Shown: positions 1-43,437 of the stretch, piece after piece | How positions within the stretch are numbered: the stretch's first letter is position 1 | Layout of the letters: every line of letters starts with the position of its first letter | Program-made: the position numbers and the translations under genes | The notes under the pieces: model-generated | Database searches by the model: none | What the model was told of the DNA's origin: nothing | What the model saw: the letters and a program-made list of their open reading frames with translations, nothing else | DNA from: a virus | Lineage: Duplodnaviria > Heunggongvirae > Uroviricota > Caudoviricetes | IMG/VR virus record: IMGVR_UViG_2563366824_000005 | Span: 1 to 43,437 of that record | Strand: one strand, 5' to 3' | DNA: 43,437 nucleotides

Positions 1-309
1 TCACCCACGATTAACCAACAGCCAGACCAGCAGACACGCCACCACCGGCACAGCAAAATCCATCAGGCTTGCCACATCCCACGCGCGCGGATCAAAACCG
101 CCCCACCACGGCATATTCATTCGCTTGCCATGCCCGAACATTTCGATCCAGCGATATTCTGCCTGGGTGTGTTCACGCGCAATGAAGAACGTACAACCGG
201 CTATCGCCCCGTAAGCCCAGTTCCCGGTAAAAAGACCAATCAGTAGCTGCGCAGCCACAGCACAAAGCGCATGAAGGAAAGGTGTTATATCCATTTTCAT
301 CCCACCCAA
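1..309 (-). CDS. small multi-pass membrane protein of unknown function, moron-like gene downstream of tail-fibre genes
   Basis: ORF with stop at 1-3; candidate ATG starts at 309, 300 or 294; hydrophobic Gly/Ala/Trp-rich segments; lies directly after hairpin 311-332. Confidence 0.45.
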   Translation of the reverse strand: MGGMKMDITPFLHALCAVAAQLLIGLFTGNWAYGAIAGCTFFIAREHTQAEYRWIEMFGHGKRMNMPWWGGFDPRAWDVASLMDFAVPVVACLLVWLLVNRG

Positions 310-332
310 TAAAACGGGGCGCTCGGCCCCTT
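308..332 (-). terminator. putative intrinsic terminator after tail-fibre gene
   Basis: minus-strand GGGGC-CGA-GCCCC hairpin followed by GTTTTATT, just after the stop of ORF 337-1377. Confidence 0.5.
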
Positions 333-336
333 AATA

Positions 337-1377
337 TTATTTAGACGCAAGCGCCGCATCAATTGCAGATAATCTTTGTCTTAATTCTGCGTTTTCTTCT
401 TCCAGTGCTGTTATTCTGTCGTCTGACTCTCTGGCTACCTGAACAAGCAAGCCAGTAACACCAGAATAATCTACTGTGTAATAACGTTCACCTTCTTCAC
501 CTTCCGATCCGCTCGCACCGTCCTGATATTTCATTACGGAACCTACAACTTCTGGGATTGCTTCCAGAGCTTCCTGTGCAATGACACCAGCATAGGGCAT
601 ACCGTTTTCTTTAAGCGTGTATGTATAGCCGTTCATTTTACGGATGCGGTCGGTTGCATTATCGATCACCTGAATGTTGTCTTTCAGATCCCGGTCGGAA
701 TGCTGGTTAAATGCGGTGGCATGACATGCACCATTAACGCTTAACATATAGGTGTTATCGGTATTTTTCTGCGCATAGAACATATAAGCGCCACCATCAA
801 CACCGACTTCATAAACAACAGGACGGCTGGAGTTGCCCCACAATTGAGCAGTAACACCAGCATAAGCGGTTCCCTGTGTGTTTAATGTCATGGTTGACCC
901 ATGATTGGCATATTTGATCTGTAATGTGTCGGTGTAATCAAATTTAATAAGCGCGTTACTTCCACGCTTGCTGTATGACATAAGGCAGTTACCCATTTTG
1001 AGGTATCCGCTGTCACCGGGAAAAATCATCGTACCGCCATAAAGGTTGGTAAAGTCCCAGCAAATGTTTGTCCCGTTATCGTTCAGGTTAAGGCGCGCCA
1101 TTGCGTTACCTGGACTGTCTATCCATTTTTTGAGGTATAGTTCGCAATACGCATCCTCAACACCTGCCGTCCTGTGAGTTGAGCGGAGTTTTCTCCCAAA
1201 TATAGCTCCGCTAGTTGGTAATACCTGCTGATACCATGAAGCAGACCAGTCACCAACGATTTCATCTTTGCTGTCTACATATAATTTTGTTGCGTAGCTT
1301 CCTTGATCGTTTTTTAATTTGCTAACGTCGGATTTTAGCGTTTTGATGTCATCAGGAATTACTGTCGATGTAGCCAT
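337..1377 (-). CDS. tail fibre / receptor-binding protein with C-terminal intramolecular chaperone (peptidase S74-like) domain
   Basis: 346 aa; C-terminal segment HSDRDLKDNIQVID...GVIAQEALEAIPEVV plus coiled coil resembles auto-cleaving chaperone domains of endosialidase/T5-type fibres; recalled from memory. Confidence 0.55.
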   Translation of the reverse strand: MATSTVIPDDIKTLKSDVSKLKNDQGSYATKLYVDSKDEIVGDWSASWYQQVLPTSGAIFGRKLRSTHRTAGVEDAYCELYLKKWIDSPGNAMARLNLNDNGTNICWDFTNLYGGTMIFPGDSGYLKMGNCLMSYSKRGSNALIKFDYTDTLQIKYANHGSTMTLNTQGTAYAGVTAQLWGNSSRPVVYEVGVDGGAYMFYAQKNTDNTYMLSVNGACHATAFNQHSDRDLKDNIQVIDNATDRIRKMNGYTYTLKENGMPYAGVIAQEALEAIPEVVGSVMKYQDGASGSEGEEGERYYTVDYSGVTGLLVQVARESDDRITALEEENAELRQRLSAIDAALASK

Positions 1378-1386
1378 TTTTCTTCC

Positions 1387-1668
1387 TCACATCCAGCCAC
1401 GAAGTTGATGCTCAACAGCAACCACGTATTCATCGAATAATGACGATATTTGCGAATCATTAATGATGCGCACGTTTACAAAATATCCGTCTTCCTTAAC
1501 ACATACCGGTTCGCCATCTTCAGTTAGTTCTCCGGTTTCTTTGTACACGTTACCTATCACGTCAATAAGAATATCATCCTGCATCGACTCGTCATCATAA
1601 TAGCCAGTACTCTCCATAAAGGCCGAAAAGTCGGCCCTGTCGGCAAATTTGAGTGTTAAATCTTTCAT
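1387..1668 (-). CDS. hypothetical protein, possibly tail-fibre accessory/assembly protein
   Basis: 93 aa acidic protein; ATG overlaps stf stop (TAATG), suggesting translational coupling; no recognised family. Confidence 0.4.
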   Translation of the reverse strand: MKDLTLKFADRADFSAFMESTGYYDDESMQDDILIDVIGNVYKETGELTEDGEPVCVKEDGYFVNVRIINDSQISSLFDEYVVAVEHQLRGWM

Positions 1669-4040
1669 TAGATTGACTCCCCCACCTGAGCATCAGTCAA
1701 TGCCTTGTGCCATATTCTGAAATTCCTGACATGACCAAATAAATGACGTAACCCGGCTGTAGTCTGGCCTCCAATACGGATAATTGCGGTGTTCTGAATA
1801 CAGGACCATGTGGTTTTTGTTTCGCTGGATATATGCCCGTTACTTACTGAGCACGTAGACTGCTCTGACTTTACACGCATCCCCATAACCATTTTTTCAA
1901 GCGATGCGTTTTCGTTTACCCGTCTGTTAGCTCCTCCAATATCGCAATAAGGAAATCCGTCGTAATCTGTTGAACGACCGAAGCCAAGAATAATAGCCGC
2001 TCCGGTTTGATGACCGCCGGTATCAAAAACACGTGGCGCTGCATTTGGCGTTTTATACCAGTTCTTATGTACCTCACAAAGAACCGTAAAAGGAAGATTA
2101 TAAAGATTATTCTTAATTGGAACTGTAACTATATCGCTTGCGCGGGTCGCCGCCGTCGCTCCTGATATAATAAAAGATGATACACAAGGCCCATCTTCTA
2201 CTTGTGGGGTGGCCAGATAAATATAGTCACCAGATACGGTTGCCCCGCTCTGCTTAGGAGAATACTGTATCTGAGAGCCTATTTTAAACTCCCCATCAAT
2301 TGCCTGAATTGTTGCCTCTGCAAAAATCCATCCGGTAGCTTCGTCCTTTCTGACTCTCGCTGTAATTCTTGAGGCAGCACCGCCTGTCATATTAATTTCA
2401 AGCGTTTGTGTATCAATATACGCATCACCAAGAAAAGTTGTTGCGCTACCGTCATATTTATCAAACCGGATACGCAACCTTACCTGCAGTTCTGTTTTAA
2501 AACGACATGAGGTTGTCACGTGTTTATTATCGCCTGAGACATCAACTGACTTTGTTGCAGCAATTGATGCCATATTAATGGCTGAGGTTTGCCCAATCAG
2601 AGAATCGTTGCAGACAAACTTTCCATAGGTAAAACCAAAATTATCCGTCCCTGTTTCGGGCACATCCATATTTGACGATCGCCCCCAACTGGCAGGGCTT
2701 TCCGAATTGAGCATGTAGTTTGTTCTTTGCCCCTCAATAAGCAGGCCATCACGTTCAAATCGTGGCTCGTCAATGGCAGCCTCTGTCAGCACACCAGATT
2801 TGTTAATATAGGTTGCTTTCGATGCACGTTTAAACTTAACAATCTTGTCGCCAGGCATCGTTATTTCATCGTCACCAATAACAATTTTTTTATATGACGG
2901 CGAAAAGCCCGTAATCATATCCAGTGAATCGTTAAACGGTATCCACACATCAGGCAGTGGCTGTAAGACATATTTATACGGCTCTGCTGCCTGACTTGCA
3001 TACTCTCTGGCTGCGTCTTCACTTGCTTTAGCTGCTGTCTGGCTTGCTGCCGATGCTTTCGCCGAGTTCGCCGCTGCAGTCTCGCTTGTCTTTGCATTGG
3101 TTTCACTGGTTTTTGCCGCTTTTTGACTGTTGGCTGATGCAGTGGCAGAAGCAGCCGCCGCGCTTGCAGAACCAGCTGCCGCGCTCTCGCTTTGGGCTGC
3201 TGCAACCTGGCTGTTTTTCGCCGCAGTTTCGCTGGCTTTGGCATTCGTTTCGCTGGTCTTCGCTGCCGTCTGGCTGGACTTTGCGTTAGTTTCACTCGTC
3301 TTCGCTGCTTTCTGGCTGTTAGCCGCAGCAGTTGCTGCTCCAGCTGCTGAAGTCGCAGAACCGGCTGCTGCGCTCTCGCTCTCAGCTGCTGCAGTCTGGC
3401 TGTTTTTCGCCGCAGTTTCACTGGCTTTGGCATTCGTTTCGCTGGCCTTCGCTGCCGTCTGGCTGGACTTTGCGTTGGTTTCGCTCGTCTTTGCGGCTGT
3501 CTCGCTATTTTTCGCGTTGGTTTCTGATTTTTTAGCTGCTGTCGCGGAATTTGCCGATGCAGTCTGCGAGGCCGCTGCCGCCTGTGCGCTGTTAGCTGCA
3601 TTCGTTTCTGAGTTTTTCGCCGCGTTCTTCGATGATGCCGCTGCAGTTTCGGATTTCTTTGCCGCCGCTGCGCTCTGAGAGGCGGCTTCAGAGTTGCGTG
3701 CCGCTTCTTCCACCATTACCTCAAAACGACGCAATGCCTCCGGCATGACATCCTCTTCCGTCATGGCACCGAGAAAATCATTCAGCGTGCCTGGTCTGGA
3801 ACCTTCATAGACGGTAATGGTCCCGGCATGTGAAGGCGGAAAACCTTCAACCAGCAGGGTGACGCTGTACTGGCCATACTCAACATCCATGCTGTAACGC
3901 CCGGCTTCATCCGGATTTTCAGAGGCCACCGTATTCACCAGTACCGTGGTGCTGTTACGCTTTGCTTTGAGCTGAATAGTGCAGTTCTGTATTGGTTTTC
4001 CTGCACCGTCTTTCAGCACGCCTGAAATCTGTACTGCCAT
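1668..4040 (-). CDS. stf: side tail fibre protein (Stf-like) with Ser/Ala/Thr-rich repeat region and lectin-like C-terminal domain
   Basis: N-terminus MAVQISGVLKDGAGKPIQNCTIQLKA... matches lambda/K-12 Stf N-terminal domain; start taken at third Met of track ORF; C-terminus ends ...FGHVRNFRIWHKALTDAQV (LamG/concanavalin-like pattern). Confidence 0.8.
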   Translation of the reverse strand: MAVQISGVLKDGAGKPIQNCTIQLKAKRNSTTVLVNTVASENPDEAGRYSMDVEYGQYSVTLLVEGFPPSHAGTITVYEGSRPGTLNDFLGAMTEEDVMPEALRRFEVMVEEAARNSEAASQSAAAAKKSETAAASSKNAAKNSETNAANSAQAAAASQTASANSATAAKKSETNAKNSETAAKTSETNAKSSQTAAKASETNAKASETAAKNSQTAAAESESAAAGSATSAAGAATAAANSQKAAKTSETNAKSSQTAAKTSETNAKASETAAKNSQVAAAQSESAAAGSASAAAASATASANSQKAAKTSETNAKTSETAAANSAKASAASQTAAKASEDAAREYASQAAEPYKYVLQPLPDVWIPFNDSLDMITGFSPSYKKIVIGDDEITMPGDKIVKFKRASKATYINKSGVLTEAAIDEPRFERDGLLIEGQRTNYMLNSESPASWGRSSNMDVPETGTDNFGFTYGKFVCNDSLIGQTSAINMASIAATKSVDVSGDNKHVTTSCRFKTELQVRLRIRFDKYDGSATTFLGDAYIDTQTLEINMTGGAASRITARVRKDEATGWIFAEATIQAIDGEFKIGSQIQYSPKQSGATVSGDYIYLATPQVEDGPCVSSFIISGATAATRASDIVTVPIKNNLYNLPFTVLCEVHKNWYKTPNAAPRVFDTGGHQTGAAIILGFGRSTDYDGFPYCDIGGANRRVNENASLEKMVMGMRVKSEQSTCSVSNGHISSETKTTWSCIQNTAIIRIGGQTTAGLRHLFGHVRNFRIWHKALTDAQVGESI
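3000..3700. repeat. tandem repeats of about 189 bp inside stf, encoding AAKTSETNAK-type repeats
   Basis: motif ctgtttttcgccgcagtttc recurs at 3211 and 3400 (189 bp apart) with flanking near-identical sequence; more diverged copies on either side. Confidence 0.7.
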
Positions 4041-4098
4041 ATTCACTCCACAAATAAAAAAGGCGCCATTTCTGGCGCCCGTATTTGGGTTATAAAAC

Positions 4099-7000
4099 TC
4101 AACTGATACTGATACCGGCTGTTGATTTCTTCATCACGACAACAAGAAGGTCGCTGATACTGGTCGTTGGCGTCCAGTTATTAGCACCATATGAAGAAAC
4201 ATTGAAAGTCAGGGTGACATGACCGTGTCCGGCAGGCATATCAATGACGGATGAAAATACCCTGCTGACATCCGTCGCGGGTTGCTGAAAGATTTCCTGT
4301 CCGTTCTTCAGCACCTGCAGCTTACAGGTTGAATACCAGTATGACTGTTGGTTATTGCTGTTGAAGTTTTCATGCTTACCACCGTGAAACAGAACGGGTG
4401 GGATTACTATCTGACGGTCAAAAGCCTGGTCATCGTACACAGTGACCGTAATTGTACCGCTGGCATAACTGCCATTTCTCGGAAAGGCTTTTCCCACCGT
4501 TTTGACAATATCACCTTCAATCTGGTTGGCAGACAGTTTTCCCAGAATCCGACAGTTCTGGTTAATCGTGACATTATTGAGCGTCCCGGAGTTCGCATTC
4601 ACGTTACCGCTGATATCGGCATTTTTCGCCGTCAGCCGCCCGTCCGGTGTCAGGGAAAATACCGGCGGATTGCCGCCACTGGTAATGGTGGGAGCCGTCA
4701 GATACTTCAGGAACACTTCGTTCATGAATATCTGGTTACCCTGCGCCACAAACATCGGAGTTTCATTCCCGTTTGCCGGGTCAATAAACGCGATACGGTT
4801 AGCGGCAACCAGGAACTGGCTCAGTTTACCTTCCTCCGTATCCTCCATACTAAGGCCAAGCCCCGCGACATAATGCCTGCCGTCTTCGGTCTGCTCAATT
4901 TTGACGCCCCACATGGCATTCCATTTATCGTTGGCGTCCTTCCACTCTTTCGAAAACTCCTCCAGTTTGCTGGCGTTATCCTCCGTCAGCTCGACTTTTT
5001 CCAGCAGCTCCTTGCCGAGATGGGATTCGGTTATCTGGCCTTTGAAAAAATCCAGGTAACCTTCCGCATCATCGCTCGCCCGACCGACAGCCTCCACGAA
5101 TGTCGATTTGCCGACGGTGTTCACACTGCGAACGTAAAAATAATAATCATGACCCGGCTTAATATTGATACTGGCAGCTATCCAGTACAGCGCCGTGCCA
5201 AGATAGCGGGCTGTGGTTTCAACCTGCCTGATATCCGCAATCCGCTTTTCCGAGAACCAGAACTCAAACTGTACCGTCGGATCATAAACGGCAAGATGCG
5301 GCGTGGCGGTTATCTGAAAATAGCCCGGCGTCAGCTCAATCCTCGACGGCGCTGCCGGTGCGGCAATCCGGAACGATACCGATGCCGGATCGCCCTGCTG
5401 CCCCCAGGCATTTGCCGCCCGGACTGTCAGTCTGTAGTTCCCCAGCGCCAGTTGCGTGAAACGGTATGTGGTTTCCGTCGTCCTGGCCGTGCTGACCAGC
5501 CGCTCACTGCCGTCATCCGCTGCCACGGTCAGGCGAAGCATAAAGCTCACGCCCTTCACCACCTTCGGTGTGTCCCAGCGCGCCAGCACCTGATATTCCC
5601 CGCTGTCTGCAGTGACTTCTGCGGTCAGGTGCTGCACCGCTGGCGGCGTGACACCATTCACCGTGCCACTCTGTTCGCCGTCAAAGTGCGCCCCGTTATC
5701 CACGATGGCCTCTTTTTCCGGCACATGCTGCACGGCGGTGATGGCATACGTGCCGTCGTCGTTCTCACGGATACTCACGCAGCGGAACAGTCGCTGGCGC
5801 AGCGTCGGCAGCTTCAGCCCCCATACGCTGTATTCAGCAACACCGTCAGGAACACGGCTCACTTTTACCTTCACGCCGTCGGTGACGGACTGAACCTCCA
5901 CGCTGACCGGATTGCCACTTCCGTCAACCAGGCTTATCAGCGTGGTACCGGAGGATGGCAGCGTGATTTCACGGTCGAGCGTCAGCGTCCGGGTCTGGCT
6001 GTTCACCGCCAGCACGCGACCACCGGTGCTGATACCGGCATAGTCATCATCGCAGATTTCAATAACATCGCCCGGCACATGGCGAAGCCCTTCTGCGCCC
6101 ACGCTGAAATCCACGGTCTGCGTTTCCAGCAGTTCCGTTTTAATCAGCCACAGCCCGGCGCGGTGTGCCTGCCCCCGGCTGGTACAGCCAAAGGCATCCA
6201 TCTTCGTGACATTACGACCGTAACGGGCAATGGCCTGCGTATCTTCAACAAGCTCTGTCGCCGTCTCCCAGCCGTTGTTCGGGTCAATCCAGTTCACCTC
6301 AACGGCATTATGGCGGTCCTTCAGGGCGCTGAAGCTGTAGCGGAACGGCGCGCCATCATCCGGCATCACCACATTACTGCGGTTATAGGTCCACACCTTA
6401 TCCGACGGTCGGTCCTGCACGAACGTCAGCGTCTGTCCGTTCCATACCGGCATACAGCGCATCGCCGAGCAGAAATCACTGAGCACATCCCACGCCTTGC
6501 GCTGTGTGGTCAGGTACGCATTACAGGTGATGCGCGGCTCCGTGCCGCCAAAGCCGTCCGGCACTGACTGGTCGCAGTACTGGCCGATGACATACAGCGC
6601 CCATTTGTCCACATCCGCCGCACCAAGACGTTTCCCCATGCCGTAGCGCGGGTGGGTCAGCATATCCCACAGACACCAGGCCATGTTGTTGCTGTATGCT
6701 GGTTTTAACGTTCCGTCCCAGATACCGCTGTATTGTCGCGTCTGCGGGTTATAGTTCGACGGCACCTGCAGAATGCGCCCGCGAAGATGATAATTACGGC
6801 TCACCTGCTGGCTGCCGAACTGCTCCGAGTCCACCTGTACGCCGACCAGTGCCGTGTTCGGGTAGCACTGTTTCACATCGATGATCTCGGTGTATGACGA
6901 CCAGAGCGTTTTGTTCTGCAGCTGGTCTGTGGTGCTGTCCGGCGTCATCCTGCGCATCCGGATATTGAACGGGCGCGGCGGCAGGTTATCCACCACCACC

Positions 7001-7497
7001 GAGGCCAGATACTGCGAGGTGGTTTTGCCCTTAATGGTGATGTCTTTTTCCGTCACCCAGCCACCGTTACGCTGTATCTGAACCAGCAGGCGGACTTCCG
7101 ACGGATTCCTGTCTCCCTTTGAGGTGGTTTCCACCAGTGCCTGTACACCGAAGGTAAAGCGCAGACGGTCGATGTTTGCCGACGTGATGGTCCGGGTGAT
7201 CGGCGTTTCATATTTCACTTCCGTACCGAGCACCGTCTCGGAACCGGAGGATTCAAATCCCTCCGGCGGTGTCTGCTCCTGCTCACCTGCCCGGAACACC
7301 ACCGTGACACCGGAGATGTTGGTATTCCCCTCACTGTCCAGCACCGGTGTACTGTTCAGCAGCACGCTTTTTAATCCATCCACCGGACCTTCAATCGGCC
7401 CTTCGCTGATGGCATCGATCACACTCAGCAGCTGCGTGGATTTCAGGTTATCCTTCGCTTCGCGCGGGGTATGCCCCTTACTGCTGCCTTTACCCAT
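4099..7497 (-). CDS. J: tail tip host-specificity protein J
   Basis: 1132 aa, same length and gene position as lambda J. Confidence 0.9.
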
Positions 7498-7557
7498 TCG
7501 TCATGCTCCATAAACGACAAAACCGCCCGGAGGCGGTTTCACATAAAACATTTTGCA

Positions 7558-8229
7558 TCAGCGACCAATCACCACAACCTGACCACCGTCCCCTTCGTCT
7601 GCCGTGCTGATCTCCTGAGAAACCACCCGCGACCCCACAAGCATTTCACCGTACAGAACAGGCAGAACATTGCCCTGAGCAACCATGTTATCCAGTGAGG
7701 AAAAATAGGTGTTCTGTTTGCCGTTATCCGTTGTCTGTGTGCGGGGAGTTCTGGCTTTCGGTGCCAGCATCTGCGCCACACCACCGAGCACCATACTGGC
7801 ACCGAGAGAAAACAGGATGCCGGTCATACCACCGGCCCCAATGGCTGCCCCCCATGCTGCAAGGGTGGCTCCGGCAGTAAAGAATGATCCGGCAATGGCG
7901 GCAGCTCCCAGGACAATCTGGAATACACCACCTGACTTGGCCCCGGCGACTCTGGGAACAATATGAATCACAGCGCCATCAGGCAGAGTCTCATGTAACT
8001 GCGCCGTTAATCCGGACGTGCTGACATCCCGCCCGGCAATCCGTACCTGATACCAGCCGTCGCTCAGTTTCTGACGAAACGCCGGGAGCTGTGTGGCCAG
8101 CGCCCGGATAGCTTCAGCCCCCGTTTTCACACGAAGATCGATGCGGCGGCCAAATCGTTGCAAATCCCCGTAAAGGCAGATGCGTGCCATGCCCGGTGAC
8201 GCCAGAGGGAGTGTGTGCGTCGCTGCCAT
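7558..8229 (-). CDS. I: tail assembly protein I
   Basis: 223 aa, near-identical to lambda I as recalled; overlaps K by 103 nt as in lambda. Confidence 0.85.
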   Translation of the reverse strand: MAATHTLPLASPGMARICLYGDLQRFGRRIDLRVKTGAEAIRALATQLPAFRQKLSDGWYQVRIAGRDVSTSGLTAQLHETLPDGAVIHIVPRVAGAKSGGVFQIVLGAAAIAGSFFTAGATLAAWGAAIGAGGMTGILFSLGASMVLGGVAQMLAPKARTPRTQTTDNGKQNTYFSSLDNMVAQGNVLPVLYGEMLVGSRVVSQEISTADEGDGGQVVVIGR

Positions 8230-8870
8230 TTGTCGGTATACCTCTCTCGTTTGCTCAGTTGTTCAGGAATATGGTGCAGCAGCTCGCCATCACCACAGTA
8301 AATGGCGGCATGATTCGGCACCGATGAACCAAAACAGCACAGCAGCACATCGCCCGGTTGTGCTGATGACAACGGCACCTGATACAGCCCTGTGGCCTCC
8401 AGATTATCCAGATAGAGATTCTGACCGTGACGCCACCAGTCATCCTCGCGATGAAAATCCGGCATCTCAATCCCCGCCAGATGATAAGCATCCCGGAACA
8501 GCGTGTAACAGTCCGTCACCCCGTGTTCAAAGCGCCGCCCGGTGAGATGCGGCACACAGCGGAACTTATGAATCGTCCCCCGGTAGACCAGCCACCACGG
8601 CAAATCACTCTGCACCTGCAGCCGCCGGTCAGCCTCACTCAGCCAGGGCAGACCACCGGGGTGGCTGTGGACCAGCGCCACAATCTCACCCTGCATCTCT
8701 GCCCGCAGCCAGTACTCCGGCGACATCCGGAAATACGCCTCCGGCTCACCGGAGATATTCACGCAGGGAAAATATCTTTCCCCTTCCGGCGTTCTCACCA
8801 CGAAGCCGCACGACTCCGCTGGCGCACATCGCCGGGCGTGCGCCAGAATCGCTGATTCTGTCTCTGTCAT
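8127..8870 (-). CDS. K: tail assembly protein K (MPN/JAMM plus NlpC/P60 domains)
   Basis: 247-aa ORF starting just after L; lambda K is annotated from an internal Met (199 aa) equivalent to 8726 here; HSHP motif present. Confidence 0.8.
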   Translation of the reverse strand: MTETESAILAHARRCAPAESCGFVVRTPEGERYFPCVNISGEPEAYFRMSPEYWLRAEMQGEIVALVHSHPGGLPWLSEADRRLQVQSDLPWWLVYRGTIHKFRCVPHLTGRRFEHGVTDCYTLFRDAYHLAGIEMPDFHREDDWWRHGQNLYLDNLEATGLYQVPLSSAQPGDVLLCCFGSSVPNHAAIYCGDGELLHHIPEQLSKRERYTDKWQRRTHSLWRHRAWHASAFTGICNDLAAASIFV

Positions 8871-8875
8871 GGGAT

Positions 8876-9574
8876 TTACTGCGAAAGTTTGTTAATGGAA
8901 AGGAAGCCGCCAAAGTTGCCGACGTTATTGCGGAACTTACAGCCACTCAGGCATTTGCTGCATTTATCCTTCGTGATATCGGACGTTGTCTGGTCATATT
9001 CATCCGCGACCGCCGGACCGTGATAACCGCACTCATCGCCGCGATAGGTCCAGGTGCAGGTGTTGGCCAGCATGATACGTCCCGGAAAAACAGCGCCATC
9101 TGTTTCCGTCGGCGTGGACAGTACAAAAGAGGCACTCACCGCGCTCAGTTCGCTGCACTGCTCGATGCGCCAGCGGCTGATCACCTCCTGCTCCGGATCG
9201 GCGTCACTGTTTCCGTTAACGAAGTTCACCGCATCCAGAAAACGGGCGTAAACCTTACGCCGGACCACCGTTCCGCCGACCAGACTCTGCAGATCTTCCG
9301 CCATCCCGGTGACCATACCGTACAGGTTAGAAACCGTCAGCGTGGGGCGCGTACTGGTGCCTTTGCCATTCAGTTCAAAACCGCTCCCCTGAATGGGATA
9401 CGGCTGATACTGTCGCCCCTGCCAGGTGACCGGCTCACCTTTTTCGTTCAGCTCATTACAGAAAAAATAACGTTCTCCACCGACCTCTGTCAGGTCGATT
9501 TCCCAGAGCACCACGCTGGCCGACTGCTCCGCACGGGTGCATTCATTCAGTGTTTCCTGCCGGATATCCTGCAT
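8876..9574 (-). CDS. L: minor tail protein L
   Basis: 232 aa, lambda L length and position, Cys-rich C-terminus. Confidence 0.85.
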   Translation of the reverse strand: MQDIRQETLNECTRAEQSASVVLWEIDLTEVGGERYFFCNELNEKGEPVTWQGRQYQPYPIQGSGFELNGKGTSTRPTLTVSNLYGMVTGMAEDLQSLVGGTVVRRKVYARFLDAVNFVNGNSDADPEQEVISRWRIEQCSELSAVSASFVLSTPTETDGAVFPGRIMLANTCTWTYRGDECGYHGPAVADEYDQTTSDITKDKCSKCLSGCKFRNNVGNFGGFLSINKLSQ

Positions 9575-9903
9575 CAGTTCACCACCTGTTCAAACTCTGC
9601 GCTGAACTCAACACGCAGCATACTGACCCGCGACGACCATTTTGCGCAGGTCACCTTTATCTGCCGCCACTCATAAGGCGGCGTCCACAGAAAGGCCTTC
9701 CAGCCCCCGTGCTCTTCCAGAAACGACTCCAGCGCCGTGGCCTCCCAACGGGGGACAGAAAGCGTCACGCTGTACGTTTTCAGGTTGGCATTCAGCCCGG
9801 CAGGCGCTCGCTGGGAATAGCCATCACCAAAGCGCACCTTTCTTACAGAAGGGGCCGAAGCCACATCCATACCGGGTTTCACTTTCCAGCGGAAGGTTTT
9901 CAT
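9574..9903 (-). CDS. M: minor tail protein M
   Basis: 109 aa, lambda M length and position. Confidence 0.85.
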   Translation of the reverse strand: MKTFRWKVKPGMDVASAPSVRKVRFGDGYSQRAPAGLNANLKTYSVTLSVPRWEATALESFLEEHGGWKAFLWTPPYEWRQIKVTCAKWSSRVSMLRVEFSAEFEQVVN

Positions 9904-12461
9904 CGTCCACCTCCGGAGAACAGGCCACCATCACGCATCTGTGTCTGAATTTCATCACGGGCACCCTTGCGGGCCATGTCATACACTGCCTTCATCATCT
10001 GTGGACCTGGCAGACCATTCGTACCGTCGTTCTGAATCACCACGTGATTGTTCTGATTAAAATTAATGCCTTCAGCCCGCCGCATCTGCGCCGGACTTCC
10101 GGCACCGCCCACATAACCACCTTCCGCATAGCCCCGCATCAGGCGGTACAGGTTGCCGACACCAATCCGGCTGGTTGCCTCCTTCGTGAAGACAAATTCA
10201 CCACGGTGAACAATCCCCGCTGGCTCATATTTGCCGCCGGTTCCCGTAAATCCCCCGGTCGCAAAATGGAATTTCGCCGCAGCGGCCTGAATGGCTGTAC
10301 CGCCTGACGCGGATGCTCCACCACTGGCAGCACCGCCAATGGCGCTGCCGATACTCCCGACAATCCCCACCATTGCCTGCTTAAGCAGAATTTCTGTCAT
10401 CATGGACAGCACGGAACGGGTGAAGCTGCGCCAGTTCTGCTCACTGCCGGTCAGCATCGCCGCCATATTCTGTGCAATACCATCAAAGGTCTGCGTGGCT
10501 GCACTTTTAACCTGCGACATACTGTCCGTGGCGCTCTCTTCCCACTCACTCCAGCCGGACTTCAGGCCTGCCATCCAGCTCCCGCGAAGCTGGTCTTCAG
10601 CCGCCCAGGTCTTTTTCTGCTCTGACATGACGTTATTCAGCGCCAGCGGATTATCGCCATACTGTTCCTTCAGGCGCTGTTCCGTGGCTTCCCGTTCTGC
10701 CTGCCGGTCAGTCAGCCCCCGGCTTTTCGCATCAATGGCGGCCCGTTTTGCCCGTTGCTGCTGTGCGAATTTATCCGCCTGCTGCGCCAGCGCGTTCAGG
10801 CGCTCCTGATACGTAACCTTGTCGCCAAGTGCAGCCAGCTGGCGTTTGTACTCCAGCGTCTCATCTTTATGCGCCAGCAGGGATTTCTCCTGTGCAGACA
10901 GCTGGCGACGTTGCGCCGCCTCCTCCAGTACCGCGAACTGACTCTCCGCCTTCCACAAATCCCGGCGCTGCTGGCTGATTTTCTCATTCGCTCCGGCATG
11001 CTTCTCCAGCGTCCGGAGTTCTGCCTGAAGCGTCAGCAGGGCAGCATGAGCACTGTCTTCCTGACGATCGCCCGCAGACACCTTCACGCCGGACTGTTTC
11101 GGCTTTTTCAGCGTCGCTTCATAATCCTTTTTCGCCGCCGCCATCAGCGTGTTGTAATCCGCCTGCAGGATTTTCCCGTCTTTCAGTGCCTTGTTCAGTT
11201 CTTCCTGACGGGCGGTATATTTCTCCAGCGGCGTCTGCAGCCGTTCGTAAGCCTTCTGCGCCTCTTCGGTATATTTCAGCCGTGACGCTTCGGTATCGCT
11301 CTGCTGCTGCGCATTTTTGTCCTGTTGAGTCTGCTGCTCAGCCTGCTTTCGGGCGGCTTCAAGCGCAAGACGGGCCTTTTCACGATCATCCCAGTAACGC
11401 GCCCGCGCTTCATCGTTAACAAAATAATCATCCTTGCGCAGATTCCAGATGTCGTCTGCTTTCTTAAACGCAGCCTCTGCCTTAATCAGCATCTCCTGCG
11501 CGGTATCAGGACGACCAATATCCAGCACCGCATCCCACATGGATTTGAATGCCCGCGCTGTCCTGTCTGCCCAGGTCTCCAGCGTGCCCATGTTCTCTTT
11601 CAGGCGGCGGGTCTGGTCATCAAACCCTTTCGTTGCGGCTTCGTTCGCCGCCTGCAATGCCCCGGCTTCATCGCCGGAACGCTGCAACTGAGCAACATAC
11701 GCAATCTGCTCCGCCGTCACGTTATGGAACTGGCGCGCCATCGCCGTCAGCCCCGACGTCGGGTCAGTGGTCAGCTTCCCGAAGGCTTCAGCGACCTTGT
11801 CCACCTCCACGCCGGATGCAGAAGAGAAACGCGCCACACTCTGGCTGATGGACGCAATCTGAGCCTCACCGCTTACCCCCGCCTTAACCAGTGCACTGAG
11901 TGACTCGCTGGTCTGGTTAAACGTCAGCCCTGCCGCCTGCCCGGCTCTGGACAGGACCAGCATACGATCTGCCGTCAGACCCGACTGATTACCGGAAAGG
12001 ACCAGCGTTTTGTTGAAATCGGACAGGGTTGAGTTACCCTGATACCAGGCATACGCCAGCGCACCGGTCGCCACCGCCAGCGAGGTGGCCCCGACCATCG
12101 GCAGGGTGATCGCACCGGCAAGCCCCCGGAACATGGGGATCATCCCGCCGAAGGAGTCCTTAACCTGACCACCCTGTTGCAGCAGGATCAGCCACGGGCT
12201 TTGCCCGCCTGCAAGCTGCGTGGCCACGTCGGTGAACTGTGCAGGCAGCATACGCATGGCGGCTTTATACTGCCCGACGGAAATCCCCGCTTTCTGTGCA
12301 GCCAGTGCCTGTCGGCTCAGCGACTGTTCAACGACTGCCGCTGTTTTTTTCGCATCACTTTCCGTACCGGAAAAATGACGCCTGACTCTGGCCATCTGCT
12401 CGTCAAATCTGGCCGCATCCAGACTTAAATCAACGACCAGATCGCCTACCGGTTCAGCCAT
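9900..12461 (-). CDS. H: tail tape measure protein H
   Basis: 853 aa, N-terminus MAEPVGDLVVDLSLDAARFDEQMARVRRHF as in lambda H. Confidence 0.9.
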   Translation of the reverse strand: MAEPVGDLVVDLSLDAARFDEQMARVRRHFSGTESDAKKTAAVVEQSLSRQALAAQKAGISVGQYKAAMRMLPAQFTDVATQLAGGQSPWLILLQQGGQVKDSFGGMIPMFRGLAGAITLPMVGATSLAVATGALAYAWYQGNSTLSDFNKTLVLSGNQSGLTADRMLVLSRAGQAAGLTFNQTSESLSALVKAGVSGEAQIASISQSVARFSSASGVEVDKVAEAFGKLTTDPTSGLTAMARQFHNVTAEQIAYVAQLQRSGDEAGALQAANEAATKGFDDQTRRLKENMGTLETWADRTARAFKSMWDAVLDIGRPDTAQEMLIKAEAAFKKADDIWNLRKDDYFVNDEARARYWDDREKARLALEAARKQAEQQTQQDKNAQQQSDTEASRLKYTEEAQKAYERLQTPLEKYTARQEELNKALKDGKILQADYNTLMAAAKKDYEATLKKPKQSGVKVSAGDRQEDSAHAALLTLQAELRTLEKHAGANEKISQQRRDLWKAESQFAVLEEAAQRRQLSAQEKSLLAHKDETLEYKRQLAALGDKVTYQERLNALAQQADKFAQQQRAKRAAIDAKSRGLTDRQAEREATEQRLKEQYGDNPLALNNVMSEQKKTWAAEDQLRGSWMAGLKSGWSEWEESATDSMSQVKSAATQTFDGIAQNMAAMLTGSEQNWRSFTRSVLSMMTEILLKQAMVGIVGSIGSAIGGAASGGASASGGTAIQAAAAKFHFATGGFTGTGGKYEPAGIVHRGEFVFTKEATSRIGVGNLYRLMRGYAEGGYVGGAGSPAQMRRAEGINFNQNNHVVIQNDGTNGLPGPQMMKAVYDMARKGARDEIQTQMRDGGLFSGGGR

Positions 12462-12499
12462 ACCGGACTCCTCCTGCGATCCCTTCTGATACTGTCATC

Positions 12500-14131
<1,632 letters not shown>

Positions 14132-14150
<19 letters not shown>

Positions 14151-14554
14151 TTTCCCGCAGAAACAGGCTCTGCAGGCCCGGCGTCCTCTGCCTGTTCAGG
14201 GGCATTATTCACCACAAACTCAGACATTCCGGACAGACGTAACACCACGTTTTCAGCCTGAGCAATTGCCTCCGTGGGCCAGGTGGTAAGCACTTCCTGC
14301 TCAATCTGCGTAATGGCTTCATTCATGGACGGCAGCTTTGTCTTCTGCGGATGGTTATGCCACAGAGACATCGCCACCAGAAACGCCCCGCCTCTGATAA
14401 GATCCTCTACAGACACCTGCAGGTTGCCACTGGATTCAGCCTTTTTTTCCTGCTCTTTCAACCAGGCAAGATGCTCAATACGCTGCAGGGCTGACAGTTC
14501 AGAAAGCGTGACGGTCACACCGTTATGTTCAAATGATTCGGTTTTCAGGAACAT
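14132..14554 (-). CDS. G: tail assembly chaperone G
   Basis: 140 aa, lambda G length; ends ...PVSAGKCSTVS. Confidence 0.85.
14150..14156 (-). other. programmed -1 ribosomal frameshift slippery site for G-T fusion (GGGAAAG)
   Basis: heptamer GGGAAAG on minus strand near end of G, with T frame open from 14150. Confidence 0.6.
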
Positions 14555-14569
14555 CGCTGACTCTCCGGA

Positions 14570-15310
14570 TTAACTGGCGGTGACGGTAATTTCTGCAACC
14601 GCAGCAAACTCACCATTACCGGATACAACCGGAATGTTGACCTTGCCTGCAGCAACGCCGTTCACGGTGATGGTCATACCACTGACCGACACGGTGGCTT
14701 TTGTTTTATCCGCTGACACCGCACGGAAGCTCTTGTCGGTTGCGCCTTCCGGCTGGAATGCCACGGTCAGCGTGGTGCTCTTCCCTTTCACTACGGAAGC
14801 GCTGGCTGGCGTCACGGTCATACCGGTTGCCGCTGTTACCGTGCTGCGATCTTCTGCCATCGACGGACGTCCTACGTTGGTGACTTTCACCGTGCGGGTG
14901 ATCACGTCCTTCGCCGTCACCGCCTTACCGATACTGCTGACCCAGCCGCGGAACACATCGACCGTGCCGTTCGGGAAGCGGATTTTATAGGCACGGGTAT
15001 CACCTTCATTAAACCACGCCAGCAGCGCCTGCTGCCCCTGCTCTCCGGGCATCCACGCCAGCGTGAAGCTGGTATCTCCGGCAGATTTCTGCCCCTGTCC
15101 GGTCGCGGTCCAGTCCGCATCTTCATCATCGAGATAACTGTCGTCATAGGACTCAGCGGTCAGTTCGCCGGGCGTCAGGTCTTTAACTTTAGCCAGACGC
15201 GACCAGTCAACGTCTGAAAGCGGGTTCGCATAAGGGTCGCCGCTCCCGTTATAAACCCACAGGGTGGTTCCGGCACCTTTCACCGGTATTGCTGGATTTG
15301 GTACAGGCAT
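14570..15310 (-). CDS. V: major tail tube protein V
   Basis: 246 aa from [16 protein letters not shown]..., lambda V-like including C-terminal Ig-like region. Confidence 0.9.
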
Positions 15311-15317
15311 ATCGTCC

Positions 15318-15713
15318 TCACATTTCATAGGTAATGACATAAGTCAGATCGGCTGAACTCCACAGGCCCGCATCATCGTCGCGCCGGTAGTCATAGCCAC
15401 TGGCCACCATACTGGTGATCAAATCTGACAGTGCCGGGATATCGCTCATCACCGGATAAATCCGGGACTCCATCCACGCATCCAGCTCTGAATCCGGCAC
15501 CTGAGCAGGCAGGAAAACTTCGATATGCAGCTCCGCCTGCCAGGTATCGCTGTCCAGCTCTTCGCCCGTGTATTCAGCGCCGGTGAGATAAACGGCAACT
15601 GCCGGAAAATCCGCCTCATCAAAAACAGCGGGGCGACCATCAAAAAACGTCGCCCCGGTGTCATGCTTCTCCAGTGCATCCAGTACGGCTGCACGGAGTT
15701 CAGTATGTTTCAT
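15318..15713 (-). CDS. U: tail terminator protein U
   Basis: 131 aa, lambda U length and position. Confidence 0.85.
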
Positions 15714-16288
15714 CGCTTTATTACCATCCTCAGTTGATGCTGCAGCGCATAGCCCAGCTCTTTCGGAAGACGCTCACGCCGTATCCGTTCAATATTCTGT
15801 TTAAACGCCGTGGTCAGTGGCACCGCCATCGGGATTTTCACCACATCAATGGGGTAACGGTTTTTCCCGGCCACACGCTGCATAACATGCCACCGGCCAT
15901 TTTTCAGTTGCTGAATAAACGCGCCGGGAATACGACGGTTTCCCACCACAAGCACGCTGCCGCCACCTTTCAGGGATGAACGCTGCCCCTTTTTACGACG
16001 CCTGCGTCGGGACAGGACAACCCGCGCATTACCCAGCCTGATTACGGGCAAATCCCCCCGGTTAACCCTGATTCTGGCCTGCGGATTTTTAACCGTGGCC
16101 CTTTTCAGCCTGGCCCTTTCCTTTACCAGTTTCCGGCGTACCTTTGTCTCACGGGCAACCTGTGACGCCGACTGCGATATCGCGGATGAAGCAACGCGGT
16201 TAATGGCCATTGCGGCGGCACCAGGCACCGCCGTTTTGCTGATACGGCTGAGGTTTTCAACGGCCTGCTCAAGACCTTTTATGGCCAT
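15710..16288 (-). CDS. Z: tail completion protein Z
   Basis: 192 aa, lambda Z-like (MAIKGLEQAVENLSRI...). Confidence 0.85.
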   Translation of the reverse strand: MAIKGLEQAVENLSRISKTAVPGAAAMAINRVASSAISQSASQVARETKVRRKLVKERARLKRATVKNPQARIRVNRGDLPVIRLGNARVVLSRRRRRKKGQRSSLKGGGSVLVVGNRRIPGAFIQQLKNGRWHVMQRVAGKNRYPIDVVKIPMAVPLTTAFKQNIERIRRERLPKELGYALQHQLRMVIKR

Positions 16289-16299
16289 ACATCCCCCTT

Positions 16300-16653
16300 T
16301 CAGCGGCGACGGTTAACGGCAGGCGGTACGCCCCGCCCAAGCCAGAGATGACAGCTTCCGCCATCATCCGGCGAAACACGATCTATCCAGAAGTTTTCCT
16401 CACCGATGGTCAGCGTGTCTCCACGCCGCAGCTGCCGCACATCATCAGTCCGGACAAACAGGGACGGGCTGGAGCCTTCAACGCGTACGCCCTGTCCGGC
16501 ATAGCTGATATTTTCAGGGTCATCAAAAACACCACGTATCACAGCGCCGGACTGCTCACCGGATGTCATGGTGGCTGACGTTCCCATGTACCCGCGTATC
16601 GTTTCATCGGCGCGGGCAATGGCAGCATCGAACAGGTTATCGAAATCAGCCAC
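16300..16653 (-). CDS. FII: head-tail joining protein FII
   Basis: 117 aa, lambda FII length and position. Confidence 0.85.
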   Translation of the reverse strand: MADFDNLFDAAIARADETIRGYMGTSATMTSGEQSGAVIRGVFDDPENISYAGQGVRVEGSSPSLFVRTDDVRQLRRGDTLTIGEENFWIDRVSPDDGGSCHLWLGRGVPPAVNRRR

Positions 16654-16664
16654 AGCGCCTCCCG

Positions 16665-17060
16665 TTATTGCATTCTGGCCAGGCCACGTTCTGTCATTTC
16701 GGCTGCCACACCGACAGAGACACGAAACGCCGTTCCCGGCAGCACAAATGCCACAGGTTCATCCCGCGTGGCGTGAAGTGCATCAGTATGCAGCGTCACC
16801 AGTGCCACGACCGTGACCAGAGCAGCCGTATCAATCATGGTATCCGGCTGCTCTGATACCACCTCATTTTCATGTCCGGTCAGCGCATTTTCCGGTCTGA
16901 GAGGGGTATCCTGACCGGCAGCGTCATCCGTGTCATCAAGCTCCTCTTCCAGCTCTGCCACACGGAGCGCCAGTTCTTCTTTCGTCCCCGTCAGGCTGAC
17001 ATCACGGTTCAGTTGCTCACCCAGCGACCGGAGACGGACAATCAGTTCATCTTTCGTCAT
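16665..17060 (-). CDS. FI: DNA packaging protein FI
   Basis: starts MTKDELIVRLRSLGEQLN as lambda FI; track ORF has a 13-aa upstream extension. Confidence 0.8.
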   Translation of the reverse strand: MTKDELIVRLRSLGEQLNRDVSLTGTKEELALRVAELEEELDDTDDAAGQDTPLRPENALTGHENEVVSEQPDTMIDTAALVTVVALVTLHTDALHATRDEPVAFVLPGTAFRVSVGVAAEMTERGLARMQ

Positions 17061-17101
17061 GGACTCCTCCACAGAGAGAAAATGGCCCCGAAGGGCCACG
17101 A

Positions 17102-18127
17102 TTACGCCAGTTGTACGGACACGAACTCATCAGGGTCAGCCAGCAGCATCAGCGGTGCTGACTGAATCATGGTGAACTCACGTGCCGGATCGCCGGTGGT
17201 CACCCAGTTTTTCGGGTAACGGGCAGAGGAGTTAATGCCTTCGCGCTGTGCGTCCGCATCCTGAATGCAGCCATAGGTGCGCAGACCGCGTGCCTGAGTG
17301 TTCCCCAGCACCATCGTGTTGTCCGGCAGGAAGTTCTTTTTGACGCCGTTTTCCACGTACTGTCCGGAATACACGACGATGGCCACATCGCCATACATCC
17401 CCTTGTAGGACACCGCTTTGCCCAGGTCTTTCACCGCTGTCTCCAGCTCGGAATGAGAGCCGCGACGAGTATCCAGCTTCTCCCTGACGGCTTTGAAGGA
17501 ACGGAACAGCGCCCAGCCTTTCGGATCAAACACGATGATATTCACCACTCCGCTGGCGTTCAGCGCGTAGGCTTCGATATCGTCGGTCGGGTCATACGTG
17601 GACTTGTCACGCTTGCTCCACTCCGTGCCGCCGGACTGCGTGATGTTATTCGCCTCACTGCGGCCCATATCCACCTCAACCGGATCGAAGGCTTCACCGG
17701 TCATGGTGTATTTGCCCTTAAGCACGGCAGAAACTGCCTGCATCTCTTCGACCTGGGCAATGGCCAGCTCTTCGTCACGCATGTTCTGCATAATGATGCG
17801 ACGGCGGCGGTAAGCCGGGTCCGCCAGATTCTGCGGATCTTCATCCGGCAGGCGACGCAGGGTCATCTGCGGATTCACCTCATGCTTCGGCTTGACATAT
17901 CCCGGCGTAAATTCAGAGGTGGAGCCGCCACGGGAGCGGATAACCTCACCGGAAACAATCGGCGAAACGTACAGCGCCATGTTTACCAGCCCCGGAATTT
18001 GTGAGAGATAGACTTTCTCCGTGGTGAAGGGATAGCTCTCACGGAAAAAGAGACGCAGAAACAGCGGATCAAACTTAAATTTCTGCTCATTTGCCGCCAG
18101 CAGCTGGGCGGTTGTGTACATCGACAT
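17102..18127 (-). CDS. E: major capsid protein E
   Basis: 341 aa from MSMYTTAQLLAANEQKF..., lambda E. Confidence 0.9.
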   Translation of the reverse strand: MSMYTTAQLLAANEQKFKFDPLFLRLFFRESYPFTTEKVYLSQIPGLVNMALYVSPIVSGEVIRSRGGSTSEFTPGYVKPKHEVNPQMTLRRLPDEDPQNLADPAYRRRRIIMQNMRDEELAIAQVEEMQAVSAVLKGKYTMTGEAFDPVEVDMGRSEANNITQSGGTEWSKRDKSTYDPTDDIEAYALNASGVVNIIVFDPKGWALFRSFKAVREKLDTRRGSHSELETAVKDLGKAVSYKGMYGDVAIVVYSGQYVENGVKKNFLPDNTMVLGNTQARGLRTYGCIQDADAQREGINSSARYPKNWVTTGDPAREFTMIQSAPLMLLADPDEFVSVQLA

Positions 18128-18182
18128 AAAAAAATCCCGTAAAAAAAGCCGCACAGGCGGCCTTTAGTGATGAAGGGTAAGG

Positions 18183-18515
18183 TTAAACGATGCTGATTGC
18201 CGTTCCGGCAAACGCGGTCCGTTTTTTCGTCTCGTCGCTGGCAGCCTCCGGCCAGAGCACATCCTCATAACGGAACGTGCCGGACTTGTAGAACGTCAGC
18301 GTGGTGCTGGTCTGGTCAGCAGCAACAGCAAGAATGCCGACAGCAGCACCGTCGGTGGTGCCATCCCACGCAACCAGCTTACGGGTGGAGGTGTCCAGCA
18401 TCAGCGGGGTCATTGCAGGCGCTTTCGCACTCAATCCGCCTGGCGCGGTTGCGGTATGAGCCGGGTCACTGTTGCCCAGCGGCTGGTAATGGGTAAAGGT
18501 TTCTTTGCTCGTCAT
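18183..18515 (-). CDS. D: capsid decoration protein D
   Basis: 110 aa from [12 protein letters not shown]..., lambda D. Confidence 0.9.
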
Positions 18516-18524
18516 AAACATCCC

Positions 18525-19824
18525 TTACACTGGTGTGTTCAGCAAATCGTTAACGGCATCAGATGCCGGGTTACCTGCCGCCAGCGGTGTCGGTGCCCCC
18601 TGCATCAGACGATCCAGCGCAGTGTCACTGCGCGCCTGTGCACTCTGTGGTGCTGCGGCCAGAATGCGGCGGGCCGTTTCCACGGTCATACCGGGGGTTT
18701 CTGCCAGCACGCGGGCCTGTTCTTCGCGTCCGTGAGCCTCCTCACAATTGAGGATCCCCATAATGCGGCTGTTTTCTGCCGCAACCGCTGCGGTGATCTG
18801 TGCGTTCACGTCCGGCTGCGCCGCGCTGGCGTTCTCGCCCTCTGTCGCTGACACCACGTCAGTAACGTCAGCCTGCAAAGCAGTGGCTGAAACAGTTGTT
18901 GATTGAGTCTCTTTGGTCATTCGCCCTCCTGAGAGACGGGATTTACGTGCATCCAGTGCCTCACGCATAACGGTGATCGCATCGGTGCTGTTGACAAGTT
19001 CATCAGCCAGTCCGGCATCAATGGCCTCCTGACCGCTGTACACTGCAGCCTCGGTATCCAGCACAGCCTGCACGGACAGGCCGGTATATGCCGACACCTT
19101 CTGCGCAAACATCCGGCGGGTTGCATCCATCCGGGACTGCAGTGTCTCCCGGACGTCATCCGGAAGATGGCTGTAGGGGTTGCCATCCACCTTATGGCTG
19201 CCGCTGTAAATCAGCGTGATTTCCACGCCCTGTTTCTCCAGCGCAGCACCGTAATTACTGTGAGCCATCATGACGCCGATGGAGCCTGTCCGAGCGGTCT
19301 GCGTGACCAGACGCCGGGAGGCGGCACTGGCAAGCAACTGACCTGCACTGCAGTTCATGTCGTTGGCAAGCGCCCATACCGGTTTTATGTCACGCACACG
19401 GGCGATGATGTCAGCGCAGTCAAATGCCCCCGCCACCATCCCGCCGGGCGTGTCCATATCGAGCAGAATGCCGTCCACCATCGGATCGCTGGCAGCCTGT
19501 TGCAGACGGGCGATAATGCCGTTGTAACCGGTCATCCCCGAGTACGGCTGCAGCGCCCGCGTCCGGCTGACCAGCGTGCCGGACACCGGCAGCACGGCGA
19601 TGCCGTTCATGACCTGATAACTGCGGGCCTGTCGTGGTCCGTCATCATCACCGGATAATGCCAGCGTCGCGAGTGCCTCCTGGGCAGTCAGGCTGTCGCC
19701 GGACACCGCATCCGTCAGGCGGCTGATCCCAAACTGGCCTGCAAGCGCACAAAAGAAAACCCGCGCATAGGCGGGTTCAAGCATCAGCGGCTCATTAAAG
19801 GCCATACTGGCAATATGCGGGAGA

Positions 19825-19844
<20 letters not shown>
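18525..19844 (-). CDS. C: capsid assembly protease C (scaffold Nu3 nested in same frame)
   Basis: lambda C-like from VTAELRNLPHIASMAFNEPL...; probable GTG start at 19844; track ORF is extended upstream. Confidence 0.8.
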
Positions 19845-23525
<3,681 letters not shown>

Positions 23526-23551
<26 letters not shown>

Positions 23552-24071
23552 TCAGCAACCCCGGTATCAGTTCATCCAGCGCGGCTGCTTTGTTCATGGC
23601 TTTGATGATATCCCGTTTCAGGAAATCAACATGTCGGTTTTCCAGTTCCGGAAAACGCCGCTGCACCGACAGGGGGATCCCGTCGAGAATACTGGCAATT
23701 TCACCTGCGATCCGCGACAGCACGAAAGTACAGAATGCGGTTTCCACCACTTCAGCGGAGTCTCTGGCATTTTTCAGCTCCTGTGCGTCGGCCTGCGCAC
23801 GCGTAAGTCGATGGCGTTCGTACTCAATAGTCCCAGGCTGGAGATCTGCCTCACTGGCAGCCCTGTAATCCTCAACCTCTTTACGGAGTTTTTCATTTTC
23901 GATATCAGCTTCCCTCTGCGCATACCACTGAATTGCCATGGCGGTATCAAATCCAGATTCAACGCCCTTACCACCTCCGGAGACGCAAGGGAGTCCCTGA
24001 GACTGCCAGCGTTCAATCGTTCGCGGATCCACGTTGAAAATTTCGGCAAGTTTCTTTTTATTAACCTTCAT
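23526..24071 (-). CDS. Nu1: terminase small subunit Nu1, with phage-21-type N-terminal DNA-binding region
   Basis: 181 aa; residues from about 60 onward match lambda Nu1 as recalled; N-terminal HTH segment diverges. Confidence 0.9.
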
Positions 24072-24098
24072 GAAACAGTCTCACAATAAATACAGGGG

Positions 24099-24206
24099 CC
24101 GACATGAAAGTGCCCGAAAATGACTTTTTTAGGCGTTTCATGTCGGACCTTTTACGGATTCGATATTAGAAAAAACAAATAGTTATGTTCGAGAAGTACC
24201 GACATG
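24099..24206. promoter_or_regulatory. cosB with three terminase-binding R repeats (CATGTCGG), R2 inverted
   Basis: CCGACATG at 24099-24106 and 24199-24206, CATGTCGG at 24139-24146, between cosN and the Nu1 start. Confidence 0.6.
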
Positions 24207-24246
24207 ATTTTCCCCAGAAAATTTTCATAAATAGCGAAAACCCGCG

Positions 24247-24258
24247 AGGTCGCCGCCC
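24247..24258. other. cosN cohesive-end site (GGGCGGCGACCT on minus strand)
   Basis: minus strand reads GGGCGGCGACCTCGCGGGTTTTCGCTATTTATGAAAATTTTC, as at the lambda left end; opposite flank matches the lambda right end (CGTAACCTGTCGGATCACCGGAAAGGACCCGT). Confidence 0.8.
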
Positions 24259-24457
24259 CGTAACCTGTCGGATCACCGGAAAGGACCCGTAAAGCGATAA
24301 TGATTATCATCTACATATCACAACGTGCGTGGAGGCCATCAAACCACGTCAAATAATCAATTATGACGCAGGTATCGTATTAATTGATCTGCATCAACCT
24401 AACGTAAAAACAACTTCAGACAATACAAATCAGCGACACTGAATACAGGGCAACCTC

Positions 24458-24691
24458 ATGTCAACGAAGAACAGAACCCGCAGAACAACAACCCGCAACA
24501 TCCGCTTTCCTAACCAAATGATTGAACAAATTAACATCGCTCTTGTTCAAAAAGGGTCCGGGAATTTCTCAGCCTGGGTCATTGAAGCCTGCCGCCGGAG
24601 ACTGTGCTCAGAAAAAAGAGTTTCGCCTGAAGCAAACAAAGAAAAGAGTGACATTACTGAATTGCTCAGAAAACAGGTCAGACCAGATTGA
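24458..24691 (+). CDS. ribbon-helix-helix-like small protein (homologue of lambda right-end ORF p79, YlcI/YnfO family)
   Basis: 77 aa MSTKNRTRRTTTRNIRFPNQMIEQINIAL...; reads away from cos like the lambda counterpart. Confidence 0.6.
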   Translation: MSTKNRTRRTTTRNIRFPNQMIEQINIALVQKGSGNFSAWVIEACRRRLCSEKRVSPEANKEKSDITELLRKQVRPD

Positions 24692-24747
24692 AGCAATTTA
24701 GATAATCGTGCAGACTACCCCCCTCATATCACATGGAAGGTACTACA

Positions 24748-25158
24748 ATGGCTCAGATTGCCATTTTTAAACAAATATTCGATAAAGTGCGAAATAATTT
24801 AAACTATCACTGGTTTTATTCTGAACTAAAACGTCACAATGTCTCACATTACATTTACTATTTAGCCACAGAGAATATTCATCTTGTTCTTGAAAACGAT
24901 AATACGGTTTTAATAAAAGGACAGGGTAAGGTTGTAAATGTAAGATTTTCAAAAAATAAATGCCTTATAGAAGCCACCTTAAAAGGATTCAAATCAGGAG
25001 AGTTATCATTTTACGAATACAGGAAAAATCTTGCTACAGCAGGGGTTTTCAGATGGATTACAAATATCCACGAAAACAAAAGGTATTACTATACCTTTGA
25101 TAATTCATTACTCTTTACTGAGAACATTCAGAACACTACACAAATATTTCCGCACTAA
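24748..25158 (+). CDS. DUF1398-like protein (YbcV/YdfO-like)
   Basis: 136 aa from [14 protein letters not shown]...; AT-rich gene; GGAAGG SD 7 nt upstream of ATG at 24748. Confidence 0.55.
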
Positions 25159-25465
25159 ATCATAACGTCCGGTTTCTTCCGTGCCAGAACCGGACTCGCT
25201 GGCATGATGAAATATGTGTACCCGGTAACCCCGGTGTGCATCGTTTTTGATTATTCCCCCACACTTGTGCAGAAGGAGTTCCCCGTCAGGCTACAGTCAT
25301 AATTAATGCAAGAGTACAGCGACGATACAGCGCACAGAAATAAATCAGGTATCCATTGACTTCACAAAGACGGTACATAGCATCGACAGGAGTAATTGCG
25401 TAAATTGAACTCTTGGCACACTTTAGCCACCGGCGAATCTTCAGCGGATTATCCTTGGCCGGTTT

Positions 25466-25930
25466 TTATCTGAGGCATTGCTCTCGAATGTATAGCTGTG
25501 CCCCTTCAAGTTGTTTTTGCATTATTATCAGTCGCGCTCTGAGGGTGAAATAATCCCGTTCAGCGGTGTCTGCCAGTCGGGGGGAGGCTGCATTATCCAC
25601 GCCGGAGGCGGTGGTGGCTTCACGCACTGACTGACAGACTGCTTTGATGTGCAACCGACGACGACCAGCGGCAACATCATCACGCAGAGCATCATTTTCA
25701 GCTTTCGCATCAGCTAACTCCTTCGTGTATTTTGCATCGAGCGCAGCAACATCACGCTGACGCATCTGCATGTCAGTAATTGCCGCGTTCGCCAGCTTCA
25801 GTTCTCTGACATTTTTGTCGCGCTGGGCTTTGTAGGTAATGGCGTTATCACGGTAATGATTCAGCCCCAGACTAAGCGCACCACAGGCCACCAGCAGGGC
25901 AATGATGACCACGCACAGTACGCGGTTCAT
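25466..25930 (-). CDS. Rz: i-spanin Rz
   Basis: 154 aa with N-terminal TM segment and coiled-coil; lambda Rz-like. Confidence 0.8.
25528..25710 (-). CDS. Rz1: o-spanin Rz1 lipoprotein, embedded in Rz in +1 frame
   Basis: 60 aa with lipobox LVVVGC and PPPPP tract; near-identical to lambda Rz1 as recalled. Confidence 0.75.
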
Positions 25931-25931
25931 T

Positions 25932-26069
25932 TCACCACCAGCGTATCTGACCGATGAAATAACCAGAGGCCATAATCACAAACACCAGCCAGATAAGAAT
26001 GAACTTCCAGGTGGATAATTTTTCAGCCATCACTCGAATCTCCCGAATCAGTTTGCTAAAATCAAACAC
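25932..26069 (-). CDS. candidate small membrane protein (45 aa, GTG start) immediately upstream of Rz
   Basis: AAGGAG SD 5 nt before GTG at 26069; in-frame ATG at 26030 gives 32 aa; C-terminal hydrophobic helix [20 protein letters not shown]; stop overlaps Rz start (TGAAATG); below track length cut-off. Confidence 0.3.
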
Positions 26070-26105
26070 ACTTTCTCCTTTGACTTTTCCGGAGTCAGGA
26101 AACAC

Positions 26106-26139
26106 AAAACCCCGCTTGGTGCCAACAAACGGGGTTTTT
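26106..26139 (-). terminator. hairpin with U-run between endolysin and Rz (possible terminator or attenuator)
   Basis: minus strand CCCCG..TTGG/CCAA..CGGGG stem followed by TTTTGTGTTT. Confidence 0.35.
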
Positions 26140-26228
26140 ACTTTTATTCACTTACGTTTCGCCACTTCGCAGGATTTCATGTTATCCGCCCGCGTGGCCA
26201 TGCCTTATTTTTCAGCAAAATATTCTGC

Positions 26229-26762
26229 TTATCTGTCGATACCCCAGCACGCCAGCGCGCTCTCCTGGTCACGACGGGATACCTGACCGTAGCAGTTGTT
26301 TGAACGAATACGGCAGTCTCTGCCACCGTCCTTAATCCACCAGCGAATCGCCTCACACGCTCCCCTGCGATCACCTGCATTAATTCGTTTATAAAACGTC
26401 GACGGGAAACACTTACCGGGACCAATGTTGTACGGACAGAATGACGCGATCCCCGCTTTCTGGGGTTCGCTCAATGGCACTTTGATGTTTTTCTCCACCC
26501 ATGCCAGCGCCTTATCACGCTCAATGGCGTTGACCTGGTCGCATTTTTCCTTCGACAGTTTCATACCGGGAAAAACGGGTTTTCCATCCACCATCGTGGC
26601 CCCCCGACAGATGGTCCAGTTGCCGGAACCATCGCGGTATGCCGTAGTGTGGTTACCCTCTTTTTCATCCAGAAACTGGTCAAGTATCTGAGGAGCTGAT
26701 GCGCCTGCTCCAATCAGCGCCAGAACTGCAGCTGACAGGCCGTATTTGATTTTTGCGTTCAT
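26229..26762 (-). CDS. SAR endolysin (GH24 T4-type lysozyme with N-terminal signal-anchor-release domain)
   Basis: 177 aa; Gly/Ala-rich weakly hydrophobic N-terminus; catalytic spacing E-x8-D-x5-T in ...EKEGNHTTAYRDGSGNWTI... Confidence 0.85.
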   Translation of the reverse strand: MNAKIKYGLSAAVLALIGAGASAPQILDQFLDEKEGNHTTAYRDGSGNWTICRGATMVDGKPVFPGMKLSKEKCDQVNAIERDKALAWVEKNIKVPLSEPQKAGIASFCPYNIGPGKCFPSTFYKRINAGDRRGACEAIRWWIKDGGRDCRIRSNNCYGQVSRRDQESALACWGIDR

Positions 26763-26867
26763 GGATATTTATCAGGATTTATCGGTTTCTGAACCCTGGA
26801 TATGTTTATCTGTCCCGGCCTGTTGAATCAGGCGGGGAAAAGGTAAAGACAATCAAGAGGATTATTT

Positions 26868-27140
26868 ATGGACAATAGCACCATTTCTCTACAGGAGTTG
26901 CTCGACTGCATTTCCAGGCTTCGGGATGATGTAAATGCCCTCACTGTTGCATTTTCACATCTGGCCTTATCAATTCCCAGGGAGCAAATGCTGCCAACGC
27001 TGGCATCCATTCATTTTGAATCACGCAACCCCAAATGGTCCCAGGAACAACAAAATTCTTTCAAGTGGCTGGCGGCATTGCTGGAAGAAAATTATGCTGG
27101 CAAAACTACCATTTCGGCGGAGTCTTCAGGGAACCAGTAA
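26868..27140 (+). CDS. hypothetical protein on the strand opposite the lysis genes, convergent with the ydfR-like gene
   Basis: 90 aa ORF; AAGAGGA SD about 7 nt upstream of ATG; 3' end overlaps ydfR-like gene by 35 bp; no recognised family. Confidence 0.4.
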   Translation: MDNSTISLQELLDCISRLRDDVNALTVAFSHLALSIPREQMLPTLASIHFESRNPKWSQEQQNSFKWLAALLEENYAGKTTISAESSGNQ

Positions 27141-27450
27141 TCCTTCCCGGTAGCTTTCCTTTGTAGGTTATCCATACATTCTGCGCCTCTAAAATTACGG
27201 GGCGCTTTTCCGGCGACTGCTCATCCCCTTCACATAACCCGGCAGCGACATCCAGGAAGACCTGTCTGATGCTCCTTCTGGCCGCTGCCTCATAAAACTC
27301 CAGCGCAGCACCTTCAACACGGTCCAGCGAGATGTCCAGGTCAAAAATTTCACCGTCAAAGCGTTCTTTGTCCTGTAATGCTAAAGTTACCGTAACTTTA
27401 TTCTCAAAATTGCGGATCCCTTTCACAATCAGTTCATAGTTTTGAGTCAT
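27106..27450 (-). CDS. YdfR-like protein (DUF1327) between holin and endolysin
   Basis: 114 aa MTQNYELIVKGIRNFENKVTV...; same position as ydfR in K-12 Qin; GGGGAGAG SD. Confidence 0.6.
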   Translation of the reverse strand: MTQNYELIVKGIRNFENKVTVTLALQDKERFDGEIFDLDISLDRVEGAALEFYEAAARRSIRQVFLDVAAGLCEGDEQSPEKRPVILEAQNVWITYKGKLPGRITGSLKTPPKW

Positions 27451-27454
27451 TGAA

Positions 27455-27670
27455 TTACTCTCCCCGTGCCGCCTTACGACGGTCCTCTCTGATTTTGAAA
27501 TACAGGTTAGTCAGATATGTCAGCAGCCCAAACAGCAGACTCCCCAGCACGCCTATTGCCGCCCACTGAGACGGGGAAACCCTGTCCAGCAACTGCAGGA
27601 ACCAGTAGCCCGTTCCCACCGCTGACGTGGTGTATGACACACCTGTTGTGATTTTTTCCATCTGGTCCAT
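27455..27670 (-). CDS. class II pinholin (phage 21 S-type) with dual-start motif
   Basis: 71 aa [10 protein letters not shown]...[40 protein letters not shown], close to P21 S21 as recalled; Met1 and Met4 give the antiholin/holin pair; track ORF extended upstream. Confidence 0.8.
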
Positions 27671-27977
27671 ACCCCGTCTCCCGTTATCCGGAAGCTGAAA
27701 ACAATAAAAAAGCCACCAGTTAACTACTGATGGCTCTGATAACTCATGCAAGCGTCTCAGACGACCCACTGACACTACCGGTGAGTTTAACGATACCTTC
27801 CATTTGACTGGCTCACTTTTTATGATGATGCCGGTGCATTTATCTCCAGCGCCAGACTTTCTATCTCAACGCCATACGTTACATTTTTGGTAATATCCAT
27901 CAGCGTCAGTGCATTTAGTCCCACTGCCAGACTGTCTTTTATGGCCTGGAATGCCGGGCCAGTACGATGACGTAGTA

Positions 27978-28166
27978 TCACTCCGGCTCAGTTGCACCAC
28001 TGACCACCACATCACCTTCTGCTGCAATCGCCTGCATCAGGGTATAAGGGGTTATGGCCACCGGACTACCAAACGGCTGCCCGCCCTCTTTCAGTTTATG
28101 TGTCAGCTTTTCCGCAAGATCTGACGGCGGCGCCGCCCTGACAACATCATAGTGTTTAAATGCCAT
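27978..28166 (-). CDS. hypothetical small protein (62 aa)
   Basis: start at MAFKHYDV... with GGAAAG SD; divergent from ORF 28427-28762 across an AT-rich spacer; no recognised family. Confidence 0.4.
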   Translation of the reverse strand: MAFKHYDVVRAAPPSDLAEKLTHKLKEGGQPFGSPVAITPYTLMQAIAAEGDVVVSGATEPE

Positions 28167-28426
28167 GGTTCTTTCCACTATCTGAAAAATAATTCTTTAA
28201 AATACCGGATATGTAATACAGAAAAAACACAAAACCATACCTTAAATAAAAACCTGATTATCAAGCAGATATGCATGGATAAACTACAAGACGAGATATA
28301 AACCACCCTGCATTTAAATAAACAATAAACAACATCAGAAAAATAATTCTGCGCTATGGTTTACATTCAAAAATATCATTTATACTTTTCAGAACATCAC
28401 CAGCAAGGCATAAACAAGGAAGCTAA

Positions 28427-28762
28427 ATGAAGTGGATTGTGATTGATACAGTTATCCAGCCATCATGCGGAATATCTTTTTCAGTCATATGGAGTAAAGT
28501 AAAATTAATAATCTGGTATCAATCGGATGCTTTCTTACCTCCTGAAAGTATATTTACACTGACTCACACAGGTATCATGCTCAATAACAAAGTGCTACCT
28601 GTAACCATTTACAACGTAGTACCATTCAATAAAACATTCTGGAATTTAATCAAAAACAGCCAGGAATGCCCTACAAATACAGATAACGTATTGAATGAAT
28701 GCTTTAATAACCGTTGCACTCTGCAAATATGTCCTTATGGACTAAAACAACAAAGTCCATAA
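28427..28762 (+). CDS. hypothetical Cys-rich protein (111 aa) in AT-rich moron
   Basis: AAGGAAG SD before ATG; AT-rich codon usage unlike flanking phage genes; followed by hairpin at 28797-28818. Confidence 0.45.
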
Positions 28763-28796
28763 GGAGTTTACTCACATCTGACAAAATCAATATAAA

Positions 28797-28818
28797 CAGC
28801 CCCTCCGGAGAGGGGCTG
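28797..28818. terminator. strong 9-bp GC hairpin (CAGCCCCTC-CGGA-GAGGGGCTG)
   Basis: perfect inverted repeat; U-rich tract on the minus-strand side only. Confidence 0.45.
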
Positions 28819-29209
28819 GAGAGTGGCGCTATGTGCCATTGCATGGTGCCGGGTGCCTCCCGGTGAATTCAGTACCAGCACCTGAATCCGCGATTATCCC
28901 ATATACCTACTCGCTGATTGCCCCTCCGCACAGGGGGATTCACCATGCCAGTTTCTTTTAACAAACTCCCCGCAAACCAGACAACAGTCAACCGCCTGAA
29001 TTGTGAAGTATTTAAAAATTTCTCCCGCTAACTGATACCCGGCTAACAGTCTGGCGTTTTCTTTTTCAGCAACGGGAAAGCAACAACCACCACACCCGCC
29101 ACCAGCACACCGTCAGCCAGCACTGACATTATCCGGCTGCTGCAATGCCATTCACAAAAACAGTAAGCAATCACTTTTTACCGTAACAGGTGATAATCCA
29201 GATATGTAT

Positions 29210-29536
29210 CTACCCCAGATGAGTAATCCGAAGTTCATCCATACCACAGGTCCTGGCTATTCTGTTGTACTCCTGAACAAGAGCAAATAATTCTGAATTA
29301 GCAACCATGAACTCATCGCAAACCCTCTGTATAGCATCACTATTCAGAAGAATAACGTCTCTTCCCGAAAGACGATCAGGAGTACAGAACAAAACTGTCA
29401 AACGGCTGAAGGCCTTTGCTCGTGCTGCATTGACTATATCAATACGCTGCCTAAGGATGAAACACCCCGACGCCTCATCAATATTCACTCTACCCACACC
29501 ATATGAATGATAAATATTTAATACTGAAAAAACCAT
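29210..29536 (-). CDS. hypothetical protein (108 aa from first ATG)
   Basis: track ORF begins at TTG 29563; first ATG at 29536; weak SD; moderately AT-rich. Confidence 0.3.
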   Translation of the reverse strand: MVFSVLNIYHSYGVGRVNIDEASGCFILRQRIDIVNAARAKAFSRLTVLFCTPDRLSGRDVILLNSDAIQRVCDEFMVANSELFALVQEYNRIARTCGMDELRITHLG

Positions 29537-29673
29537 TAGACCGTATAACAAACACTCAATCAATACTTAACAGAACTTTTATTTTTGACAAACATATAAT
29601 ATTTTCAACAATATCCTGAGCCAGGTATATTCCAGTATAAGGCTCTGCCGGAAGGAATCTGGAAGAATGAATA

Positions 29674-29750
29674 TGGCGCGCTGTACTGGATTCGAACCAG
29701 TGACCGATTGCTTAGAAGGCAATTGCTCTGTCCGGCTGAGCTAACAACGC
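29674..29750 (-). tRNA. tRNA-Arg (anticodon UCU)
   Basis: 77-nt cloverleaf GCGTTGTTAGCTCAGCCGGACAGAGCAATTGCCTTCTAAGCAATCGGTCACTGGTTCGAATCCAGTACAGCGCGCCA with encoded CCA. Confidence 0.85.
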
Positions 29751-29784
29751 TGAATACCGATAATGGACCGCCATCGGGGACCCG

Positions 29785-29795
29785 CCCCCCCCCCC
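29785..29795. repeat. homopolymeric C11 (G11 on minus strand) tract between the two tRNA genes
   Basis: cccgccccccccccccgcacc at 29781-29800. Confidence 0.9.
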
Positions 29796-29856
29796 GCACC
29801 AACACCCCTGTTATCGTGTCGTCTGCTCTTCCTGATAAGCTAATGGCGGTTTGTGA

Positions 29857-29932
29857 TGGTGGCCCTTGCTGGATTTGAACCAGCGACCTGGCGATTATGA
29901 GTCGCTCGCTCTCACCACTGAGCTAAAGGACC
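29857..29932 (-). tRNA. tRNA-Ile2 (anticodon CAU, ileX/ileZ-like; would be called tRNA-Met by anticodon alone)
   Basis: 76-nt cloverleaf GGTCCTTTAGCTCAGTGGTGAGAGCGAGCGACTCATAATCGCCAGGTCGCTGGTTCAAATCCAGCAAGGGCCACCA, resembles E. coli ileX. Confidence 0.8.
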
Positions 29933-29971
29933 GGGAGCAGAATAATAACGGTCCGTAATTAATTCCGCAAT

Positions 29972-29995
29972 AAAAAACCCGCTCGGCGGCGGGTT
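29972..29995 (-). terminator. tR-prime-like intrinsic terminator of the short late-promoter transcript
   Basis: minus strand AACCCGCCGCCGAGCGGGTTTTTTATT about 45 nt downstream of the putative start site. Confidence 0.7.
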
Positions 29996-30042
29996 GTAGA
30001 AACTCTTCTAACGTCAGGCATAAAACGCCCATCGTTATGACG

Positions 30043-30070
30043 AATTTACCACAGATTCCGGAAAAATCAA
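30043..30070 (-). promoter_or_regulatory. putative late promoter (pR-prime-like) with qut region, just downstream of Q
   Basis: minus strand TTGATT - 16 nt - TGgTAAATT (extended -10), resembling lambda pR-prime TTGACT/TAAATT. Confidence 0.5.
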
Positions 30071-30075
30071 CCTTG

Positions 30076-30897
30076 TTACCTAGTTACCTTTTTTAACTGC
30101 CGCTCAGCCCATGCTTCTTCAATATCAAACCGGGTCACCAGCGCATCATAGAATTTCTTAACTGTTTTTTCCCATGACGCGCGTGTTATCTGGTTTGTCA
30201 CCTCGCATATAGCATTAAATGCCTCCGTTGATGGTAGCCTTTCATAGCCACGACCACCACAACGCTGGCAGTCTCTGATAACAGGCATACCACGTTTTAC
30301 CGACTCTTCACGATGAATGGCGACACCACGCCCACGGCAATCCTTACAGGCGGTGGAAACCTCACCCTTCCCGCCACACTCCGGACAGGCAACTTTTACC
30401 ACCTCCCTGACTTTTTTCCATTCTTCCCAGTAAGACGGATACACACCTTTCGTACACTTTGCCCATACCGGCGGCTTACCATCCGGATACTGGACCTTGT
30501 TTGTAAAAACTACGCTTTCAATAAATTTTTCCCCATAGCAACAAGGGCACAGCTTTTTACTCGCTGCGCTGCGGGCATAATCCTCAAAAGCGCACGAAGC
30601 CATAATGCGCATCACTACCGGTTTTATTTCTGCCGGAAGTTTTCTCAACGCCGCCACACGATCGCACCGACTGAGTGCATAATCTGCCAGTAATTCTGTT
30701 GCCCGCGCCCTGTCATTCATACTAATGCCCATCTTCCCCAGGAACGCAGAAAACCCCATCTCAGCCCGATTCTGTGTCATGCCCTGCGCGGCCATCACAT
30801 CAGTGATACTCAGCGCATCTTTTGACGTTGAGGCCGATGCATCGGTCAGGCAAGGGGATTTTGGGGAGTAGTATTTCGGTAAATCTTCCAGTTTCAT
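30076..30897 (-). CDS. late-gene antiterminator Q-like protein (Qin QuuQ-type)
   Basis: 273 aa with paired CxxC motifs; positioned between rusA and the late promoter/tRNAs. Confidence 0.75.
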   Translation of the reverse strand: MKLEDLPKYYSPKSPCLTDASASTSKDALSITDVMAAQGMTQNRAEMGFSAFLGKMGISMNDRARATELLADYALSRCDRVAALRKLPAEIKPVVMRIMASCAFEDYARSAASKKLCPCCYGEKFIESVVFTNKVQYPDGKPPVWAKCTKGVYPSYWEEWKKVREVVKVACPECGGKGEVSTACKDCRGRGVAIHREESVKRGMPVIRDCQRCGGRGYERLPSTEAFNAICEVTNQITRASWEKTVKKFYDALVTRFDIEEAWAERQLKKVTR

Positions 30898-31268
30898 TTT
30901 TTGACCTGCTCTTCATGCATTATGGGGTAAATCTTCACCCCCAGACGTCCACCAGATACTGGCTGACCACGAACGATATTGATTTCATCAAACTGCTCAT
31001 CGTCCATTAACACTCCCGCATGCGTCAGCGCATCCAGCGGTGCTTTCAGGATATTGTCCAGGTCGCGACGACGCTTATCCGGTGGCTCTGCAATCACCTT
31101 TATCGCCAGCCTTCCGGACAGGCTTAATTTCAGCCGCTGCTGGCGAACAATAAGCGCCACAGCACGGCGATAACGCTTTCCCTCCTCCGAGATAAAATAT
31201 GTGCTGCCACGGCGTCGCCAGTAAGTGTTCACCGTCGGCGGGTAAGGTAAAACCAAATCTATGAGCAT
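30894..31268 (-). CDS. rusA: Holliday junction resolvase RusA
   Basis: 124 aa with RusA hallmark ...DKRRRDLDNILKAPLDALTHAGVLMDDEQ... Confidence 0.85.
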   Translation of the reverse strand: MLIDLVLPYPPTVNTYWRRRGSTYFISEEGKRYRRAVALIVRQQRLKLSLSGRLAIKVIAEPPDKRRRDLDNILKAPLDALTHAGVLMDDEQFDEINIVRGQPVSGGRLGVKIYPIMHEEQVKK

Positions 31269-31280
31269 CAGTCACCTCTT

Positions 31281-32330
31281 TTACCCAAGCACGCCAGTTG
31301 CAAAGGCGTGATCAAGAAAACGAAAAATTAAATCAACCTGAGAACCATGCTTTTCTTCGAACGCCAGCGGATCCGCATGAAGCTCGTTGTGATGCTCCCG
31401 ACACAGCGGTAGCGTGAAAATATCGTGAGATTTTGTCCCCATTCCGCCCTGACCATGACCAATCAGGTGATGGGGATCGTCGGCTGGCTTACCACAACAC
31501 GCACACGGCTGTGTCTTCACCCAGCGTGTGTATTTCTCGTTAACCCAGCGGCGACGTTTAGGTCGTTTCATGAAAGATTCCGGAGACTCAGGATCAACGG
31601 CAATGCTGACCACCGTCTTTTCCTGTGGTGGGTTCTGTTGCTGGTGGGTGTGAGGCAGCGGCGCAAGATTTTTTGTGCGCTGTTTCAGTATGCTGGTGGC
31701 GGTCTGCTCTCCCGGTACGATGTCGCTTTCACGGTACATTGAGCGGATTTTTTCCGCACGCAACCCCAGCGAACGACGTAATACCGCTTCCGGTAGCGCG
31801 TCCGCCACCTGATTGCGGACCGCCCACCAGGATAATTCAGCCAGAGATAATTCACGCTCCTGCGTACCGCTTATTGCGTGACCGATGACGTCAATCATCC
31901 ATGCTGACAGGTTTTGATGAGCAACTTGCTCGAGTGATTCGGATGTCTGGTCACGCAGCTGGTTGTCGCAGTGCCAGCACAACACCATTGCGCCGGTACC
32001 ATAACGGTGAATGACGGTTTCGCTGTGATGATAATCGCCGTGTGGCCACTGGCAGGATTTAATATGGCGCAACAGCCAGTCAGACAATGCACCAGCACCA
32101 CCAGCAGCACGAATCACCCGTGCGTTACTGAAAAACGGCAGCAATGTTTTGTCTTCCACCAGCGGCTGGCGAGCGGCAGGAACGACCCCGGACGGCAGAT
32201 TACGCATGCTTTTCGGTTCCGGCTCCACCAGTAACCGGGTATTGTGGAATACCGGCATGGATTCACGGCCCGGCTTAACGATCACCAGCCCGAGTTCCGG
32301 TACCAGAACAGGTCGAAGTAATACCCGCAC
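31281..32330 (-). CDS. DUF968 protein (YdfU-like) with C-terminal HNH-like Cys/His motif
   Basis: 349 aa; CACCGKPADDPHHLIGHGQGG...H motif; same position as ydfU in Qin. Confidence 0.65.
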   Translation of the reverse strand: MRVLLRPVLVPELGLVIVKPGRESMPVFHNTRLLVEPEPKSMRNLPSGVVPAARQPLVEDKTLLPFFSNARVIRAAGGAGALSDWLLRHIKSCQWPHGDYHHSETVIHRYGTGAMVLCWHCDNQLRDQTSESLEQVAHQNLSAWMIDVIGHAISGTQERELSLAELSWWAVRNQVADALPEAVLRRSLGLRAEKIRSMYRESDIVPGEQTATSILKQRTKNLAPLPHTHQQQNPPQEKTVVSIAVDPESPESFMKRPKRRRWVNEKYTRWVKTQPCACCGKPADDPHHLIGHGQGGMGTKSHDIFTLPLCREHHNELHADPLAFEEKHGSQVDLIFRFLDHAFATGVLG

Positions 32331-32331
32331 G

Positions 32332-32610
32332 TTACCTCCAGATGCGTTGCTGGAATGTGCGGGATGGACGCGGTGGGCGTTCGGAGTAAGGCAATCTGAC
32401 TGAGATTATCCAGTGACGGTAGTCGAGGCTAAGGGCTTTTTTAACCTCGTATCCGCGCCTGCGGTAACACTGAATTATCCATTCAGCCTGCTCTTCAGTG
32501 CATGGTGGATGCTGGAACCAGTCCGATTTGAATGCATGAAAACGCCGTCCGCATCTGCTGGCAAAGACGGCAGAATCATCAGAATTGTGTAATTTGGTAT
32601 CGTGCGCCAT
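32332..32610 (-). CDS. Rem-like small protein
   Basis: 92 aa from first ATG (MAHDTKLHNSDDSAVF...); track ORF starts at an upstream TTG; position matches rem in Qin. Confidence 0.45.
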   Translation of the reverse strand: MAHDTKLHNSDDSAVFASRCGRRFHAFKSDWFQHPPCTEEQAEWIIQCYRRRGYEVKKALSLDYRHWIISVRLPYSERPPRPSRTFQQRIWR

Positions 32611-33068
32611 CGGTTGTCTCTGCTGGCGCAGCAGGTGCCAGTTGTTCAGGCTGGCGTATAAAGTATAAATAAACTGGTTCCAGTGTAAAGCCCCTACATT
32701 AATGGAATAAAAGTCAAACAACAGATTGTTGGGATAAACACAACGCTTATTATTAAAAGCGATTAGATAAATTAAATTTTAATGTTATGCAATTTTACCA
32801 GATCATCATAACATCTCGTTTGAAACCACCGAAACAACAACCATATCAATATTGATTATGTTAAAGTGAGTAAATATGGAAAACAACAAATCTGCACATT
32901 ACGCTCCTTTTTTATCTGTGATACTTTTTGTTTTATGCTGTGTGTGGGCATTATTTTTATAAAAATATTCACAGATAAAATAAACCCGCCGAAGCGGGTT
33001 AAGTGCGGGTGCATTGAGGATGCCTGACACATCAGAGGTGGCGAGGGATTTCTCCCTCGCCGGGTCTC

Positions 33069-33224
33069 TTACTCCTCAGGTTCGTAAACTGTGAAGACAG
33101 CGACCTCCGTCTGGCCGGTTCGGATTCGTACCTCGCAGAGGTCTTTCCTCGTTACCAGTGCCGTCACTATGACGGTTAAACAGATGACGATCAGGGCGAT
33201 TAACATCGCCTTTTGCTGCTTCAT
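33069..33224 (-). CDS. hokD: Hok-family type I toxin (HokD/RelF-like)
   Basis: 51 aa MKQQKAMLIALIVICLTVIVTALVTRKDLCEVRIRTGQTEVAVFTAYEPEE; AAGGAG SD; below track length cut-off. Confidence 0.85.
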   Translation of the reverse strand: MKQQKAMLIALIVICLTVIVTALVTRKDLCEVRIRTGQTEVAVFTVYEPEE

Positions 33225-33481
33225 AGCCTGCTTCTCCTTGACCTTTCGGTCCGTAAGAGGCTAATCTCTATGTGTCGCATAGATATGGCCTCAGATTAAT
33301 GTTAAACGTCTTGCAGGACGCGTAATGTTACCTGGGGCTTTTCTCTATCTGCCGTTGGTGTTCATGCCCGAGGCAGATAGCCTCAAGCACCCGCAGTCAT
33401 TCTACTTAACTAAGATTTCCCCGCAAACCGTTTTTGTCCAGCACAATAAATATCCAACTAAACCAATGGAGTTCGCTGTAT

Positions 33482-33661
33482 TTACCGCCAGTATTCAATG
33501 CACATGACCGCCATGAACACCCCTAAAAAAAGGGCATTTATATATCCAAATATTAATATCAAAACATCAACTTTTTCCATATACCTTGCTGTGAAGATGA
33601 TGGGCATACATGATACGAACAACCAGAACGCAACAAACAAAAACTGCAATGCGTTTTTCAT
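33482..33661 (-). CDS. hypothetical small two-helix membrane protein (59 aa)
   Basis: strong AGGAGG SD 4 nt before ATG 33661; two hydrophobic helices; AT-rich context. Confidence 0.4.
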   Translation of the reverse strand: MKNALQFLFVAFWLFVSCMPIIFTARYMEKVDVLILIFGYINALFLGVFMAVMCIEYWR

Positions 33662-34199
33662 TATTCCTCCTACAATCAATGTGCAATTACATTTAAACAC
33701 ACCTCAATTTGGCCGGACATATAAATATCTAAACTAGAAAAAATCACTTACATAGCGTTACAAACTCTTTAGTCTAAAGGTTCATCGTAAAACATTCCCC
33801 ATACTTATCAGTCCGTTCCGCGCCAGGTAGCTTATTGCCTTATCTGGCAACCTATAATCAGGTTTCCGCTTTTTCAGTTGGCTGGTCGTTTAACCGACAT
33901 AGTTAACCCATTAATCTAGTTGCCGGATGTTGGTGGATTTTCGCGTTTTAGTTGTTCATAAAAGTGCACAGCTTTAACCAGTTCTTCTGATGTAACCAGG
34001 GCTGGTGAGGCAGTGAATAAGGCCTGAATTTGATAGTTCGGCCTGTCGTTACAATCCTCTTTTTTCGGTACATATTTCCAGTCAACAGACCACTACTTCT
34101 CCTGAAAGTCCGTAACGCCTTTTTTCACGTAGCGATATCGCCATGCCACTGGTTTTGCTTGCCCCGCCGTTTCATACCCTTCCTGATAATTAATCTCGC

Positions 34200-34376
34200 T
34201 CATTCATCGCCCCACTCATCACAATATGCTTCGACCGGATTTTTTCCTGCTTCATAATCATCACGCCATGCTTCAGCATCAGCAGCACTGCCACCACGTA
34301 ACTCTGCATAGTCCATTAACAGTTCATGCCATTTTTCAAAACTGACGTTGTATTTAGTTGAACCAAAATCAGCCAT
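34200..34376 (-). CDS. hypothetical acidic small protein (58 aa)
   Basis: MADFGSTKYNVSFEKWHELLMDYAELRGG...; start overlaps stop of upstream acidic ORF (AATGGCTGA); below track cut-off. Confidence 0.4.
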   Translation of the reverse strand: MADFGSTKYNVSFEKWHELLMDYAELRGGSAADAEAWRDDYEAGKNPVEAYCDEWGDE

Positions 34377-34551
34377 TTTGCTCTTCCTCTTCGTCTTTTA
34401 TTTCGTGATATGAGTAATTGCAGTAGTTAAAGAAAATATCTTTTGCTTCGTCATGTATTTCATCAGGCGTCGCATCAGCATCCACTTCGAATTCATCCTC
34501 GAAATCTCCACCAGCCATTCCCGTTTCAATAATTATTTTGAACTTTCGCAT
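34369..34551 (-). CDS. hypothetical highly acidic small protein (60 aa)
   Basis: track ORF; about one third Asp/Glu (FEDEFEVDADATPDEIHDE...KDEEEEQNG). Confidence 0.45.
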   Translation of the reverse strand: MRKFKIIIETGMAGGDFEDEFEVDADATPDEIHDEAKDIFFNYCNYSYHEIKDEEEEQNG

Positions 34552-34644
34552 TTCACTACCGCCCTTTCGGGTGGCCTCCTGCTGTTCTGAGGGTGCAGAA
34601 ATCCCTCCGGTTAAGGATTAAATTTTTAACAGTGCTAAATTTAA

Positions 34645-34960
34645 TTATTCAGTTTTGGATTTTGTCACCCTGCGTATCCGCGCTTTCCCGTTACGCTCAA
34701 TCTGAATTAGCTTTTCTATATTTTTTCGCCTTTCCCGTTCCTCCTGGCGCAAGAGCCTTACATCATCTGCCAGTCTGGTTTCTCTTTTCGCCACAGAGAG
34801 CATCCAGTCAAATGGCTCCACAACTGCACCGCAGATTTTACAGCGGACCTGACGCTCTTTTTCGTCAACCCGGACAGAAGCGTGATGGCAATATGGTCTT
34901 TCCGATGGCTCATAAAGAAAATTAACCTGATTACGAGGGTCATCCTCTTTTATCGGAAAT
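34645..34960 (-). pseudogene. zinc-ribbon-like ORF lacking a canonical start codon (possible frameshifted gene)
   Basis: open frame ...PYCHHASVRVDEKERQVRCKICGAVVEPFDW... ending at TAA 34645-34647, with no in-frame ATG/GTG/TTG near its 5' end; ATG-initiated 61-aa ORF 34758-34943 is in another frame. Confidence 0.25.
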
Positions 34961-35058
34961 AAAACGATATTGCTTAACTAATCCTCTGGTTTTATTTCCA
35001 TGCTCCTCTCCTTTGATGCGAATGCCAGCGGCAATTGAAGCCTGATAGCTAATTTCAC

Positions 35059-35481
35059 TCACAGTACCGCCTCCTGAAAATTACCCTGATAGAAAGCCAG
35101 TACACGCTGCATAGCTTCGCTCTTCCGGCACTCGCGACAGATTATATTCAGGCGCCTGTCGTAGCGGCGTATTTCTCCGTCTGGTAATGACCAGATTAGG
35201 TCCGGATCAACCGCAGATGGTTTCTTCGGCTTTGCCCTTGAGAGCTTTTTACGGGCATTTTGCCAGTCCTTACGCGCCTGTTCAGACGGGAATAACCCGT
35301 AACCAGAGTTGTATACATCGCCACTGGCAACCAGCTCTCTGGCCAGAACGCTCATCAGATATCTTGTTGCCCCAGTTTTAGTTTCCAGTTGTCGTAACGT
35401 CTCGCGCCCACTCTGGCGTACGAGTTCAACAACCTGCCCTTTAATTTTTTCCCGCTCTTCTTGTGTAAAAACTTTTGCCAC
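35059..35481 (-). CDS. hypothetical protein (140 aa), possibly DNA-binding, immediately downstream of replication gene
   Basis: track ORF; basic C-terminal half with CRECRK motif; occupies the lambda P position but is not P-like. Confidence 0.45.
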   Translation of the reverse strand: MAKVFTQEEREKIKGQVVELVRQSGRETLRQLETKTGATRYLMSVLARELVASGDVYNSGYGLFPSEQARKDWQNARKKLSRAKPKKPSAVDPDLIWSLPDGEIRRYDRRLNIICRECRKSEAMQRVLAFYQGNFQEAVL

Positions 35482-35521
35482 AAGCCCTCCTGAAAATTAC
35501 CTCATGACCAGAAATTAACAC

Positions 35522-36598
35522 TTACCCCCTGAAGCCCGGCGGAATTTCGTTATCCGGTTCAGAAATATGATTCACACAACGCTGGTTGTTCGTGCCGCTT
35601 ACCGGGAGCAACCAGGGGTTCTCAAAATTCCGGTCCGGTCCAAAAAACGTCGTCGCTCGCTGAACAAATTCCGTTCCCGTTTTCCCGGTAGCCGCCAAGT
35701 ATCTTGCGTAACGCCTCACGCCATCCAGCATGGCCTCTGGTGGCACCCCCTCGCGTAATCTGGCCTTCCAGGCACTGAAAGCGGATTTCTTCGGGTTTGC
35801 TCCGGCACGCAACGGGTACTCCCGCCAGACCTGTTCGAACACATCCGGATAATCCACTCGTCCCACAGACTGCCCGGTGTTTTCCGGGACTACCCGATCG
35901 GCTTCCCGCTGAATGGCGGAATCGGCTTCGGGCTGCTGCAGTTGGTGTGATGGCTCCGGCCTTGCGGTCATCACCTGCTGCACAGCGCCCGAATCGGCTT
36001 TCAGCGCATACGCTGAATCGGCTTCCGGTGTCGTGCCTGCTGGCTGACCAAGATTGACGGTCTGAACATCCCCTGCCTGGTTCGTGGCGTTTTTTACGCC
36101 ATGGACCATAGTGTTTTGATCTTCTTGATCTGTATCTTTATCTGTATCTTTATCTGTCGTGACTCGTCGTGACATGTGCGTGACATTTCGTGACGCGCCG
36201 TGACAATCGCCATTTTGTTCCCGCTTTCTTTCCCTCTCTCGCTGCGCCCTCTTGCGCTCTGCAGGAGATTTTGCGGTTTGCGAAATATTGCCGTTGTCCT
36301 CTTTAAGCACCTGGCGTTTTTCCCATCCAGTGATTAAATCACCATCAAGTACCCGCCCCTGCATCGTCTGCAAAATTGAATCAATTACCTCTTCTGTCAC
36401 GTCGAGCGCACTTGCCAAATCTTCTGTCGTGACATCAATGTGACCTCGCGTGACATTTCGTGACGCGCTCACCAGGAGGTGGATATACACTGCCATCACT
36501 GTTGCAATTGGCTGCCCTGACACCCTGGCAATTGTTCGCCACTTAGGGTCATTTGGCATGTCATGCCATAATCTGAGCCAGGCGTTAGCCATACTCAC
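35522..36598 (-). CDS. putative replication initiation protein (lambda O analogue) carrying internal iterons
   Basis: 358 aa; N-terminal region resembles phage replisome-organiser/DUF1376-type domains (from memory); linker encoded by iteron repeats; position after cII-like gene. Confidence 0.6.
   Translation of the reverse strand: MSMANAWLRLWHDMPNDPKWRTIARVSGQPIATVMAVYIHLLVSASRNVTRGHIDVTTEDLASALDVTEEVIDSILQTMQGRVLDGDLITGWEKRQVLKEDNGNISQTAKSPAERKRAQRERERKREQNGDCHGASRNVTHMSRRVTTDKDTDKDTDQEDQNTMVHGVKNATNQAGDVQTVNLGQPAGTTPEADSAYALKADSGAVQQVMTARPEPSHQLQQPEADSAIQREADRVVPENTGQSVGRVDYPDVFEQVWREYPLRAGANPKKSAFSAWKARLREGVPPEAMLDGVRRYARYLAATGKTGTEFVQRATTFFGPDRNFENPWLLPVSGTNNQRCVNHISEPDNEIPPGFRG
36128..36204. 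repeat. candidate origin iterons: five direct CGTGAC repeats at 10-11 bp spacing plus 12-bp tandem tctgtatcttta x2
   Basis: CGTGAC at 36158, 36168, 36179, 36189, 36199; tandem units at 36128-36151. Confidence 0.55.
36406..36464. repeat. second iteron-like cluster (CGTGAC/GTCACG repeats)
   Basis: GTCACG at 36406, CGTGAC at 36428, 36449, 36459, GTGAC at 36440; segment cgtgacatttcgtgacgcgc duplicated from the first cluster. Confidence 0.45.
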
Positions 36599-36663
36599 CT
36601 CTTTTGATACCGAATCTTTTTACTCACAAATTGCCGGAAGTGATCCGGTATGAATATTGCGAG

Positions 36664-37089
36664 TCAATGCACAGCCACAATATTTCCTGCAGGGCCACCA
36701 CGATTCATCTGGTTGAAACCAGCGATCGCCACTGCGACAAAATCATCAGCGTCTCTCACCAGTCGTTCCCGCGTCTCCACTAGTTCCCGAAAATAGGCTG
36801 AGCTATGACTGCGCATTCGGGCCACCAGCAGAGGTGGCATTGCTTTTTCGATAGCTGGTAACAACGCCTGAATTTTTTTAACCGCATCAGGGGTGTCTTT
36901 CTCCACCCAGCGGAAAATTTTCTGAGTATTGCGAGCCAGGGCTTCCGGATGGCTGTCGTCATACAGTTCCGGGAACGTCATTCCCAGCTCGAAATACGCT
37001 TTGGTAATTTTCACAGCCGGTACTTTTTCGCCGTCCGGATGCGCCCAGGCATTCATCGCCATGCGGATGTGTTCATGCTTGATTTTCAT
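36664..37089 (-). CDS. YdaT-like protein (proposed cII analogue)
   Basis: 141 aa starting MKIKHEHI...; sits between cro-like and O-like genes; family recalled from memory. Confidence 0.5.
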   Translation of the reverse strand: MKIKHEHIRMAMNAWAHPDGEKVPAVKITKAYFELGMTFPELYDDSHPEALARNTQKIFRWVEKDTPDAVKKIQALLPAIEKAMPPLLVARMRSHSSAYFRELVETRERLVRDADDFVAVAIAGFNQMNRGGPAGNIVAVH

Positions 37090-37340
37090 GAATCAACTCC
37101 CATCAGCTTTTTCGTAGTAGTTTTATTCCTGCCAATAGTTAAAATTGCATCGGCAGAAAATAATCCGTTTGATGCAAGAGCGATTTTTTCAGCGTAATTT
37201 GTTTCGCCGGTATATTCTGTGCGAGGCAATTTTCCGTTATCCATCCATTTATAGATTGCTCTTTGGCTGACACCACAAACGTCGGCCACAACAGCAACGC
37301 GAACAGTTTTGATTACATCTTCAAGTGTTTTCTGGTACAT
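37086..37340 (-). CDS. Cro-like HTH regulator
   Basis: 84 aa from MYQKTLEDVIKTVRVAVVADVCGVSQRAIYKWMDNGKLP... (HTH); divergent from repressor; GAGGGTGA SD. Confidence 0.65.
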   Translation of the reverse strand: MYQKTLEDVIKTVRVAVVADVCGVSQRAIYKWMDNGKLPRTEYTGETNYAEKIALASNGLFSADAILTIGRNKTTTKKLMGVDS

Positions 37341-37419
37341 ATCACCCTCACAATGTGAACTTTGAGTACATGCTATAACAGAACTGACAGTACATTCAAG
37401 AGCGAATATCATTGAACTT
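37341..37419. promoter_or_regulatory. divergent promoter/operator region between cro-like and repressor genes
   Basis: 79-bp spacer with GTACAT motifs at 37366 and 37391 and a third at 37334 in the cro start; repressor ATG lacks an SD (possibly leaderless like lambda cI). Confidence 0.4.
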
Positions 37420-37839
37420 ATGGTTCATGAAGATAAAGCGCGTAAAGAGTTCGCCAGTAGGCTTGCGCTAGCCTGTGAAAACGCTGGTTATGAACAACAT
37501 GGAAGGCAGGCAGAAATTGCCCGTCGAATGAAATTAACACCAAAAGCGGTTAGCAAATGGTTTAATGGCGAAACAATTCCTCGCCGGGAGAAATTAAGGG
37601 AATTAGCAACACTAATAGGAACAACACCAACCTATCTTTTGGGAGAGGATACAGAAGAAAGTGGACAGGTACGTTTCTATCAGGAGTTAAATCCAAGACA
37701 AAAAATCATCATTGACCTTCTGGACGAGCTCCCTGACAGTGAGACAGATGAACTTTTAAAAACTCTTGAAGAGAAAAAACAGAAGTACAATGCAATTTAC
37801 GAAGAGTTAGCACGAAAGAAAAAACAAAAAGCCTCTTAA
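37420..37839 (+). CDS. CI/DicA-like repressor (XRE-family HTH)
   Basis: 139 aa; HTH ...RQAEIARRMKLTPKAVSKWFNGETIPRREKLRELATLIG...; same orientation as downstream dicB operon, as dicA in Qin. Confidence 0.75.
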   Translation: MVHEDKARKEFASRLALACENAGYEQHGRQAEIARRMKLTPKAVSKWFNGETIPRREKLRELATLIGTTPTYLLGEDTEESGQVRFYQELNPRQKIIIDLLDELPDSETDELLKTLEEKKQKYNAIYEELARKKKQKAS

Positions 37840-37911
37840 ACCAGCATAAATCCGGTAGCGCCTTCCTCCGGGTTTGTGCTTCACTTTATCCCATCTCATT
37901 TTTTTATACAC

Positions 37912-37960
37912 AAAATGTACTAAAAGTACTTTACAACAATGAACGCAAAGTACATTATAT
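37912..37960 (+). promoter_or_regulatory. putative dicB-operon promoter with palindromic operator (GTACTAAAAGTAC) and GTACAT repeat
   Basis: perfect inverted repeat GTACT-aaa-AGTAC at 37917-37929; GTACAT at 37950-37955, same core as motifs in the cro/repressor spacer. Confidence 0.4.
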
Positions 37961-38136
37961 ACCTGCCACCCACCCCGCCCCACAGAATGCAGGGCAATAC
38001 TTCGAGTTACCAGGCAGTGGTCAGGGGTTAAGTAGCCAGCCCGAGGCGTAAGAACATGACGGCAGGGTTCAACTTTAATAACTATGCAGCAGGTTTTTGT
38101 TCCGCTACCCCGGCGTTAAGGGGAAATGAGGTCAGC

Positions 38137-38292
38137 ATGGATACTATCGATCTTGGCAACAACGAATCTCTGGTGTACGGCGTGTTTCCCAACCAGGACG
38201 GCACCTTCACCGCAATGACGTATACCAAAAGCAAAACGTTTAAAACCGAATCTGGAGCGCGTCGCTGGCTGGAAAGAAATTCAGGTGGGTGA
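38137..38292 (+). CDS. ydfA: YdfA-like small protein
   Basis: 51 aa MDTIDLGNNESLVYGVFPNQDGTFTAMTYTKSK...; GAGG SD; track ORF has upstream extension. Confidence 0.65.
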   Translation: MDTIDLGNNESLVYGVFPNQDGTFTAMTYTKSKTFKTESGARRWLERNSGG

Positions 38293-38293
38293 T

Positions 38294-38422
38294 ATGGATT
38301 TCGACACAATCATGGAAAAGGCTTACGAAGAATACTTCGAAGGCCTTGCCGAAGGCGAAGAAGCTCTCAGCTTCAGCGAATTTAAACAGGCGCTTTCCAG
38401 TTCGGCAAAATCTAACGGCTGA
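38294..38422 (+). CDS. ydfB: YdfB-like small protein
   Basis: 42 aa MDFDTIMEKAYEEYFEGLAEGEE...; start coupled to ydfA stop; below track cut-off. Confidence 0.6.
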   Translation: MDFDTIMEKAYEEYFEGLAEGEEALSFSEFKQALSSSAKSNG

Positions 38423-38451
38423 TAAGCGAAACAGCACCGCGAGGAATCAGC

Positions 38452-38670
38452 GTGCAGAAACGAGAACCCGTCATCATCGCGCCAGACTATACCGATGATG
38501 AACTTTATGAGTGGATGCGCCAGAAAATTAATGCAGCGCAGGATCTGAAATGGGCTAATGAAGCCAGGGCTAAGCAGGCTGAAAATCTGTCCGCTCTGGA
38601 GCAGGATATCACCAATCTGGAAAAAGCAGCGGCATTAAGCATTGCCAGAATGATTACATACCCGCGTTAG
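38452..38670 (+). CDS. ydfC: YdfC-like protein
   Basis: 72 aa, GTG start preceded by GAGGAA; position as ydfC in Qin. Confidence 0.6.
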   Translation: MQKREPVIIAPDYTDDELYEWMRQKINAAQDLKWANEARAKQAENLSALEQDITNLEKAAALSIARMITYPR

Positions 38671-38949
38671 TAGCTAATCAACAAAGCTAAGGTTAGTAAT
38701 TAAGGAGTTCTCCACGGGTGAGGTGGAGTGCGTGCGCCGGACACGGGTGAGCATCCGGCACTGACAGTTTACTGAAAGGATATTTCCCTGAAAAGTCTGA
38801 CCATAACGCGAAAGCGCACGGCGAGGTAGCTGGTTCATAGATAGCCTGTCGTTAAATTTTCGTCGACCGTGCGCTTCCGGTTGTGGCAATCCGCGAAATG
38901 GCGCGGCGGTAAGTATGGCGGGGTTATTCCTTCCCCCGTTGAGGACACC

Positions 38950-38986
38950 GGGTTGTCAGGTTGACCATACGCTTAAGTGACAACCC
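38950..38986 (+). other. 9-bp stem-loop upstream of DicF (candidate RNase III/RNase E processing structure)
   Basis: GGGTTGTCA - 19 nt - TGACAACCC perfect inverted repeat. Confidence 0.35.
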
Positions 38987-39011
38987 CGCTGCAACGCCCT
39001 CTGTTATCAAT

Positions 39012-39069
39012 TTTCTGGTGACGTTTGGCGGTATCAGTTTTACTCCGTGACTGCTCTGCCGCCCTTTTT
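39012..39069 (+). ncRNA. dicF: DicF small regulatory RNA with its terminator
   Basis: TTTCTGGTGACGTTTGGCGGTATCAGTTTTACTCCGTGACTGCTCTGCCGCCC followed by TTTTT matches K-12 DicF as recalled. Confidence 0.8.
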
Positions 39070-39238
39070 AAAGTGAATTTTGTGATGCGGTGAATGCGGC
39101 TAAGCGCACGCGGAACAGTTAAAACCAAAAACAGTGTTATGGGTGGATTCTCTGTATCCGGCGTTAATTGTTAACTGGTTAACGTCACCTGGAGGCACCA
39201 GGCACCGCATCACAAAACTCATTGTTGAGGGCGCGATA

Positions 39239-39427
39239 ATGAAAACGTTATTACCAAACGTTAATACGTCTGAAGGTTGTTTTGAAATTGGTGTCACTAT
39301 CAGTAATCCTGTATTTACTGAAGAGGCCATTAACAAAAGAAAACACGAACGGGAGTTATTAAATAAAGTATGCATTGTTTCAATGCTGGCCCGTTTACGT
39401 CTGATGCCAAAAGGATGTGCACAATGA
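39239..39427 (+). CDS. dicB: cell division inhibitor DicB
   Basis: 62 aa MKTLLPNVNTSEGCFEIGVTISNPVFTEEAINKRKHERELLNKVCIVSMLARLRLMPKGCAQ. Confidence 0.85.
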   Translation: MKTLLPNVNTSEGCFEIGVTISNPVFTEEAINKRKHERELLNKVCIVSMLARLRLMPKGCAQ

Positions 39428-39615
39428 ATCCAGTATTTGCACTTATTCTGACGGTTTTTCTTGTTTCCGGAGAGCCAGTTGATATTGCAGTCAGTGTTCA
39501 CAGAACAATGCAGGAATGTATGGCAGCAGCAACCGAACAGAAAATTCCAGGCAACTGTTATCCGGTCGATAAAGTTATTCACCAGGATAATAACGAAATC
39601 CCGGCAGGATTTTAA
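39424..39615 (+). CDS. ydfD: YdfD lysis protein
   Basis: 63 aa MNPVFALILTVFLVSGEPVDIAVSVHRTMQECMAAATEQKIPGNCYPVDKVIH...; start overlaps dicB stop. Confidence 0.8.
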   Translation: MNPVFALILTVFLVSGEPVDIAVSVHRTMQECMAAATEQKIPGNCYPVDKVIHQDNNEIPAGF

Positions 39616-39708
39616 AACAGCACCGTAATAAATATCCAGTTTCATTCTTATATGTCAGCAATGGCAGAGATTTGTTCACCCTTAAATCTGTGATGAGGTT
39701 TATCAATA

Positions 39709-42150
39709 ATGAGCACTGATAAAGAAGAATTTGCACTATATTGCGAAGCAAAAAATGACAAAGTAAGAAAACGCCTAGGAATTAAAGGTGGTTTTTACTG
39801 GACTACAGCAAAAAAATTATCTGTTGCAATCTCCCGCTGCATTACCGCAATGGATGACAACGATTATGATGAAGACGACTTTAAAAAACCCGTCCGCGTC
39901 AATTTGCCCGTTGTTGACGACCTTCCGCCAGAAGGCGTGTTTGATACTGAATTCTGCAACCGCTATGAAAAAGGCGGGAAAGATGGCATCACAATGACAT
40001 TTATCGGCCCTTCCCCCTCTGTTCAGGACAAATCAGCCAGCACTGATAATACCAACATCAACGGCGAAGACATGACTGAGATTGAGGAGAGCATGCTTCT
40101 ACCTGTCTCCGGTCAGGAACTGCCCATTCGTTGGCTTGCTCAACACGGCAGCGAAAAACCAGTAACGCACGTTTCACGCGACGAACTCCAGGCATTACAC
40201 ATTGCACGGGCTGAAGAACTACCGGCTGTTACTGCCCTGGCTATTTCGCATAAAACCAGTCTGCTCGACTCGCTGGAGATTCGCGACCTCCACAAACTGG
40301 TTCGTGACACTGACAAAGTTTTCCCTAATCCTGGTAATTCAGACCTGGGACTAATAACTGCTTTTTTCGAAGCATACCTGGACGCTGACTACACTGATCG
40401 GGGTCTGCTGACAAAAGAGTGGATGAAAGGAAATCGTGTTTCACGCATCACCCGCACGGCTTCCGGTGCTAATGCTGGCGGTGGGAACAAAACCGATCGC
40501 AGTCCGAATTTAGTACACACCCTCGACACACTGGATGTGGAGATTGCAGCAGCCACACTTCCGATGGATTTTAATATTTATGAAATTCCGGGCAGCGTTT
40601 ATCGTCGCGCAAAAGAAGTAGTCCTGAAAAAAGAAAGTCCGTTCAAAGAATGGTCCGCAGCACTTCGTGCAACCCCGGGTATTCTGGACTATTCCCGCGC
40701 CGCTATTTTTGCACTTATCCGAAGCGCACACCCTGAATTTTATCACTACCCGGGACGCCTTCAGGGGTATATCAACGCCTATTTGACGGAAACTGATCAC
40801 GAGAACCCCAGCAAGGAAACTCTCACAGCTGCCCGGCATACGCCGGAAAAAGATATCCTGGAAGAAATTAACCGCGAGGTGGTTACTGAGCGTGAAACAG
40901 AAGAAGAAAAACCACAACCATCTGACGCAATGGCAGGTGAACAGGCAACAACTGAAACAATGGAACCGGATACAACTGAACATTGCCAGAACGCGCAGTC
41001 GCTGGATGCTCAGTCGCAGGTGAGTTCCGCTAACCAAGTAAAAGTCACCGCTGACGAAGTAAACAAAATTATGCAGGCAGCCAATATCAGCCAGCCTGAC
41101 GCCGATAAGTTACTTGCTGTATCGCGTGGTGAATTTGTTGAGGGGATTAGCGACCCTAATGATCCGAAATGGGTCAAGGGGATCCAGACTCGCGATTCTG
41201 TGAACCAGAACCAGCATGAATCGGAAAGGAACGACCAAAAAGCGGAACAAAACAGCCCAAATGCGTTACAAAACGAGCCAGAAACGAAACAATCCGAACC
41301 AGTAGCGCAACAGGAACCGGAAAAAGTCTGCACCGCCTGCGGTCAGAGCGGTGGCGGCAACTGCCCTGATTGTGGCGCGGTGATGGGCGACGCAACATAC
41401 CAGAAAACATTCGATGAAGAGAATCAGGTTGAAGTTCAGGAAAATGATCCGGAGGAAATGGAAGGCGCTGAACATCCACACAAGGAGAATGCTGGCAGCG
41501 CTCAGGACCACGCCAGCGATAGTAAAACTGGCGAGACGGCAGATCCCTTAATTACGGTGAATGGTCATCACGAAATCACATCCACCAGCAGGACGTGTGA
41601 CCATCTAATGATCGACCTTGAAACCATGGGAAAAAATCCTGATGCCCCGATCATCTCAATAGGTGCAATATTTTTCGATCCGCAAACCGGAGATATGGGA
41701 CCGGAATTTAGTAAGACTATCGATCTGGAAACTGCTGGCGGAGTCATTGATCGGGACACCATTAAATGGTGGCTTAAGCAATCACGCGAAGCGCAATCTG
41801 CCATTATGACCGATGAAATCCCGTTAGATGATGCACTGTTACAATTGCGGGAATTTATCGACGAAAACTCCGGTGAATTTTTTGTTCAGGTCTGGGGAAA
41901 TGGAGCCAACTTCGACAACACGATTTTGCGCCGTTCATACGAACGGCAGGGGATCCCCTGCCCGTGGCGTTACTACAACGATCGCGATGTACGCACAATC
42001 GTTGAGCTGGGGAAAGCCATAGACTTCGATGCCAGAACGGCTATTCCATTCGAAGGTGAGCGCCATAATGCACTTGATGACGCTCGTTACCAGGCAAAAT
42101 ACGTTTCAGCTATCTGGCAAAAACTGATCCCGAGTCAGGCTGATTTTTAA
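39709..42150 (+). CDS. large exonuclease (YdfE/exonuclease VIII-like N-terminal region, C-terminal DEDDh 3'-5' exonuclease domain)
   Basis: 813 aa; C-terminal motifs MIDLET..., WGNGANFD..., HNALDDARY; central CxxC...CPDC zinc ribbon and acidic low-complexity linker. Confidence 0.65.
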
Positions 42151-42165
42151 TGTTCAACCCTAATT

Positions 42166-42191
42166 GCCGCTAACCGTATATAGTTAGCGGC
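42166..42191. other. perfect 9-bp palindrome GCCGCTAAC-N8-GTTAGCGGC between exonuclease and xis
   Basis: read directly from sequence; no U-run follows. Confidence 0.5.
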
Positions 42192-42208
42192 GGTTATGAG
42201 ATATAGCT

Positions 42209-42412
42209 ATGAGCAGCTTATTTTTAACCGAAGATGAATTGCTAATATTAACGGGCTGCAAATATGCAAGCCACCAGCGAAAATGGTTAATGGAAAACGG
42301 GCTTCCGTTCTATACCAATCGTAGTGGCAAACCGATTGTCAGCCGGGATCTATTTACCTGCAATAAAACTTTACCACCACGCGAGGTAGAGCCGAATTTT
42401 GGTGCGATCTGA
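42209..42412 (+). CDS. xis: excisionase-like protein (Xis)
   Basis: 67 aa directly upstream of and overlapping int by 1 nt (TGATG). Confidence 0.55.
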   Translation: MSSLFLTEDELLILTGCKYASHQRKWLMENGLPFYTNRSGKPIVSRDLFTCNKTLPPREVEPNFGAI

Positions 42413-43437
42413 TGGGAAGACGAAGGAAAAATCCTGAACACGAAAAATTACCTCCAAATGTATACCCAAATAAATATAGTTATGTATGGAAACCAACATC
42501 CAGAGAATCTGTAACACTAACCGCCATCAAGGATGGTTTAGCTGCTTTATGGAAAAAGTATGAGGAAACTGTAAATAATCGCGATCGTGCAATGACATTC
42601 GGTCGCTTGTGGGAAAAATTCCTCGCCAGCGCCTATTACAGTGACCTCAGTCCAAGAACACAAAAAGATTATCTGCAACATCAAAAAAAGTTGCTTGCCG
42701 TATTCGGTAAGGTGCCGGCAGATTCCATAAAACCAGAACACATCCGTCGATACATGGACAAGAGAGGGGAACAGAGTAAAACGCAAGCCAACCATGAAAA
42801 AAGCAGTATGTCCCGCGTTTACAGTTGGGGGTATGAGCGAGGGTACGTGAAGGCTAACCCATGTGCAGGTGTAAGTAAATTCAAGGCCAAAAACCGCGAA
42901 CGATATGTAACCGACAAAGAATACCAGGCAGTATTAAGCGTTGCACCTCTTCCTGTTTTTATCGCAATGGAAATTGCCTATCTGTGTGCAGCGAGGGTTT
43001 CCGATGTGTTATCGCTGAAATGGGAGCAGATTGGAAACGACGGGATCTTTATCCAGCAAGGGAAAACAGGAAAAAAACAGATAAAAGCATGGAGTCCACG
43101 ATTACAGGCGGCGATCGAAAAAGCAAAACAGTTACCAACATCCGCCTATGTAATCAGCAATCAATACGGCAACCGATATATGTACAAAGGCTTTAACGAA
43201 ATGTGGGTAGAAGCAAGAAATCGCGCAGGCAAAATTTCAGGTATTTTAACCGACTTCACCTTTCATGATCTGAAGGCGAAAGGAATTTCAGACTATGAAG
43301 GAAGCAGTCGGGATAAGCAACTTTTCTCTGGTCACAAAACCGAGGGGCAAGTGCTAATCTATGACAGGAAGGTTAAAGTTTCACCGACACTTGATGTCCC
43401 GTTACCTGAAAATATTCCAAGAAAATATTCCAAGTAA
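42412..43437 (+). CDS. int: tyrosine integrase (lambda Int family)
   Basis: 341 aa; N-terminus MGRRRKNPEHEKLPPNVY resembles lambda Int MGRRRSHERRDLPPNLY; C-terminal catalytic region; ends at window edge. Confidence 0.85.
   Translation: MGRRRKNPEHEKLPPNVYPNKYSYVWKPTSRESVTLTAIKDGLAALWKKYEETVNNRDRAMTFGRLWEKFLASAYYSDLSPRTQKDYLQHQKKLLAVFGKVPADSIKPEHIRRYMDKRGEQSKTQANHEKSSMSRVYSWGYERGYVKANPCAGVSKFKAKNRERYVTDKEYQAVLSVAPLPVFIAMEIAYLCAARVSDVLSLKWEQIGNDGIFIQQGKTGKKQIKAWSPRLQAAIEKAKQLPTSAYVISNQYGNRYMYKGFNEMWVEARNRAGKISGILTDFTFHDLKAKGISDYEGSSRDKQLFSGHKTEGQVLIYDRKVKVSPTLDVPLPENIPRKYSK

Follow-up and report, generated by a model that had tools for sequence, protein, structure and literature searches.

The window analysed here is the whole stretch of 43,437 nucleotides of tailed-phage DNA, a lambda-like prophage. 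At its left edge, a short minus-strand open reading frame (ORF) ends exactly at window base 1 (stop codon at 1–3), and its immediate upstream neighbour is the gene for a 346-aa S74 tail fibre. The features on which the following analysis draws are:

1–294, minus strand: coding sequence of a 97-aa, predicted three-helix inner-membrane protein (PHROG 1443 / UniRef 'Ybl63'), from the ORF, profile, homologues, AF2 model and dN/dS
295–309, minus strand: translation-initiation region, with GGGTGGG at 301–307 and the alternative starts, from profile alignment and homologue N-termini
308–330, minus strand: weak intrinsic-terminator-like hairpin GGGGC-CGAGC-GCCCC at 316–330, followed by GTTTTATT at 308–315, from scan and fold
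337–1377, minus strand: short tail fibre, 346 aa, with a C-terminal Peptidase_S74 intramolecular chaperone (PF13884, E 4.8e-14; phrog_4563, E 6e-220)
1387–1668, minus strand: 93-aa protein of PHROG 1361, after stf, from profile match and related loci
1668–4046, minus strand: side tail fibre, Stf-like, 792 aa, with Ala/Ser/Thr-rich repeats, from ORF translation and relatives
4061–4080, minus strand: stronger terminator-like hairpin (8 bp, then TTTTTATTT) between J and stf, from scan
30076–30897, minus strand: Q-like late antiterminator, which heads the late unit (phrog_127, E 6.5e-109)

The profile phrog_4563 is annotated as tail fiber, and the Stf-like gene is annotated as a lambda stf homologue in phage Tritos and matches PF08400 (phage_tail_N) in close relatives. 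In phage 21 and in 12 of 80 related loci, the gene next to the membrane ORF on its upstream side is that for the PHROG 1361 protein instead of a fibre gene. After Q, the late unit runs through holin (27455–27775), endolysin, Rz, terminase and tail genes to the ORF; the window's own holin, endolysin and Rz together occupy 25466–27775.

Three in-frame starts are possible, namely TTG 309, ATG 300 and ATG 294. The likely start is the ATG at 294 (292–294), yielding a 97-aa product, because the PHROG 1443 profile aligns from its Met (residue 3 of the 99-aa form is profile position 1) and homologues begin MD(I/L)(T/S)P. The purine-rich GGGTGGG (307–301) is found 6 nt 5' of this ATG, and most relatives in the set of 80 related junctions carry GGGTAGG at the equivalent site. 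The alternative starts, ATG 298–300 and TTG 307–309, are probably not used.

Wherever synonymous sites could be measured, dN/dS was 0.13–0.17 (about 0.15); between genera these sites are saturated, yet the proteins remain ~60% identical. The family comprises 575 homologous clusters, with 434 representatives at the 50% identity level, and has 433 matches in IMG/VR. Given the low dN/dS, the saturated synonymous sites and the hundreds of homologues, the ORF is, on comparative grounds, a genuine and strongly conserved gene rather than a chance reading frame, and its family is under purifying selection. At 54.8%, its G+C content stands apart from the 44.3% of the adjacent fibre gene and the 41.8% of the second upstream gene.

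Junction with the fibre gene and transcription

On the minus strand, GGGGCCGAGCGCCCC (330–316) followed by GTTTTATT (315–308) is located between the stop of the S74 fibre gene (337) and the ORF. The resulting hairpin is weak, with a 5-bp stem, an interrupted U-tract and a folding energy of -14.8 kcal/mol, for which the z-score against shuffles is only -0.77. Among the 80 related junctions, all of which come from close E. coli relatives, it is one of three junction types, present in 32 and absent from 48; in 48 of the 80, the ORF is joined to the upstream gene by 5–10 nt with a strong AAGGAGG. The 42-nt spacer upstream of the ORF in the window is wholly taken up by the hairpin and the ribosome-binding site (RBS). 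No promoter was detected at the ORF, and promoter-like matches in window positions 1–4200 were no more numerous than expected from shuffling.

All late genes from Q through the ORF lie on one strand. Moreover, the stronger J/stf hairpin is inside this late operon, indicating that hairpins there do not delimit transcription units. Since the late genes share one strand, no promoter is seen, the hairpin upstream of the ORF is weak and often missing and a stronger one sits inside the operon, the ORF reads as the last cistron of a Q-antiterminated late operon, rather than as a demonstrated independent unit. RNA polymerase modified by Q would read through the weak hairpin and transcribe the ORF in the prophage, and expression in the lysogen is possible.

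A first-pass annotation of this DNA had described the gene as a moron lying beyond a terminator hairpin at the distal end of the tail-fibre genes. The ORF does follow the last tail-fibre gene and a hairpin is present, but the weakness of this hairpin and its absence from most related junctions leave that part of the description only half standing. Nothing in the window bears out an independent moron unit, as there is no room for a promoter and none was detected; this lack of a promoter, named in that annotation as evidence against its reading, is indeed what the window presents at the sequence level. Of the classical moron features, an own promoter is missing, while a distinct G+C content and presence or absence among similar phages are found. 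The further idea that the ORF might open a cargo block fails as well: in near-identical genomes it is followed by a truncated tfa remnant and then by opposite-strand genes (a pin-like invertase, ynaE and dinI; or a diguanylate cyclase; or sitABCD), with no co-oriented block. Prophage predictors often cut the boundary exactly at the stop codon of the ORF, so that the gene looks like a left-edge orphan and what lies beyond it is hidden.

The absence of a promoter from tightly coupled late genes, seen in the window and in most lambdoid, P2-like and myoviral contexts, predicts late rather than lysogenic expression. We therefore considered whether the product could be a lytic-cycle membrane protein, made only late together with the fibre genes and not in lysogens, as a lysis-timing or holin-associated regulator or as a protector against superinfection during the latent period. 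This would fit the position of the ORF as the last, promoterless cistron of a Q-dependent operon, and also the overlap or abutment of its start with the upstream late gene in phiHAP-1, Leclercia, Comamonas and ACP1. In epsilon15-like phages, and in prophages of Comamonas, Acidovorax and Pantoea, the lysis cassette comes directly after the family gene; in Comamonas L005, the ORF overlaps by 4 nt a multi-TM gene, behind which lie genes for an SLT-like endolysin and an Rz-like protein. The family gene is also intact in large phages that are presumably virulent. However, lambdoid, P22-like and epsilon15-like carriers already possess complete holin/endolysin/spanin sets, either adjacent to the gene or at another site, and separate holin-like genes are present where the lysis cassette comes after the family gene. 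The family also has near-invariant polar motifs, which holins are not known to show across host phyla, and of 92 diverse members compared with Pfam a single one gave a weak holin-family match (Phage_holin_8, E 0.0036). Together with decay of the gene in virulent T1-like phages and stable chromosomal copies without phage genes (see below), this makes a lytic-cycle role unlikely.

Conserved residues, predicted topology and searches for relatives

The exact protein sequence is present in public collections as PHROG 1443, UniRef 'Ybl63' and SEED FIG00639861, labels that carry no functional information. The ORF product is a full-length member, with residues 3–98 aligning to positions 1–96 of the 97 in the PHROG 1443 profile (E 6.2e-59). 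Searches of Pfam, NCBIfam and PADLOC, a PDB sequence search and a fold search revealed no relative of the 97-aa protein. When 92 diverse members were compared with Pfam at E values up to 10, scattered chance matches were obtained and nothing consistent; a few members weakly matched the PhoR N-terminal TM hairpin. No profile match was found to known exclusion, immunity, conversion or defence families (T4 Imm, SieB, Cor, colicin immunity, PADLOC), nor to tail-fibre assembly chaperone families in Pfam or PHROGs. The GtrA Pfam family was matched neither by the query nor by the 92 members, and hhalign comparisons with P22 GtrA and with epsilon15 gp22 and gp23 gave probabilities of at most 0.5%. The only fusion partner in the family is DUF5658, also uncharacterised, and no fusion to a catalytic domain occurs; literature searches returned no paper on either family. 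The Tai/Ati tail-assembly-interference systems, which sit upstream of the module for packaging (PMC11364771), are unrelated.

Kyte-Doolittle 19-residue means reach 1.8 at residues 3–24 and 2.3 at residues 76–94, and a further, shorter hydrophobic stretch spans residues 26–39. The AF2 model (mean pLDDT 91.9) contains helices at 4–23, 26–53 and 74–96. All 92 diverse members share E41 and W72, and H8, R40, Q44, A45, E46 and P83 are conserved in at least 90%. Helix 1 thus contributes H8 to a near-invariant polar signature, the end of helix 2 contributes R40-E41-x-x-Q44-A45-E46 and helix 3 D79 and P83; W72 completes it. The spacing of these residues does not fit the motifs of CPBP proteases, PAP2, MAPEG, FTR1 (REXXE), DgkA or VanZ. 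A lipobox is absent, as Cys11 lies in the context H-A-L-C, where Leu at -1 is unsuitable, and C11 is not conserved in the family.

On average, family members have 0.05 K/R residues in the turn between helices 1 and 2 compared with 5.3 in the 40–73 loop. From this we infer a topology with the N-terminus in the cytoplasm, the 24–25 turn in the periplasm, the conserved 40–73 loop in the cytoplasm and the C-terminus outside, in which the conserved residues would form a single site at the cytoplasmic face of the membrane. The protein of about 100 aa with several hydrophobic segments reported by the first-pass annotation is thus recognisable in a 97-aa product with three predicted helices, and its assignment to no recognised fold family agrees with our Pfam, NCBIfam, PADLOC, PDB and fold searches. 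Of the checks suggested there, topology prediction yields a small multi-helix inner-membrane protein and the homology search leads to the uncharacterised PHROG 1443 only.

This architecture recalls that of E1-type pore-former immunity proteins, which have a similar size and a three-helix inner-membrane build, and an orphan immunity-type protein that benefits the lysogen against a membrane-active toxin (pore-forming colicin, tailocin or similar bacteriocin) would also be in keeping with the prophage-end location and the high prevalence in E. coli. We consider it very improbable, as no immunity family for colicins or bacteriocins in Pfam or NCBIfam matches it, none of the contexts examined has a toxin gene close by, and the family reaches sphingomonads, Comamonas and marine phages of Halomonas and Cobetia, for which toxins of the colicin type are not expected. 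The conserved residues are, in addition, polar and interfacial and not at intramembrane helix-packing positions.

Placement after receptor-binding-protein genes and chromosomal copies

Phage copies of the family gene are nearly always immediately downstream of a receptor-binding-protein (RBP) gene or of its chaperone gene, whatever the tail morphotype. This holds for lambdoid, T1-like, P2-like, P22-like, epsilon15-like and multi-tailspike phages and for a prophage with a DGR. The gene follows the tailspike gene in P22-like Gally (Lederbergvirus) and in epsilon15-like phiv142-3 and EC.W1-9 (Uetakevirus), and lies between tailspike or fibre genes in a Salmonella prophage, Cobetia phage Carin-5 and Aeromonas jumbo phage ACP1. 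In a Leclercia myovirus prophage, the stop of the S74 fibre gene at 6000 abuts the family gene start at 6001. It also adjoins RBP genes in Comamonas prophages and in an SSU5-like phage-plasmid, and in the Ideonella DGR prophage it is located between an unannotated gene at the DGR target (Mtd-like) position and avd. For the most abundant cluster, at least ten encoding contigs are copies of one context.

Nearly the same protein (at least 95% identity) sits behind different fibre genes, and the family gene accompanies unrelated RBP folds (beta-helix tailspikes, Stf, the gene at the DGR target position). Lambda-like phages occur both with and without it. The comparison of these loci shows that the family gene moves as the 3' end of RBP-gene cassettes, since nucleotide homology of the ORF region to other phages breaks at the start codon and a truncated tfa remnant follows the ORF in relatives. 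In P2-like phiHAP-1, the family gene is placed between the tail-fibre assembly gene and sheath gene FI; this corresponds in position to the P2 hot spot between fibre-assembly gene G and FI, which holds the T5-exclusion gene Z/fun. The ORF start overlaps the upstream gene in phiHAP-1, so that it is not an independent unit there, unlike a classical moron.

The proposal that conversion or exclusion genes often sit at such a site gains from the comparison with P22 and epsilon15, whose relatives carry the family gene in the tailspike-distal conversion slot. The P22 order is tailspike-gtrCBA-attP-int and that of Gally tailspike-ORF-int; likewise, epsilon15 has tailspike-[wzy-beta, alpha-polymerase inhibitor]-gp23-holin, and phiv142-3 has tailspike-ORF-gp23-like-holin, EC.W1-9 being equivalent in this slot. 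P22 gtrABC and epsilon15 wzy-beta and gp22 (Iap-like) thus occupy the same genomic slot as the family gene in related phages, they too encode small or polytopic inner-membrane proteins, and a terminator after the tailspike gene is common to P22, epsilon15 and the family-carrying relatives. In Gally, a strong 9-bp terminator is followed by ~180 nt of AT-rich leader with promoter-like hexamers, an RBS and the ORF, which, judged from these elements, is textbook moron anatomy. There are also differences. The family gene is on the tailspike strand, whereas the P22 and epsilon15 conversion cassettes are on the opposite strand and the P22 gtr operon has its own annotated promoter; it lacks the glycosyltransferase or polymerase partner of these cassettes, and its product has no sequence or profile similarity to GtrA, gp22 or gp23.

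The position immediately 3' of RBP genes, often directly after S74 fibres, is the usual slot of a chaperone, and the product might accordingly be a tail-fibre assembly or attachment factor, i.e., a chaperone anchored in the membrane and needed by the fibre or tailspike encoded upstream. However, known Tfa-type chaperones are soluble, whereas this protein is a predicted integral membrane protein. T1-like virulent phage HC6 and at least seven related virulent-type phage records carry a frameshifted remnant of the family gene behind an intact S74 fibre gene, and this retention of the fibre beside a mere remnant suggests that the gene is dispensable for lytic growth and fibre assembly. The occurrence of the same protein with unrelated RBP folds and of homologues on non-phage chromosomes also speaks against a chaperone, and S74 is an intramolecular chaperone that needs no separate factor (Pfam PF13884 description). 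An assembly role is thus extremely improbable, and the conserved tail-assembly protein that would have contradicted the moron reading is not what we find, even though the gene is a companion of fibre genes.

Members of the family occur in alpha-, beta-, gamma- and delta-proteobacteria. Several Aeromonas species have a fixed chromosomal locus without phage genes, in which the family gene has lipid A late acyltransferase genes as opposite-strand neighbours. Devosia and Sphingomonas humi carry it among kps-like capsule genes (KpsF, KpsU, KpsD-like, KpsS/C-like). Other chromosomal neighbourhoods are heterogeneous (ligA, ftsZ, thiC, urt). An Aeromonas neighbour that had been considered as a Kdo/LPS kinase is a genuine RIO1-type kinase, and the LPS link was dropped. 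Such chromosomal copies suggest that the family may be useful to cells without a phage. In complete E. coli genomes, the family was present in 1906 of 5426 (~35%), with a median of 2 copies.

These chromosomal copies raise the alternative that the protein is a small membrane enzyme of host type, or an accessory subunit, with housekeeping duties in the envelope; its substrate at the cytoplasmic leaflet could be, for instance, a lipid-linked sugar, a Kdo-glycolipid or a phospholipid. The phage copies would then be general lysogen fitness genes, with no connection to phage resistance, that came to adjoin fibre genes by hitch-hiking. The enzyme-like invariant polar cluster, the fixed Aeromonas copies by the acyltransferases, the kps-like clusters, the spread over four proteobacterial classes and the same protein behind different fibres all favour such an enzyme. 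At 97 aa, however, it would be smaller than any well-established membrane enzyme known, DgkA (121 aa) being the usual lower size bound. Catalytic-domain fusions are lacking, most chromosomal neighbourhoods are mutually unrelated, and strict post-RBP placement in more than 10 phage lineages is hard to explain by hitch-hiking alone. We therefore hold a host-type enzyme to be unlikely.

A candidate factor acting on the host envelope

The explanation that we favour, albeit tentatively, is that the family encodes an accessory inner-membrane protein tied to RBP-gene cassettes, which would act on the host envelope and bring about exclusion or conversion. The protein would be a moron-type factor and neither a virion component nor part of the assembly pathway. 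Its target would most likely be a conserved component of the membrane that it binds or modifies, whether a lipid-linked glycan precursor or a membrane protein through which phages enter. In this way, the surface receptor would be altered or masked, or superinfection of the phage-carrying or phage-replicating cell would be blocked. We count against this explanation the lack of homology to known exclusion or conversion proteins, the intact copies in large virulent-type phages and the heterogeneous chromosomal neighbourhoods.

Among known systems, Cor (phi80, N15, HK022) and Llp (T5) are outer-membrane lipoproteins that block FhuA; they are encoded beside receptor-binding genes, travel with them and are accessory rather than virion components. 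Compared on these features, the family shares the RBP-adjacent, co-travelling position with Cor and Llp, but its protein has no lipobox, is predicted to be in the inner membrane with a conserved loop facing the cytoplasm, and does not co-vary with the adjacent RBP. The presence of the same protein behind different fibres argues against a receptor-specific blocker of the Cor/Llp type. Nor would a protein that encounters an arriving tail tip on the periplasmic side be expected to have its conserved site facing the cytoplasm, as the topology model predicts here.

T4 Imm, HK97 gp15 and P22 SieA are small phage inner-membrane exclusion proteins, some proteins of this kind being morons inside tail-gene regions (discussed in PMC3594210 and PMC10883804). 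Like the predicted family protein, all three are small integral inner-membrane proteins of phages, but the family gave no Pfam, PHROG-annotation or PADLOC match to them. We know of no reported chromosomal homologues of these three proteins with invariant polar motifs across proteobacterial classes.

A more far-reaching version, which we regard as quite doubtful, is that the family represents a widespread class of exclusion or conversion factors, in which a minimal three-helix protein with a site at the cytoplasmic leaflet (H, RExxQAE, W, D, P) remodels or masks glycan receptors. What such a site binds or modifies would be a universal intermediate of the envelope, for instance an undecaprenyl- or Kdo-linked glycolipid, or else the machinery handling this intermediate. 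Siphoviruses, myoviruses and podoviruses would all carry the factor along with RBP cassettes, and it would have been domesticated by cells too.

The ORF is therefore a good, though unproven, candidate for a new factor of phage exclusion or surface conversion. The family has no name, Pfam family or literature, despite its presence in ~35% of complete E. coli genomes, usually in at least two prophages, and behind RBP genes in phages of Salmonella, Leclercia, Aeromonas, Comamonas, Halomonas, Cobetia and Ideonella. If it does alter receptors or block entry, it would be among the commonest prophage-encoded barriers to phage infection in Enterobacteriaceae, with consequences for serotype variation and for predicting host range in phage therapy. 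Should it prove a tiny membrane enzyme or regulator instead, its invariant motif and its 97 residues would make it an attractive minimal model.

The ORF and its place in the late operon

The ORF at the left edge of the window lies on the minus strand, with its stop codon at bases 1-3, and has three in-frame start candidates (TTG 309, ATG 300 and ATG 294). We took ATG 294 as the probable start, because the PHROG 1443 alignment begins at that methionine, homologues from other genera start MD(I/L)(T/S)P, and a purine-rich GGGTGGG (307-301) sits 6 nt 5' of it. The product from this start has 97 aa: MDITPFLHALCAVAAQLLIGLFTGNWAYGAIAGCTFFIAREHTQAEYRWIEMFGHGKRMNMPWWGGFDPRAWDVASLMDFAVPVVACLLVWLLVNRG.

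Genes preceding the ORF in the window
4099-7497, minus: J
1668-4046, minus: Stf-like side fibre
1387-1668, minus: 93-aa acidic protein (PHROG 1361, a label without a function), between Stf and the 346-aa fibre
337-1377, minus: short tail fibre of 346 aa with a Peptidase_S74 (S74) chaperone domain, the upstream neighbour of the ORF

The 93-aa protein is always found 3' of the Stf gene, at the expected position of a Tfa chaperone; it gave no Pfam or NCBIfam match and may be a new type of fibre chaperone. Within the Stf gene, long repeats rich in Ala, Ser and Thr (AAK(N/T/S)SETNA type) give rise to long spurious ORFs in other frames or on the other strand (2915-3601, minus; 3130-3678, plus). The lom gene, present in close relatives, is absent between J and stf.

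A 42-nt spacer separates the fibre stop (337) from the ORF start and contains a 5-bp G+C hairpin (330-316) followed by GTTTTATT. The first-pass annotation had described a small membrane protein with several hydrophobic segments behind a hairpin, distal to the tail-fibre genes, and all of this was correct. Its interpretation, a moron behind a terminator that might open a cargo block, was right about what sort of gene this is and what sort of site it occupies, but held neither for the terminator-moron unit nor for the start of a cargo block, as detailed below.

All late genes lie on the minus strand from the Q-like antiterminator gene (30076-30897) through to the ORF, in the order Q, holin, endolysin, Rz, small terminase, head and tail genes, J, stf, the two small fibre-associated genes and the ORF. 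Inside this operon, between J and stf, lies another terminator-like hairpin (4061-4080, minus; 8-bp stem followed by T5ATTT, TTTTTATTT), which is stronger than the weak one preceding the ORF (local fold of -14.8 kcal/mol, z-score of -0.77 against shuffles). Since Stf is a virion part and yet is encoded 3' of the 4061-4080 hairpin, the hairpins of the late operon must be read through, as expected of a Q-modified polymerase from established lambda biology. Moreover, a scan of the window revealed no promoter-like site from the hairpin to the ORF, and promoter-like matches in 1-4200 equalled the shuffled expectation. Because the late genes share one strand, the hairpins are read through and no promoter-like site was found, the ORF is best read as the final cistron of the late operon rather than as an independent transcription unit in the window, and would be expressed by read-through.

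We surveyed the same junction in 80 related E. coli viral contigs. The hairpin was present in 32, and two hairpin-free types (12 and 36 loci) carried a strong AAGGAGG within 5-10 nt of the upstream stop. The gene upstream of the ORF was the 346-aa S74 fibre, a 234-aa S74 variant or the 93-aa gene. The hairpin is part of the 346-aa fibre cassette and not of the membrane gene. With no promoter and a late-operon position, the reading of a terminator followed by a moron is unsupported in the window.

Each end of the window coincides with a stop codon, that of the ORF at base 1 and that of the integrase at 43437, and many IMG/VR contigs, including L104, L108, L116 and L118, stop at the same base after the ORF stop codon. 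The left edge thus reflects prophage prediction rather than biology, and the prophage actually ends outside the window, where the tfa remnant, the pin-like invertase, ynaE and dinI lie. In near-identical genomes the ORF is directly followed by a C-terminal remnant of the tail-fibre assembly gene tfa, beside a pin-like invertase (5871-5990 in phage Tritos, L001; 7862-7981 in comparison locus L003). Next come, on the opposite strand, either the invertase with ynaE and dinI, a diguanylate cyclase, or, in phage 21 (L002 1460-4909), the iron/manganese transporter operon sitABCD, which there lies directly past the membrane gene; an E. coli genome matching the window at 100% has the diguanylate cyclase at the position of sitABCD. 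This position is a variable cargo hot spot. The late strand ends with the ORF, which does not open a co-oriented cargo block, given the opposite-strand genes past the tfa remnant. The remnant shows that an older stf-tfa end gave way to a fibre cassette whose last gene is the ORF, and its position beside the invertase suggests that the present cassette displaced part of an older stf/tfa segment that was invertible.

A widespread family beside receptor-binding genes

The ORF is a real gene. Its dN/dS was 0.13-0.19 wherever dS could be estimated against homologues from phage 21, the P22-like phage Gally, Leclercia, Salmonella, Comamonas and Aeromonas; between genera, synonymous sites are saturated, yet the proteins remain ~60% identical. 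A word-indexed search gave 575 homologous clusters, each of ~95-105 aa and every one labelled hypothetical, while an exhaustive profile search gave 434 family representatives at the 50% identity level, of which the best 150 are all stand-alone proteins of 58-142 aa. Among 5426 complete E. coli genomes the gene occurs in 1906; the median copy number is two, the maximum seven. PHROG 1443 is its sole family assignment; the identical protein appears in public collections as 'Ybl63' and FIG00639861, names without content, and our literature search found no paper mentioning it.

The family is linked to cassettes for receptor-binding proteins (RBPs). Nucleotide homology between the window and many other lambdoid phages ends at the ORF start codon, and in the phage contexts examined the family always lies directly 3' of an RBP gene or RBP chaperone gene, with Aeromonas phages 62AhydR11PP and 4_4512 standing outside this classification because their neighbouring genes are unannotated.

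Position of the family in phage genomes
Lambdoid siphoviruses: 3' of RBP gene or its chaperone gene
SSU5-like phage-plasmid: 3' of RBP gene or its chaperone gene
P22-like Gally: follows tailspike
Epsilon15-like phiv142-3 and EC.W1-9: follows tailspike
P2-like phiHAP-1: flanked by fibre-assembly gene and sheath gene
Leclercia myovirus prophage: abuts 939-aa S74 fibre gene
Salmonella prophage: flanked by two tailspike genes
Cobetia phage Carin-5: flanked by RBP genes
Aeromonas jumbo phage ACP1: flanked by two fibre-like genes
Comamonas prophages: follows J and fibre genes
Ideonella DGR prophage: flanked by unannotated gene at the DGR target (Mtd-like) position and avd

In the Ideonella dechloratans megaplasmid prophage (L178 4001-4594), the family (residues 1-95) is fused to DUF5658 (residues 108-189) in a 197-aa protein, located between the gene at the DGR target position and two avd/reverse-transcriptase pairs. 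DUF5658, an uncharacterised membrane domain, may be a membrane module of related function that also sits beside RBPs. In two Comamonas prophages (L005 6300-7521; L027 5491-7036), an unannotated lysis-like cassette lies 3' of the ORF. It encodes two multi-TM proteins, a protein of 183 aa (PHROG 3108, 'unknown function') that contains the SLT-like motif GLQESRF, and an Rz-like protein, which combines a coiled coil with a TM segment at its N-terminus.

Predicted topology and possible roles

The AF2 model, built from a 26-sequence alignment, was confident (pLDDT 91.9, pTM 0.76), with helices at 4-23, 26-53 and 74-96 and a loop at 54-73. Close relatives share the near-invariant stretch AREHTQAEYRWI..FG.GKR.NMPWWGGFD.R.W. 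In a set of 92 diverse members, E41 and W72 never vary, conservation reaches at least 90% for H8, R40, Q44, A45, E46 and P83, and D79 is conserved in 84%; this degree of conservation is unusual among phage membrane proteins. Lys/Arg residues average 0.05 in the turn between helices 1 and 2 versus 5.3 in the 40-73 loop, and by the positive-inside rule the N-terminus and conserved loop are predicted to be cytoplasmic and the C-terminus periplasmic. On this topology H8, R40/E41/Q44/E46 and D79/P83 would all lie at the cytoplasmic leaflet and could form one putative site. Searches of Pfam, NCBIfam, PADLOC and PDB sequences gave no family or fold relative.

The neighbourhood resembles known conversion loci. 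The serotype-conversion cassettes of P22 and epsilon15 are experimentally established. P22 has the order tailspike, gtrCBA, attP, int, and its relative Gally has tailspike, ORF, int; epsilon15 has tailspike, O-antigen polymerase with alpha-polymerase inhibitor, gp23, holin, endolysin, Rz, int, and in its relatives phiv142-3 and EC.W1-9 the tailspike is followed by the ORF, a gp23-like gene, holin, endolysin, Rz and int. The family thus fills an established serotype-conversion slot in two genera. In Gally the ORF is preceded by a strong 9-bp terminator and a 180-nt AT-rich leader that contains promoter-like hexamers and a good RBS, the textbook moron layout, and in phiv142-3 a terminator-like hairpin likewise separates the tailspike gene from the ORF. 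In behaviour the ORF resembles the conversion and exclusion genes beside RBPs (gtr, the epsilon15 conversion genes, Cor, Llp and P2 Z/fun); the homology tests run against known genes of this kind were all negative, with no sequence relationship to GtrA or to epsilon15 gp22 or gp23. We file it as an uncharacterised accessory membrane protein at an RBP-distal hot spot; that it is an orphan bacteriocin-immunity protein seems very improbable.

The virulent T1-like phage HC6 carries an intact 859-aa S74 fibre gene followed by a frameshifted, shortened and unannotated remnant of the ORF (L081 3965-4159). At least seven further phage records, including ST1UNAM, ZCEC08, HC8A, PBM-2 and PBM-3, match in the same way in unannotated DNA (residues 41-93, 43% identity), the remnant itself having been inspected in HC6. 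This is evidence that a virulent phage took its fibre cassette from a temperate one; the accessory gene arrived along with the fibre and was lost afterwards. Decay behind an intact fibre gene speaks against involvement in assembling the fibre or in lytic growth; as counter-evidence, large, probably virulent phages keep intact copies with all signature residues between fibre genes. A fibre-assembly factor is the reading we find hardest to credit. A membrane function late in the lytic cycle, to which the tight coupling to late genes, the adjoining lysis cassettes in Comamonas and epsilon15-like phages and those intact copies all point, we hold to be unlikely.

Family members also occur in chromosomal, non-phage loci. 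Several Aeromonas species share the order pirin, ORF, RIO1 kinase and two lipid A acyltransferases, and further copies occur in Leclercia, Silvania and many alphaproteobacterial loci. In Devosia and Sphingomonas humi the family lies among kps-like capsule genes (KpsF, CMP-Kdo synthetase, a Wza/KpsD-like exporter and KpsS/C-like transferases). The remaining chromosomal neighbourhoods are unrelated (ligA, ftsZ, thiC, PBP1A), so that a connection with surface polysaccharide is no more than a lead. That the gene encodes a host-type envelope enzyme or subunit and is carried for general fitness is rather doubtful, if a little easier to accept than a late lytic function.

The explanation we tentatively prefer, at somewhat less than even confidence, is an accessory inner-membrane protein. 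Its conserved cytoplasmic-face site would act on a conserved membrane component, and the outcome would be an altered surface receptor or the exclusion of a superinfecting phage. A conserved intracellular or intramembrane target is favoured over a receptor-specific blocker of the Cor/Llp type because an almost unchanged protein is found behind different fibres, family members from E. coli, Aeromonas and Comamonas are 60% identical, and the conserved site is predicted to face the cytoplasm. The gene is mechanistically unremarkable, yet it is an unusually widespread and conserved unknown with a sharp, testable positional association.

Follow-up and report, generated by a model that had tools for sequence, protein, structure and literature searches.

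The gap between the lysis genes and the cos site of a Qin-like lambdoid prophage holds two small genes, which are probably independent, separable and host-regulated accessory genes of the 'moron' type, not a toxin-antitoxin or regulator-effector module. The first, ynfO, belongs to the YlcI/YnfO (DUF3950) family and the second to the DUF1398 family (ydfO/ybcV/lambdap78); together they are an allele of ynfO-ydfO in the Qin prophage of Escherichia coli K-12. Both are genuine genes under purifying selection, they occur and recombine independently, and their pairing is not obligate. The locus is already known and annotated, and it is an ordinary accessory locus. Most E. coli genomes, and lambda too, carry the pair or one half of it, neither protein has an assigned function, and both genes still stand in the E. 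coli 'y-ome' list as uncharacterised (PMC11551758). The separability of the two genes removes a tempting but wrong toxin-antitoxin label, and an equation of ynfO with lambdap79 is corrected below. In addition, placing the published Fur, FNR and PdhR sites before ynfO and DUF1398 is a new synthesis and provides testable regulatory hypotheses for both genes. The only feature with the potential to lead somewhere new is the strict position of YlcI beside two unrelated packaging modules.

Layout and identity of the locus

The window, by which we mean the whole stretch of 43,437 nucleotides that was analysed, is a lambdoid prophage of the Qin type; its late operon occupies the minus strand, and the prophage retains the full Nu1/A and head genes (Table 1). 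A 100%-identical 1.5-kb segment lies in the chromosome of E. coli WP8-S18-ESBL-07, where it is annotated alike, and PGAP labels for the exact window sequence are 'ynfO: YlcI/YnfO family protein' and 'DUF1398 domain-containing protein'. Since the direct junction of the two genes (24600-24850, at least 80% coverage) is found in 2174 of 5426 complete E. coli genomes (about 40%), the pair is one that is already annotated. The cosN segment AGGTCGCCGCCC is the reverse complement of GGGCGGCGACCT, the lambda sequence, and its flanks match the left and right ends of lambda; the region was also aligned computationally to the lambda right end. The segment marks the ends of the phage genome.

The first-pass annotation had described two genes at these positions, 56 bp apart, the second AT-rich and both reading away from cos and opposite to the late operon. 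These observations hold. Family matches and dN/dS values support both genes, and the GC content is 31-34% in the DUF1398 gene and 43-45% in ynfO compared with about 52% on either side. The plus strand carries both genes, which lead away from cosN and run antisense to the late operon, with Nu1/TerL and Rz/lysozyme on the minus strand. The spacing of 56 bp follows from the use of 24748 as the DUF1398 start, which is the RefSeq choice, is preceded by a GGAAGG Shine-Dalgarno sequence and is the point at which homologue alignments begin. An Rfam search found no RNA family within 23900-25600.

Table 1. Positions of genes and sequence elements around the lysis-cos gap of the window
Feature	Position	Strand	Remarks
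Large terminase subunit (TerL/A)	21626-23551	-	
Nu1	23526-24071	-	
cosN cohesive-end segment	24247-24258		AGGTCGCCGCCC; between Nu1 and ynfO, 200 bp upstream of ynfO
Fur box (a pair of overlapping sites, offset 6 bp)	24290-24314		GATAATGATTATCATCTAC, 15-16/19 to consensus; TAAAGCGATAATGATTATC, 14/19 to consensus
Inverted repeat, candidate operator	24356-24388		ATCAATTATGACG-N7-CGTATTAATTGAT; 13-nt arms, 85% complementary; right arm overlaps FNR box
Perfect FNR box	24384-24397		TTGATCTGCATCAA; centre 67.5 bp upstream of ynfO ATG
-10-like GACAAT	24419-24424	+	transcription start would fall near 24432
ynfO-type YlcI/YnfO (DUF3950) gene	24458-24691	+	77 aa
PdhR box	24672-24688		AACAGGTCAGACCAGAT; in last ynfO codons; left edge of conserved DUF1398 unit
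-10-like GATAAT upstream of DUF1398	24701-24706	+	kept in lambda; putative promoter element; coincides with the breakpoint against Qin (about 24700)
DUF1398 gene, ydfO/ybcV/lambdap78 family	24748-25158	+	136 aa; alternative ATG at 24733
Rz	25466-25930	-	
Lysozyme	26229-26762	-	

The product of the first gene is a member of the YlcI/YnfO family, with matches above the curated cut-offs of PF13132 DUF3950 (2e-20; 72.8 bits, cut-off 25) and of NCBIfam YlcI_YnfO_N (NF041551; 35.2, cut-off 30), together with a match to phrog_949 (6e-33). Conservation covers residues 1-50, which are Arc-like (NIRFP...GSGNFSAW), the tail is variable among phages, and the first 50 codons compared with Stx-phage copies give dN/dS values of 0.06-0.10 at dS 0.8-1.5. 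The protein had been called a ribbon-helix-helix (RHH) protein, and this fold is a plausible and reasonable but putative reading of the sequence. In hhalign, a 15-sequence YlcI alignment set against Arc, Mnt, CopG, ParD and NikR places residues 13-53 in the expected RHH register, but only at P = 0.056. HMMER searches of YnfO (phmmer and hmmsearch against PDB; Pfam) returned no RHH family or RHH PDB chain, and neither hmmscan at E <= 10 with 15 family members nor BLASTP against Arc gave anything significant for RHH. YnfO has no match in PADLOC-DB.

The second product is a DUF1398 protein of the YdfO/YbcV/YcgX group, matching both the family model (PF07166, 3e-43) and the solved structure of YdfO (PDB 2HH8, 2e-69), for which YdfO was made on its own for NMR. 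Its alleles show dN/dS values of 0.2-0.4. It is soluble, with a duplicated alpha2-beta3 architecture, an orphan fold (PDB 2HH8) and no signal peptide; AF2 modelling reached a pLDDT of 89 with a 40-sequence alignment that included distant enterobacterial homologues, against 46 with a shallow alignment of 16 sequences. No toxin- or defence-family match and no toxin fold match was found for it. Matches to HEPN_AbiA_CTD (E 0.013; 15.9 bits against a cut-off of 27) and to Csx23, its sole PADLOC-DB match (E 0.026, 12.6 bits), fall far below threshold and disagree with the fold, and both were taken as chance matches; matches to anthranilate synthase and globins, far under threshold and equally inconsistent with the fold, were also taken as chance. 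The family is a small one (188 clusters at 50% identity, many of them fragments), and in a scan of one genome per species it occurs in Enterobacteriaceae only. Viral-contig scans with single proteins brought up nothing below 97% identity and thus no diversity. Database proteins that seem to fuse both domains (P0010, P0014) have W at the position of the ynfO TGA, most likely an effect of gene calling with TGA read as Trp.

The closest counterpart is the cryptic Qin prophage of K-12 MG1655, in which nohA is followed by ynfO (b4533, 234 bp), a gap of 57 bp and ydfO (b1549, 411 bp). The window matches Qin at 88.6% identity over 1028 bp, and 75 of the 77 YnfO residues are identical to those of K-12 YnfO. 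Gene order, strand, gene lengths and the place between nohA (a Nu1 homologue) and the lysis genes are all shared, as are the cores of the Fur box, the inverted repeat, the FNR box and the PdhR box. The gap is 56 bp in the window rather than 57 bp, which means that the two open reading frames of the window are not in the same frame.

Lambda and DLP12 share with the window the N-terminal domain of YlcI, a DUF1398 gene with its upstream block from the PdhR box on, the cos-proximal region with Fur and FNR boxes, and the antisense orientation. In contrast to the window and Qin, they carry about 540 bp with the opposite-strand gene ybcW/lambdap79 between the two genes, so that the order is ylcI, ybcW/p79 (opposite strand), ybcV/p78 and bor/borD. 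The window lacks bor, and the lambda YlcI, at 64 aa, has a shorter tail. The label 'p79/YlcI-like' in the first-pass annotation was therefore a conflation: lambdap79 (47738-47944, plus strand of lambda) is ybcW-like and lies on the strand opposite to the YlcI homologue, and the true homologue is a 64-aa open reading frame at 48109-48303 (complement) that is absent from the NC_001416 annotation. An old name for this frame, 'orf-64', was considered and rejected, as it denotes lambdap73, an unrelated gene between Q and S. The DUF1398 gene of lambda is lambdap78, annotated with an over-long GTG start. Lambdap79 has been reported to activate the Vulcan defence system, and escape mutants lose lambdap79, likely via recombination with the Qin prophage (bioRxiv 10.64898/2026.09.04.749371). 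Such a recombination would turn the lambda architecture into the arrangement seen in Qin and the window.

Independent occurrence and recombination of ynfO and DUF1398

The two genes had been presented as a conserved two-gene module, and in E. coli the direct junction is indeed common, with the 77-aa form of YnfO present in 2169 genomes as against 2174 for the junction. However, each gene is also widespread without the other. A tblastn search of 50,697 phage records found YlcI in 155 and DUF1398 in 43, figures that, like those for E. coli, are separate counts and not intersections. Stx-converting and related phages carry YlcI without DUF1398, as a lone antisense gene beside an HNH-TerS-TerL packaging module, and HK97-like packaging contexts likewise carry YlcI alone. 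Conversely, YlcI, Nu1 and Rz are all missing from the 5 kb around 33 diverged chromosomal copies of DUF1398 in Kluyvera, Pseudocitrobacter, Citrobacter, Salmonella diarizonae and Escherichia species. Klebsiella also carries DUF1398 without YlcI, and look-ups in Klebsiella, Kluyvera and Pseudocitrobacter found the gene monocistronic and in unrelated neighbourhoods.

Comparison with Qin places a boundary between the genes themselves. Nucleotide identity is 96-100% over 24250-24700 and then falls to 62-88% across DUF1398; dS is 0.03 for ynfO and 0.67 for DUF1398, whose two alleles share only about 75% protein identity. The drop in identity and the contrast in dS point to a mosaic or recombination breakpoint near 24700, between the two genes. 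Furthermore, partial junction matches in E. coli begin at query positions 72-76, corresponding to 24671-24675, the left boundary of a DUF1398 unit that is conserved in its own right.

The surroundings of the pair are variable as well. The contents of the gap between Rz and cos differ among the window, Qin, lambda, DLP12 and Stx phages, and the gap is a general insertion site that accommodates bor, ybcW, KilA-N and TonB-like genes. Two features of morons are present, namely a variable and dispensable insertion between late-gene blocks, and in DUF1398 a base composition unlike that of the surroundings. In lambda, lambdap78 is non-essential by CRISPRi and dispensable for plaque formation (PMC10695390).

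Regulatory elements and expression in the prophage state

The relevant elements upstream, including the Fur and FNR boxes, are shared by Qin, DLP12 and lambda, and they are absent upstream of the YlcI genes of Stx phages. The Fur box has no second match in the window, where 0.00 would be expected by chance, and its core is identical in Qin, DLP12 and lambda. In K-12, the 'nohA' and 'nohB' Fur sites of Qin and DLP12 score 22-25 bits, and the nohA site was gel-shifted by Fur (PMC2189734). The FNR box is the single match in 43 kb, against 0.05 expected by chance; FNR ChIP-chip peaks at 'nohB' and 'nohA/ydfO' fall on the same site in K-12 (PMC1802558). Between Qin and the window, one base flanking the conserved core of the site differs. 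The Fur and FNR sites were originally credited to nohA, nohB and ydfO rather than to ynfO or ylcI. They lie about 160 bp and 67 bp, respectively, upstream of the ynfO start codon. With GACAAT as the -10 element, the FNR box would be centred at -41.5, a class II geometry. Since the Fur site was credited to nohA/nohB and its distance upstream from the proposed ynfO start is about 127 bp, it may serve another promoter. The inverted repeat, which is identical in Qin, DLP12 and lambda, is a candidate operator on the strength of its sequence.

The PdhR box is kept in its core in all four loci (the window, Qin, DLP12 and lambda). By sequence this core motif is not distinctive, with 20 matches in the window against 16 expected, so its relevance depends on published data: the same 17-mer is the PdhR gSELEX site between ynfO and ydfO, a related one lies between ybcV and ybcW, and deletion of pdhR lowered ybcV and ybcW mRNA about 10-fold (PMC7660256). 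The evidence for PdhR as an activator is a single RT-qPCR comparison, and there is overlap of the box with a putative -35 region, an arrangement more typical of repression. A default promoter scan found nothing on the plus strand upstream of ynfO or DUF1398, a relaxed scan gave weak candidates only, and a default terminator scan found no intrinsic terminator after either gene.

Expression in the lysogen, suggested earlier from orientation, is plausible: both genes run against the late operon, and homologous copies are transcribed in the prophage state. For example, in the cryptic prophages of K-12, overlapping ybcW-ylcI transcripts are seen in half or more of the RNA-seq samples (PMC12288877), and an ionic liquid raises ydfO expression about 100-fold (PMC4077768). 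Overexpression of YdfO is reported, in work cited by the latter paper, to raise resistance to oxidative stress.

Alternative readings and comparison with known systems

If ynfO and DUF1398 are neighbouring accessory genes in a dispensable lysis-cos gap, antisense to the late operon, host signals in the lysogen would switch them on separately: anaerobiosis through a class II FNR promoter with a start near 24432, iron through Fur, and pyruvate through PdhR. YnfO may form an Arc/Mnt-like ribbon-helix-helix dimer that binds DNA, with the inverted repeat in its own control region as the likeliest target, and DUF1398 might bind a host protein in the cytoplasm and shift stress physiology. Neither gene would be required for lytic growth. 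The direct ynfO-DUF1398 junction would be one of two interconvertible architectures, the other having ybcW/lambdap79 in between. Given the lack of a terminator between the genes and the wide spread of the junction (2174 genomes), the two may be co-transcribed when so arranged.

Co-transcription is at the centre of the first alternative, in which a Qin-type operon combines a regulator with non-toxic cargo, and YnfO, by autoregulation, sets the level of DUF1398. The common strand, the short gap free of terminator-like sites, the nearly equal numbers of genomes with the 77-aa YnfO form and with the direct junction, and an upstream inverted repeat that could serve as operator are what such an operon would look like. 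We nevertheless consider it unlikely. The DUF1398 gene of lambda and DLP12 keeps its own upstream block from the PdhR box on, with ylcI some 600 bp off and beyond an opposite-strand gene, and it is in this separated arrangement that PdhR affects ybcV (PMC7660256). Moreover, phages lacking DUF1398 still conserve YlcI, and recombination has broken the sequence between the two genes.

Another reading gives weight to the position of YlcI, which in all contexts examined is a lone antisense gene that directly adjoins the first packaging gene on its upstream side and diverges from it. It does so in two unrelated modules, Nu1/A (the window, lambda, Qin, DLP12 and 2H10) and HNH-TerS-TerL (Stx phages, JLK-2012 and 569R3), and the accessory genes listed for Enterobacter capsid-forming PICIs, elements that encode TerS/TerL, also include YlcI (PMC13612085). 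YlcI/YnfO might then be tied functionally to the packaging region, with DUF1398 as an unrelated passenger: an Arc/Mnt-like repressor would silence stray transcription into the terminase genes, or bind near cos, in the lysogen. The very strong purifying selection on the DNA-binding-like domain (dN/dS 0.06-0.10) is in keeping with such a role. However, lambda-type and Stx-type contexts do not share the DNA upstream, Fur and FNR boxes included, the lysis-cos gap also takes in genes such as bor, ybcW, KilA-N and TonB-like genes, and the region is reported to be dispensable in lambda. The constant position could reflect a role tied to the packaging region or, equally, a shared insertion hot spot, and we regard the functional tie as rather improbable. 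An extended form of this idea, to which we give still less credence, would make YlcI/YnfO a universally placed Arc/Mnt-like repressor that links anaerobiosis and iron (FNR, Fur) to the silencing of terminase and cos cleavage or to the lysogen programme, with DUF1398 as exchangeable cargo. It would cover lambdoid phages and phage satellites at the lysis-packaging junction, with cargo under or next to the switch.

The likeness to a toxin-antitoxin pair, which had been pointed out together with that to regulator-effector pairs, is not supported by the comparisons above. YnfO would be an RHH antitoxin and autorepressor and DUF1398 the toxin that it neutralises, and the layout is inviting: a small putative DNA-binding gene comes first, a gene of about 130 aa follows on the same strand after 56 bp, and the junction recurs in 2174 complete E. 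coli genomes. Against this, YlcI and DUF1398 occur independently on a large scale, an opposite-strand gene separates them in lambda and DLP12, and divergence is very different on the two sides of the breakpoint near 24700. DUF1398 has an orphan fold that matches no toxin family or toxin fold, its genes in Klebsiella stand alone at seemingly core chromosomal positions, and YdfO was expressed alone for NMR and is reported to be protective on overexpression. A toxin-antitoxin pair is therefore very improbable. A prophage cassette for anti-phage defence or counter-defence is barely credible: the site is an accessory-gene hot spot next to the variable lambdap79, which a defence system senses, and HEPN_AbiA_CTD and Csx23 gave weak sub-threshold matches, but nothing passes PADLOC or Pfam thresholds, the alpha/beta fold has no HEPN or nuclease similarity, and stand-alone chromosomal copies lie among housekeeping and stress genes. 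Overall, the first-pass annotation is partly confirmed in what it observed and partly supported in how it was interpreted, and two independent accessory genes are the probable explanation.

Three known systems help to place these genes. Type II toxin-antitoxin systems such as ParD/ParE and RelB/RelE are superficially alike in gene order and sizes, but their obligate co-occurrence, recognisable toxin family and co-evolution are missing here. The Arc/Mnt genes of P22 (immI, inside the late region) offer a second comparison. Residues 13-53 of YnfO can be laid over the strand-helix-helix of Arc with no gap (NIRFP against NLRWP), both have a G-x-S turn ahead of helix 2, and ynfO, which likewise stands among late genes, is probably also expressed in the lysogen; on the other hand, the similarity is not significant (P 0.056), and the window has no adjoining antirepressor gene. 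The bor and lom genes of lambda encode outer-membrane proteins with phenotypes, whereas DUF1398 is soluble and lacks a signal peptide, and no terminator was found after either gene of the window. In other respects bor and lom are like this pair: they are dispensable, they sit between late-gene blocks in antisense orientation, they share with DUF1398 an atypical base composition, and expression from the prophage under host regulators is probably common to them and the pair.

Reading frames and the palindrome at the ynfO–DUF1398 gap

In the Qin copy (L224 2488-2550), ynfO and ydfO share one reading frame and are separated by only one TGA and 19 codons. Two database proteins that appear as "fusions" of both domains (P0014 and P0010) carry W where the ynfO TGA falls, and they most likely arose from gene calling under a code in which TGA is read as Trp. 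In the window (24689-24750) the gap is 56 bp, so ynfO and the DUF1398 gene lie in different frames, and the read-through fusion is therefore not conserved. A palindrome spans the ynfO stop codon (see table). Without a T-run, it does not qualify as a classical terminator; protein binding or the formation of an RNA hairpin would be possible roles for it.

Database labels and lambda DNA in unrelated assemblies

The DUF1398 proteins are labelled "head protein" by PHROGs (phrog_413) and RefSeq, and "putative envelope protein" in older records; neither label for the DUF1398 gene (24748-25158) finds support among the results here. The protein is soluble, lacks a signal peptide and has an orphan fold; DUF1398 is also found as a stand-alone gene on the chromosomes of several genera.

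Assemblies from unrelated organisms, among them Pseudomonas, Kitasatospora, Brevibacillus, Flavobacterium and Bradyrhizobium, contain DNA of the lambda right end (contig matches L164-L184, L186 and L195-L198), and YlcI proteins are also assigned to Staphylococcus, Bacillus and a spider (proteins P0135, P0147, P0179 and P0202 are cited for this). Many of these contigs measure ~3.5 kb or ~48.4 kb, lengths consistent with lambda DNA used as a sequencing control or spike-in. ENA proteins of variable length, numbering in the hundreds, derive from contigs of roughly 3.5 kb and resemble reads full of errors from one and the same fragment.

Small RNAs and accessory genes of the prophage

The small RNA and tRNA genes (see table) confirm a Qin/dicB-type lambdoid prophage that is rich in small regulatory RNAs. 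Two further accessory genes of the same prophage, an IraM-like gene and a 90-aa ORF, also lie on the + strand, antisense to the late genes.

Features located in the window, with one lambda gene for comparison
Feature	Position	Strand	Remarks
isrC	13567-13689	-	Rfam/ARAGORN
Imperfect palindrome, ~45 bp	24657-24701		CTGAATTGCT ... AGCAATTTAG, flanking PdhR core GGTCAGACC at ynfO stop codon
Sigma-70-like site, TTGACT-16-TAGCAT	25356-25383	+	directed into Rz 3' end
Hypothetical ORF, 90 aa	26868-27140	+	inside lysis cassette; overlaps YdfR-family gene antisense
IraM-like anti-adaptor gene	~28427-28762	+	directly past lysis cassette
STnc100	28788-28977	-	Rfam/ARAGORN
Two tRNA genes, Arg-tct and Met/Ile-cat	29674-29932	-	Rfam/ARAGORN
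sok	33222-33392	-	Rfam/ARAGORN; with hokD in related strain
DicF	39013-39064	+	Rfam/ARAGORN
lambdap79/ybcW	lambda 47738-47944 (L001, lambda record, 2339-2545)		not present in window

Gene content compared with lambda and DLP12

The Vulcan NADase defence system is reportedly triggered by the lambda gene lambdap79/ybcW (bioRxiv 10.64898/2026.09.04.749371), a trigger that would be missing from prophages carrying the Qin-type junction. In a lambda CRISPRi screen the gene scored as "essential" despite its known dispensability, a score that may stem from polarity, the late transcript being blocked on its way to Nu1/A.

Downstream of the DUF1398 gene, the sigma-70-like site is followed by no ORF. In lambda and DLP12 the DUF1398 gene is followed by bor, whereas in the window bor is not present in this interval (25159-25465), which consists of ~200 bp with homology to the spacer between p78 and bor in lambda, joined to ~100 bp of other sequence before the end of Rz.

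Follow-up and report, generated by a model that had tools for sequence, protein, structure and literature searches.

A portable prophage cassette joining a 45-residue membrane-protein gene, a selected hairpin and a predicted antisense promoter

Background

In the SymE-SymR pair of Escherichia coli, the promoter of the antisense RNA lies within the 5' part of the target's reading frame, and the ~77-nt RNA covers the target's start codon and Shine-Dalgarno (SD) sequence; SymE itself, a soluble, RNase-like protein of 113 aa, is SOS-controlled and expressed from a promoter of its own. The phage locus described here has a similar arrangement, with a predicted antisense promoter inside the 5' codons of the target and a predicted short RNA over the start codon and SD. 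Unlike symE, however, the target encodes a 45-aa membrane helix, has no promoter of its own and lies within a phage late operon, and the predicted RNA shares a bidirectional terminator that would insulate the gene from upstream transcription. A phage precedent is the sar RNA-ant pair of P22, where a ~69-nt cis-antisense RNA, convergent within the operon, binds the mRNA of the gene downstream at its ribosome-binding site. Our locus would likewise direct a phage-encoded, convergent cis-antisense RNA at a ribosome-binding site, but the P22 target is an antirepressor in the immI region rather than a late membrane protein, and the sequences are unrelated.

In the type I families Hok/Sok, Ldr/Rdl, Ibs/Sib, Zor/Orz and TisB/IstR, a short antisense RNA covers the initiation region of the mRNA for a small hydrophobic protein with one helix, as is predicted here; frequent tandem duplication and location in prophages are further points in common. 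The locus differs from them in having no Pfam, NCBIfam or Rfam match and no promoter of its own from which a long, processed toxin mRNA would be made. A moron consists of promoter, ORF and terminator in that order and is expressed from the prophage. As with the classical moron gene of HK97 gp15, ours is an extra gene for a small inner-membrane protein between conserved late genes, in a slot that is empty in the K-12 prophage Qin; unlike such morons, it has its terminator upstream of the ORF, and its sole conserved promoter-like element faces the opposite way. In pinholin/SAR lysis cassettes, of which phage 21 is the model, membrane depolarisation controls release of the endolysin.

Two further systems are instructive. 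The releasin gp25 of phage Mu (DUF2730) has 99 residues, an N-out/C-in topology and an acidic cytoplasmic domain of 73 residues; this small protein with a single transmembrane domain (TMD), encoded near a SAR endolysin and spanins, modulates lysis and is not a holin (PMC9239132). The peptide in our window shares with it the small size, the single TMD and a gene close to those of a SAR endolysin and spanins, but it has 45 residues, a C-terminal anchor, a basic N-terminal helix and no DUF2730 match. In the type I system sprG1/SprF1 of a Staphylococcus aureus prophage, one gene gives rise to membrane peptides of 31 and 44 aa through the use of alternative starts, a situation that 45- and 32-aa forms, which we infer as possible products of the present gene, would parallel; that system is Gram-positive, its family is unrelated and its antisense RNA overlaps the 3' end (PMC10579593).

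The locus

The window, that is, the whole stretch of phage DNA that was analysed, has 43,437 nucleotides and carries a lysis cassette of the pinholin/SAR type, with a P21-type holin (PF04971). The small gene of interest and its neighbours are as follows.

26229..26762, minus strand: endolysin, an R21-like (rrrQ-type) phage lysozyme (Pfam PF00959, E = 4e-24)
25932..26069, minus strand: gene for a 45-aa tail-anchored membrane protein of the PHROG 6632 family (GTG start 26069-26067, stop TGA 25934-25932)
25466..25930, minus strand: Rz i-spanin (Pfam PF03245, E = 1e-52)
25528..25710, minus strand: Rz1 o-spanin, embedded in Rz (Pfam PF06085, E = 5e-20)

The small ORF, the hairpin and the SD all lie on the minus strand, in the spacer between endolysin and Rz. 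The sequence-only reading from which the analysis started had put this spacer at about 300 bp, and it measures 298 nt; the physical features it had listed were all found (hairpin 26138-26106, AAGGAG 26080-26075, GTG 26069 and an ORF of 45 codons). The string TGAAATG that it had seen at the Rz junction is present too, but the overlap it described is not: between the stop codon (25934-25932) and the Rz ATG (25930-25928) lies a single base, an A. The same stop-1 nt-ATG junction occurs in Citrobacter, in SPN3UB and in the Sakai Sp4 variant. The 90 nt that follow the lysozyme gene (26139-26228) are conserved and common to Sakai Sp15 and SPN3UB, and homology with the Sp15 spacer stops at the first bases of the hairpin stem. 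Elsewhere in the same window, at 33222-33392, there is a hok/sok copy.

The small gene is real and conserved

The peptide matches PHROG 6632, a phage protein family without assigned function, along its whole length (E = 1.2e-29, residues 1-45 of a 45-position profile); divergent homologues match at 6e-20 to 6e-24, and truncated forms match as well. The description of the ORF as unannotated thus holds for some records, such as AF034975 (H-19B), and fails for others: LC567829 carries a longer version, and the identical ORF is the hypothetical protein WP_000459345.1 in RefSeq NZ_CP033092.2. Homologues are found in phages of Salmonella, Citrobacter, Edwardsiella, Yersinia, Serratia and Pseudomonas, so the family spans the Enterobacterales and Pseudomonas phages. 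A scan of metagenome contigs confirmed no relatives.

The C-terminal transmembrane helix proposed earlier is borne out by a hydrophobic stretch at residues 23-42 of 45, with only three residues beyond it, and by an AlphaFold2 model consisting of one helix (residues 4-44, pLDDT 87). The N-terminal soluble part is basic, and the topology is probably N-in, C-out. In size and hydrophobicity the protein falls within the range of type I toxins (fewer than about 60 aa, with a TM helix), but searches with Pfam, NCBIfam and PADLOC gave no match to known toxin families (Hok, Ldr, Ibs, TisB, ShoB, Zor, DinQ and others), nor any other Pfam or NCBIfam match above noise or any PADLOC match. The peptide has no holin match in Pfam or PHROG, and its single TMD is followed by three residues only; for a spanin of the Rz/Rz1 type it has no periplasmic domain, no Cys and no lipobox; for a releasin it has no DUF2730 match, and its anchor is at the opposite end and its soluble part basic.

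Selection acts on the protein in its frame. Pairwise dN/dS is 0.09-0.31 at dS of about 0.5-2, and summed pN/pS is 0.32 in the ORF frame vs 0.74 and 1.77 in the other two. The constraint includes codons 2-13 (pN/pS 0.39) and the TM segment (pN/pS again 0.39), whose synonymous sites have reached saturation (pS 0.78). The frame stays open across genera, and hydrophobic replacements are conservative. Conservation of the reading frame in homologous cassettes, on which the proposal of a small membrane protein had been made to depend, is therefore as proposed, and the 45-aa ORF is a real, conserved gene under purifying selection. That the ORF might be untranslated, with the conserved unit being a non-coding RNA or terminator element only, would fit the many annotation pipelines that skip the ORF and the nucleotide-level conservation of its 5' part; given the frame-specific selection along the whole ORF, TM segment included, the open frame with its conservative replacements across genera and a strong SD at ideal spacing, we regard this as highly improbable.

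The hairpin and the leader

Upstream of the start codon, the leader contains three elements.

26106..26138, both strands: GC-rich hairpin resembling a bidirectional intrinsic terminator, the 5' boundary of the module (terminator scan, inverted repeat)
26081..26097, minus strand: small stem-loop SL2 (TGACT-ccggaaa-AGTCA), which abuts the SD (stem variation, covariation)
26075..26080, minus strand: SD AAGGAG, 5 nt upstream of GTG, read directly

On the minus strand the hairpin (26138-26106) reads AAAACCCCG...CGGGGTTTT, then GTGTTTCC, and the terminator scan calls it with 13 pairs. Both strands have the form of an intrinsic terminator: the stem is followed by TTTTGTGTTT on the minus strand, and its core by TTTTTACTTTT on the plus strand. 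The flanks comprise an A-tract (26135-26139 region, ORF strand) and T-runs on both strands. In more than 60 unique copies the hairpin lies 34-39 nt upstream of the start codon.

Two lines of evidence indicate that the hairpin is a selected RNA structure. First, its stem covaries: 95.8% of cells are paired, 10 of 13 pairs show double changes, and the covariation score is 0.364 vs 0.133 for shuffles, a value reached by none of 500 shuffles. Second, a G-U test compared the two strands, and the sense-strand hairpin was the more stable in 34 of 37 cases (72 G-U pairs vs 28); in the antisense version only a core of 9-10 bp survives. The sense-strand hairpin is thus under selection and cannot be solely the terminator of an antisense RNA, an interpretation that we dropped in favour of a bidirectional one. 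The hairpin had also been viewed as a separate intergenic terminator. We find it instead to be part of the same portable unit, kept with the ORF in every context. The sole Rfam match at the site, a sub-threshold rimP-leader, is caused by the terminator shape.

The SD was correctly described as strong (AAGGAG 26080-26075, a 5-nt gap, GTG 26069-26067), and all homologous leaders have an SD of the GGAG type. Next to it, SL2 varies in sequence among homologues (stems CCTTG/CAAGG, CGTTA/TAACG, CATG/CATG and TCCCTA/TAGGGG). A stem of at least 5 bp is present at this place in 22 of 26 leaders vs 34% of shuffles, double changes occur in all five pairs and 73% of cells are paired, which makes SL2 a conserved stem-loop with moderate confidence. 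In the predicted antisense RNA, its complement makes up the 5' stem-loop. Folding of the window's own sequence suggested a long-range pairing of codons 8-11 with the U-tract after the hairpin, but RNAalifold does not recover it on the homologues.

A promoter-like motif on the opposite strand

The following two features are predictions on the strand opposite the ORF.

26034..26062, plus strand: predicted sigma-70 promoter inside codons 3-12 (-35 TCGAAT 26034-26039, 17-nt spacer, TG 26054-26055, TAAAAT 26057-26062)
26068..26143, plus strand: predicted cis-antisense RNA of ~76 nt, ends approximate (promoter and terminator geometry)

The motif TGCTAAAAT at 26054-26062 is an extended -10 of the pattern TGnTAnnnT, directed toward the hairpin. 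It is the strongest signal at the locus and had no place in the sequence-only reading. The accompanying -35 matches poorly (3/6), and promoter activity would depend on the extended -10. Codons 3-6 are frozen at their synonymous sites, and the frozen codons (D3 GAT, codon 4 NTT, S5 AGC and R12 CGA) have a pS of 0.33 vs 0.77 for the rest. S5 is always AGC and R12 always CGA; R43, by contrast, uses five codons. The form TGC-TAA(A/T/G)AT was found in 34/36 and then in all full-length lineages, and across lineages the TG, T1, A2 and T6 never change, whereas the 'n' and positions 3-5 do.

The pattern TGnTAnnnT is retained in all full-length lineages despite differing amino acids. In L174, N-S-S-K replaces D-F-S-K, yet the DNA reads TGCTAGAAT. 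In remote members with Ile at position 5 the codon is ATC, as predicted beforehand, in three of three, which read TGATAAAAT, TGATAAACT and a perfect TGATATAAT. The N-terminal motif is conserved at the protein level as well, and this explains part of the nucleotide conservation but not the synonymous-site pattern. The promoter-like motif is thus conserved at the DNA level beyond the needs of the protein.

From this promoter to the terminator, the predicted RNA would be complementary to the start codon, SD and leader and end at the hairpin plus TTTTTACTTTT; its predicted fold comprises a 5' tail, a stem-loop and the terminator (z = -3.6). We infer from this geometry that an antisense RNA of ~76 nt may be made and may repress the ORF. 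Rfam gave no match for it, whether the region was searched at a permissive threshold or the whole window at the gathering threshold. For the homologous Sakai Sp4 site, neither the Hfq-bound sRNAs of Tree et al. 2014 (PMC4104026, Table S2) nor their EcOnc table and Northern probes have an entry, and the loci treated in the Pas-sRNA preprint are others. Expression data for the RNA or the protein were not found, nor was any paper with the peptide sequence, its accession or the PHROG id; the peptide is not in the Sakai Ribo-seq supplements of Hücker et al. 2017, an absence that is expected for uninduced cells.

For the ORF's own mRNA there is no conserved promoter: homology starts at the hairpin or ~10 nt before it, and the interval between hairpin and SD has no room for one. 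The module thus departs from classical type I systems, in which the toxin mRNA has its own promoter. A candidate upstream promoter occurs only in the L174 and L175 copies, inside a 300-nt repeat. A promoter that the scanner called on the plus strand (25947-25976) was discarded, since its -10 falls on the variable codons 32-33 and lacks conservation.

These observations bear on a simpler explanation, namely that the gene is a plain late-gene moron for an accessory membrane protein (for example in superinfection exclusion or injection blocking), with an ordinary terminator, mRNA 3' end or stabiliser as its hairpin and a silent antisense promoter, the nucleotide conservation serving initiation at a weak GTG. 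It is the sense strand of the hairpin that is selected, as this explanation would have it, and published O157 sRNA lists, like Rfam, report no antisense RNA at this position. A constraint on initiation, however, would favour A/U-rich codons and not the invariant C of AGC/ATC, nor a T1-A2-T6 pattern with positions 3-5 free. Conservation also extends to the A-tract 5' of the stem, for which a terminator acting in one direction has no use, and an exclusion protein expressed in the lysogen would need the promoter that this ORF does not have. We therefore consider a plain moron unlikely; the genomic contexts below bear on it further.

Spread and contexts of the cassette

Of the complete E. coli genomes, ~16% (871/5,426) have the cassette at full length and 38% have some part of it. 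H-19B and many Stx1- and Stx2-converting phages have it. Hairpin, 34-39-nt interval, SD and a non-ATG start (GTG or TTG) occur together in more than 60 unique copies, and hairpin, leader and ORF are inherited as a portable unit in many contexts. Tandem cassettes occur.

Some 80 of ~118 distinct copies (about two thirds) lie between endolysin and i-spanin, in a sample heavily biased toward E. coli and Salmonella lambdoid prophages. About a third are far from any lysis gene: some follow gpK or tail-fibre genes, others separate the baseplate genes gpV and gpW, and one locus lies in a toxin-antitoxin island, embedded among ParE, RelB-YafQ and HicB modules. At least three endolysin families (R21-like, GH108 and a 138-aa type) and two spanin families (Rz, PF03245, and DUF2514, the latter unrelated to DUF2730) flank copies, and lambda-S-type holins are also found.

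The slot itself is polymorphic. Alternative inserts between endolysin and Rz are found in Sakai Sp4, Sp12 and Sp15; the module is not in the Sp12 and Sp15 prophages, which have an antirepressor cassette instead. Other, unrelated small TM ORFs (phrog_4493 and phrog_4906) occupy the slot before Rz in Sakai prophages, and in K-12 Qin the slot is empty, with rrrQ and rzpQ contiguous and overlapping. The cassette shows one mark of a moron, an extra gene between neighbours that are adjacent in relatives; its place among conserved late genes, which is typical of morons, the polymorphism of its slot and the copies beside baseplate and tail genes also speak for a moron. The second mark of a moron, a promoter upstream and a terminator downstream, is not found; the terminator is upstream, and the ORF runs straight into Rz. 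Moreover, the antisense -10 recurs in non-homologous N-termini, which a silent promoter in a moron does not account for: in sister cassettes of unrelated sequence, antisense -10 hexamers (5/6) are at the same place in five of seven types, against a background of 0.084.

Another possibility is that the peptide is a dedicated lysis component that works with the SAR endolysin, the pinholin or Rz/Rz1 (for example as antiholin, spanin regulator or releasin-like factor) and is required for translation of Rz. The preponderance of copies between endolysin and i-spanin, the junction with Rz kept in several genera, the two unrelated TM ORFs directly before Rz and the pinholin/SAR type of the window's cassette are all in keeping with it. 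The same family nevertheless accompanies unrelated endolysins, two spanin families and lambda-S-type holins, it resembles no holin, spanin or DUF2730 releasin family, and the bias of sampling toward E. coli and Salmonella lambdoid prophages weakens the count; with a third of copies distant from lysis genes, we find a dedicated lysis component unlikely. For the same reason, the copies outside lysis cassettes, a strictly lysis-specific partnership with R or Rz is unlikely.

The promoter-like motif is absent from some copies. L014 and L126 have neither the N-terminal extension nor a hairpin directly upstream nor the promoter, and L016 has a leader copy 400 nt upstream of a truncated ORF. Hairpin and promoter are lost together in some copies but not in all: L014 and L126 have neither, while the Sakai Sp4 variant keeps the same hairpin, with a different antisense promoter (scanner-called, 10/12) that is also aimed at it.

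A model for the cassette

The model that we prefer, and in which we have about even confidence, is that of a late-expressed, tail-anchored membrane peptide that three devices would keep silent: a bidirectional terminator, a weak start and a cis-antisense RNA of ~76 nt. One portable cassette would comprise three overlapping parts, the 45-residue PHROG 6632 gene, the hairpin and the extended -10 promoter on the opposite strand. In the lysogen, the hairpin would stop read-through from upstream that is not antiterminated, the weak start codon (GTG or TTG) would limit synthesis of the peptide, and a constitutive antisense RNA would pair with the SD and start region, probably beginning with a loop-loop contact at SL2, and so block translation and/or trigger cleavage. 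On induction, Q-modified polymerase would pass the hairpin, late mRNA would exceed the antisense RNA and the peptide would be made along with R and Rz. Translation of Rz, which starts 1 nt past the ORF stop, is probably coupled to that of the ORF.

The architecture resembles that of a type I toxin-antitoxin pair, and by this analogy the peptide would most likely be membrane-active and harmful when expressed early. We favour a role in tuning or triggering late envelope events, for example in setting lysis timing by perturbing the membrane. More tentatively, at somewhat less than even confidence, the cassettes may form a new, widespread type I toxin-antitoxin-like family that gates a peptide setting lysis timing or excluding competitors, with Rz/Rz1 slaved to it in Stx-type phages.

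The cassette is common and is found at the heart of the textbook S-R-Rz lysis operon, although it is nameless and patchily annotated. Should the antisense RNA exist, the type I toxin-antitoxin-like systems would gain a new family, and the locus would be a clear example of codon choice limited by a promoter on the opposite strand. A further consequence would be a layer of post-transcriptional control on the spanin genes of Shiga-toxin phages, of interest in that the lysis step of these phages releases the toxin.

A possible second start

One additional feature lies within the ORF.

25932..26030, minus strand: possible 32-aa form from an internal ATG (M14, 26030-26028), with a conserved (C/A)GG-GAG 9 nt upstream

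M14 is invariant across all homologues, and databases contain called 32-aa forms. In the Serratia copy L014, where the N-terminal extension is missing, the gene starts at the Met that corresponds to M14. The internal ATG may thus serve as a second start, giving a 32-aa product.

The lysis cassette and the R-Rz spacer

The lysis cassette of the window is encoded on the minus strand in the order P21-type holin, DUF1327/YdfR-like gene, lysozyme, spacer and Rz/Rz1.

Features of the lysis cassette and its R-Rz spacer
27775-27455, minus: ORF containing the P21-type holin (Pfam PF04971)
27450-27106, minus: DUF1327/YdfR-like gene
26762-26229, minus: R21/rrrQ-type lysozyme
298 nt, minus: R-Rz spacer
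26138-26106, minus: hairpin AAAACCCCG-(15 nt)-CGGGGTTTT, then GTGTTTCC
26097-26081, minus: small stem-loop TGACT-ccggaaa-AGTCA (SL2)
26080-26075, minus: Shine-Dalgarno sequence (SD) AAGGAG
26069, minus: GTG start of the small ORF
25934-25932, minus: TGA stop of the small ORF (45 codons)
25930-25466, minus: Rz
25710-25528, minus: Rz1, embedded in Rz

The ORF, strong SD and hairpin with U-run that the sequence-only reading placed between endolysin and Rz can all be read on the minus strand; the ORF stop and the Rz ATG, said to overlap, are separated by 1 base. The ORF had also been called unannotated, which is so for some identical genomes and for H-19B, whereas in other identical genomes RefSeq lists exactly this ORF as hypothetical protein WP_000459345.1. 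The ~90 nt directly 3' of the lysozyme stop (26139-26228, minus) are kept in Sakai Sp15, Sp4 and Salmonella phage SPN3UB, independently of the insert downstream.

The lysozyme ORF is intact (177 codons), unlike rrrQ of E. coli ATCC 11775 (NZ_CP033092.2; 1998-2532 of comparison locus L001, a 535-nt feature), flagged by RefSeq as a frameshifted pseudogene. An opposite-strand ORF of 90 aa (26868-27140, plus; RefSeq hypothetical WP_001351274.1, no Pfam match) lies between the YdfR-like gene, whose 3' end it overlaps, and the lysozyme.

The small ORF and its protein

The small ORF is a real gene, with substitutions of the coding-sequence type. Its reading frame is conserved in homologues, with a summed pN/pS of 0.32 in frame versus 0.74 and 1.77 in the two other frames, and pairwise dN/dS against the window is 0.09-0.31 for twelve divergent sequences (dS mostly >1). 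Among protein families it falls in PHROG 6632, whose profile has 45 positions and no assigned function; Pfam, NCBIfam and PADLOC gave no match, and the family itself is already catalogued as hypothetical. Homologues occur in E. albertii, E. fergusonii and Salmonella, and in a one-genome-per-species collection also in Citrobacter, Edwardsiella, Yersinia, Izhakiella, Sodalis, Brenneria, Symbiopectobacterium, Serratia, Providencia, Dryocola and Trabulsiella. Phage homologues were found in Salmonella phages SPN3UB and SEN34, phage Rac-SA53 and Pseudomonas phages (46% identity). A literature search for the ORF sequence found no paper that mentions it.

Only 41 clusters came out of a profile search against 1.84 billion representative proteins. 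Every one is small; their common pattern is S-K-[LI]-I-x-E-[LIV]-R-x-M-x(3)-L-x(2)-W-[KR]-F, after which come a hydrophobic segment and, in many clusters, a C-terminal I-R-W-W. AlphaFold2 models the window peptide as a single unbroken helix (residues 4-44, pLDDT 87). The N-terminus has a net positive charge and only R-W-W follows the hydrophobic segment, which suggests a tail-anchored protein with N-in/C-out topology. The internal Met14 is invariant and has a GGGAG at a distance of 9 nt on its upstream side, and the peptide also occurs naturally in 32-aa versions; this hints at two products.

Hairpin and leader

Every full-length copy has the same layout, constant across genera and neighboring-gene contexts: an A-tract, GC stem and T-run, 34-39 nt from hairpin to start, and an SD of the GGAG type with a small stem beside it. 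The start codon is GTG, or TTG in Edwardsiella and Pseudomonas phages, and ATG only in a few remote members. The hairpin is part of the small-ORF unit; homology with the alternative insert of Sakai Sp15 ends at the first stem bases, and the left border of the unit is therefore fixed there.

A covariance model of the leader was built and 35 copies were realigned to it, so that the covariation values below refer to an alignment fitted to the model.

Stem support in 35 copies (model-fitted alignment)
Terminator stem: 95.8% of cells paired, double changes in 10/13 pairs
SL2: 73% of cells paired, double changes in 5/5 pairs
Whole structure: covariation score 0.364 versus 0.133 for shuffles (0/500 as high) and no more than 0.094 for slid controls

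In an alignment-free check, where competing pairings are also present, 22 of 26 unique leaders had an SL2 stem of at least 5 bp, versus 34% of shuffles; SL2 is moderately supported as a real stem-loop.

G-U pairs in the hairpins number 72 on the ORF strand versus 28 on the other, and the sense-strand version is the more stable in 34/37 unique hairpins. Selection therefore maintains an RNA structure on the sense strand, and the idea that the hairpin serves as a terminator for an antisense RNA and nothing else is ruled out. The GC core (9-10 bp) and the A/T tracts on either side of it are intact whichever strand is read. A putative bidirectional terminator is the simplest reading; it would stop un-antiterminated transcription from R and also end an antisense RNA.

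A predicted antisense promoter within the ORF

Synonymous variation is low at the start of the ORF (pS of 0.33 for codons 2-13 versus 0.77 for codons 14-45). Only GAT encodes D3, only AGC the six-fold degenerate S5 and only CGA R12, and the third base of codon 4 is invariably T; for R43, by contrast, five different codons are in use. The opposite strand of codons 3-6 is TTTGC-TAAAAT-C, a predicted extended -10 promoter; that of codons 11-12 is TCGAAT or TCGCAA, a weak -35 lying exactly 17 nt upstream. Across lineages the TG, T1, A2 and T6 never change, whereas the 'n' and positions 3-5 do (TAAAAT, TAATAT, TAAGAT, TAGAAT and TAAGCT). Sigma-70 -10 elements are expected to be conserved in just this way.

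Several lines of comparison argue that the constraint on codons 3-6 acts on DNA rather than on protein. At locus L174, residues N-S-S-K replace D-F-S-K and the motif reads TGCTAGAAT. The N-termini of non-homologous sister cassettes have antisense -10 hexamers (5/6) whose ends fall at ORF nucleotides 5-8; this is so in 5/7 cassette types, against a background of 0.084 at ordinary SD-preceded ORF starts (binomial P ~7e-5). Finally, remote members with Ile5 were predicted, before inspection, to use ATC without exception, since its third base provides the G of TG and its middle base falls on the free 'n'; 3/3 fetched remote loci had this codon and read TGATAAAAT, TGATAAACT and the perfect TGATATAAT. 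In the Sakai Sp4 variant the scanner calls a 10/12 antisense promoter, TGGACA-18-TATACT (L102 7731-7760, plus), aimed at the same hairpin.

In the window, the predicted transcript would start near 26068-26070 (plus), pass antisense through the start codon, SD and SL2 and terminate at the hairpin plus TTTTTACTTTT. This predicted RNA of ~76 nt folds into a 5' tail, a stem-loop and the terminator (z = -3.6). Rfam has no family for it, and the Hfq-bound RNAs listed by Tree et al. (2014) include none at the homologous Sakai site. The cassette architecture with its predicted overlapping antisense promoter appears to be undescribed so far.

The window contains a second exact TTGCTAANAT match (42239-42248, plus; 2 found versus 0.31 expected), which is probably due to chance since no further cassette was detected there with the leader covariance model.

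Genomic contexts of the unit

About 80 of ~118 distinct copies lie between endolysin and i-spanin, in a sample skewed to E. coli and Salmonella lambdoid prophages. Another ~11 lie between the baseplate spike gpV and wedge gpW genes (SEN34, Rac-SA53, Yersinia, Serratia, Dryocola), and the remainder follow tail-fiber, tape-measure-like or gpK genes or sit in a ParE/RelB-YafQ/HicB toxin-antitoxin island. Three or more families are represented among the flanking endolysins (R21-like lysozyme, a 138-aa type, and GH108 with PG_binding_3) and two among the spanins (PF03245 and DUF2514); the holins are of P21 or lambda-S type. The preference for lysis cassettes is real, yet it is no proof of a lysis-specific function.

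The R-Rz junction is a polymorphic slot, empty in K-12 Qin. In Sakai Sp15 (L101 24749-25464, minus) and Sp12 (L103 5112-5827, minus) it holds an antirepressor gene and then a 48-aa transmembrane (TM) ORF abutting Rz (ECs_5741 and ECs_5732, phrog_4906), the third unrelated small membrane protein at this slot. In Sp4 (L102 7615-7874, minus) the same hairpin, SL2 and SD precede an 8-codon ORF and then a 37-aa TM protein (ECs_1094, phrog_4493) ending IRWW-TGA-T-ATG(Rz).

Tandem cassettes occur at L170, L174 and L176, a tendency shared with type I toxin-antitoxin loci. At L176 (403-670) and L170 (1097-1360), the same leader precedes tail-anchored TM ORFs of 60 and 59 aa (the latter ending AIRWW), each just upstream of a PHROG 6632 copy; the leader is therefore common to a wider set of small membrane-protein cassettes. 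Downstream of the L176 cassette, beside a Bro-N gene, is an sRNA-Xcc1 (RF02221) match above the gathering score (2630-2718, minus). L174 (1098-2379) has two tandem cassettes within its ParE, RelB-YafQ, HicB island; in front of each is a 300-nt direct repeat (97% identity) containing a 10/12 sense promoter (1126-1154). This may be the one setting where the mRNA for the peptide is provided with a promoter of its own.

Proposed mechanism and related systems

We propose that the late operon carries a cassette for a membrane-active peptide that would be kept silent in the lysogen by three means, namely the terminator upstream, the weakness of its start codon and a cis-antisense RNA covering the ribosome-binding site; the peptide would be made only once Q-modified polymerase floods the region with late mRNA. 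Rz starts 1 nt past the ORF stop, and thus spanin translation is probably coupled to the small ORF in the window and its relatives. The peptide is absent from the Sakai Ribo-seq supplements, as expected of uninduced cells.

For the putative role of the peptide, we favor tuning of late events, for example lysis timing, by perturbing the inner membrane; alternatively, it could be a superinfection exclusion factor or a specific partner of lysis proteins. The suggestion of a lysis-associated membrane protein is, overall, partly supported.

The proposed layout is similar to those of type I toxin-antitoxin pairs, SymE/SymR in particular, and of the P22 sar/ant pair. The unit has no conserved promoter for the protein's own mRNA, unlike canonical type I systems; we therefore describe it as type I-like in its proposed working and assign it to no known family. 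If both were made, the 45- and 32-aa forms would parallel the two products of the single gene sprG1 (PMC10579593). Lambda S107/S105 would be another such parallel.

The window is rich in prophage-borne regulatory RNAs. Rfam matches at gathering level are isrC (13567-13689, minus), STnc100 (28788-28977, minus), DicF (39013-39064, plus) and sok of the hok/sok type I module (33222-33392, minus). It also encodes tRNA-Arg(tct) (29674-29750, minus) and a tRNA with anticodon cat (29857-29932, minus).

Follow-up and report, generated by a model that had tools for sequence, protein, structure and literature searches.

Morons are extra genes with a promoter and a terminator of their own that are expected to be expressed from the prophage; the concept reportedly goes back to Hendrix and Juhala, and bor of phage lambda is said to be an example from the late regions of lambdoid phages. 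At the hot spots of P2 and P4, variable defence-gene cargo lies between conserved phage genes, and in the operons of pore-forming colicins a convergent immunity gene, whose product is an integral membrane protein, is found between the colicin and the lysis genes. The TxpA/RatA pair of Bacillus subtilis prophages is a type I toxin-antitoxin system with convergent transcripts that overlap at their 3' ends.

We compared these systems, as well as the lysis cassette of K-12 Qin (essQ-ydfR-rrrQ-rzpQ), with the lysis cassette in a 43,437-nucleotide stretch of Caudoviricetes DNA, the IMG/VR record IMGVR_UViG_2563366824_000005 (hereafter the window). The window resembles Qin in the family of its holin, in having a DUF1327 gene between the holin and lysozyme genes, and in gene order and strand. 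The two differ in that the Qin interval, with which the first-pass annotation had suggested a comparison, has no opposite-strand ORF and shows ydfR overlapping rrrQ, and in that the C-terminal half of K-12 YdfR is different, without the peptide ITGSLKTPP. The presence of ydfR between holin and endolysin is hence not new: it is the standard K-12 Qin layout and occurs in most of 4370 matching E. coli genomes. The opposite-strand gene of the window, here termed X, has likewise already been annotated (as a hypothetical protein) and assigned to a PHROG, yet is unstudied. What appears to be new is the wider family of X, the polymorphism of the slot in which it lies and its conserved convergent overlap with a partner gene whose product has an ITGSL-type tail.

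The lysis cassette and its opposite-strand gene

According to the first-pass annotation, the holin and endolysin genes are separated by ydfR and by an opposite-strand 90-aa ORF that has its own Shine-Dalgarno sequence and overlaps the 3' end of ydfR by 35 bp. The ORF list and the sequence bear this out in every coordinate (Table 1), and the GAGG core of the Shine-Dalgarno sequence is retained in all 20 distinct upstream variants of the gene. The part of the window from 26700 to 27500 is 100% identical to E. coli ATCC 11775, in whose record PGAP has X exactly annotated, as the hypothetical protein WP_001351274.1; further out the window and that record are not collinear, as can be seen from the different positions of their tRNAs.

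The neighbouring genes are readily classified. Codons 1-4 of the holin read MDQM, with a second Met at codon 4, which from the sequence corresponds to the dual start of the P21 S family. YdfR belongs to the DUF1327 family with a score of 148.4 bits against PF07041 (cut-off 25) and ends in ...WITYKGKLPGRITGSLKTPPKW; its gene is separated from the lysozyme gene by 343 bp. The N-terminus of the endolysin, YGLSAAVLALIGAGASA, is a Gly/Ala-rich hydrophobic stretch resembling a SAR segment, and we regard it as a putative one from its sequence.

Table 1. Features of the lysis cassette in the window, by position
Feature	Positions	Strand	Remarks
Rz spanin	25466-25930	-	PF03245, E 1.4e-52
Rz1 embedded in Rz	25528-25710	-	60-aa ORF with LVVVGC and Pro-rich end
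Small ORF, PHROG 6632	25932-26105	-	45-57 aa; second extra interval, between R and Rz
13-bp GC-rich hairpin with A-run and T-run flanks	26106-26138	both	Terminator-like on both strands; between R and the next ORF
Endolysin (phage lysozyme family)	26229-26762	-	177 aa, PF00959
X cassette	26822-27112		~290 bp, junctions approximate; window vs BKQ37E comparison
Weak promoter candidate, TTGAAT-19 nt-GACAAT	26823-26853	+	TACAAT in other clades; from upstream-region alignment, missed by consensus scan
Shine-Dalgarno AAGAGG of X	26855-26860	+	7 nt upstream of ATG
X (ORF90)	26868-27140	+	90 codons, ATG start; PGAP CDS; PHROG 2411 / 'Ybl58' family
X/ydfR convergent tail-to-tail overlap	27106-27140	both	35 bp
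ydfR	27106-27450	-	114 aa, PF07041 DUF1327, E 6.9e-44
Codons for ITGSLKTPP, conserved partner tail/junction peptide	27115-27141	-	Antisense to X codons 83-90 and the X stop
S21-type class II holin	27455-27775; with PGAP start 27455-27670	-	71 aa with PGAP start; Pfam PF04971 'phage P21 holin S', E 3.7e-32
Terminator-like hairpin upstream of holin	27709-27737	-	tR'-like position

Upstream of X, neither the window nor three other phage settings of the gene yielded a sigma-70 promoter-like site in a consensus scan for transcription signals. The scan also detected no plus-strand terminator-like site in 27140-27628, after X, which itself ends inside ydfR. An alignment of the upstream regions yielded the TTGAAT/GACAAT pair, which we treat only as a candidate because the two elements are poorly spaced and transcription would begin at or beyond the Shine-Dalgarno sequence of X. 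Since the hairpin between R and the next ORF should stop incoming plus-strand transcripts, a promoter of X, if any, would be expected at about 26139-26867. On the late strand, the tail-operon settings of X relatives (see below) have a terminator following the antisense of X and the window has none, as expected from the need of R and Rz for read-through.

X as a conserved gene and its family

The first-pass annotation had made its reading dependent on conservation of the ORF in related prophages and on a coding signature, and both are found, the latter as a pN/pS of 0.16-0.44 and an excess of variation at third codon positions. X gives a full-length profile match to phrog_2411 (E 5.5e-55, residues 1-90 on profile positions 1-90), and its exact-sequence cluster bears the UniProt name 'Ybl58'. 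The 82 loci that were fetched contain 25 distinct DNA versions of the gene, all of 273 nt and free of indels: in 22 the frame has no premature stop, in two it closes one codon early and in one it is interrupted internally by a stop. The 59 variable sites are distributed as 12, 15 and 32 over codon positions 1, 2 and 3 (chi-square p = 0.003). Among the protein variants of X we also observed in-frame deletions, and some variants with stops or frameshifts. The pN/pS is 0.16 for a chromosomal pair of relatives from Serratia and 0.23-0.44 for phage and island copies; the value of 0.4 seen in the E. coli prophage copies reflects only moderate constraint.

As the wobble positions of frames +1 and -2 coincide, dN/dS alone cannot tell the X frame from frame -2, for which the ratio is similar; hence, we examined stop codons and distant relatives instead. 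A shadow ORF in antisense frame -2 is open in 12 of the 25 E. coli variants and interrupted in the window, while the distant relatives have stops in every antisense frame, bar one chance exception (frame -3 in the locus L090). The shadow ORF was accordingly rejected as a true gene, since neither the window nor any distant relative has it open. By way of a chance check, a plus-strand ORF of at least 90 aa arose in 37 of 5000 mononucleotide shuffles of 26763-27140; conservation is far stronger support for the gene than this result. The conservation patterns show X to be a genuine conserved gene under purifying selection.

Relatives of X were sought by a profile search of 1.8 billion representatives and by a search of a second database. 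In line with the homology search that the first-pass annotation had suggested, these recovered proteins of 81-106 aa with 24-42% identity to X across the Enterobacterales (Atlantibacter, Citrobacter, Yersinia, many Serratia species, Sodalis, Chania and others), which align gap-free over the first ~78 residues. They share the core ELL..I..LR..VN.L..AFSYLAFS...E....TI.AL.FES.N, in which the window protein has AFSHLALS and FESRN. By these sequence relationships X is a member of an uncharacterised Enterobacterales family, PHROG 2411 / 'Ybl58'.

The product of X has a mass of 10.1 kDa, a pI of 4.95 and a GRAVY of -0.36, and its maximum Kyte-Doolittle 19-residue mean of 0.83 indicates that there is no membrane segment. 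Its AlphaFold2 model (mean pLDDT 73) comprises four helices, spanning residues 8-20, 22-35, 38-52 and 59-77, with residues 81-90 disordered; the product is thereby predicted to be a soluble, acidic, helical protein. It matches no Pfam or NCBIfam family, the best NCBIfam line (Mip) being sub-threshold at 12.6 bits against a cut-off of 50, and it has no PDB relative by sequence search and no fold match. The PADLOC defence models likewise returned no family for X, two of its relatives, two other ORFs from the same slot or YdfR. A literature search using the accessions and locus tags of X and the name 'ybl58' found nothing; a paper on a Gifsy defence protein, retrieved by keyword, is unrelated to X.

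The genomic contexts of the family extend well beyond lysis cassettes. In Yersinia-type prophages a relative of X lies between the tail genes I and J, and in an IMG/VR contig between M and L; a Citrobacter prophage has one upstream of a holin gene, and E. coli islands have one following an AIDA-type autotransporter gene. In Serratia-like chromosomes, a relative is a co-directional core gene in the order pyrC-dinI-X-bssS-solA. The occurrence of relatives in tail operons and in the Serratia chromosome implies that X is not lysis-specific. The vicinity of dinI raised the question of SOS regulation: a LexA box (CTG-N10-CAG) was found upstream of X or its relatives in one of 12 contexts (L090) and is absent from the window and from a second chromosomal locus. 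As the box upstream of the Serratia proteamaculans copy is not conserved, we ascribe it to chance and have set SOS regulation of the family aside.

An exchangeable slot

X is carried by 1125 of the 5426 complete E. coli genomes, and part of the cassette is found in 4370 of them; two-piece matches, at 60-62% coverage, also point to the absence of the X cassette from otherwise collinear prophages. One carrier is BL21(DE3), where the Rac remnant encodes essD-ydfR-X-rrrQ-Rz. The 369 phage records with this lysis cassette show three layouts: S and R are adjacent in the 933W-type Stx2a phages and Min27, ydfR alone stands between them in the Stx1a phages and YYZ-2008, and the order S-ydfR-X-R is seen in nine records. 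Phage 21 itself is described in the first-pass annotation as having S, R and Rz adjacent. In BKQ37E the slot is empty, with only 64 bp separating ydfR and R. We read the cassette junctions directly from the window and BKQ37E sequences, the MAFFT alignment having misplaced the gap. The right junction lies inside the last codons of ydfR, whose product ends in ...ITGSLKTPPKW in the window and in ...ITGSLKTPPESQP in BKQ37E; thus, the cassette imports not only X but also the final two codons of ydfR (KW), together with its stop. With a GC content of 0.45 the X cassette differs from R (0.53) and the holin gene (0.54), ydfR (0.48) being closer to it. Elsewhere the same slot holds unrelated opposite-strand ORFs, belonging to PHROG 2572 (86 aa) and PHROG 1853 (104 aa). 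We looked for homology of X to these two and to the convergent ORFs of the tail operons; BLASTP gave nothing and the hhalign E-values of 0.07-0.3 are not significant.

These patterns support the suggestion of the first-pass annotation that X might be cargo: its presence varies among phages and prophages that are otherwise collinear, its cassette departs from the flanks in base composition, being lower in GC, and it has relatives outside lysis cassettes. Its location in a swappable slot of the lysis cassette in turn marks it as optional cargo, rather than lysis machinery. Hence, comparison of genomes shows X to be optional and, by the same kind of evidence, not lysis-specific.

In being an extra late-region gene that is variably present, lower in GC than its flanks and opposed to late transcription, X resembles lambda bor and other morons. 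However, of the classical moron signature, a promoter and a terminator of its own, the consensus scan found neither and the upstream alignment gave only the weak promoter candidate, which counts against the moron reading. X also differs from morons in that the cassette junction lies inside a neighbouring late gene and replaces its last codons, in that in phages it always converges on and overlaps an ITGSL-tailed partner, and in that its soluble, helical product is unlike an envelope protein of the lambda bor or moron type. The slot is comparable to the P2/P4 hot spots in its conserved flanks and in the many unrelated alleles that occupy a single position, but differs from them in that the slot ORFs have no PADLOC match and the slot includes the end of a coding gene on the late strand.

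The ITGSL-tailed partner and the role of X

In all four independent phage settings, X lies opposite to the late genes and its 3' end overlaps that of a small late-strand gene by 7-47 bp. In each of the four, this partner carries an ITGSL-type peptide at its C-terminal end: ...RITGSLKTPPKW in YdfR of the window, ...KITGSLRAPIKL in the Citrobacter partner, ...RITGSLFAPLSAHPSE in the Yersinia type and ...QIFGELKKPPSY in the IMG/VR contig. BLASTP between the Citrobacter and Yersinia partners gives 2e-10, and between YdfR and each of these 0.003-0.004. All differences in the ITGSL codons among the loci of the window, Yersinia and Citrobacter are synonymous (att act ggt tcc ctg / att acg gga tcg tta / att acc ggt tcg tta). 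In the window and Yersinia alike, the stop codon of X has the same position within the T-I codons, and the Citrobacter copy stops earlier in frame. Over the shared bases the partner frame is conserved and the X frame is not, which means that the overlap is constrained by the partner and that the tail of X is overprinted on it.

The association extends to the variants of the partner. Of 76 X-bearing loci, 75 encode a 114-aa YdfR ending in ...PPKW, 57 of them with exactly PGRITGSLKTPPKW. Longer forms of YdfR have ~70 or ~150 more residues after ITGSLK(T/M)PP, each with its own convergent ORF. The partner in the tail operons is a 'Y' gene whose product has the conserved N-terminal MTQEQRIEALEQQVSEMKKQL; in 10 of 10 tail-operon loci with this gene, the C-terminal end of Y and a convergent overlapping ORF of 73-93 aa vary together between conserved flanks. 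ITGSL-tailed YdfR is also found without X. The partner ends (..KTPPKW, ..KKPPSY) resemble the C-terminal end of SlyX (..PPPHY); there is no Pfam SlyX match, and the comparison was dropped.

The explanation that we prefer, and consider somewhat probable, is that X is optional moron-type cargo in an exchangeable slot of the S21-type lysis cassette, and not part of the lysis machinery. Its expression timing, promoter and mode of action we infer as follows. X would be transcribed alone, and most likely in the prophage, from a weak or non-canonical plus-strand promoter in the ~730 bp that separate the 26106-26138 hairpin from the start codon of X. The transcript, meeting no terminator past the stop codon, would continue antisense into ydfR and the holin gene, and opposing Q-dependent late transcription would swamp the expression of X. 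The protein would most likely work by binding another protein. If X is such ordinary cargo, it would be one more candidate for lysogenic conversion or exclusion.

Of the competing accounts, the one that the first-pass annotation had offered, a lysis-timing regulator, finds little favour in these data. In its specific form, X would be a dedicated regulator such as an antiholin-like or endolysin-directed factor of the pinholin/SAR-endolysin pathway. The location of X between the holin-side genes and the endolysin gene in about one-fifth of E. coli genomes, and that of the Citrobacter relative next to a holin gene, would agree with this. Yet X is opposite to the late transcript and so would not be co-expressed with S and R, its product is soluble and acidic with no membrane segment, many functional phages with the same holin and endolysin lack it, and relatives reside in tail operons and in bacterial chromosomes, including the Serratia core; we hold this role to be very improbable. 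It is only a little less improbable that the function resides in the plus-strand RNA, rather than the protein, with the antisense transcript, extending over the 3' end of ydfR and the holin gene, damping leaky expression of the lysis genes in the lysogen or tuning lysis timing. X is indeed convergent with the late operon with no terminator found between it and the holin gene, and in the tail operons the Y transcript crosses the whole of X in antisense before its terminator, such that mutual antisense pairing is built in. Against this, the protein is conserved across genera at 24-42% identity with its frame preserved and a third-position excess, the chromosomal copies run in the same direction as their neighbours dinI and bssS and have no antisense target there, Rfam has no family match in 26000-28300, and the cassette is missing from many phages with the same holin and endolysin. 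Protein-level conservation and gene distribution thus make both an RNA-only role and a dedicated lysis-timing role unlikely. Least credible of all is a chance or decaying reading frame propagated by gene callers: while X has no assigned function, Pfam family or detectable promoter, some of its variants have stops or frameshifts, and the shadow ORF is open in nearly half of the E. coli variants, all of the conservation described above speaks against it, as does the closure of the shadow ORF in the window and in every distant relative.

A more substantial challenge to the cargo explanation comes from the partner gene, since X seems to be paired too regularly with an ITGSL-tailed gene of the late strand for random cargo. 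X and its partner (YdfR, or the small coiled-coil Y proteins elsewhere) might form a cognate two-gene system, in which X binds or counteracts the partner as an antidote, immunity protein or regulator; we regard this as possible, though rather doubtful. The convergent 3' overlap would then couple their expression inversely, with X on in the lysogen and the partner on in late transcription, and the exchanged cassette would consist of the variable C-terminal end of the partner and the matching convergent ORF. This is consistent with the convergence in four of four phage settings, with the purely synonymous variation of the ITGSL codons and the placement of the X stop within them, with the near-invariant ...PPKW form of YdfR at X loci, with the different convergent ORFs accompanying the longer YdfR forms, and with the co-variation at all 10 tail-operon loci. 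K-12 YdfR moreover binds RNase E's catalytic domain, and pulls down RNA and may bind it (PMC13232886), which would give the partner a host target worth regulating. On the other hand, in Serratia-type chromosomes, in Sodalis and in E. coli islands, relatives of X do without any partner of this kind, and ITGSL-tailed YdfR occurs without X. Further, the partner of X ends right past the junction, leaving no variable 'effector' domain to be matched, YdfR overexpression affected the transcriptome only to a limited degree (PMC13232886) and no toxicity of it is known, and co-variation may arise merely from the exchange of one DNA block.

Two of the known systems are pertinent to such a pairing. Like colicin immunity genes, X is small, close to lysis genes and convergent, tail to tail, with a larger opposite-strand gene of variable C-terminal end, and small ORFs of this type vary together with the end of the partner. 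Unlike the immunity proteins it has no membrane segment, as reflected in its 19-residue maximum and GRAVY, and unlike a colicin its partner has no variable domain past the junction, YdfR being without known toxicity. With TxpA/RatA, X and ydfR share prophage-borne convergent units with overlapping 3' ends, but here both partners are conserved proteins and neither resembles a small membrane toxin. In its broadest form, which we likewise think has a small though appreciable chance of being correct, X and the C-terminal end of its partner would be one allele of a set of polymorphic, convergent, 3'-overlapping cassettes exchanged between conserved flanks in the lysis and tail operons of enterobacterial temperate phages. 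The alleles would be cognate pairs, either an effector with its inhibitor or a toxin with its immunity protein, whose expression the direction of transcription would switch between the prophage state and late lytic transcription. If so, phages would possess a class of accessory module that has not been described before. Should the pairing of X with ITGSL-tailed genes be functional, it would indicate that the late operons of phages harbour a family of convergent gene pairs that are polymorphic, and might offer a handle on YdfR, the recently reported RNase E binder.

The family of X is at once a core gene in Serratia and a passenger in the late operons of several phage lineages. Roughly one-fifth of the sequenced E. 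coli genomes, that of BL21(DE3) included, carry in their lysis cassette the gene for this unstudied 10-kDa protein.

Chromosomal and remnant contexts of the X family

Relatives of X, the 90-codon ORF of PHROG 2411 ('Ybl58') lying between ydfR and the endolysin gene, are also encoded outside of lysis cassettes. In Serratia-like chromosomes the family is represented by a conserved core gene in the order pyrC-dinI-X-bssS-solA, with a pN/pS of 0.16. In BL21(DE3), an essD-ydfR-X-rrrQ-Rz block persists in the Rac remnant, where it is flanked by sieB/ydaF and trkG; neither a Q gene nor a late promoter region was found around this block in the 6.3-kb stretch examined.

Features in the window and in the comparison loci (L-numbers)
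Feature	Location	Remarks
Chromosomal X-family copies	L090 6001-6279; L106 4001-4273	
BL21(DE3) essD-ydfR-X-rrrQ-Rz block	within L108 (NC_012892.2 1400683-1406947, the 6.3-kb stretch)	
Small late-strand gene, lambdoid tail operons	L111-L126 (IMG/VR), L099, L105	around locus positions 2500-3000
Long YdfR forms	L085 1874-2425; L086 2005-2811	183 and 268 aa
Shadow ORF	window 26828-27010 (-)	Cys/Ser-rich; antisense to X; equivalent in L078, L084
Lysozyme gene	window 26229-26762	
Endolysin-Rz interval	window 25932-26228	
Small ORF	within 25932-26228	45-57 aa; PHROG 6632, hypothetical
Hairpin	window 26106-26138	13 bp, GC-rich, with A-run and T-run; terminator-like, both strands; precedes PHROG 6632 ORF
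isrC	window 13567-13689	Rfam match
STnc100	window 28788-28977	Rfam match; just upstream of lysis cassette
Two tRNAs	window 29677-29932	Rfam match
sok	window 33222-33392	Rfam match
DicF	window 39013-39064	Rfam match

Variable C-termini of late-strand genes

In K-12, YdfR is reported to bind the RNase E catalytic half, by two-hybrid and co-purification, and also to pull down RNA (2026 paper, PMC13232886). The YdfR of the window (27106-27450) has the N-terminal ~67 residues in common with the K-12 protein but not the C-terminal half. Two long forms carry unannotated C-terminal domains beyond ITGSLK(T/M)PP; PGAP labels them 'YdfR, incomplete, missing C-terminus', yet their frames are open.

The small late-strand gene of lambdoid tail operons, which is sited between I and J or between M and L, combines a conserved N-terminal MTQEQRIEALEQQVSEMKKQL with a hypervariable C-terminal end. 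In 10 of 10 loci with this gene, its 3' end overlaps that of a convergent opposite-strand ORF of 73-93 aa, which differs between loci. On the far side the flank is conserved, with the in-frame reading MADLLWDKEIK.

Other reading frames, intervals and RNA genes

Of the 25 E. coli variants, 12 leave the shadow ORF opposite X open along the full length of the X region; it is interrupted in the window sequence and in every distant relative. As wobble positions are common to both frames, dN/dS is uninformative between them.

The window lysozyme gene is an intact ORF of 177 aa, as long as its K-12 and BL21 counterparts; for ATCC 11775, the PGAP annotation flags the gene (535 nt) as 'frameshifted'. 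A second extra interval of the lysis cassette is flanked by the endolysin gene and Rz. In K-12 and in BKQ37E, a strain without the X cassette, the lysozyme and Rz genes directly overlap.

Elsewhere in the window, RNA genes were matched in Rfam at the gathering score, with the sok match implying a hok/sok module.

Follow-up and report, generated by a model that had tools for sequence, protein, structure and literature searches.

The window, by which we mean the whole stretch of viral DNA analysed (43,437 nucleotides), carries a block of accessory genes at 27978–29563, between the antiterminator gene Q with its tRNAs and the holin gene. The block holds the gene for the anti-adaptor IraL, the small RNA STnc100, what is left of nanS-p, a gene for a sialate esterase, and a small conserved gene, here called orf92. 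A sequence-only reading had placed three open reading frames in it (27978–28166, minus; 28427–28762, plus; 29210–29536, minus) and described them as an unrecognised cluster at a moron site, with no assignable family. All three frames are present and the moron position was correctly recognised, with Q upstream, the holin downstream and stx2AB in the same slot of Stx2 phage 86. The lack of a family, however, fails for two of the three: the profile and structure searches that had been proposed assigned them to DUF1737 and to IraM/IraL, while the third matched PHROG 2873 without an informative fold match.

The features, in the direction of late transcription, are as follows.

30076–30897, minus: late antiterminator Q, 273 aa, bounding the slot upstream (Pfam Antiterm PF03589, E 6e-54; RefSeq 'antitermination protein')
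29976–29995, minus: tR'-like intrinsic terminator just 3' of Q, 7-bp stem and T run (terminator scan)
29857–29932, minus: tRNA with CAT anticodon, ileZ-type tRNA-Ile2 (ARAGORN; Rfam tRNA, 69 bits; RefSeq 'tRNA-Ile')
29764–29849, minus: degenerate argN, remnant of a tRNA-Arg(TCG) (alignment with CFT073)
29674–29750, minus: tRNA-Arg(TCT) (ARAGORN, Rfam)
29210–29488, minus: orf92, conserved small gene, PHROG 2873; GTG start favoured, alternatives ATG 29536 (108 aa) and TTG 29563 (117 aa)
29043–29174, minus: DUF3927 small hydrophobic protein, 43 aa (Pfam PF13064, E 2e-27; phrog_1470 'TciB-like'; RefSeq WP_000562553.1)
28788–28977, minus: STnc100 sRNA gene (Rfam RF02076)
28797–28818, minus: 9-bp GC hairpin, intrinsic terminator of STnc100 (terminal stem of the STnc100 model; terminator scan)
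28427–28762, plus: iraL, RssB anti-adaptor, 111 aa (110/111 to the CFT073 phi-potB CDS; NCBIfam; PDB 8twd)
28360–28426, plus: sigma-70 promoter and leader of iraL (TTTACA, 15-nt spacer, TATACT, hexamers read from the sequence; 33-nt leader; AAGGAA Shine-Dalgarno (SD) sequence)
27978–28166, minus: N-terminal nanS-p remnant, DUF1737 domain, 62 aa (Pfam, phrog_143, blastn, RefSeq)
27820–27981, minus: C-terminal nanS-p remnant, 53-aa ORF (phrog_143, tblastn, blastn)
27455–27670, minus: class II holin S, 71 aa, bounding the slot downstream (Pfam Phage_holin_2_1, E 4e-32; RefSeq 'class II holin')

Boundaries, RNA genes and esterase remnants

Along the minus strand, that of the late operon, the order is Q, tR'-like terminator, tRNA-Ile2, degenerate argN, tRNA-Arg(UCU), orf92, DUF3927, STnc100, nanS-p remnant and holin. 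A 620-bp insert with iraL on the opposite strand separates the STnc100 terminator from the nanS-p start; it is AT-rich, as had been noted for the surroundings of the 111-aa frame, with a GC content of 32–34% in 28200–28800 against ~50% around it. The genes iraL, orf92 and the nanS-p remnant differ in strand and origin and form no operon. The satellite insertion of strain MLI106K3, considered as a candidate, is absent from the window.

By its position, the tR'-like element may be the late-leader terminator that Q overrides. A sub-threshold Rfam match to Trp_leader at 29969–30075 (25.5 bits vs 41) was taken as a by-product of it. The two tRNAs previously reported beside the block were both recovered; the one with the CAT anticodon is called Met by ARAGORN and Ile by RefSeq in a 100%-identical strain. 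In the degenerate argN between them the middle has been replaced and now contains a run of 11 G. ARAGORN calls no tRNA there in the window, while the CFT073 counterpart is an intact tRNA-Arg(tcg). This degenerate third tRNA and the 43-aa DUF3927 gene were both absent from the list of the sequence-only reading. The proposal that the tRNAs supply rare codons is roughly consistent with codon usage, as ATA serves for 5 of the 12 Ile codons of iraL and AGA/AGG for 5 of the 10 Arg codons of orf92.

The STnc100 gene matches its Rfam model over positions 1–206 of 206 with 132.4 bits, above the gathering score of 47, and the STnc_100 qPCR primers published in PMC12370729 were matched to it by eye. The GC hairpin pointed out earlier is real (nine pairs, seven of them G-C), and on the alignment to the STnc100 model, in which the stem is followed by UUUAUAUUG, it is not free-standing but belongs to STnc100 as its terminator stem. 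The T-rich tail lies on the minus strand, as an intrinsic terminator of STnc100 requires. Neither the sequence nor the terminator scan shows a T run beside the hairpin on the plus strand, and a bidirectional terminator that would also serve iraL was rejected for this reason; the plus-strand scan revealed no canonical terminator of iraL's own.

The position of STnc100 in the late region, between cargo and nanS-p, is common to Stx2 phage 86 and to prophage locus L004. In Stx2 phages STnc100 lies 75 nt downstream of stx2B (PMC12370729), and the placement after stx2B was confirmed in Stx2 phage 86. The family is multi-copy; in EDL933 the copy STnc100_4 has been verified by Northern blot and other copies have RNA-seq reads (PMC5331693). 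By analogy with CFT073 or EDL933, STnc100 may be expressed here as a discrete stable RNA. Short frames with SD sequences had also been listed at 28945–29031; they exist, on the plus strand and antisense to STnc100, and the small plus-strand ORFs of 28833–29031 have no family match in Pfam, NCBIfam and PHROG searches.

The 62-aa ORF (read from ATG; 66 aa from GTG 28178) carries the N-terminal domain of NanS-p (Pfam DUF1737, PF08410, E 4e-14). It aligns to positions 1–58 of phrog_143 (634 aa), blastn equates 28167–28059 with codons 1–36 of the Stx2-86 esterase, and RefSeq has it as a pseudogene without C-terminus. The adjoining 53-aa ORF corresponds to phrog_143 positions 582–632, and tblastn relates it to the 3' end of the 'SASA family carbohydrate esterase' or 'yjhS 9-O-acetyl-N-acetylneuraminic acid deacetylase' of Stx phages. 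In blastn, 27962–27115 align with Stx2-86 3480–4328, while Stx2-86 1835–3479, and with it the central SASA catalytic domain, has no counterpart in the window. The first ~62 and the last ~47–50 nanS-p codons are retained and ~520 are lost. Because the SASA middle is absent, we do not count the product among the NanS-p enzymes; the sequence excludes an intact esterase, and what is present is a gene remnant.

The anti-adaptor gene iraL

The 111-aa frame, previously noted as Cys-rich, is oriented against the late operon and is identified by its sequence as IraL. It shares 110 of 111 residues with IraL of the CFT073 phi-potB prophage, V25I being the sole change, and scores 161.4 bits against the NCBIfam model of IraM (NF007393, cut-off 121) with residues 1–110 covered. 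A phmmer search finds IraM in PDB 8twd_A (E 8e-32), and the identity to K-12 IraM is 62% over 107 aa, four C-terminal cysteines included. The IraL branch has been defined by at least 95% identity to CFT073 iraL and ~59% to IraM; with 99% to CFT073 IraL and 62% to K-12 IraM, the protein of the window falls on this branch.

Mapping of the published 5'-RACE sequence (PMC4045071) sets the transcription start at 28394. Of its 32 bases, 30 match 28394–28425 (0 matches expected by chance), and the two leader bases that differ lie immediately 5' of the ATG. Promoter, start site and a prophage context 98% identical to phi-potB are those of iraL. A fur mutant of CFT073 has higher IraL (PMC7157518), and for this reason the region upstream of iraL was searched for a Fur box; direct Fur control was rejected, as the best candidate in 28168–28430 scored 11/19 and shuffled sequence was equally good.

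In CFT073, experiments have characterised IraL as an RssB anti-adaptor with a stabilising effect on RpoS (PMC4045071); it is also cited in PMC10844676 and PMC7157518. From this protein, one residue apart, we infer that the IraL of the window would bind RssB and stabilise RpoS (PMC4045071). Activity and promoter use are presumed here to follow the CFT073 or EDL933 data.

Positions 27400–29974 align to the CFT073 phi-potB prophage locus with 98.06% identity over 2576 columns, and the gene order is the same as that of CFT073 in the RefSeq annotation. We consider it very likely that the block is an iraL locus from a lambdoid prophage of the phi-potB type, the cargo slot of the late region being here a mosaic in partial decay. 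It is already known, as the published iraL lysogenic-conversion locus plus the STnc100 sRNA, and the claim of novelty fails. Homology to structural or housekeeping phage proteins, named beforehand as what would speak against that claim, does not quite describe the outcome: the genes are accessory, yet the block has both an annotation and a published description.

Among complete E. coli genomes (n = 5426) the whole 2.3-kb block was found in 858; a partial match to it occurs in 3338 E. coli genomes. The iraL segment (at least 80% query coverage) occurs in 1429 of the 5426, annotated as IraM every time, and is 95–99% conserved across more than 1400 genomes. A prophage-borne anti-adaptor would rewire host RpoS proteolysis in about one quarter of the complete E. 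coli genomes.

The small conserved gene orf92

The remaining frame had been read as a 108-aa ORF at 29210–29536. The ORF exists, but its start is more probably GTG 29488, which gives 92 aa. In close relatives the frame stays open further upstream, with similar sequence, which would allow an N-terminus of 108 or 117 aa. A homologue with 75% identity (63% for the protein), however, has a GGAG SD ahead of this GTG and lacks a start codon further upstream, and distant homologues (91–106 aa) begin at the core. We prefer the 92-aa form on these grounds.

As judged from its pattern of substitutions, orf92 is a real gene under purifying selection. It matches phrog_2873 with E 2e-69, and its 92-aa core is kept in homologues as low as 23–40% identity. 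A comparison over 92 codons without indel, at 67% nucleotide identity, gave a dN/dS of 0.27 in frame and of 1.2 and 0.8 out of frame; the differences per codon position are 24, 23 and 43, and both other frames contain stops. The SD here is GGGT, weaker than the GGAG of the homologue, and the gene is absent from the RefSeq annotation, never having been called by PGAP. For these two reasons its expression in this lineage may be poor or nil.

Searches for relatives of known function returned little. Pfam, NCBIfam and PADLOC gave no match to the gene product, and when 1.84 billion representatives were searched exhaustively with an HMMER profile, just 21 proteins came up, each of them small and without a name. 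AF2 predicts a two-helix hairpin (pLDDT 68), for which Foldseek against BFVD and PDB gave nothing at E ≤ 1e-3 and generic coiled-coil matches only.

Across four or more divergent prophage types, members of the family either come first behind Q and the tRNAs or directly follow an AraC-like gene, the usual neighbour, which is absent from the window. The two co-diverge (63% vs 57–63% identity), and the segment of orf92 with DUF3927 is present in ~1200 complete genomes. In the E. coli prophage loci L011–L013 an AraC-like–orf92–TerB–DUF3927 module lies between Q and the holin, with orf92 57–63% identical and DUF3927 homologous. The window differs from it by lacking both the upstream AraC-like (HTH_18) gene and the TerB-like gene that separates orf92 from DUF3927 there. 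In the literature we found no functional study of this module. We tentatively suggest, as a possibility, that orf92 encodes a functional late-region accessory protein overlooked by annotation, which might modulate or partner an AraC-like regulator of the EHEC-prophage kind or a TerB/DUF3927 membrane pair; the pairing with the AraC-like gene offers a concrete hypothesis that is cheap to test.

The same data bear on whether orf92, with DUF3927, is the cargo that matters in the late operon, as a small module with a regulatory role or an association with the membrane that is co-expressed with the lysis genes, iraL being incidental. Its constant position, the co-divergence with the AraC-like neighbour, the dN/dS value and its richness in AGA/AGG/ATA codons, which the adjacent tRNAs decode, are all consistent with this. 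It is nevertheless rather unlikely, as orf92 is homologous to nothing known, the partners that it usually has are missing here and a helical hairpin is a non-specific fold. The two explanations are compatible, and such a role for orf92 would not exclude that of the block as an iraL locus.

Alternative readings, mechanism and known systems

Erosion of the slot by deletions, with nothing left that is selected or functional in the host, would account for the ~520 lost nanS-p codons, the destroyed argN, the weakened SD of orf92 and the absence of the AraC-like and TerB-like partners that orf92 and DUF3927 have in relatives. We regard it as very unlikely, since iraL is intact together with its promoter, the gene being 95–99% conserved in more than 1400 genomes and functional in CFT073 (PMC4045071), STnc100 fits its covariance model end to end, and the orf92 frame is open in a family under purifying selection. 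The original proposal, a novel cluster of three proteins without a family that might serve, for instance, in toxicity, anti-phage defence or virulence, is hardly tenable and largely refuted by the present analysis. In its favour, the slot is home to stx and other morons and orf92 is without Pfam, NCBIfam or PADLOC match or informative structural neighbour. Against it, two of the three ORFs are identified (the published IraL and the DUF1737 nanS-p remnant), the hairpin is part of STnc100, annotation of the block exists, and the ORFs differ in strand and origin and form no operon. PADLOC models gave no match at E ≤ 0.01 to any of six proteins encoded in or beside the block, and on this blank a toxin or defence reading was rejected.

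For the block as an iraL locus, the following mechanism can be proposed. In the lysogen, iraL would be transcribed independently of Q from its own sigma-70 promoter; this has been shown in CFT073 and is expected here because the proteins are 99% identical and the start site is conserved. IraL would bind the N-terminal receiver domain of RssB and block the delivery of RpoS to ClpXP, so that RpoS would be raised in exponential phase as a lysogenic-conversion trait. STnc100 would be a separate stable sRNA with its 3' end at the hairpin. After induction, as lambdoid biology suggests, Q-modified polymerase would pass the tR'-like and STnc100 terminators, cross iraL in antisense and reach the lysis genes. 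The product of orf92 would be a real protein, small and helical, whose gene has lost here the AraC-like and TerB-like companions that it has in other prophages.

The closest known system is the iraL locus of CFT073 phi-potB (Hryckowian et al. 2014, mBio, PMC4045071), with 98% nucleotide identity from the tRNAs through the holin, the same transcription start sequence and the same order of tRNAs, DUF3927, STnc100 region, opposite-strand iraL, truncated DUF1737 and holin. It differs in that CFT073 has IS200C between Q and the tRNAs, which the window lacks, and an intact middle tRNA-Arg(TCG), of which the window has no intact copy. In a near-identical strain the prophage adjoins tRNA-Ser/mtfA, compared with potB in CFT073. 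K-12 IraM (b1160; RssB-IraM structure PDB 8twd, PMC10844676) is of the same family and, like IraL, blocks RssB, but its gene has a different context, beside e14. IraM is reportedly induced by Mg2+ starvation and in contact with both RssB domains, whereas IraL acts in log phase and contacts the N-terminal domain only (PMC4045071).

On sequence comparison, the slot between Q with its tRNAs and the holin is a variable cargo position, as had been suspected: among the prophages compared it is occupied by stx2AB, or by AraC-like, TerB-like or methyltransferase genes. Stx2 phage 86 (NC_008464) shares the backbone of cargo, STnc100, short antisense-oriented element, nanS-p, holin and ydfR, and its STnc100 and the two ends of its nanS-p are homologous to those of the window. 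Its order in the slot is stx2AB–STnc100–AsxR–nanS-p; stx2AB takes the place of orf92 and DUF3927, and nanS-p is intact (632 aa), in contrast to the remnant here. The locus shows the reuse of the stx slot in lambdoid prophages. Where the window has iraL, the Stx2 phage carries the AsxR sRNA on the opposite strand, and antisense cargo expressed in the lysogen seems to have landed repeatedly in the interval from the STnc100 terminator to nanS-p.

Contents of the slot between the tRNAs and the holin

The late region of the prophage is encoded on the minus strand. Its main features, with three further RNAs of the prophage, are as follows.

Features of the late region and further RNA genes
30897-30076, minus: Q antiterminator (Pfam Antiterm)
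29995-29976, minus: tR'-like terminator (terminator scan)
29932-29857, minus: tRNA with CAT anticodon (RefSeq label tRNA-Ile)
29750-29674, minus: tRNA-Arg(TCT) (ARAGORN)
29563/29536-29210, minus: third ORF of the cluster
29174-29043, minus: DUF3927 gene, 43 aa (Pfam, E 2e-27)
28818-28797, minus: hairpin with a 9-bp GC stem (sequence)
28427-28762, plus: 111-aa ORF within a 32-34% GC stretch
28166-27978, minus: 62-aa ORF
27981-27820, minus: 53-aa ORF, abutting the 62-aa ORF
Downstream end: class II holin, then YdfR/DUF1327 protein, lysozyme and Rz (Pfam, RefSeq)
13567-13689, minus: isrC RNA (Rfam, 150 bits)
33222-33392, minus: sok antitoxin RNA, next to hokD (Rfam, 101 bits)
39013-39064, plus: DicF RNA, next to dicB (Rfam, 77 bits)

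The sequence-only reading had described an unrecognised cargo cluster at a moron slot. All features it named were found where it had placed them, and the moron slot is right, but the block is already known, annotated and published content. Of 5426 complete E. coli genomes, 1429 have the 611-bp iraL segment at a coverage of at least 80%, 1183 have the orf92-DUF3927 segment, and 858 have the whole 2.3-kb block.

Between the Q stop codon and the strong tR'-like terminator lies a short leader (29969-30075, minus). In the lysogen its transcript would be short and end at this terminator, by analogy with late-leader RNAs known from other lambdoid phages; an Rfam Trp_leader match here was sub-threshold and is probably spurious. 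Opposite the lysis genes, a 90-aa ORF (26868-27140, plus), whose 3' end overlaps ydfR, has a full-length match to PHROG 2411 (E 6e-55); RefSeq labels it hypothetical protein.

iraL and a nanS-p remnant

The 111-aa protein, noted as Cys-rich, is IraL, a paralogue of IraM that was described from the uropathogenic strain CFT073, where its gene lies on the potB island (Hryckowian et al. 2014, PMC4045071). It matches the NCBIfam model NF007393, "anti-adapter protein IraM", with 161 bits (cut-off 121) and the crystallised IraM chain 8twd_A with E 8e-32, and the identical gene is labelled IraM by RefSeq in hundreds of genomes. With the gene of the CFT073 prophage phi-potB 110 of 111 residues are identical; identity to K-12 IraM is 62%, close to the published 58.9% between IraL and IraM (PMC4045071). 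Window 29974-27400 aligns to phi-potB with 98.06% identity over 2576 columns and in the same gene order.

The published 5'-RACE sequence of the iraL mRNA has a unique match at 28394-28425 (30 of 32 bases), which places the transcription start at 28394. TATACT and TTTACA are found upstream; the leader downstream is 33 nt long and contains the SD AAGGAA. IraL is higher in a CFT073 fur mutant (PMC7157518); a search of the promoter region for a Fur box gave none above chance. Residues 81-102 (28667-28762, plus) hold four cysteines of the C-terminal tail, spaced C-x10-C-x4-C-x4-C and common to K-12 IraM. The tail was cut off for the IraM crystal structure, and the structure paper is silent on cysteine or zinc; a metal or redox role of these cysteines is possible.

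The 62-aa ORF is a remnant of nanS-p, a 9-O-acetyl sialate esterase gene, with the catalytic domain deleted. It corresponds to a DUF1737 domain (Pfam, E 4e-14) and to positions 1-58 of the 634-residue PHROG 143 profile, while the adjoining 53-aa ORF covers positions 582-632 and matches the 3' ends of Stx-phage genes whose annotation reads SASA family carbohydrate esterase or yjhS 9-O-acetyl-N-acetylneuraminic acid deacetylase. The intact gene of Stx2 phage 86 encodes 632 aa; its first 36 codons correspond to window 28167-28059 and its last 47, together with the holin and ydfR, to window 27962-27115, whereas the ~1.6 kb between these ends have no counterpart in the window. RefSeq marks the 62-aa ORF as a pseudogene without C-terminus.

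STnc100 and orf92

The hairpin is part of the known small RNA STnc100. The Rfam model (RF02076) is covered completely at 28977-28788 (minus) with 132.4 bits (gathering score 47), and the 9-bp GC stem aligns with its terminal terminator stem, with a U-rich tail after it. Short ORFs with SDs, which had been pointed out at 28945-29031, are present, but lie on the plus strand opposite STnc100 and match no family. STnc100 is a multi-copy prophage sRNA that is regarded as a relative of PasD (Zhu, Shabalina and Storz 2026 preprint). EDL933 contains 11 copies, of which a Northern blot confirmed one (PMC5331693). In Stx2 phages a distance of 75 nt separates STnc100 from stx2B upstream of it (PMC12370729); in phage 86 we find it directly after stx2B with 208 bits. 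The slot of an O157-like prophage (L004) holds two copies, at 1344-1556 and 4650-4839, one downstream of a TolA-like gene and one downstream of orf92. This association with two different cargo genes suggests that STnc100 moves along with cargo cassettes as their 3' module.

The third ORF, orf92, matches no model of Pfam, NCBIfam or PADLOC and is left uncalled by PGAP in a near-identical strain and in CFT073; PHROG 2873 matches it end to end (E 2e-69). Among 5.8 billion proteins searched it has 23 relatives, the named sources all being E. coli or Shigella, and a profile run exhaustively against 1.84 billion representatives returned 21 members only. The relatives include a clade at 57-62% identity, to which the DNA of the 92-codon core is 67% identical without any indel. 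Differences by codon position number 24, 23 and 43, and dN/dS is 0.27 in frame and 1.2 and 0.8 out of frame; this pattern is good evidence that the ORF is translated. As distant members (23-40% identity, 91-106 aa) all start at the core, and a 75%-identical homologue (63% in protein) has GGAG before the GTG matching window 29488 and no start codon in the frame upstream, we prefer a 92-aa product from this GTG (29210-29488, minus) over the 108-aa form proposed from sequence alone. Its AlphaFold2 model is a two-helix hairpin of moderate confidence, for which Foldseek found nothing specific.

In the loci compared, the orf92 family always occupies the same slot. Two loci (L011 and L012) show the order Q, methyltransferase, AraC-like gene, orf92, TerB-like gene, DUF3927 and holin, two others (L013 and L004) the order AraC-like gene, orf92, STnc100 and nanS-p, and L010 shows Q, tRNA-Thr and the orf92 homologue. 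L004 also has an IS insertion upstream. The AraC-like neighbour, at 63% identity, and orf92 diverge in step; EHEC prophages carry the AraC-like regulators PsrA, PsrB and PatE (PMC10877973). Both the AraC-like and the TerB-like gene are missing from the window.

Apparent slot erosion and comparison with related prophages

The slot looks eroded outside iraL, STnc100 and orf92. In the ileZ-argN-argO trio the middle tRNA, argN, is degenerate (29764-29849, minus): its anticodon-arm region is swapped for unrelated sequence holding an 11-G homopolymer, and no tRNA is called here by ARAGORN or Rfam, whereas CFT073 has an intact tRNA-Arg(TCG) at this position. Codon usage is consistent with the remark that the adjacent tRNAs would supply rare codons, as a correlation only: these tRNAs read ATA and AGA/AGG, and iraL over-uses ATA (5 of its 12 Ile codons) and orf92 over-uses AGA/AGG (5 of its 10 Arg codons).

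A prophage of E. coli MLI106K3, otherwise ~99% identical to the window across the late region, carries a 10.9-kb satellite-like element (9516-20460 of that locus) inside its major capsid gene. The element encodes an integrase, a primase, an SSB and a small terminase, as well as major capsid and decoration proteins of its own. The junction has a 10-bp overlap that looks like an att core; the window capsid gene is uninterrupted, with the empty site at ~17883-17892.

At the sequence level, the iraL gene, promoter and context are conserved here, and STnc100 is intact including its terminator. Transferring what was shown elsewhere, iraL would be transcribed in the lysogen from its own sigma-70 promoter, and IraL would block RssB and thereby raise RpoS. 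After induction, going by lambdoid biology, Q-modified RNA polymerase would pass the tR'-like and STnc100 terminators and cross iraL in antisense to reach the lysis genes. The AsxR sRNA of Stx2 phage 86 lies directly after STnc100 on the opposite strand, in the place and orientation that iraL has in the window (1316-1575 of the phage locus compared with window 28427-28977), which suggests that the site after STnc100 is a recurrent insertion point for antisense, lysogen-expressed cargo.

What the first reader, a model, noticed from the sequence alone, without database searches (positions are those of the whole stretch)
32980..33330. hokD-type toxin gene without the upstream relBE genes
A perfect 51-aa Hok ORF (33069-33224) with AAGGAG SD is present, but no relB/relE-sized ORFs lie upstream as they do in K-12 Qin. 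The hok mRNA 3' side carries hairpins (GCGAGGGAGAAATCCCTCGCC at about 33036-33056, and AACCCGC-TTCG-GCGGGTT with U-run at about 32989-33007). Regulation is therefore likely by a Sok-like antisense RNA or mok-type coupling.
Basis: partly seen in the sequence, partly recalled or inferred. Interest (0 to 1): 0.45.

Follow-up and report, generated by a model that had tools for sequence, protein, structure and literature searches.

The report
Intact prophage hok/sok toxin-antitoxin locus
This is a complete copy of the well-known Hok/Sok RNA-controlled toxin-antitoxin module in a Qin-like E. coli prophage; the relBE-linked hokD of K-12 is a truncated form of it, so the finding is real but ordinary.

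Summary
The 51-aa Hok ORF (33224..33069, minus strand), its AAGGAG Shine-Dalgarno (SD) sequence and both 3' hairpins are real. relBE is absent from the whole window.

The gene is not an orphan. It sits in a full hok/sok-type cassette of about 420 nt:
- a hok promoter and a 5' tac element;
- a leader matching Rfam RF01794 (100.8 bits);
- a mok leader ORF with its own GAGG SD;
- an antisense Sok gene (about 33274-33342, plus strand);
- a 3' protective hairpin, an fbi element pairing with the 5' end, and a terminator.

Structure support: the predicted helices are 91-99% canonical across 100 unique homologues, with compensatory changes, and the fold has z = -7.8.

K-12 similarity stops inside the hok SD, so K-12 hokD is the rearranged form. 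The intact form is commoner: 2589 versus 1165 of 5426 complete E. coli genomes. The closest named system is hokW/mokW/sokW of Stx phage 933W/Sp5 (about 91% identical), which has been tested experimentally.

One wrinkle: mok here has only 19 codons, and its UGA overlaps the hok AUG (AUGA). This variant is common and intact, and is one of three natural mok frames (56, 57 or 58 nt). It agrees with R1 mutagenesis showing that mok need only be translated up to the hok start.

Verdict: already known, low interest.

The parts
33421..33426 (-). hok promoter, candidate -35 (TTGCGG)
   Evidence: Read from the sequence. It lies 16 nt upstream of the -10. It is weak and was not reported by the consensus scan, so it is inferred from position.
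33399..33404 (-). hok promoter -10 (TAGAAT), 6 nt before the G at 33392
   Evidence: A -10-like hexamer (TAGAAT, TAAGAT, TACAAT, TATAAT, TACTAT, TATTAT) sits at the same distance from the conserved GGGUGC 5' end in all relatives aligned.
32975..33392 (-). full-length hok mRNA (about 418 nt)
   Evidence: The 5' end is set by the first position of the Rfam model and the 3' end by the terminator. MFE -170.1 kcal/mol, z = -7.81, and 0 of 100 shuffles fold as well.
33381..33392 (-). tac element (GGGUGCUUGAGG), mRNA positions 1-12
   Evidence: It pairs with fbi in the full-length MFE fold. The pairing is 95.5% canonical across 100 unique homologues against about 50% when partners are slid, and 4 pairs show compensatory changes. 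Diversity is 0.014.
33334..33340 (-). ucb box (AGCCCC region), mRNA positions 53-59
   Evidence: It sequesters the mok SD in the full-length fold (helix 55-65/94-105: 90.8% canonical, 4 compensatory pairs). It pairs with tac in the 3'-truncated fold.
33289..33292 (-). mok Shine-Dalgarno (GAGG), 8 nt before the mok AUG
   Evidence: Nearly invariant (diversity 0.002). The motif and spacing are the same as in R1 (PMC9841398) and in the R1-type locus L133.
33267..33283 (-). small hairpin containing the mok AUG (mRNA positions 110-126); Sok 5'-tail target; hypervariable
   Evidence: Predicted in the MFE fold. Segment 105-130 is the most variable part of the transcript (diversity 0.27-0.29). The indels that set the mok frame lie in its loop.
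33221..33280 (-). mok leader ORF, 19 codons (MRHIEISLLRTERSRRSRL) plus UGA overlapping the hok AUG (AUGA)
   Evidence: The same peptide is found in 96 of 105 complete short-type loci from viral contigs.
33234..33239 (-). hok Shine-Dalgarno (AAGGAG)
   Evidence: Its 3' half is paired in helix 132-138/157-163 (98% canonical). K-12 similarity begins at 33238.
33069..33224 (-). hok coding sequence (51 codons plus stop)
   Evidence: The AUG region is paired with 292-307 (96% canonical, 2 compensatory pairs).
33083..33086 (-). UACG at Tyr47: candidate TadA A-to-I (Tyr to Cys) recoding site
   Evidence: Read from the sequence. K-12 hokD is edited at the equivalent TACG, at about 6% (PMC5630033, PMC12214031). 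Editing at this locus is inferred and was not tested.
33040..33061 (-). 3' hairpin (GGCGAGGGA/UCCCUCGCC), mRNA positions 332-353; predicted 3'-end protective hairpin of the processed mRNA
   Evidence: 98.4% canonical with 4 compensatory pairs. Its role is inferred from the equivalent R1 stem-loop (PMC9841398).
33007..33019 (-). fbi element (CCUCAAUGCACCC), mRNA positions 374-386
   Evidence: Complementary to tac. Supported by the MFE fold and by covariation.
32974..33000 (-). intrinsic terminator (7-bp stem, UUCG loop, U-rich tail)
   Evidence: Terminator scan. All 7 pairs show compensatory changes among relatives. K-12 similarity ends at 32982.
33238..33243 (+). Sok promoter -35 (TTGACC), overlapping the hok SD on the other strand
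   Evidence: Aligned with 933W (TTGCCT) and the R1-type locus (TTGCGC). It is below the threshold of the consensus scan.
33262..33267 (+). Sok promoter -10 (TAATCT)
   Evidence: 933W has TAACCT at the same place, 6 nt before its annotated sokW start.
33274..33342 (+). Sok antisense RNA (about 69 nt): roughly 13-nt single-stranded 5' tail, long hairpin, U-run
   Evidence: Mapped from the annotated sokW misc_RNA of 933W (94.5% identity over 55 nt). The fold shows a tail followed by a hairpin. It is complementary to the mok SD and mok AUG. Its expression was not tested.

Best explanation
The region 32975-33426 is an intact hok/sok-family type I toxin-antitoxin cassette in the early-right (nin-like) region of a Qin-like lambdoid prophage. 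It is the un-rearranged counterpart of K-12 hokD.

Proposed mechanism (architecture shown here, activity inferred from R1 and 933W/Sp5):
1. A weak promoter makes a 418-nt hok mRNA. Its 5' tac element pairs with the 3' fbi element. This locks the mok SD against the upstream ucb box, so the RNA is translationally inert.
2. Slow 3' trimming back to the GGCGAGGGA hairpin removes fbi. tac then re-pairs with ucb and the mok initiation region is remodelled.
3. In that state the 69-nt antisense Sok RNA, which is constitutively made and unstable, pairs across the mok SD and AUG. This blocks mok translation and triggers cleavage of the duplex.
4. If Sok is depleted, ribosomes translate the 19-codon mok ORF and melt the helices that hold the hok SD and AUG. 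They terminate at the UGA of AUGA and start Hok synthesis by coupling or reinitiation.
5. Hok inserts into the inner membrane and depolarises or lyses the cell.

The likely benefit to the prophage is retention, assisted lysis on induction, or exclusion of other phages.
For: Identity:
- Pfam HOK_GEF 78.6 bits; PHROG 251.
- Rfam RF01794 100.8 bits against a gathering score of 59, full length, ending on the hok AUG.

Architecture matches the archetype. In the window and in an R1-type plasmid locus the mRNA positions are: mok SD 101 vs 100, mok AUG 113 vs 112, hok AUG 169 vs 169.

Closest relative: about 91% DNA identity to hokW/mokW/sokW of 933W, which carries an annotated 71-nt sokW. The Sok promoter and start-site geometry are conserved.

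RNA structure:
- z = -7.81.
- tac/fbi closure appears in the MFE fold.
- Across 100 unique homologues the helices are 91-99% canonical, against 18-56% for slid partners in most helices (52-65% for the 3' hairpin), with compensatory pairs in the tac/fbi helix (4), the mok-SD helix (4), the hok-AUG helix (2), the 3' hairpin (4) and the terminator (7).
- Truncation at positions 353-361 switches tac to ucb and the mok SD to a downstream box, as in the R1 model (PMC9841398).

Short mok:
- R1 also has 19 mok codons before the hok start. Stops upstream of that point abolish toxicity, and stops beyond it do not (PMC9841398).
- The 56-nt type gives at least 119 hits in viral contigs.
- In those loci tac is present in 105 of 105 and a 51-codon hok is intact in 98 of 105.
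- hok pN/pS is 0.55, against 0.39 and 0.50 for the other mok types.
- The type arose in several lineages, including Erwinia and non-coli Escherichia.

Function of relatives:
- hokW-sokW is a working type I TA that depends partly on RNase III and Hfq, and it doubles Sp5 release after mitomycin C (PMC8621323).
- HokD peptide is toxic when expressed (10.1101/2025.08.07.668861).
Against: - Nothing at this locus has been measured. Neither Sok nor hok transcripts, processing, coupling or toxicity was tested.
- Both promoters are weak. The consensus promoter scan found neither, so they rest on positional homology.
- In the predicted truncated fold the mok SD is still paired with the downstream box, so thermodynamics alone does not show SD exposure.
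- A stop exactly overlapping the hok AUG has not, to my knowledge, been tested in R1.
- Disrupted hok ORFs are slightly commoner in the short-mok group (7 of 105, against 1 of 108 and 1 of 51).
- Chromosomal hokA, hokB and hokC loci failed to give post-segregational killing in earlier work, as summarised in 10.1101/2025.08.07.668861.
- The NCBIfam Hok HMMs score below their curated cut-offs (45.1 bits against 73).
Confidence: 0.85

Rival explanations
1. The cassette is a silent remnant. The 2-nt deletion after the mok AUG truncates mok to 19 codons and uncouples hok from translation, so Hok is never made.
For: - mok has 19 codons here, against 70 in 933W, 68 in phage Rac and 70 in R1 (PMC9841398).
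- Disrupted hok ORFs are somewhat commoner in the short-mok group (7 of 105).
- K-12 chromosomal hok loci are generally regarded as inactivated (PMC12214031).
Against: - The stop lies at the hok AUG, not upstream of the hok SD. In R1 only stops upstream of the hok start abolish toxicity (PMC9841398).
- An AUGA overlap is a classical coupling arrangement (general knowledge).
- The variant is abundant: at least 119 viral contigs, and up to 777 E. coli records carry the exact leader.
- It has diversified into 60 unique sequences while keeping tac, both SDs, the mok AUG and hok.
- pN/pS is below 1 and similar to the other mok types.
- The same architecture recurs in distant genera.
Confidence: 0.07
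2. Hok expression here is driven mainly by read-through from the prophage early-right operon, which is on the same strand, as hokD is co-transcribed with relBE in K-12. On this view the Sok/mok circuit is secondary. On induction, long transcripts lacking a proper tac 5' end would escape fold-back inhibition and collide with Sok transcription.
For: - hok lies on the same strand as the flanking early and nin-type genes and the Q antiterminator.
- No terminator-like site was found between the upstream ORFs and hok in 32800-33600.
- HokW rises and sokW falls after mitomycin C in a RecA-dependent way in Sp5 (PMC8621323).
Against: - The locus keeps its own conserved -10 element, its 5' end and all the fold-back elements under strong constraint. 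That would be unnecessary if its own promoter were irrelevant.
- In Sp5/933W the locus sits at the far end of the phage genome in a different transcriptional context, yet responds to induction.
- The two mechanisms are not mutually exclusive.
Confidence: 0.08

Closest known systems
hokW / mokW / sokW of Stx2 phage 933W and Sakai prophage Sp5 (AF125520; PMC8621323)
   Same: About 91% DNA identity over the whole cassette. Same order of elements, same Sok promoter and start-site geometry, and the Sok hairpin is 94.5% identical. Both are carried by lambdoid phages. Hok differs only in the C-terminal tail.
   Different: mokW is the in-frame 57-nt type: 70 codons, ending at the same stop as hokW. 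Here mok has 19 codons and ends on the hok AUG. In 933W the locus lies at the far right end beyond the tail genes; here it lies between the replication/nin-type genes and DUF968-RusA-Q. The hairpin containing the mok AUG differs in sequence.
hok/sok (parB) of plasmid R1, the archetype
   Same: Element-by-element geometry matches: tac at the 5' end, GAGG mok SD about 100 nt in with 8-nt spacing, 19 mok codons before hok, hok AUG about 169 nt in, a 3' hairpin, fbi and a terminator. tac/fbi closure and the tac/ucb switch are both predicted (PMC9841398).
   Different: The Hok protein is visibly divergent from R1 Hok (compare the two sequences; identity was not computed). R1 mok is the long out-of-frame 58-nt type. 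The Sok hairpin here carries a 16-nt insertion relative to the Rfam consensus. R1 is plasmid-borne, with proven post-segregational killing.
hokD (relF) of the E. coli K-12 Qin prophage, in the relB-relE-hokD operon
   Same: 98.4% DNA identity from the hok SD through hok, the 3' hairpin and fbi to the terminator (window 32982-33238). Hok differs by A46V. The prophage neighbourhood is the same: DUF968/ydfU, the Q antiterminator and the dicB-ydfABC side.
   Different: K-12 lacks everything upstream of the SD: promoter, tac, ucb, mok and Sok. There is no Rfam leader hit in L002, and relE-relB sit there instead. K-12 also has rem downstream, which is absent here.
hokC (gef)/mokC/sokC and other chromosomal hok loci
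   Same: Same leader family, with RF01794 hits of 112-118 bits. The same three-way mok spacing variation occurs: 56 nt in E. ruysiae and E. whittamii, and 57 nt in E. coli.
   Different: A different Hok subtype (about 80% identity). The Sok hairpin is shorter and lacks the 16-nt loop insertion. These loci are at a core-chromosome position, not in a prophage.

Membership tests
Hok/Gef toxin family (Pfam PF01848) | Protein matches the family HMM above the curated gathering score | tested here: met
   78.6 bits against a cut-off of 22, E 2.6e-22, full profile 1-42. PHROG 251 E 2.8e-32.
Hok/Gef toxin family (NCBIfam HMMs NF007279 and NF007290) | Score above NCBI's curated cut-off | tested here: not met
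   45.1 bits against 73, and 38.1 bits against 89. RefSeq nevertheless names the identical protein WP_000813256.1 'toxin HokD', presumably by another rule.
[quoted passage not shown] | Conserved structured hok mRNA leader directly upstream of hok | tested here: met
   RF01794 at 100.8 bits against a gathering score of 59, model positions 1-157 of 157, ending on the hok AUG. The Rfam family named 'sok' matches in the hok-sense orientation; the Sok RNA itself is antisense within the matched stretch.
[quoted passage not shown] | Long-range 5' tac / 3' fbi pairing that closes the full-length mRNA | tested here: met
   Present in the MFE fold. 95.5% canonical in 100 unique homologues against about 50% for slid partners, with 4 compensatory pairs.
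[quoted passage not shown] | Refolding after 3' truncation (tac to ucb; mok SD to a downstream box) | tested here: met
   In silico only. The MFE folds of RNAs ending at positions 353, 356 and 361 show tac 1-8 paired with 53-59 and the mok SD paired with 134-136. Actual processing was not testable.
[quoted passage not shown] | mok leader ORF with its own SD, translated at least up to the hok initiation region | tested here: met
   GAGG, 8 nt, AUG, then 19 codons ending in UGA overlapping the hok AUG. It is shorter than classical mok (68-70 codons), but it covers the segment required in R1 (PMC9841398). Coupling itself was not testable.
[quoted passage not shown] | Cis-encoded antisense Sok RNA gene with a promoter and terminator, complementary to the mok initiation region | tested here: inconclusive
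   It maps onto the annotated sokW (94.5% identity) with conserved -35/-10/start spacing, a tail-plus-hairpin fold and a U-run. The promoter is too weak for the consensus scan, and expression could not be tested.
[quoted passage not shown] | Toxicity of Hok and neutralisation by Sok | not testable with these tools
   Relatives only: HokW/sokW (PMC8621323) and HokD peptide toxicity (10.1101/2025.08.07.668861).
K-12-type relB-relE-hokD (relBEF) operon | relE and relB immediately upstream of hokD, replacing the hok leader | tested here: not met
   tblastn of K-12 RelE and RelB against the whole window gives best E 3.6 and 1.0. Similarity to K-12 stops at 33238.

The most novel reading that the evidence does not exclude
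The mok reading frame is a by-product. What actually varies is a hypervariable hairpin (mRNA positions 105-130, window 33263-33288) that holds the mok AUG and faces the 5' tail and start site of Sok. Indels of 1-2 nt in its loop switch mok between three states: a 19-codon peptide ending in AUGA, an in-frame Mok-Hok extension, and a long out-of-frame protein. All three are common in nature. This hairpin could act as a specificity determinant that keeps the several co-resident hok/sok copies of one genome from cross-silencing. The three mok states could also set different Hok outputs, or in the in-frame state an N-terminally extended Hok.
Probability: 0.3. Interest if true: 0.4.

Novelty: already known. 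Interest (0 to 1): 0.18.

Why it matters
Mostly as a correction of perspective. The textbook K-12 hokD, attached to relBE and lacking mok and sok, is the derived and rarer state. The complete hok/sok cassette occurs in about half of complete E. coli genomes, yet it is annotated only as a bare 'hokD' CDS with no mok or Sok feature.

The naturally occurring 19-codon mok, together with the 56/57/58-nt series, works as a ready-made natural mutagenesis. It agrees with the R1 conclusion that only translation up to the hok start matters. It also gives a simple set of alleles for testing coupling mechanisms and Sok specificity.

Tried and rejected
- The consensus promoter scan found neither the hok nor the Sok promoter. 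Both rest on positional homology with 933W and R1-type loci.
- My first mok survey ignored frame 0 and wrongly suggested that many loci had no mok. The leader alignment showed that they carry the in-frame 57-nt type.
- My first three viral pattern scans were mis-specified by one N. They tested spacings of 57, 58 and 59 nt rather than 56, 57 and 58. The 56-nt scan was then run separately.
- The NCBIfam Hok models scored below their cut-offs.
- Pfam, PHROG and NCBIfam gave nothing for the two small hydrophobic ORFs flanking the cassette.
- tblastn for Rem was negative, so the K-12 rem gene is not present downstream.
- pN/pS across mok types is crude. It counts distinct polymorphic sites, ignores phylogeny, and overlapping RNA-structure constraints also act on the same sequence.
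- I considered testing whether co-resident copies avoid identical variable hairpins. I dropped it because prophage lineage and superinfection immunity confound the test. Only an anecdote is available: the three or four copies in each of two genomes all differ.
- Literature searches found no description of the short-mok variant. The 2026 Hok survey preprint states that Mok was not analysed. Pedersen & Gerdes 1999 and the 'hok mRNA family' paper were not in the searchable library, so prior description cannot be excluded.

Full report
**Observation.** The minus strand of 33224..33069 encodes a 51-aa protein.
- It matches Pfam HOK_GEF (78.6 bits, cut-off 22) and PHROG 251 'MokW-like host killing'.
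- It differs from K-12 HokD only at A46V.
- AAGGAG lies at 33239..33234, 9 nt before the AUG.
GGCGAGGGA/UCCCUCGCC is at 33061..33040. AACCCGC-UUCG-GCGGGUU with a U-rich tail is at 33000..32983, and it is the only terminator-like site found in 32800-33600.
- tblastn with K-12 RelE and RelB finds nothing in the 43-kb window (best E 3.6 and 1.0). In K-12, relE-relB abut hokD.

**What is upstream instead.** Rfam's hok/sok leader model RF01794 matches 33392..33222 on the hok strand at 100.8 bits (gathering score 59, E 7.8e-22). The match covers the full model and ends on the hok AUG. The family is named 'sok', but the match is in the hok-sense orientation, and the Sok RNA is antisense within it.

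Elements on the hok mRNA, where mRNA position p corresponds to window coordinate 33392-p+1:

| Element | mRNA position | Window |
|---|---|---|
| tac GGGUGCUUGAGG | 1-12 | 33392..33381 |
| ucb (AGCCCC) | 53-59 | 33340..33334 |
| mok SD GAGG | 101-104 | 33292..33289 |
| mok AUG | 113-115 | 33280..33278 |
| hok SD AAGGAG | 154-159 | 33239..33234 |
| hok AUG | 169-171 | 33224..33222 |
| hok stop | 322-324 | 33071..33069 |
| 3' hairpin | 332-353 | 33061..33040 |
| fbi CCUCAAUGCACCC | 374-386 | 33019..33007 |
| terminator stem-loop | 393-410 | 33000..32983 |

A -10-like hexamer (TAGAAT, 33404..33399) lies 6 nt before the 5' G. It is conserved in position in all relatives.

On the plus strand, TTGACC (33238-33243) and TAATCT (33262-33267) precede a predicted 69-nt Sok RNA (33274-33342). 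It has a single-stranded 5' tail, a long hairpin and a U-run. The hairpin part (nt 17-71) of the sokW misc_RNA annotated in phage 933W aligns to the window at 94.5% identity. The spacing between the -10 and the start site is the same.

**Relation to K-12.** Similarity to K-12 Qin covers only window 32982-33238 (98.4%). It starts inside the hok SD and ends at the terminator. K-12 therefore keeps hok, the 3' hairpin, fbi and the terminator. It has lost the promoter, tac, ucb, mok and Sok, and has no RF01794 hit. The wider neighbourhood is shared: DUF968/ydfU, the Q antiterminator, dicB-ydfABC and DicF. The window is thus a Qin-like lambdoid prophage carrying the un-rearranged locus.

This agrees with the published view that K-12 hokD was inactivated by genomic rearrangement (PMC12214031). 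Among 5426 complete E. coli genomes, 2589 hold at least 80% of the intact 541-nt region. Only 1165 hold the relE-hokD junction.

**Closest named system.**
- hokW/mokW/sokW of Stx2 phage 933W and VT2-Sakai/Sp5 is about 91% identical across the cassette.
- It is a working type I TA. sokW activity partly needs RNase III and Hfq. Mitomycin C lowers sokW and raises HokW in a RecA-dependent way. Deleting the locus halves Sp5 release (PMC8621323).
- An R1-type plasmid locus whose Hok is identical to R1 Hok has the same geometry as the window. The mRNA positions (window vs R1-type) are mok SD 101 vs 100, mok AUG 113 vs 112 and hok AUG 169 vs 169.

**RNA structure.** The 418-nt transcript folds at -170.1 kcal/mol with z = -7.81, and none of 100 shuffles folds as well. 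The MFE fold closes tac on fbi. I projected the window's helices onto an alignment of 100 unique homologous transcripts from E. coli, other Escherichia, Kluyvera, Citrobacter, Photorhabdus, Pantoea, Erwinia and viral contigs:

| Helix | Canonical pairs | Slid-partner controls | Compensatory pairs |
|---|---|---|---|
| tac/fbi | 95.5% | 46-52% | 4 |
| mok-SD/ucb | 90.8% | 18-48% | 4 |
| hok SD | 98.1% | 51% | 0 |
| hok AUG | 96.3% | 35-43% | 2 |
| 3' hairpin | 98.4% | 52-65% | 4 |
| terminator | 78.5% | 49-53% | 7 |

Folding RNAs truncated at positions 353-361 moves tac onto ucb and the mok SD onto a downstream box. This is the switch described for R1 (PMC9841398). The mok SD remains paired in that prediction, so its exposure is inferred and not shown.

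**The mok question.** Here mok is MRHIEISLLRTERSRRSRL, 19 codons long. Its UGA overlaps the hok AUG as AUGA. Aligning leaders shows that the GAGG SD and the mok AUG are fixed. Indels of 1-2 nt just after the AUG set the distance from the mok AUG to the hok AUG at 56, 57 or 58 nt:
- 56 nt gives the 19-codon ORF seen here.
- 57 nt gives an in-frame N-terminal extension of Hok, as annotated for mokW.
- 58 nt gives the long out-of-frame mok of R1 and phage Rac (PMC9841398).

Exact-spacing scans of viral contigs gave at least 119 hits (56 nt, capped), at least 120 (57 nt, capped), 53 (58 nt) and 0 (59 nt).

The 56-nt group shows no sign of decay:
- 105 complete loci give 60 unique sequences.
- tac is present in all 105.
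- A 51-codon hok is intact in 98.
- hok pN/pS is 0.55, against 0.39 and 0.50 for the other types.

The 56-nt architecture also occurs in hokC-type loci of E. ruysiae and E. whittamii and in Erwinia and Kalamiella. Up to 777 E. coli records carry this exact leader.

In R1 there are also 19 mok codons before the hok start. Stops upstream of that point abolish toxicity, and stops beyond it do not (PMC9841398). I therefore rate 'mok disrupted, hok silent' as unlikely (0.07).

**Mechanism.**
- Shown here: all sequence elements, their geometry, conservation and covariation, and the predicted alternative folds.
- Inferred from R1 and 933W/Sp5: transcription from the two promoters, 3' processing, Sok binding and RNase III cleavage, mok-to-hok coupling by termination-reinitiation at AUGA, and membrane damage by Hok.
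- Open: the biological role. The options are prophage retention, help with lysis on induction as in Sp5, and exclusion of other phages.
- The cassette lies on the same strand as the early-right genes, so read-through on induction may contribute (a rival explanation, not exclusive).

**Additional points.**
- Tyr47 is encoded by UAC within UACG (33086..33083). This is the TadA motif at which K-12 hokD mRNA is edited to Cys at about 6% (PMC5630033, PMC12214031).
- The most variable stretch of the transcript is positions 105-130, the hairpin holding the mok AUG and facing Sok's 5' tail. Its diversity is 0.27-0.29, against 0.02 or less for tac, ucb and both SDs, and 0.04 for the hok CDS. The mok frame changes look like a side effect of this RNA-level variation.

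**Novelty and score.**
- The locus type has been annotated since the 933W genome, is tested experimentally in Sp5, is detected by Rfam and is named hokD by RefSeq. I rate it already known.
- The only modestly new point is the prevalence of the 19-codon mok and the 56/57/58-nt series. The latest Hok survey explicitly left Mok unanalysed (10.1101/2025.08.07.668861). Older papers outside the searchable library may already cover it.
- Interest 0.18.

Noticed in passing
window 33263-33288 (minus strand; hok mRNA positions 105-130): This is the most variable segment of the whole hok transcript among 190 unique relatives (diversity 0.27-0.29). It is the hairpin containing the mok AUG and codons 2-6, and it lies opposite Sok's 5' tail and start site. 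Co-resident copies in E. coli ECMA0423 and S. flexneri SFBU1023 all carry different versions. It may be a Sok/target specificity determinant.
   Followed up: partly
window 33083-33086 (minus strand): Tyr47 of Hok is encoded by UAC inside UACG, the TadA A-to-I editing motif. K-12 hokD is edited there (Tyr to Cys, about 6%; PMC5630033, PMC12214031). The neighbouring residue is V46 here, not A46 as in K-12.
   Followed up: partly
window 32876-32962 (plus strand): A 28-aa hydrophobic ORF (MENNKSAHYAPFLSVILFVLCCVWALFL) converges on the hok terminator. It lies in a roughly 260-nt stretch absent from K-12. It has no Pfam, PHROG or NCBIfam match, and it is not annotated in the identical RefSeq region.
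   Followed up: partly
window 33482-33658 (minus strand; the ORF extends to 33700 from an upstream GTG): A small, strongly hydrophobic ORF of 58 aa with a strong AGGAGG SD lies just upstream of the hok promoter on the same strand. It has no family match and is unannotated in the identical RefSeq record.
   Followed up: partly
window 13567-13689 (-), 28788-28977 (-), 29677-29750 and 29860-29932 (-), 39013-39064 (+): Other RNA genes in the prophage: isrC (150 bits), STnc100 (132 bits), two tRNAs (Ile and Arg by comparison with the RefSeq record), and DicF (76.7 bits).
   Followed up: no
L001 2213-5391 compared with window 31281-32330: In strain WP8-S18-ESBL-07 the 541-nt hok region searched is 100% identical to the window, but the strain has an IS21-family element (ISEc62, istAB) inserted in the DUF968 gene. 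The gene is intact (349 aa) in the window.
   Followed up: no
L026 (Kluyvera sp. CHPC 1.2972), upstream of hok at 1501: A relE-hok junction like that of K-12 also occurs in Kluyvera, next to a divergent Hok (68% identity). The relBE-hok rearrangement is therefore not confined to E. coli K-12-like Qin prophages.
   Followed up: no
L044 (Erwinia sp. CGal63) 1050-1440: Three CRISPR-DR4 repeats (1050-1197) lie immediately upstream of a hok/sok leader (1292-1440, 133 bits), so a hok/sok locus abuts a CRISPR array.
   Followed up: no
L133 (IncFII plasmid pMTY1886) 283-780: A plasmid locus encoding a Hok 100% identical to R1 Hok has the in-frame 57-nt mok (71 codons). Published R1 coordinates give 58 nt, so the mok frame also varies among R1-type plasmid loci (PMC9841398).
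   Followed up: no
E. coli plasmid records (H23 NZ_CP087567.1, H25 NZ_AP027628.1, H41 NZ_CP062890.1): hokD-type loci with leaders also occur on plasmids of about 90-126 kb: 515 plasmid places for the 541-nt query and 398 for the 86-nt leader query. These may be phage-plasmids.
   Followed up: no
L018 (Acinetobacter idrijaensis, 275-nt contig), L023 (Xanthomonas pisi, 431-nt contig), H45 (Actinobacillus phage vB_Apl-pPE4): E. coli-type hokD sequences (93-100% identical) turn up in tiny contigs of unrelated genera and in a phage record assigned to Actinobacillus. Assembly contamination or host mis-assignment is the likely cause.
   Followed up: no

Follow-up and report, generated by a model that had tools for sequence, protein, structure and literature searches.

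A probable small membrane-protein gene upstream of hok in a Qin/Rac-like prophage of Escherichia coli

Prophage setting and related systems

Members of the Hok/Gef group are small hydrophobic membrane peptides encoded by prophages. Hok has one helix, and most known type I toxins are shorter than 59 aa. In the Qin prophage of E. coli K-12, relBE lies directly upstream of hokD, within the order ydfU, rem-like gene, hok, slot and early genes. Very small, membrane-embedded proteins are also represented by the superinfection-exclusion protein Imm of phage T4 and by the lambdoid 'morons', which are AT-rich, fast-evolving and found in non-essential positions.

The DNA analysed here (43,437 nucleotides, hereafter the window) constitutes a lambdoid prophage of E. 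coli, similar to Qin and Rac, with its early-right operon on the minus strand (Table 1). On the same strand, a 59-codon ORF (ATG at 33661-33659, TAA at 33484-33482) has the replication genes on one side and the Q antiterminator on the other. Since this gene order is common to the window and to K-12 Qin, the 'nin region' label applied by the earlier note was a reasonable one. The ORF and relBE of K-12 Qin occupy the same slot, but gene content is wholly different; the likeness is positional only. No copy of the family described below was found near hokD in K-12 Qin, nor at the right end of K-12 Rac. Over the compared stretches of 32700-34700, strain WP8-S18-ESBL-07 was 99.95-100% identical to the window; its DUF968 (ydfU-like) gene is broken by the IS21-family element ISEc62, while that of the window is intact.

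The 59-codon ORF is followed directly by a hok/sok type I toxin-antitoxin locus in complete form (33069-33392, minus strand), which the earlier note did not mention. This ordinary locus provides the small RNA and the toxic membrane peptide of the neighbourhood. The TAGAAT hexamer of its putative promoter is located 6 nt ahead of the first base of the hok leader. Homology to hok cassettes devoid of the ORF (e.g. that of vB_EcoM-606R7) ends at 33435, which corresponds to the putative -35 of hok. A second AT-rich gap separates hok from the next gene (32722-33068, with 28-33% GC around 32700-32999); no convincing ORF was found in it, and it holds a terminator-like hairpin.

Table 1. Features of the window and of related loci (window coordinates unless a locus is named)
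Feature	Position	Strand	Evidence or remark
isrC	13567-13689	minus	Rfam gathering-score match, 150 bits
STnc100	28788-28977	minus	Rfam gathering-score match, 132 bits
Two tRNA genes	29677-29750; 29860-29932	both minus	Rfam gathering-score matches
DUF968/YdfU gene, intact, 349 aa	31281-32330	minus	Downstream of the 129-aa ORF
129-aa ORF	32332-32721	minus	Downstream of hok
Terminator-like hairpin after hok	32983-33000	minus	Consensus scan
hok (hokD-type) toxin gene, 51 aa	33069-33224	minus	Pfam HOK_GEF, 2.6e-22, 78.6 bits; HokD in PGAP
hok mRNA leader and sok antisense region	33222-33392	minus	Rfam RF01794, 100.8 bits, E = 8e-22
Putative hok promoter	33399-33435	minus	TAGAAT at 33404-33399, weak -35; sequence reading
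59-aa ORF, copy A of a two-member family, MKNALQFLFVAFWLFVSCMPIIFTARYMEKVDVLILIFGYINALFLGVFMAVMCIEYWR	33482-33661	minus	ORF calling, hydropathy, AlphaFold2, paralogue
79-aa mechanically called ORF	33498-33737	plus	Antisense to real gene
T7 homopolymer, codons 44-46 of the 59-aa ORF	33525-33531	minus	55-aa frameshift alleles diverge here
Leader, 123 nt, 32% GC	33662-33784	minus	Sole truly intergenic part; conserved with the ORF
Shine-Dalgarno AGGAGG, 4-nt spacer to ATG	33666-33671	minus	Sequence; AGGGGG in some haplotypes
Pseudogene of a phrog_660-type early gene	33785-34203	minus	phrog_660 homology; lesions against intact 171-aa homologue
4-nt deletion	near 33885	minus	Against L092
Second in-frame TAG (CAG in intact homologue), just past the 90-nt deletion junction	33919-33921	minus	Against L092
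90-nt deletion	33940/33939	minus	Against L092
75-aa mechanically called ORF	34030-34257	plus	Antisense to real gene
In-frame TAG for codon 37 (CCG, Pro) of intact homologue	34093-34095	minus	Against L092
phrog_519 gene	34200-34376	minus	Early-right operon
DUF7167 gene	34369-34551	minus	Early-right operon
DUF977 gene	35059-35481	minus	Early-right operon
Replication protein gene	35522-36598	minus	Early-right operon
DicF	39013-39064	plus	Rfam gathering-score match, 77 bits
Copy B and hok 3' remnant, unannotated	L212 4001-4300; L213 7201-7500		Between ttcA and uspF, E. coli chromosome
'Hornerin'/hypothetical protein, antisense frame of the 59-aa ORF	L002 3282-3533; L003 3281-3532	plus	Deposited phage annotations
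86-aa 'hypothetical protein', spurious-looking annotation	L002 3669-3926	minus	Frameshift product of the phrog_660 pseudogene

The 59-codon frame and its paralogue

The product of the ORF, named 'putative membrane protein' in some sources, has a GRAVY value of 1.31 and two hydrophobic segments in its hydropathy profile. AlphaFold2, run on the single sequence, placed helices at residues 3-24 and 31-58 (mean pLDDT 84). The small two-helix membrane protein of the earlier note was thus retained, with coding further backed by a diverged paralogue, and the AGGAGG Shine-Dalgarno sequence that it reported was found in place (Table 1). No match to the protein was obtained in Pfam, PHROG, NCBIfam or PADLOC, nor was any paper retrieved by a full-text literature search with its peptide strings. 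Likewise, nothing in BFVD resembled the model at E<=0.001 in Foldseek, a comparison for which a helical hairpin is uninformative.

When 1.84 billion representative proteins were searched exhaustively with HMMER, one diverged relative emerged (E = 3.7e-9), hereafter copy B as opposed to copy A of the window. The homology search proposed by the earlier note therefore led to a diverged 59-aa paralogue and to no known family. Copy B (MRKILMYLCISIWIVISCVPIILTSEYLTEASIMALMFGHANALCIGVFISIIYIECWR) is also 59 aa long and is 41% identical to copy A in a gapless alignment with 24 invariant positions. Profiles run against metagenome contigs and 5.8 billion proteins returned lineages A and B only, with no third one, and no family homologue was found beyond E. 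coli and Shigella in protein and metagenome-contig searches; close copies of A (at least 91% identical) were likewise confined to these two. One further 'homologue' from contig data (locus L088, 53% identical) was rejected, being the same DNA with many indels that are probably assembly errors. The ORF module was also met at 98% identity in NZ_CP069920.1, a 9.5-kb record labelled as a Klebsiella oxytoca plasmid, and could be there as a piece of phage or through contamination.

Conservation of the small ORF, to which the earlier note had attached importance, was well documented within the species. Copy A was found in 1585 of the 5426 complete E. coli genomes (about one third) as well as in induced phages, its module being carried by PhiR42_1 and vB_EcoS-640R1. 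Copy B was recorded in 1045 of the 5426 (about one fifth), always as a single copy; its carriers include ST131 and other strains that are presumably of phylogroup B2. PGAP annotates neither copy in the RefSeq and GenBank records examined.

Between ttcA and uspF, copy B forms part of a prophage remnant and has integrase, DUF1627 and ABC-permease pseudogenes on its flanks. At 55 nt downstream of it, 66 nt of hok survive and match the 3' half of that gene at 80% identity (E = 5e-13); deletion has removed the promoter, leader and 5' half of hok from this locus but left the ORF open. As a hok remnant also follows copy B, the pairing of ORF and hok is ancestral. In one of these loci (L212), cdtB and cdtC occur about 1.4 kb from copy B.

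The two copies share 59% of their nucleotides, and no similarity was detectable in the DNA upstream of the two ORFs. Identity by codon position amounted to 58, 73 and 47% (position 2 versus 3, Fisher p = 0.008), and pN was 0.33 versus a pS of 0.71 (synonymous versus nonsynonymous sites, Fisher p = 8e-5). The corresponding dN/dS was about 0.21, a rough value since dS is saturated. In neutral simulations with a substitution number matched to that between A and B, the frame stayed open in only 3-8% of cases. Because A and B differ as coding sequence does, with third positions least conserved and dN/dS around 0.2, the ORF was treated as a coding gene, and these comparisons are good evidence that the frame has long been maintained as a protein. 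The 79-aa frame antisense to it was rejected as a gene, since it has no Shine-Dalgarno sequence and is absent in B.

Length alone is weak evidence, since an ATG-initiated ORF of at least 59 codons appeared in 7.5% of shuffles of the 360-nt module. It is the consensus Shine-Dalgarno sequence and the comparison with the paralogue that lift the ORF above chance. The shuffle frequency would nevertheless suit a frame that is nonfunctional today, i.e. a relic or a chance frame that defective prophages transmit as a passenger of the hok cassette, as would the lack of PGAP annotation and the confinement of the family to one species. Several database alleles also encode 55-aa variants ending in ...FFRGVHGGHVH, whose frameshift at the T7 run may stem from true slippage or from an error in sequencing; an interruption was seen in at least one allele. 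Such a relic is quite unlikely, given the consensus Shine-Dalgarno sequence at proper distance, the codon periodicity and synonymous excess relative to the paralogue, and the presence of the module in inducible phages. Moreover, about 99% of the loci sampled had an intact frame (among some 100 IMG/VR loci, the exceptions numbered one or two), whereas the neighbouring upstream gene was full of lesions and broken in many ways. The ORF is probably a functional small membrane-protein gene and would represent an unnamed, species-restricted family.

A type I membrane-damaging toxin, that is, a second Hok-like killer silenced by an antisense RNA or by mRNA structure, was also considered and appears distinctly unlikely. 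Like Hok/Gef, the protein is a small and very hydrophobic prophage membrane peptide; it has a strong Shine-Dalgarno sequence, and its AT-rich segment adjoins a bona fide type I system to which it is linked both physically and ancestrally. Yet the two show no sequence relationship, as the 59-aa protein matched neither PF01848 (HOK_GEF) nor any other toxin family, and with 59 aa and two modelled helices it is larger than the 51-aa, single-helix Hok next door. Unlike hok, the ORF displayed no mok/sok-like leader, antisense RNA or structured mRNA detectable with Rfam or by folding: no Rfam match (E<=5) and no promoter-like site on the opposite strand were found over the ORF, although an RNA of an undescribed kind might escape such searches, and the mRNA folded no better than shuffles, which gives no sign that the Shine-Dalgarno sequence is sequestered. 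Copy B, furthermore, stayed intact without a recognisable partner after its hok had been destroyed.

DNA adjoining the ORF

The interval 33700-34200 had been described in the earlier note as an AT-rich stretch without any ORF of at least 60 aa, of a kind that often holds silenced cargo, promoters or small RNAs. Its composition proved only mildly AT-rich (42.7% GC versus 51.3% in the window, around the 12th percentile of 500-nt windows); the truly AT-rich part lies elsewhere, at 33436-33795, and consists of the ORF and its leader (35% GC, 1.7th percentile). Strictly speaking, ORFs of 79 and 75 aa overlap the interval, although both are antisense to real genes, so that the absence of ORFs holds only in this restricted sense. 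Nor is the stretch empty, since stops and indels mark the greater part of it as a disrupted gene, with its stop codon at about 33785.

This pseudogene was recognised through phrog_660, which the read-through translation of 33922-34203 matched with E = 3e-25. In the identical sequence of strain WP8-S18-ESBL-07, PGAP likewise annotates a pseudogene ('frameshifted; internal stop', window coordinates 33782-34203). An intact version of 171 aa was found in 18 of about 100 IMG/VR loci, and others carried a 328-aa relative with the same C-terminus; both relatives display a common ...NGLIS..VLR end. Lesions were defined by codon-for-codon alignment with the intact 171-aa gene of locus L092. Although the window copy is homologous to phrog_660, its two stops and its deletions of 90 and 4 nt leave it unable to make the protein. 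Other strains showed different lesions, such as a 1-nt indel in the A run at 34126 and a 43-nt deletion (33869-33911). Ahead of the module extending from 33436 to about 33795, the C-terminal end of the upstream gene was conserved in every case, however different the body of that gene.

Searches for regulatory elements were mostly negative. Rfam gave no match in the stretch even at E<=5, barring the edge of the hok leader. Folding revealed no structure beyond chance in 33662-34203 or in the small-ORF mRNA (minimum free energy -94.9 versus -93.6 kcal/mol in shuffles, z = -0.23). The consensus scan detected no gene-strand promoter in 33400-33800, weak promoters being apt to escape it, and no terminator other than the hairpin just past hok. 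The promoters and small RNAs expected by the earlier note were thus not recovered in what is mostly a pseudogene.

The 'ORF-free' DNA is a decayed early gene together with a 123-nt leader, rather than a regulatory island. That 33700-34200 should be a regulatory or silenced island with a promoter or small RNA, the small ORF being its cargo, is highly improbable. The ORF and leader are indeed the most AT-rich 360 nt nearby, and this composition would fit H-NS binding. However, 33785-34203 aligns codon for codon to an intact gene with defined lesions, neither an RNA family, a structure signal nor a gene-strand consensus promoter was found, and the stretch varies between strains by large indels, unlike a conserved RNA. 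Judged from the sequence, the 59-codon ORF probably encodes a small helical hairpin of the inner membrane and travels as cargo upstream of hok, the adjoining DNA being a decayed gene plus leader.

Present-day variation and possible role

Polymorphism was surveyed in 107 IMG/VR loci; as these were fetched by a flanking DNA pattern, the sample is unbiased as to the ORF. Copy A displayed 11 substitutions in the ORF, all nonsynonymous, and a single locus of the 107 carried a 1-nt deletion (frameshift) in the T7 run. Metagenome loci added Y57C, bringing copy A to 12 nonsynonymous substitutions. Copy B contributed V6M, S11N, A31V and I33R, again without any synonymous change. Together, the two copies showed 16 nonsynonymous and 0 synonymous polymorphisms (neutral P about 0.007, for a small sample uncorrected for phylogeny), a ratio that differs from the 47:25 of A-B divergence (p = 0.004). 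Polymorphism density in the ORF was only slightly below that of its flanks.

Present-day variation of A and B therefore gave no sign of purifying selection, and the 0 out of 16 synonymous changes also speak for the nonfunctional relic weighed above. The excess may be due to a loosening of constraint as the prophages decay, together with chance, or else to diversifying selection. Under the latter, the two copies would define a new family of fast-evolving 59-aa, two-helix phage membrane proteins, ancestrally coupled to hok, with a role in phage-phage or phage-host conflict at the inner membrane (superinfection exclusion or modulation of Hok action, for example) and overlooked by RefSeq in E. coli genomes in the thousands, ST131 included. 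Such a role is unlikely on present figures. The protein appears to resemble Imm and moron-type proteins in size, membrane embedding, AT-richness, fast evolution and position, although no sequence or fold match was found. As in a moron, its base composition differs from that of the flanking phage genes (35% GC versus 51% in the window). In contrast, the consensus scan assigned it neither a promoter nor a terminator, which places the ORF outside the classical moron definition.

Under the preferred reading, i.e. a genuine inner-membrane hairpin gene, lineage A would fill the cargo slot immediately upstream of hok/sok in Qin/Rac-like lambdoid prophages, and lineage B would be a fossil of the ORF-hok arrangement in the ttcA-uspF prophage remnant. 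Since neither promoter nor terminator was found for it, the gene would most likely be transcribed within the phage early-right operon, and it would be translated from its strong Shine-Dalgarno sequence. Among the positions at which A and B agree are W13, S17, C18, P20 and T24 in helix 1 and G39, N42, A43 and G47 in helix 2, those of helix 2 forming a G-xxx-A-xxx-G face. Because S17, C18, P20 and T24, and likewise G39, N42, A43 and G47, are small or polar and share one face of their helix, we infer that the protein may act by tight helix packing in the membrane, either through self-association or by binding a host or phage membrane protein. It would resemble an accessory or conflict protein more than an enzyme, as far as sequence allows such a reading. 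A holin was rejected, since the protein ends in ...CIEYWR without a charged tail and its neighbours are hok and early genes instead of lysis genes.

Overall, the region is prophage cargo of an ordinary kind and includes one small protein of modest interest. The importance of the result is modest: the small membrane proteins of E. coli that lack annotation gain a well-supported candidate, and the comparison points to the slot upstream of hok in Qin/Rac-like prophages as a cargo position. If the excess of amino-acid-changing polymorphisms holds across all genomes, the protein would make a reasonable target for phage-exclusion or toxicity assays. Two spurious phage annotations can also be corrected. 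The 85/86-aa 'hypothetical protein' of vB_EcoS-640R1 is a frameshifted fragment of the phrog_660 pseudogene, and the 'hornerin' label found in two phage records designates the antisense frame of the 59-aa ORF and looks spurious.
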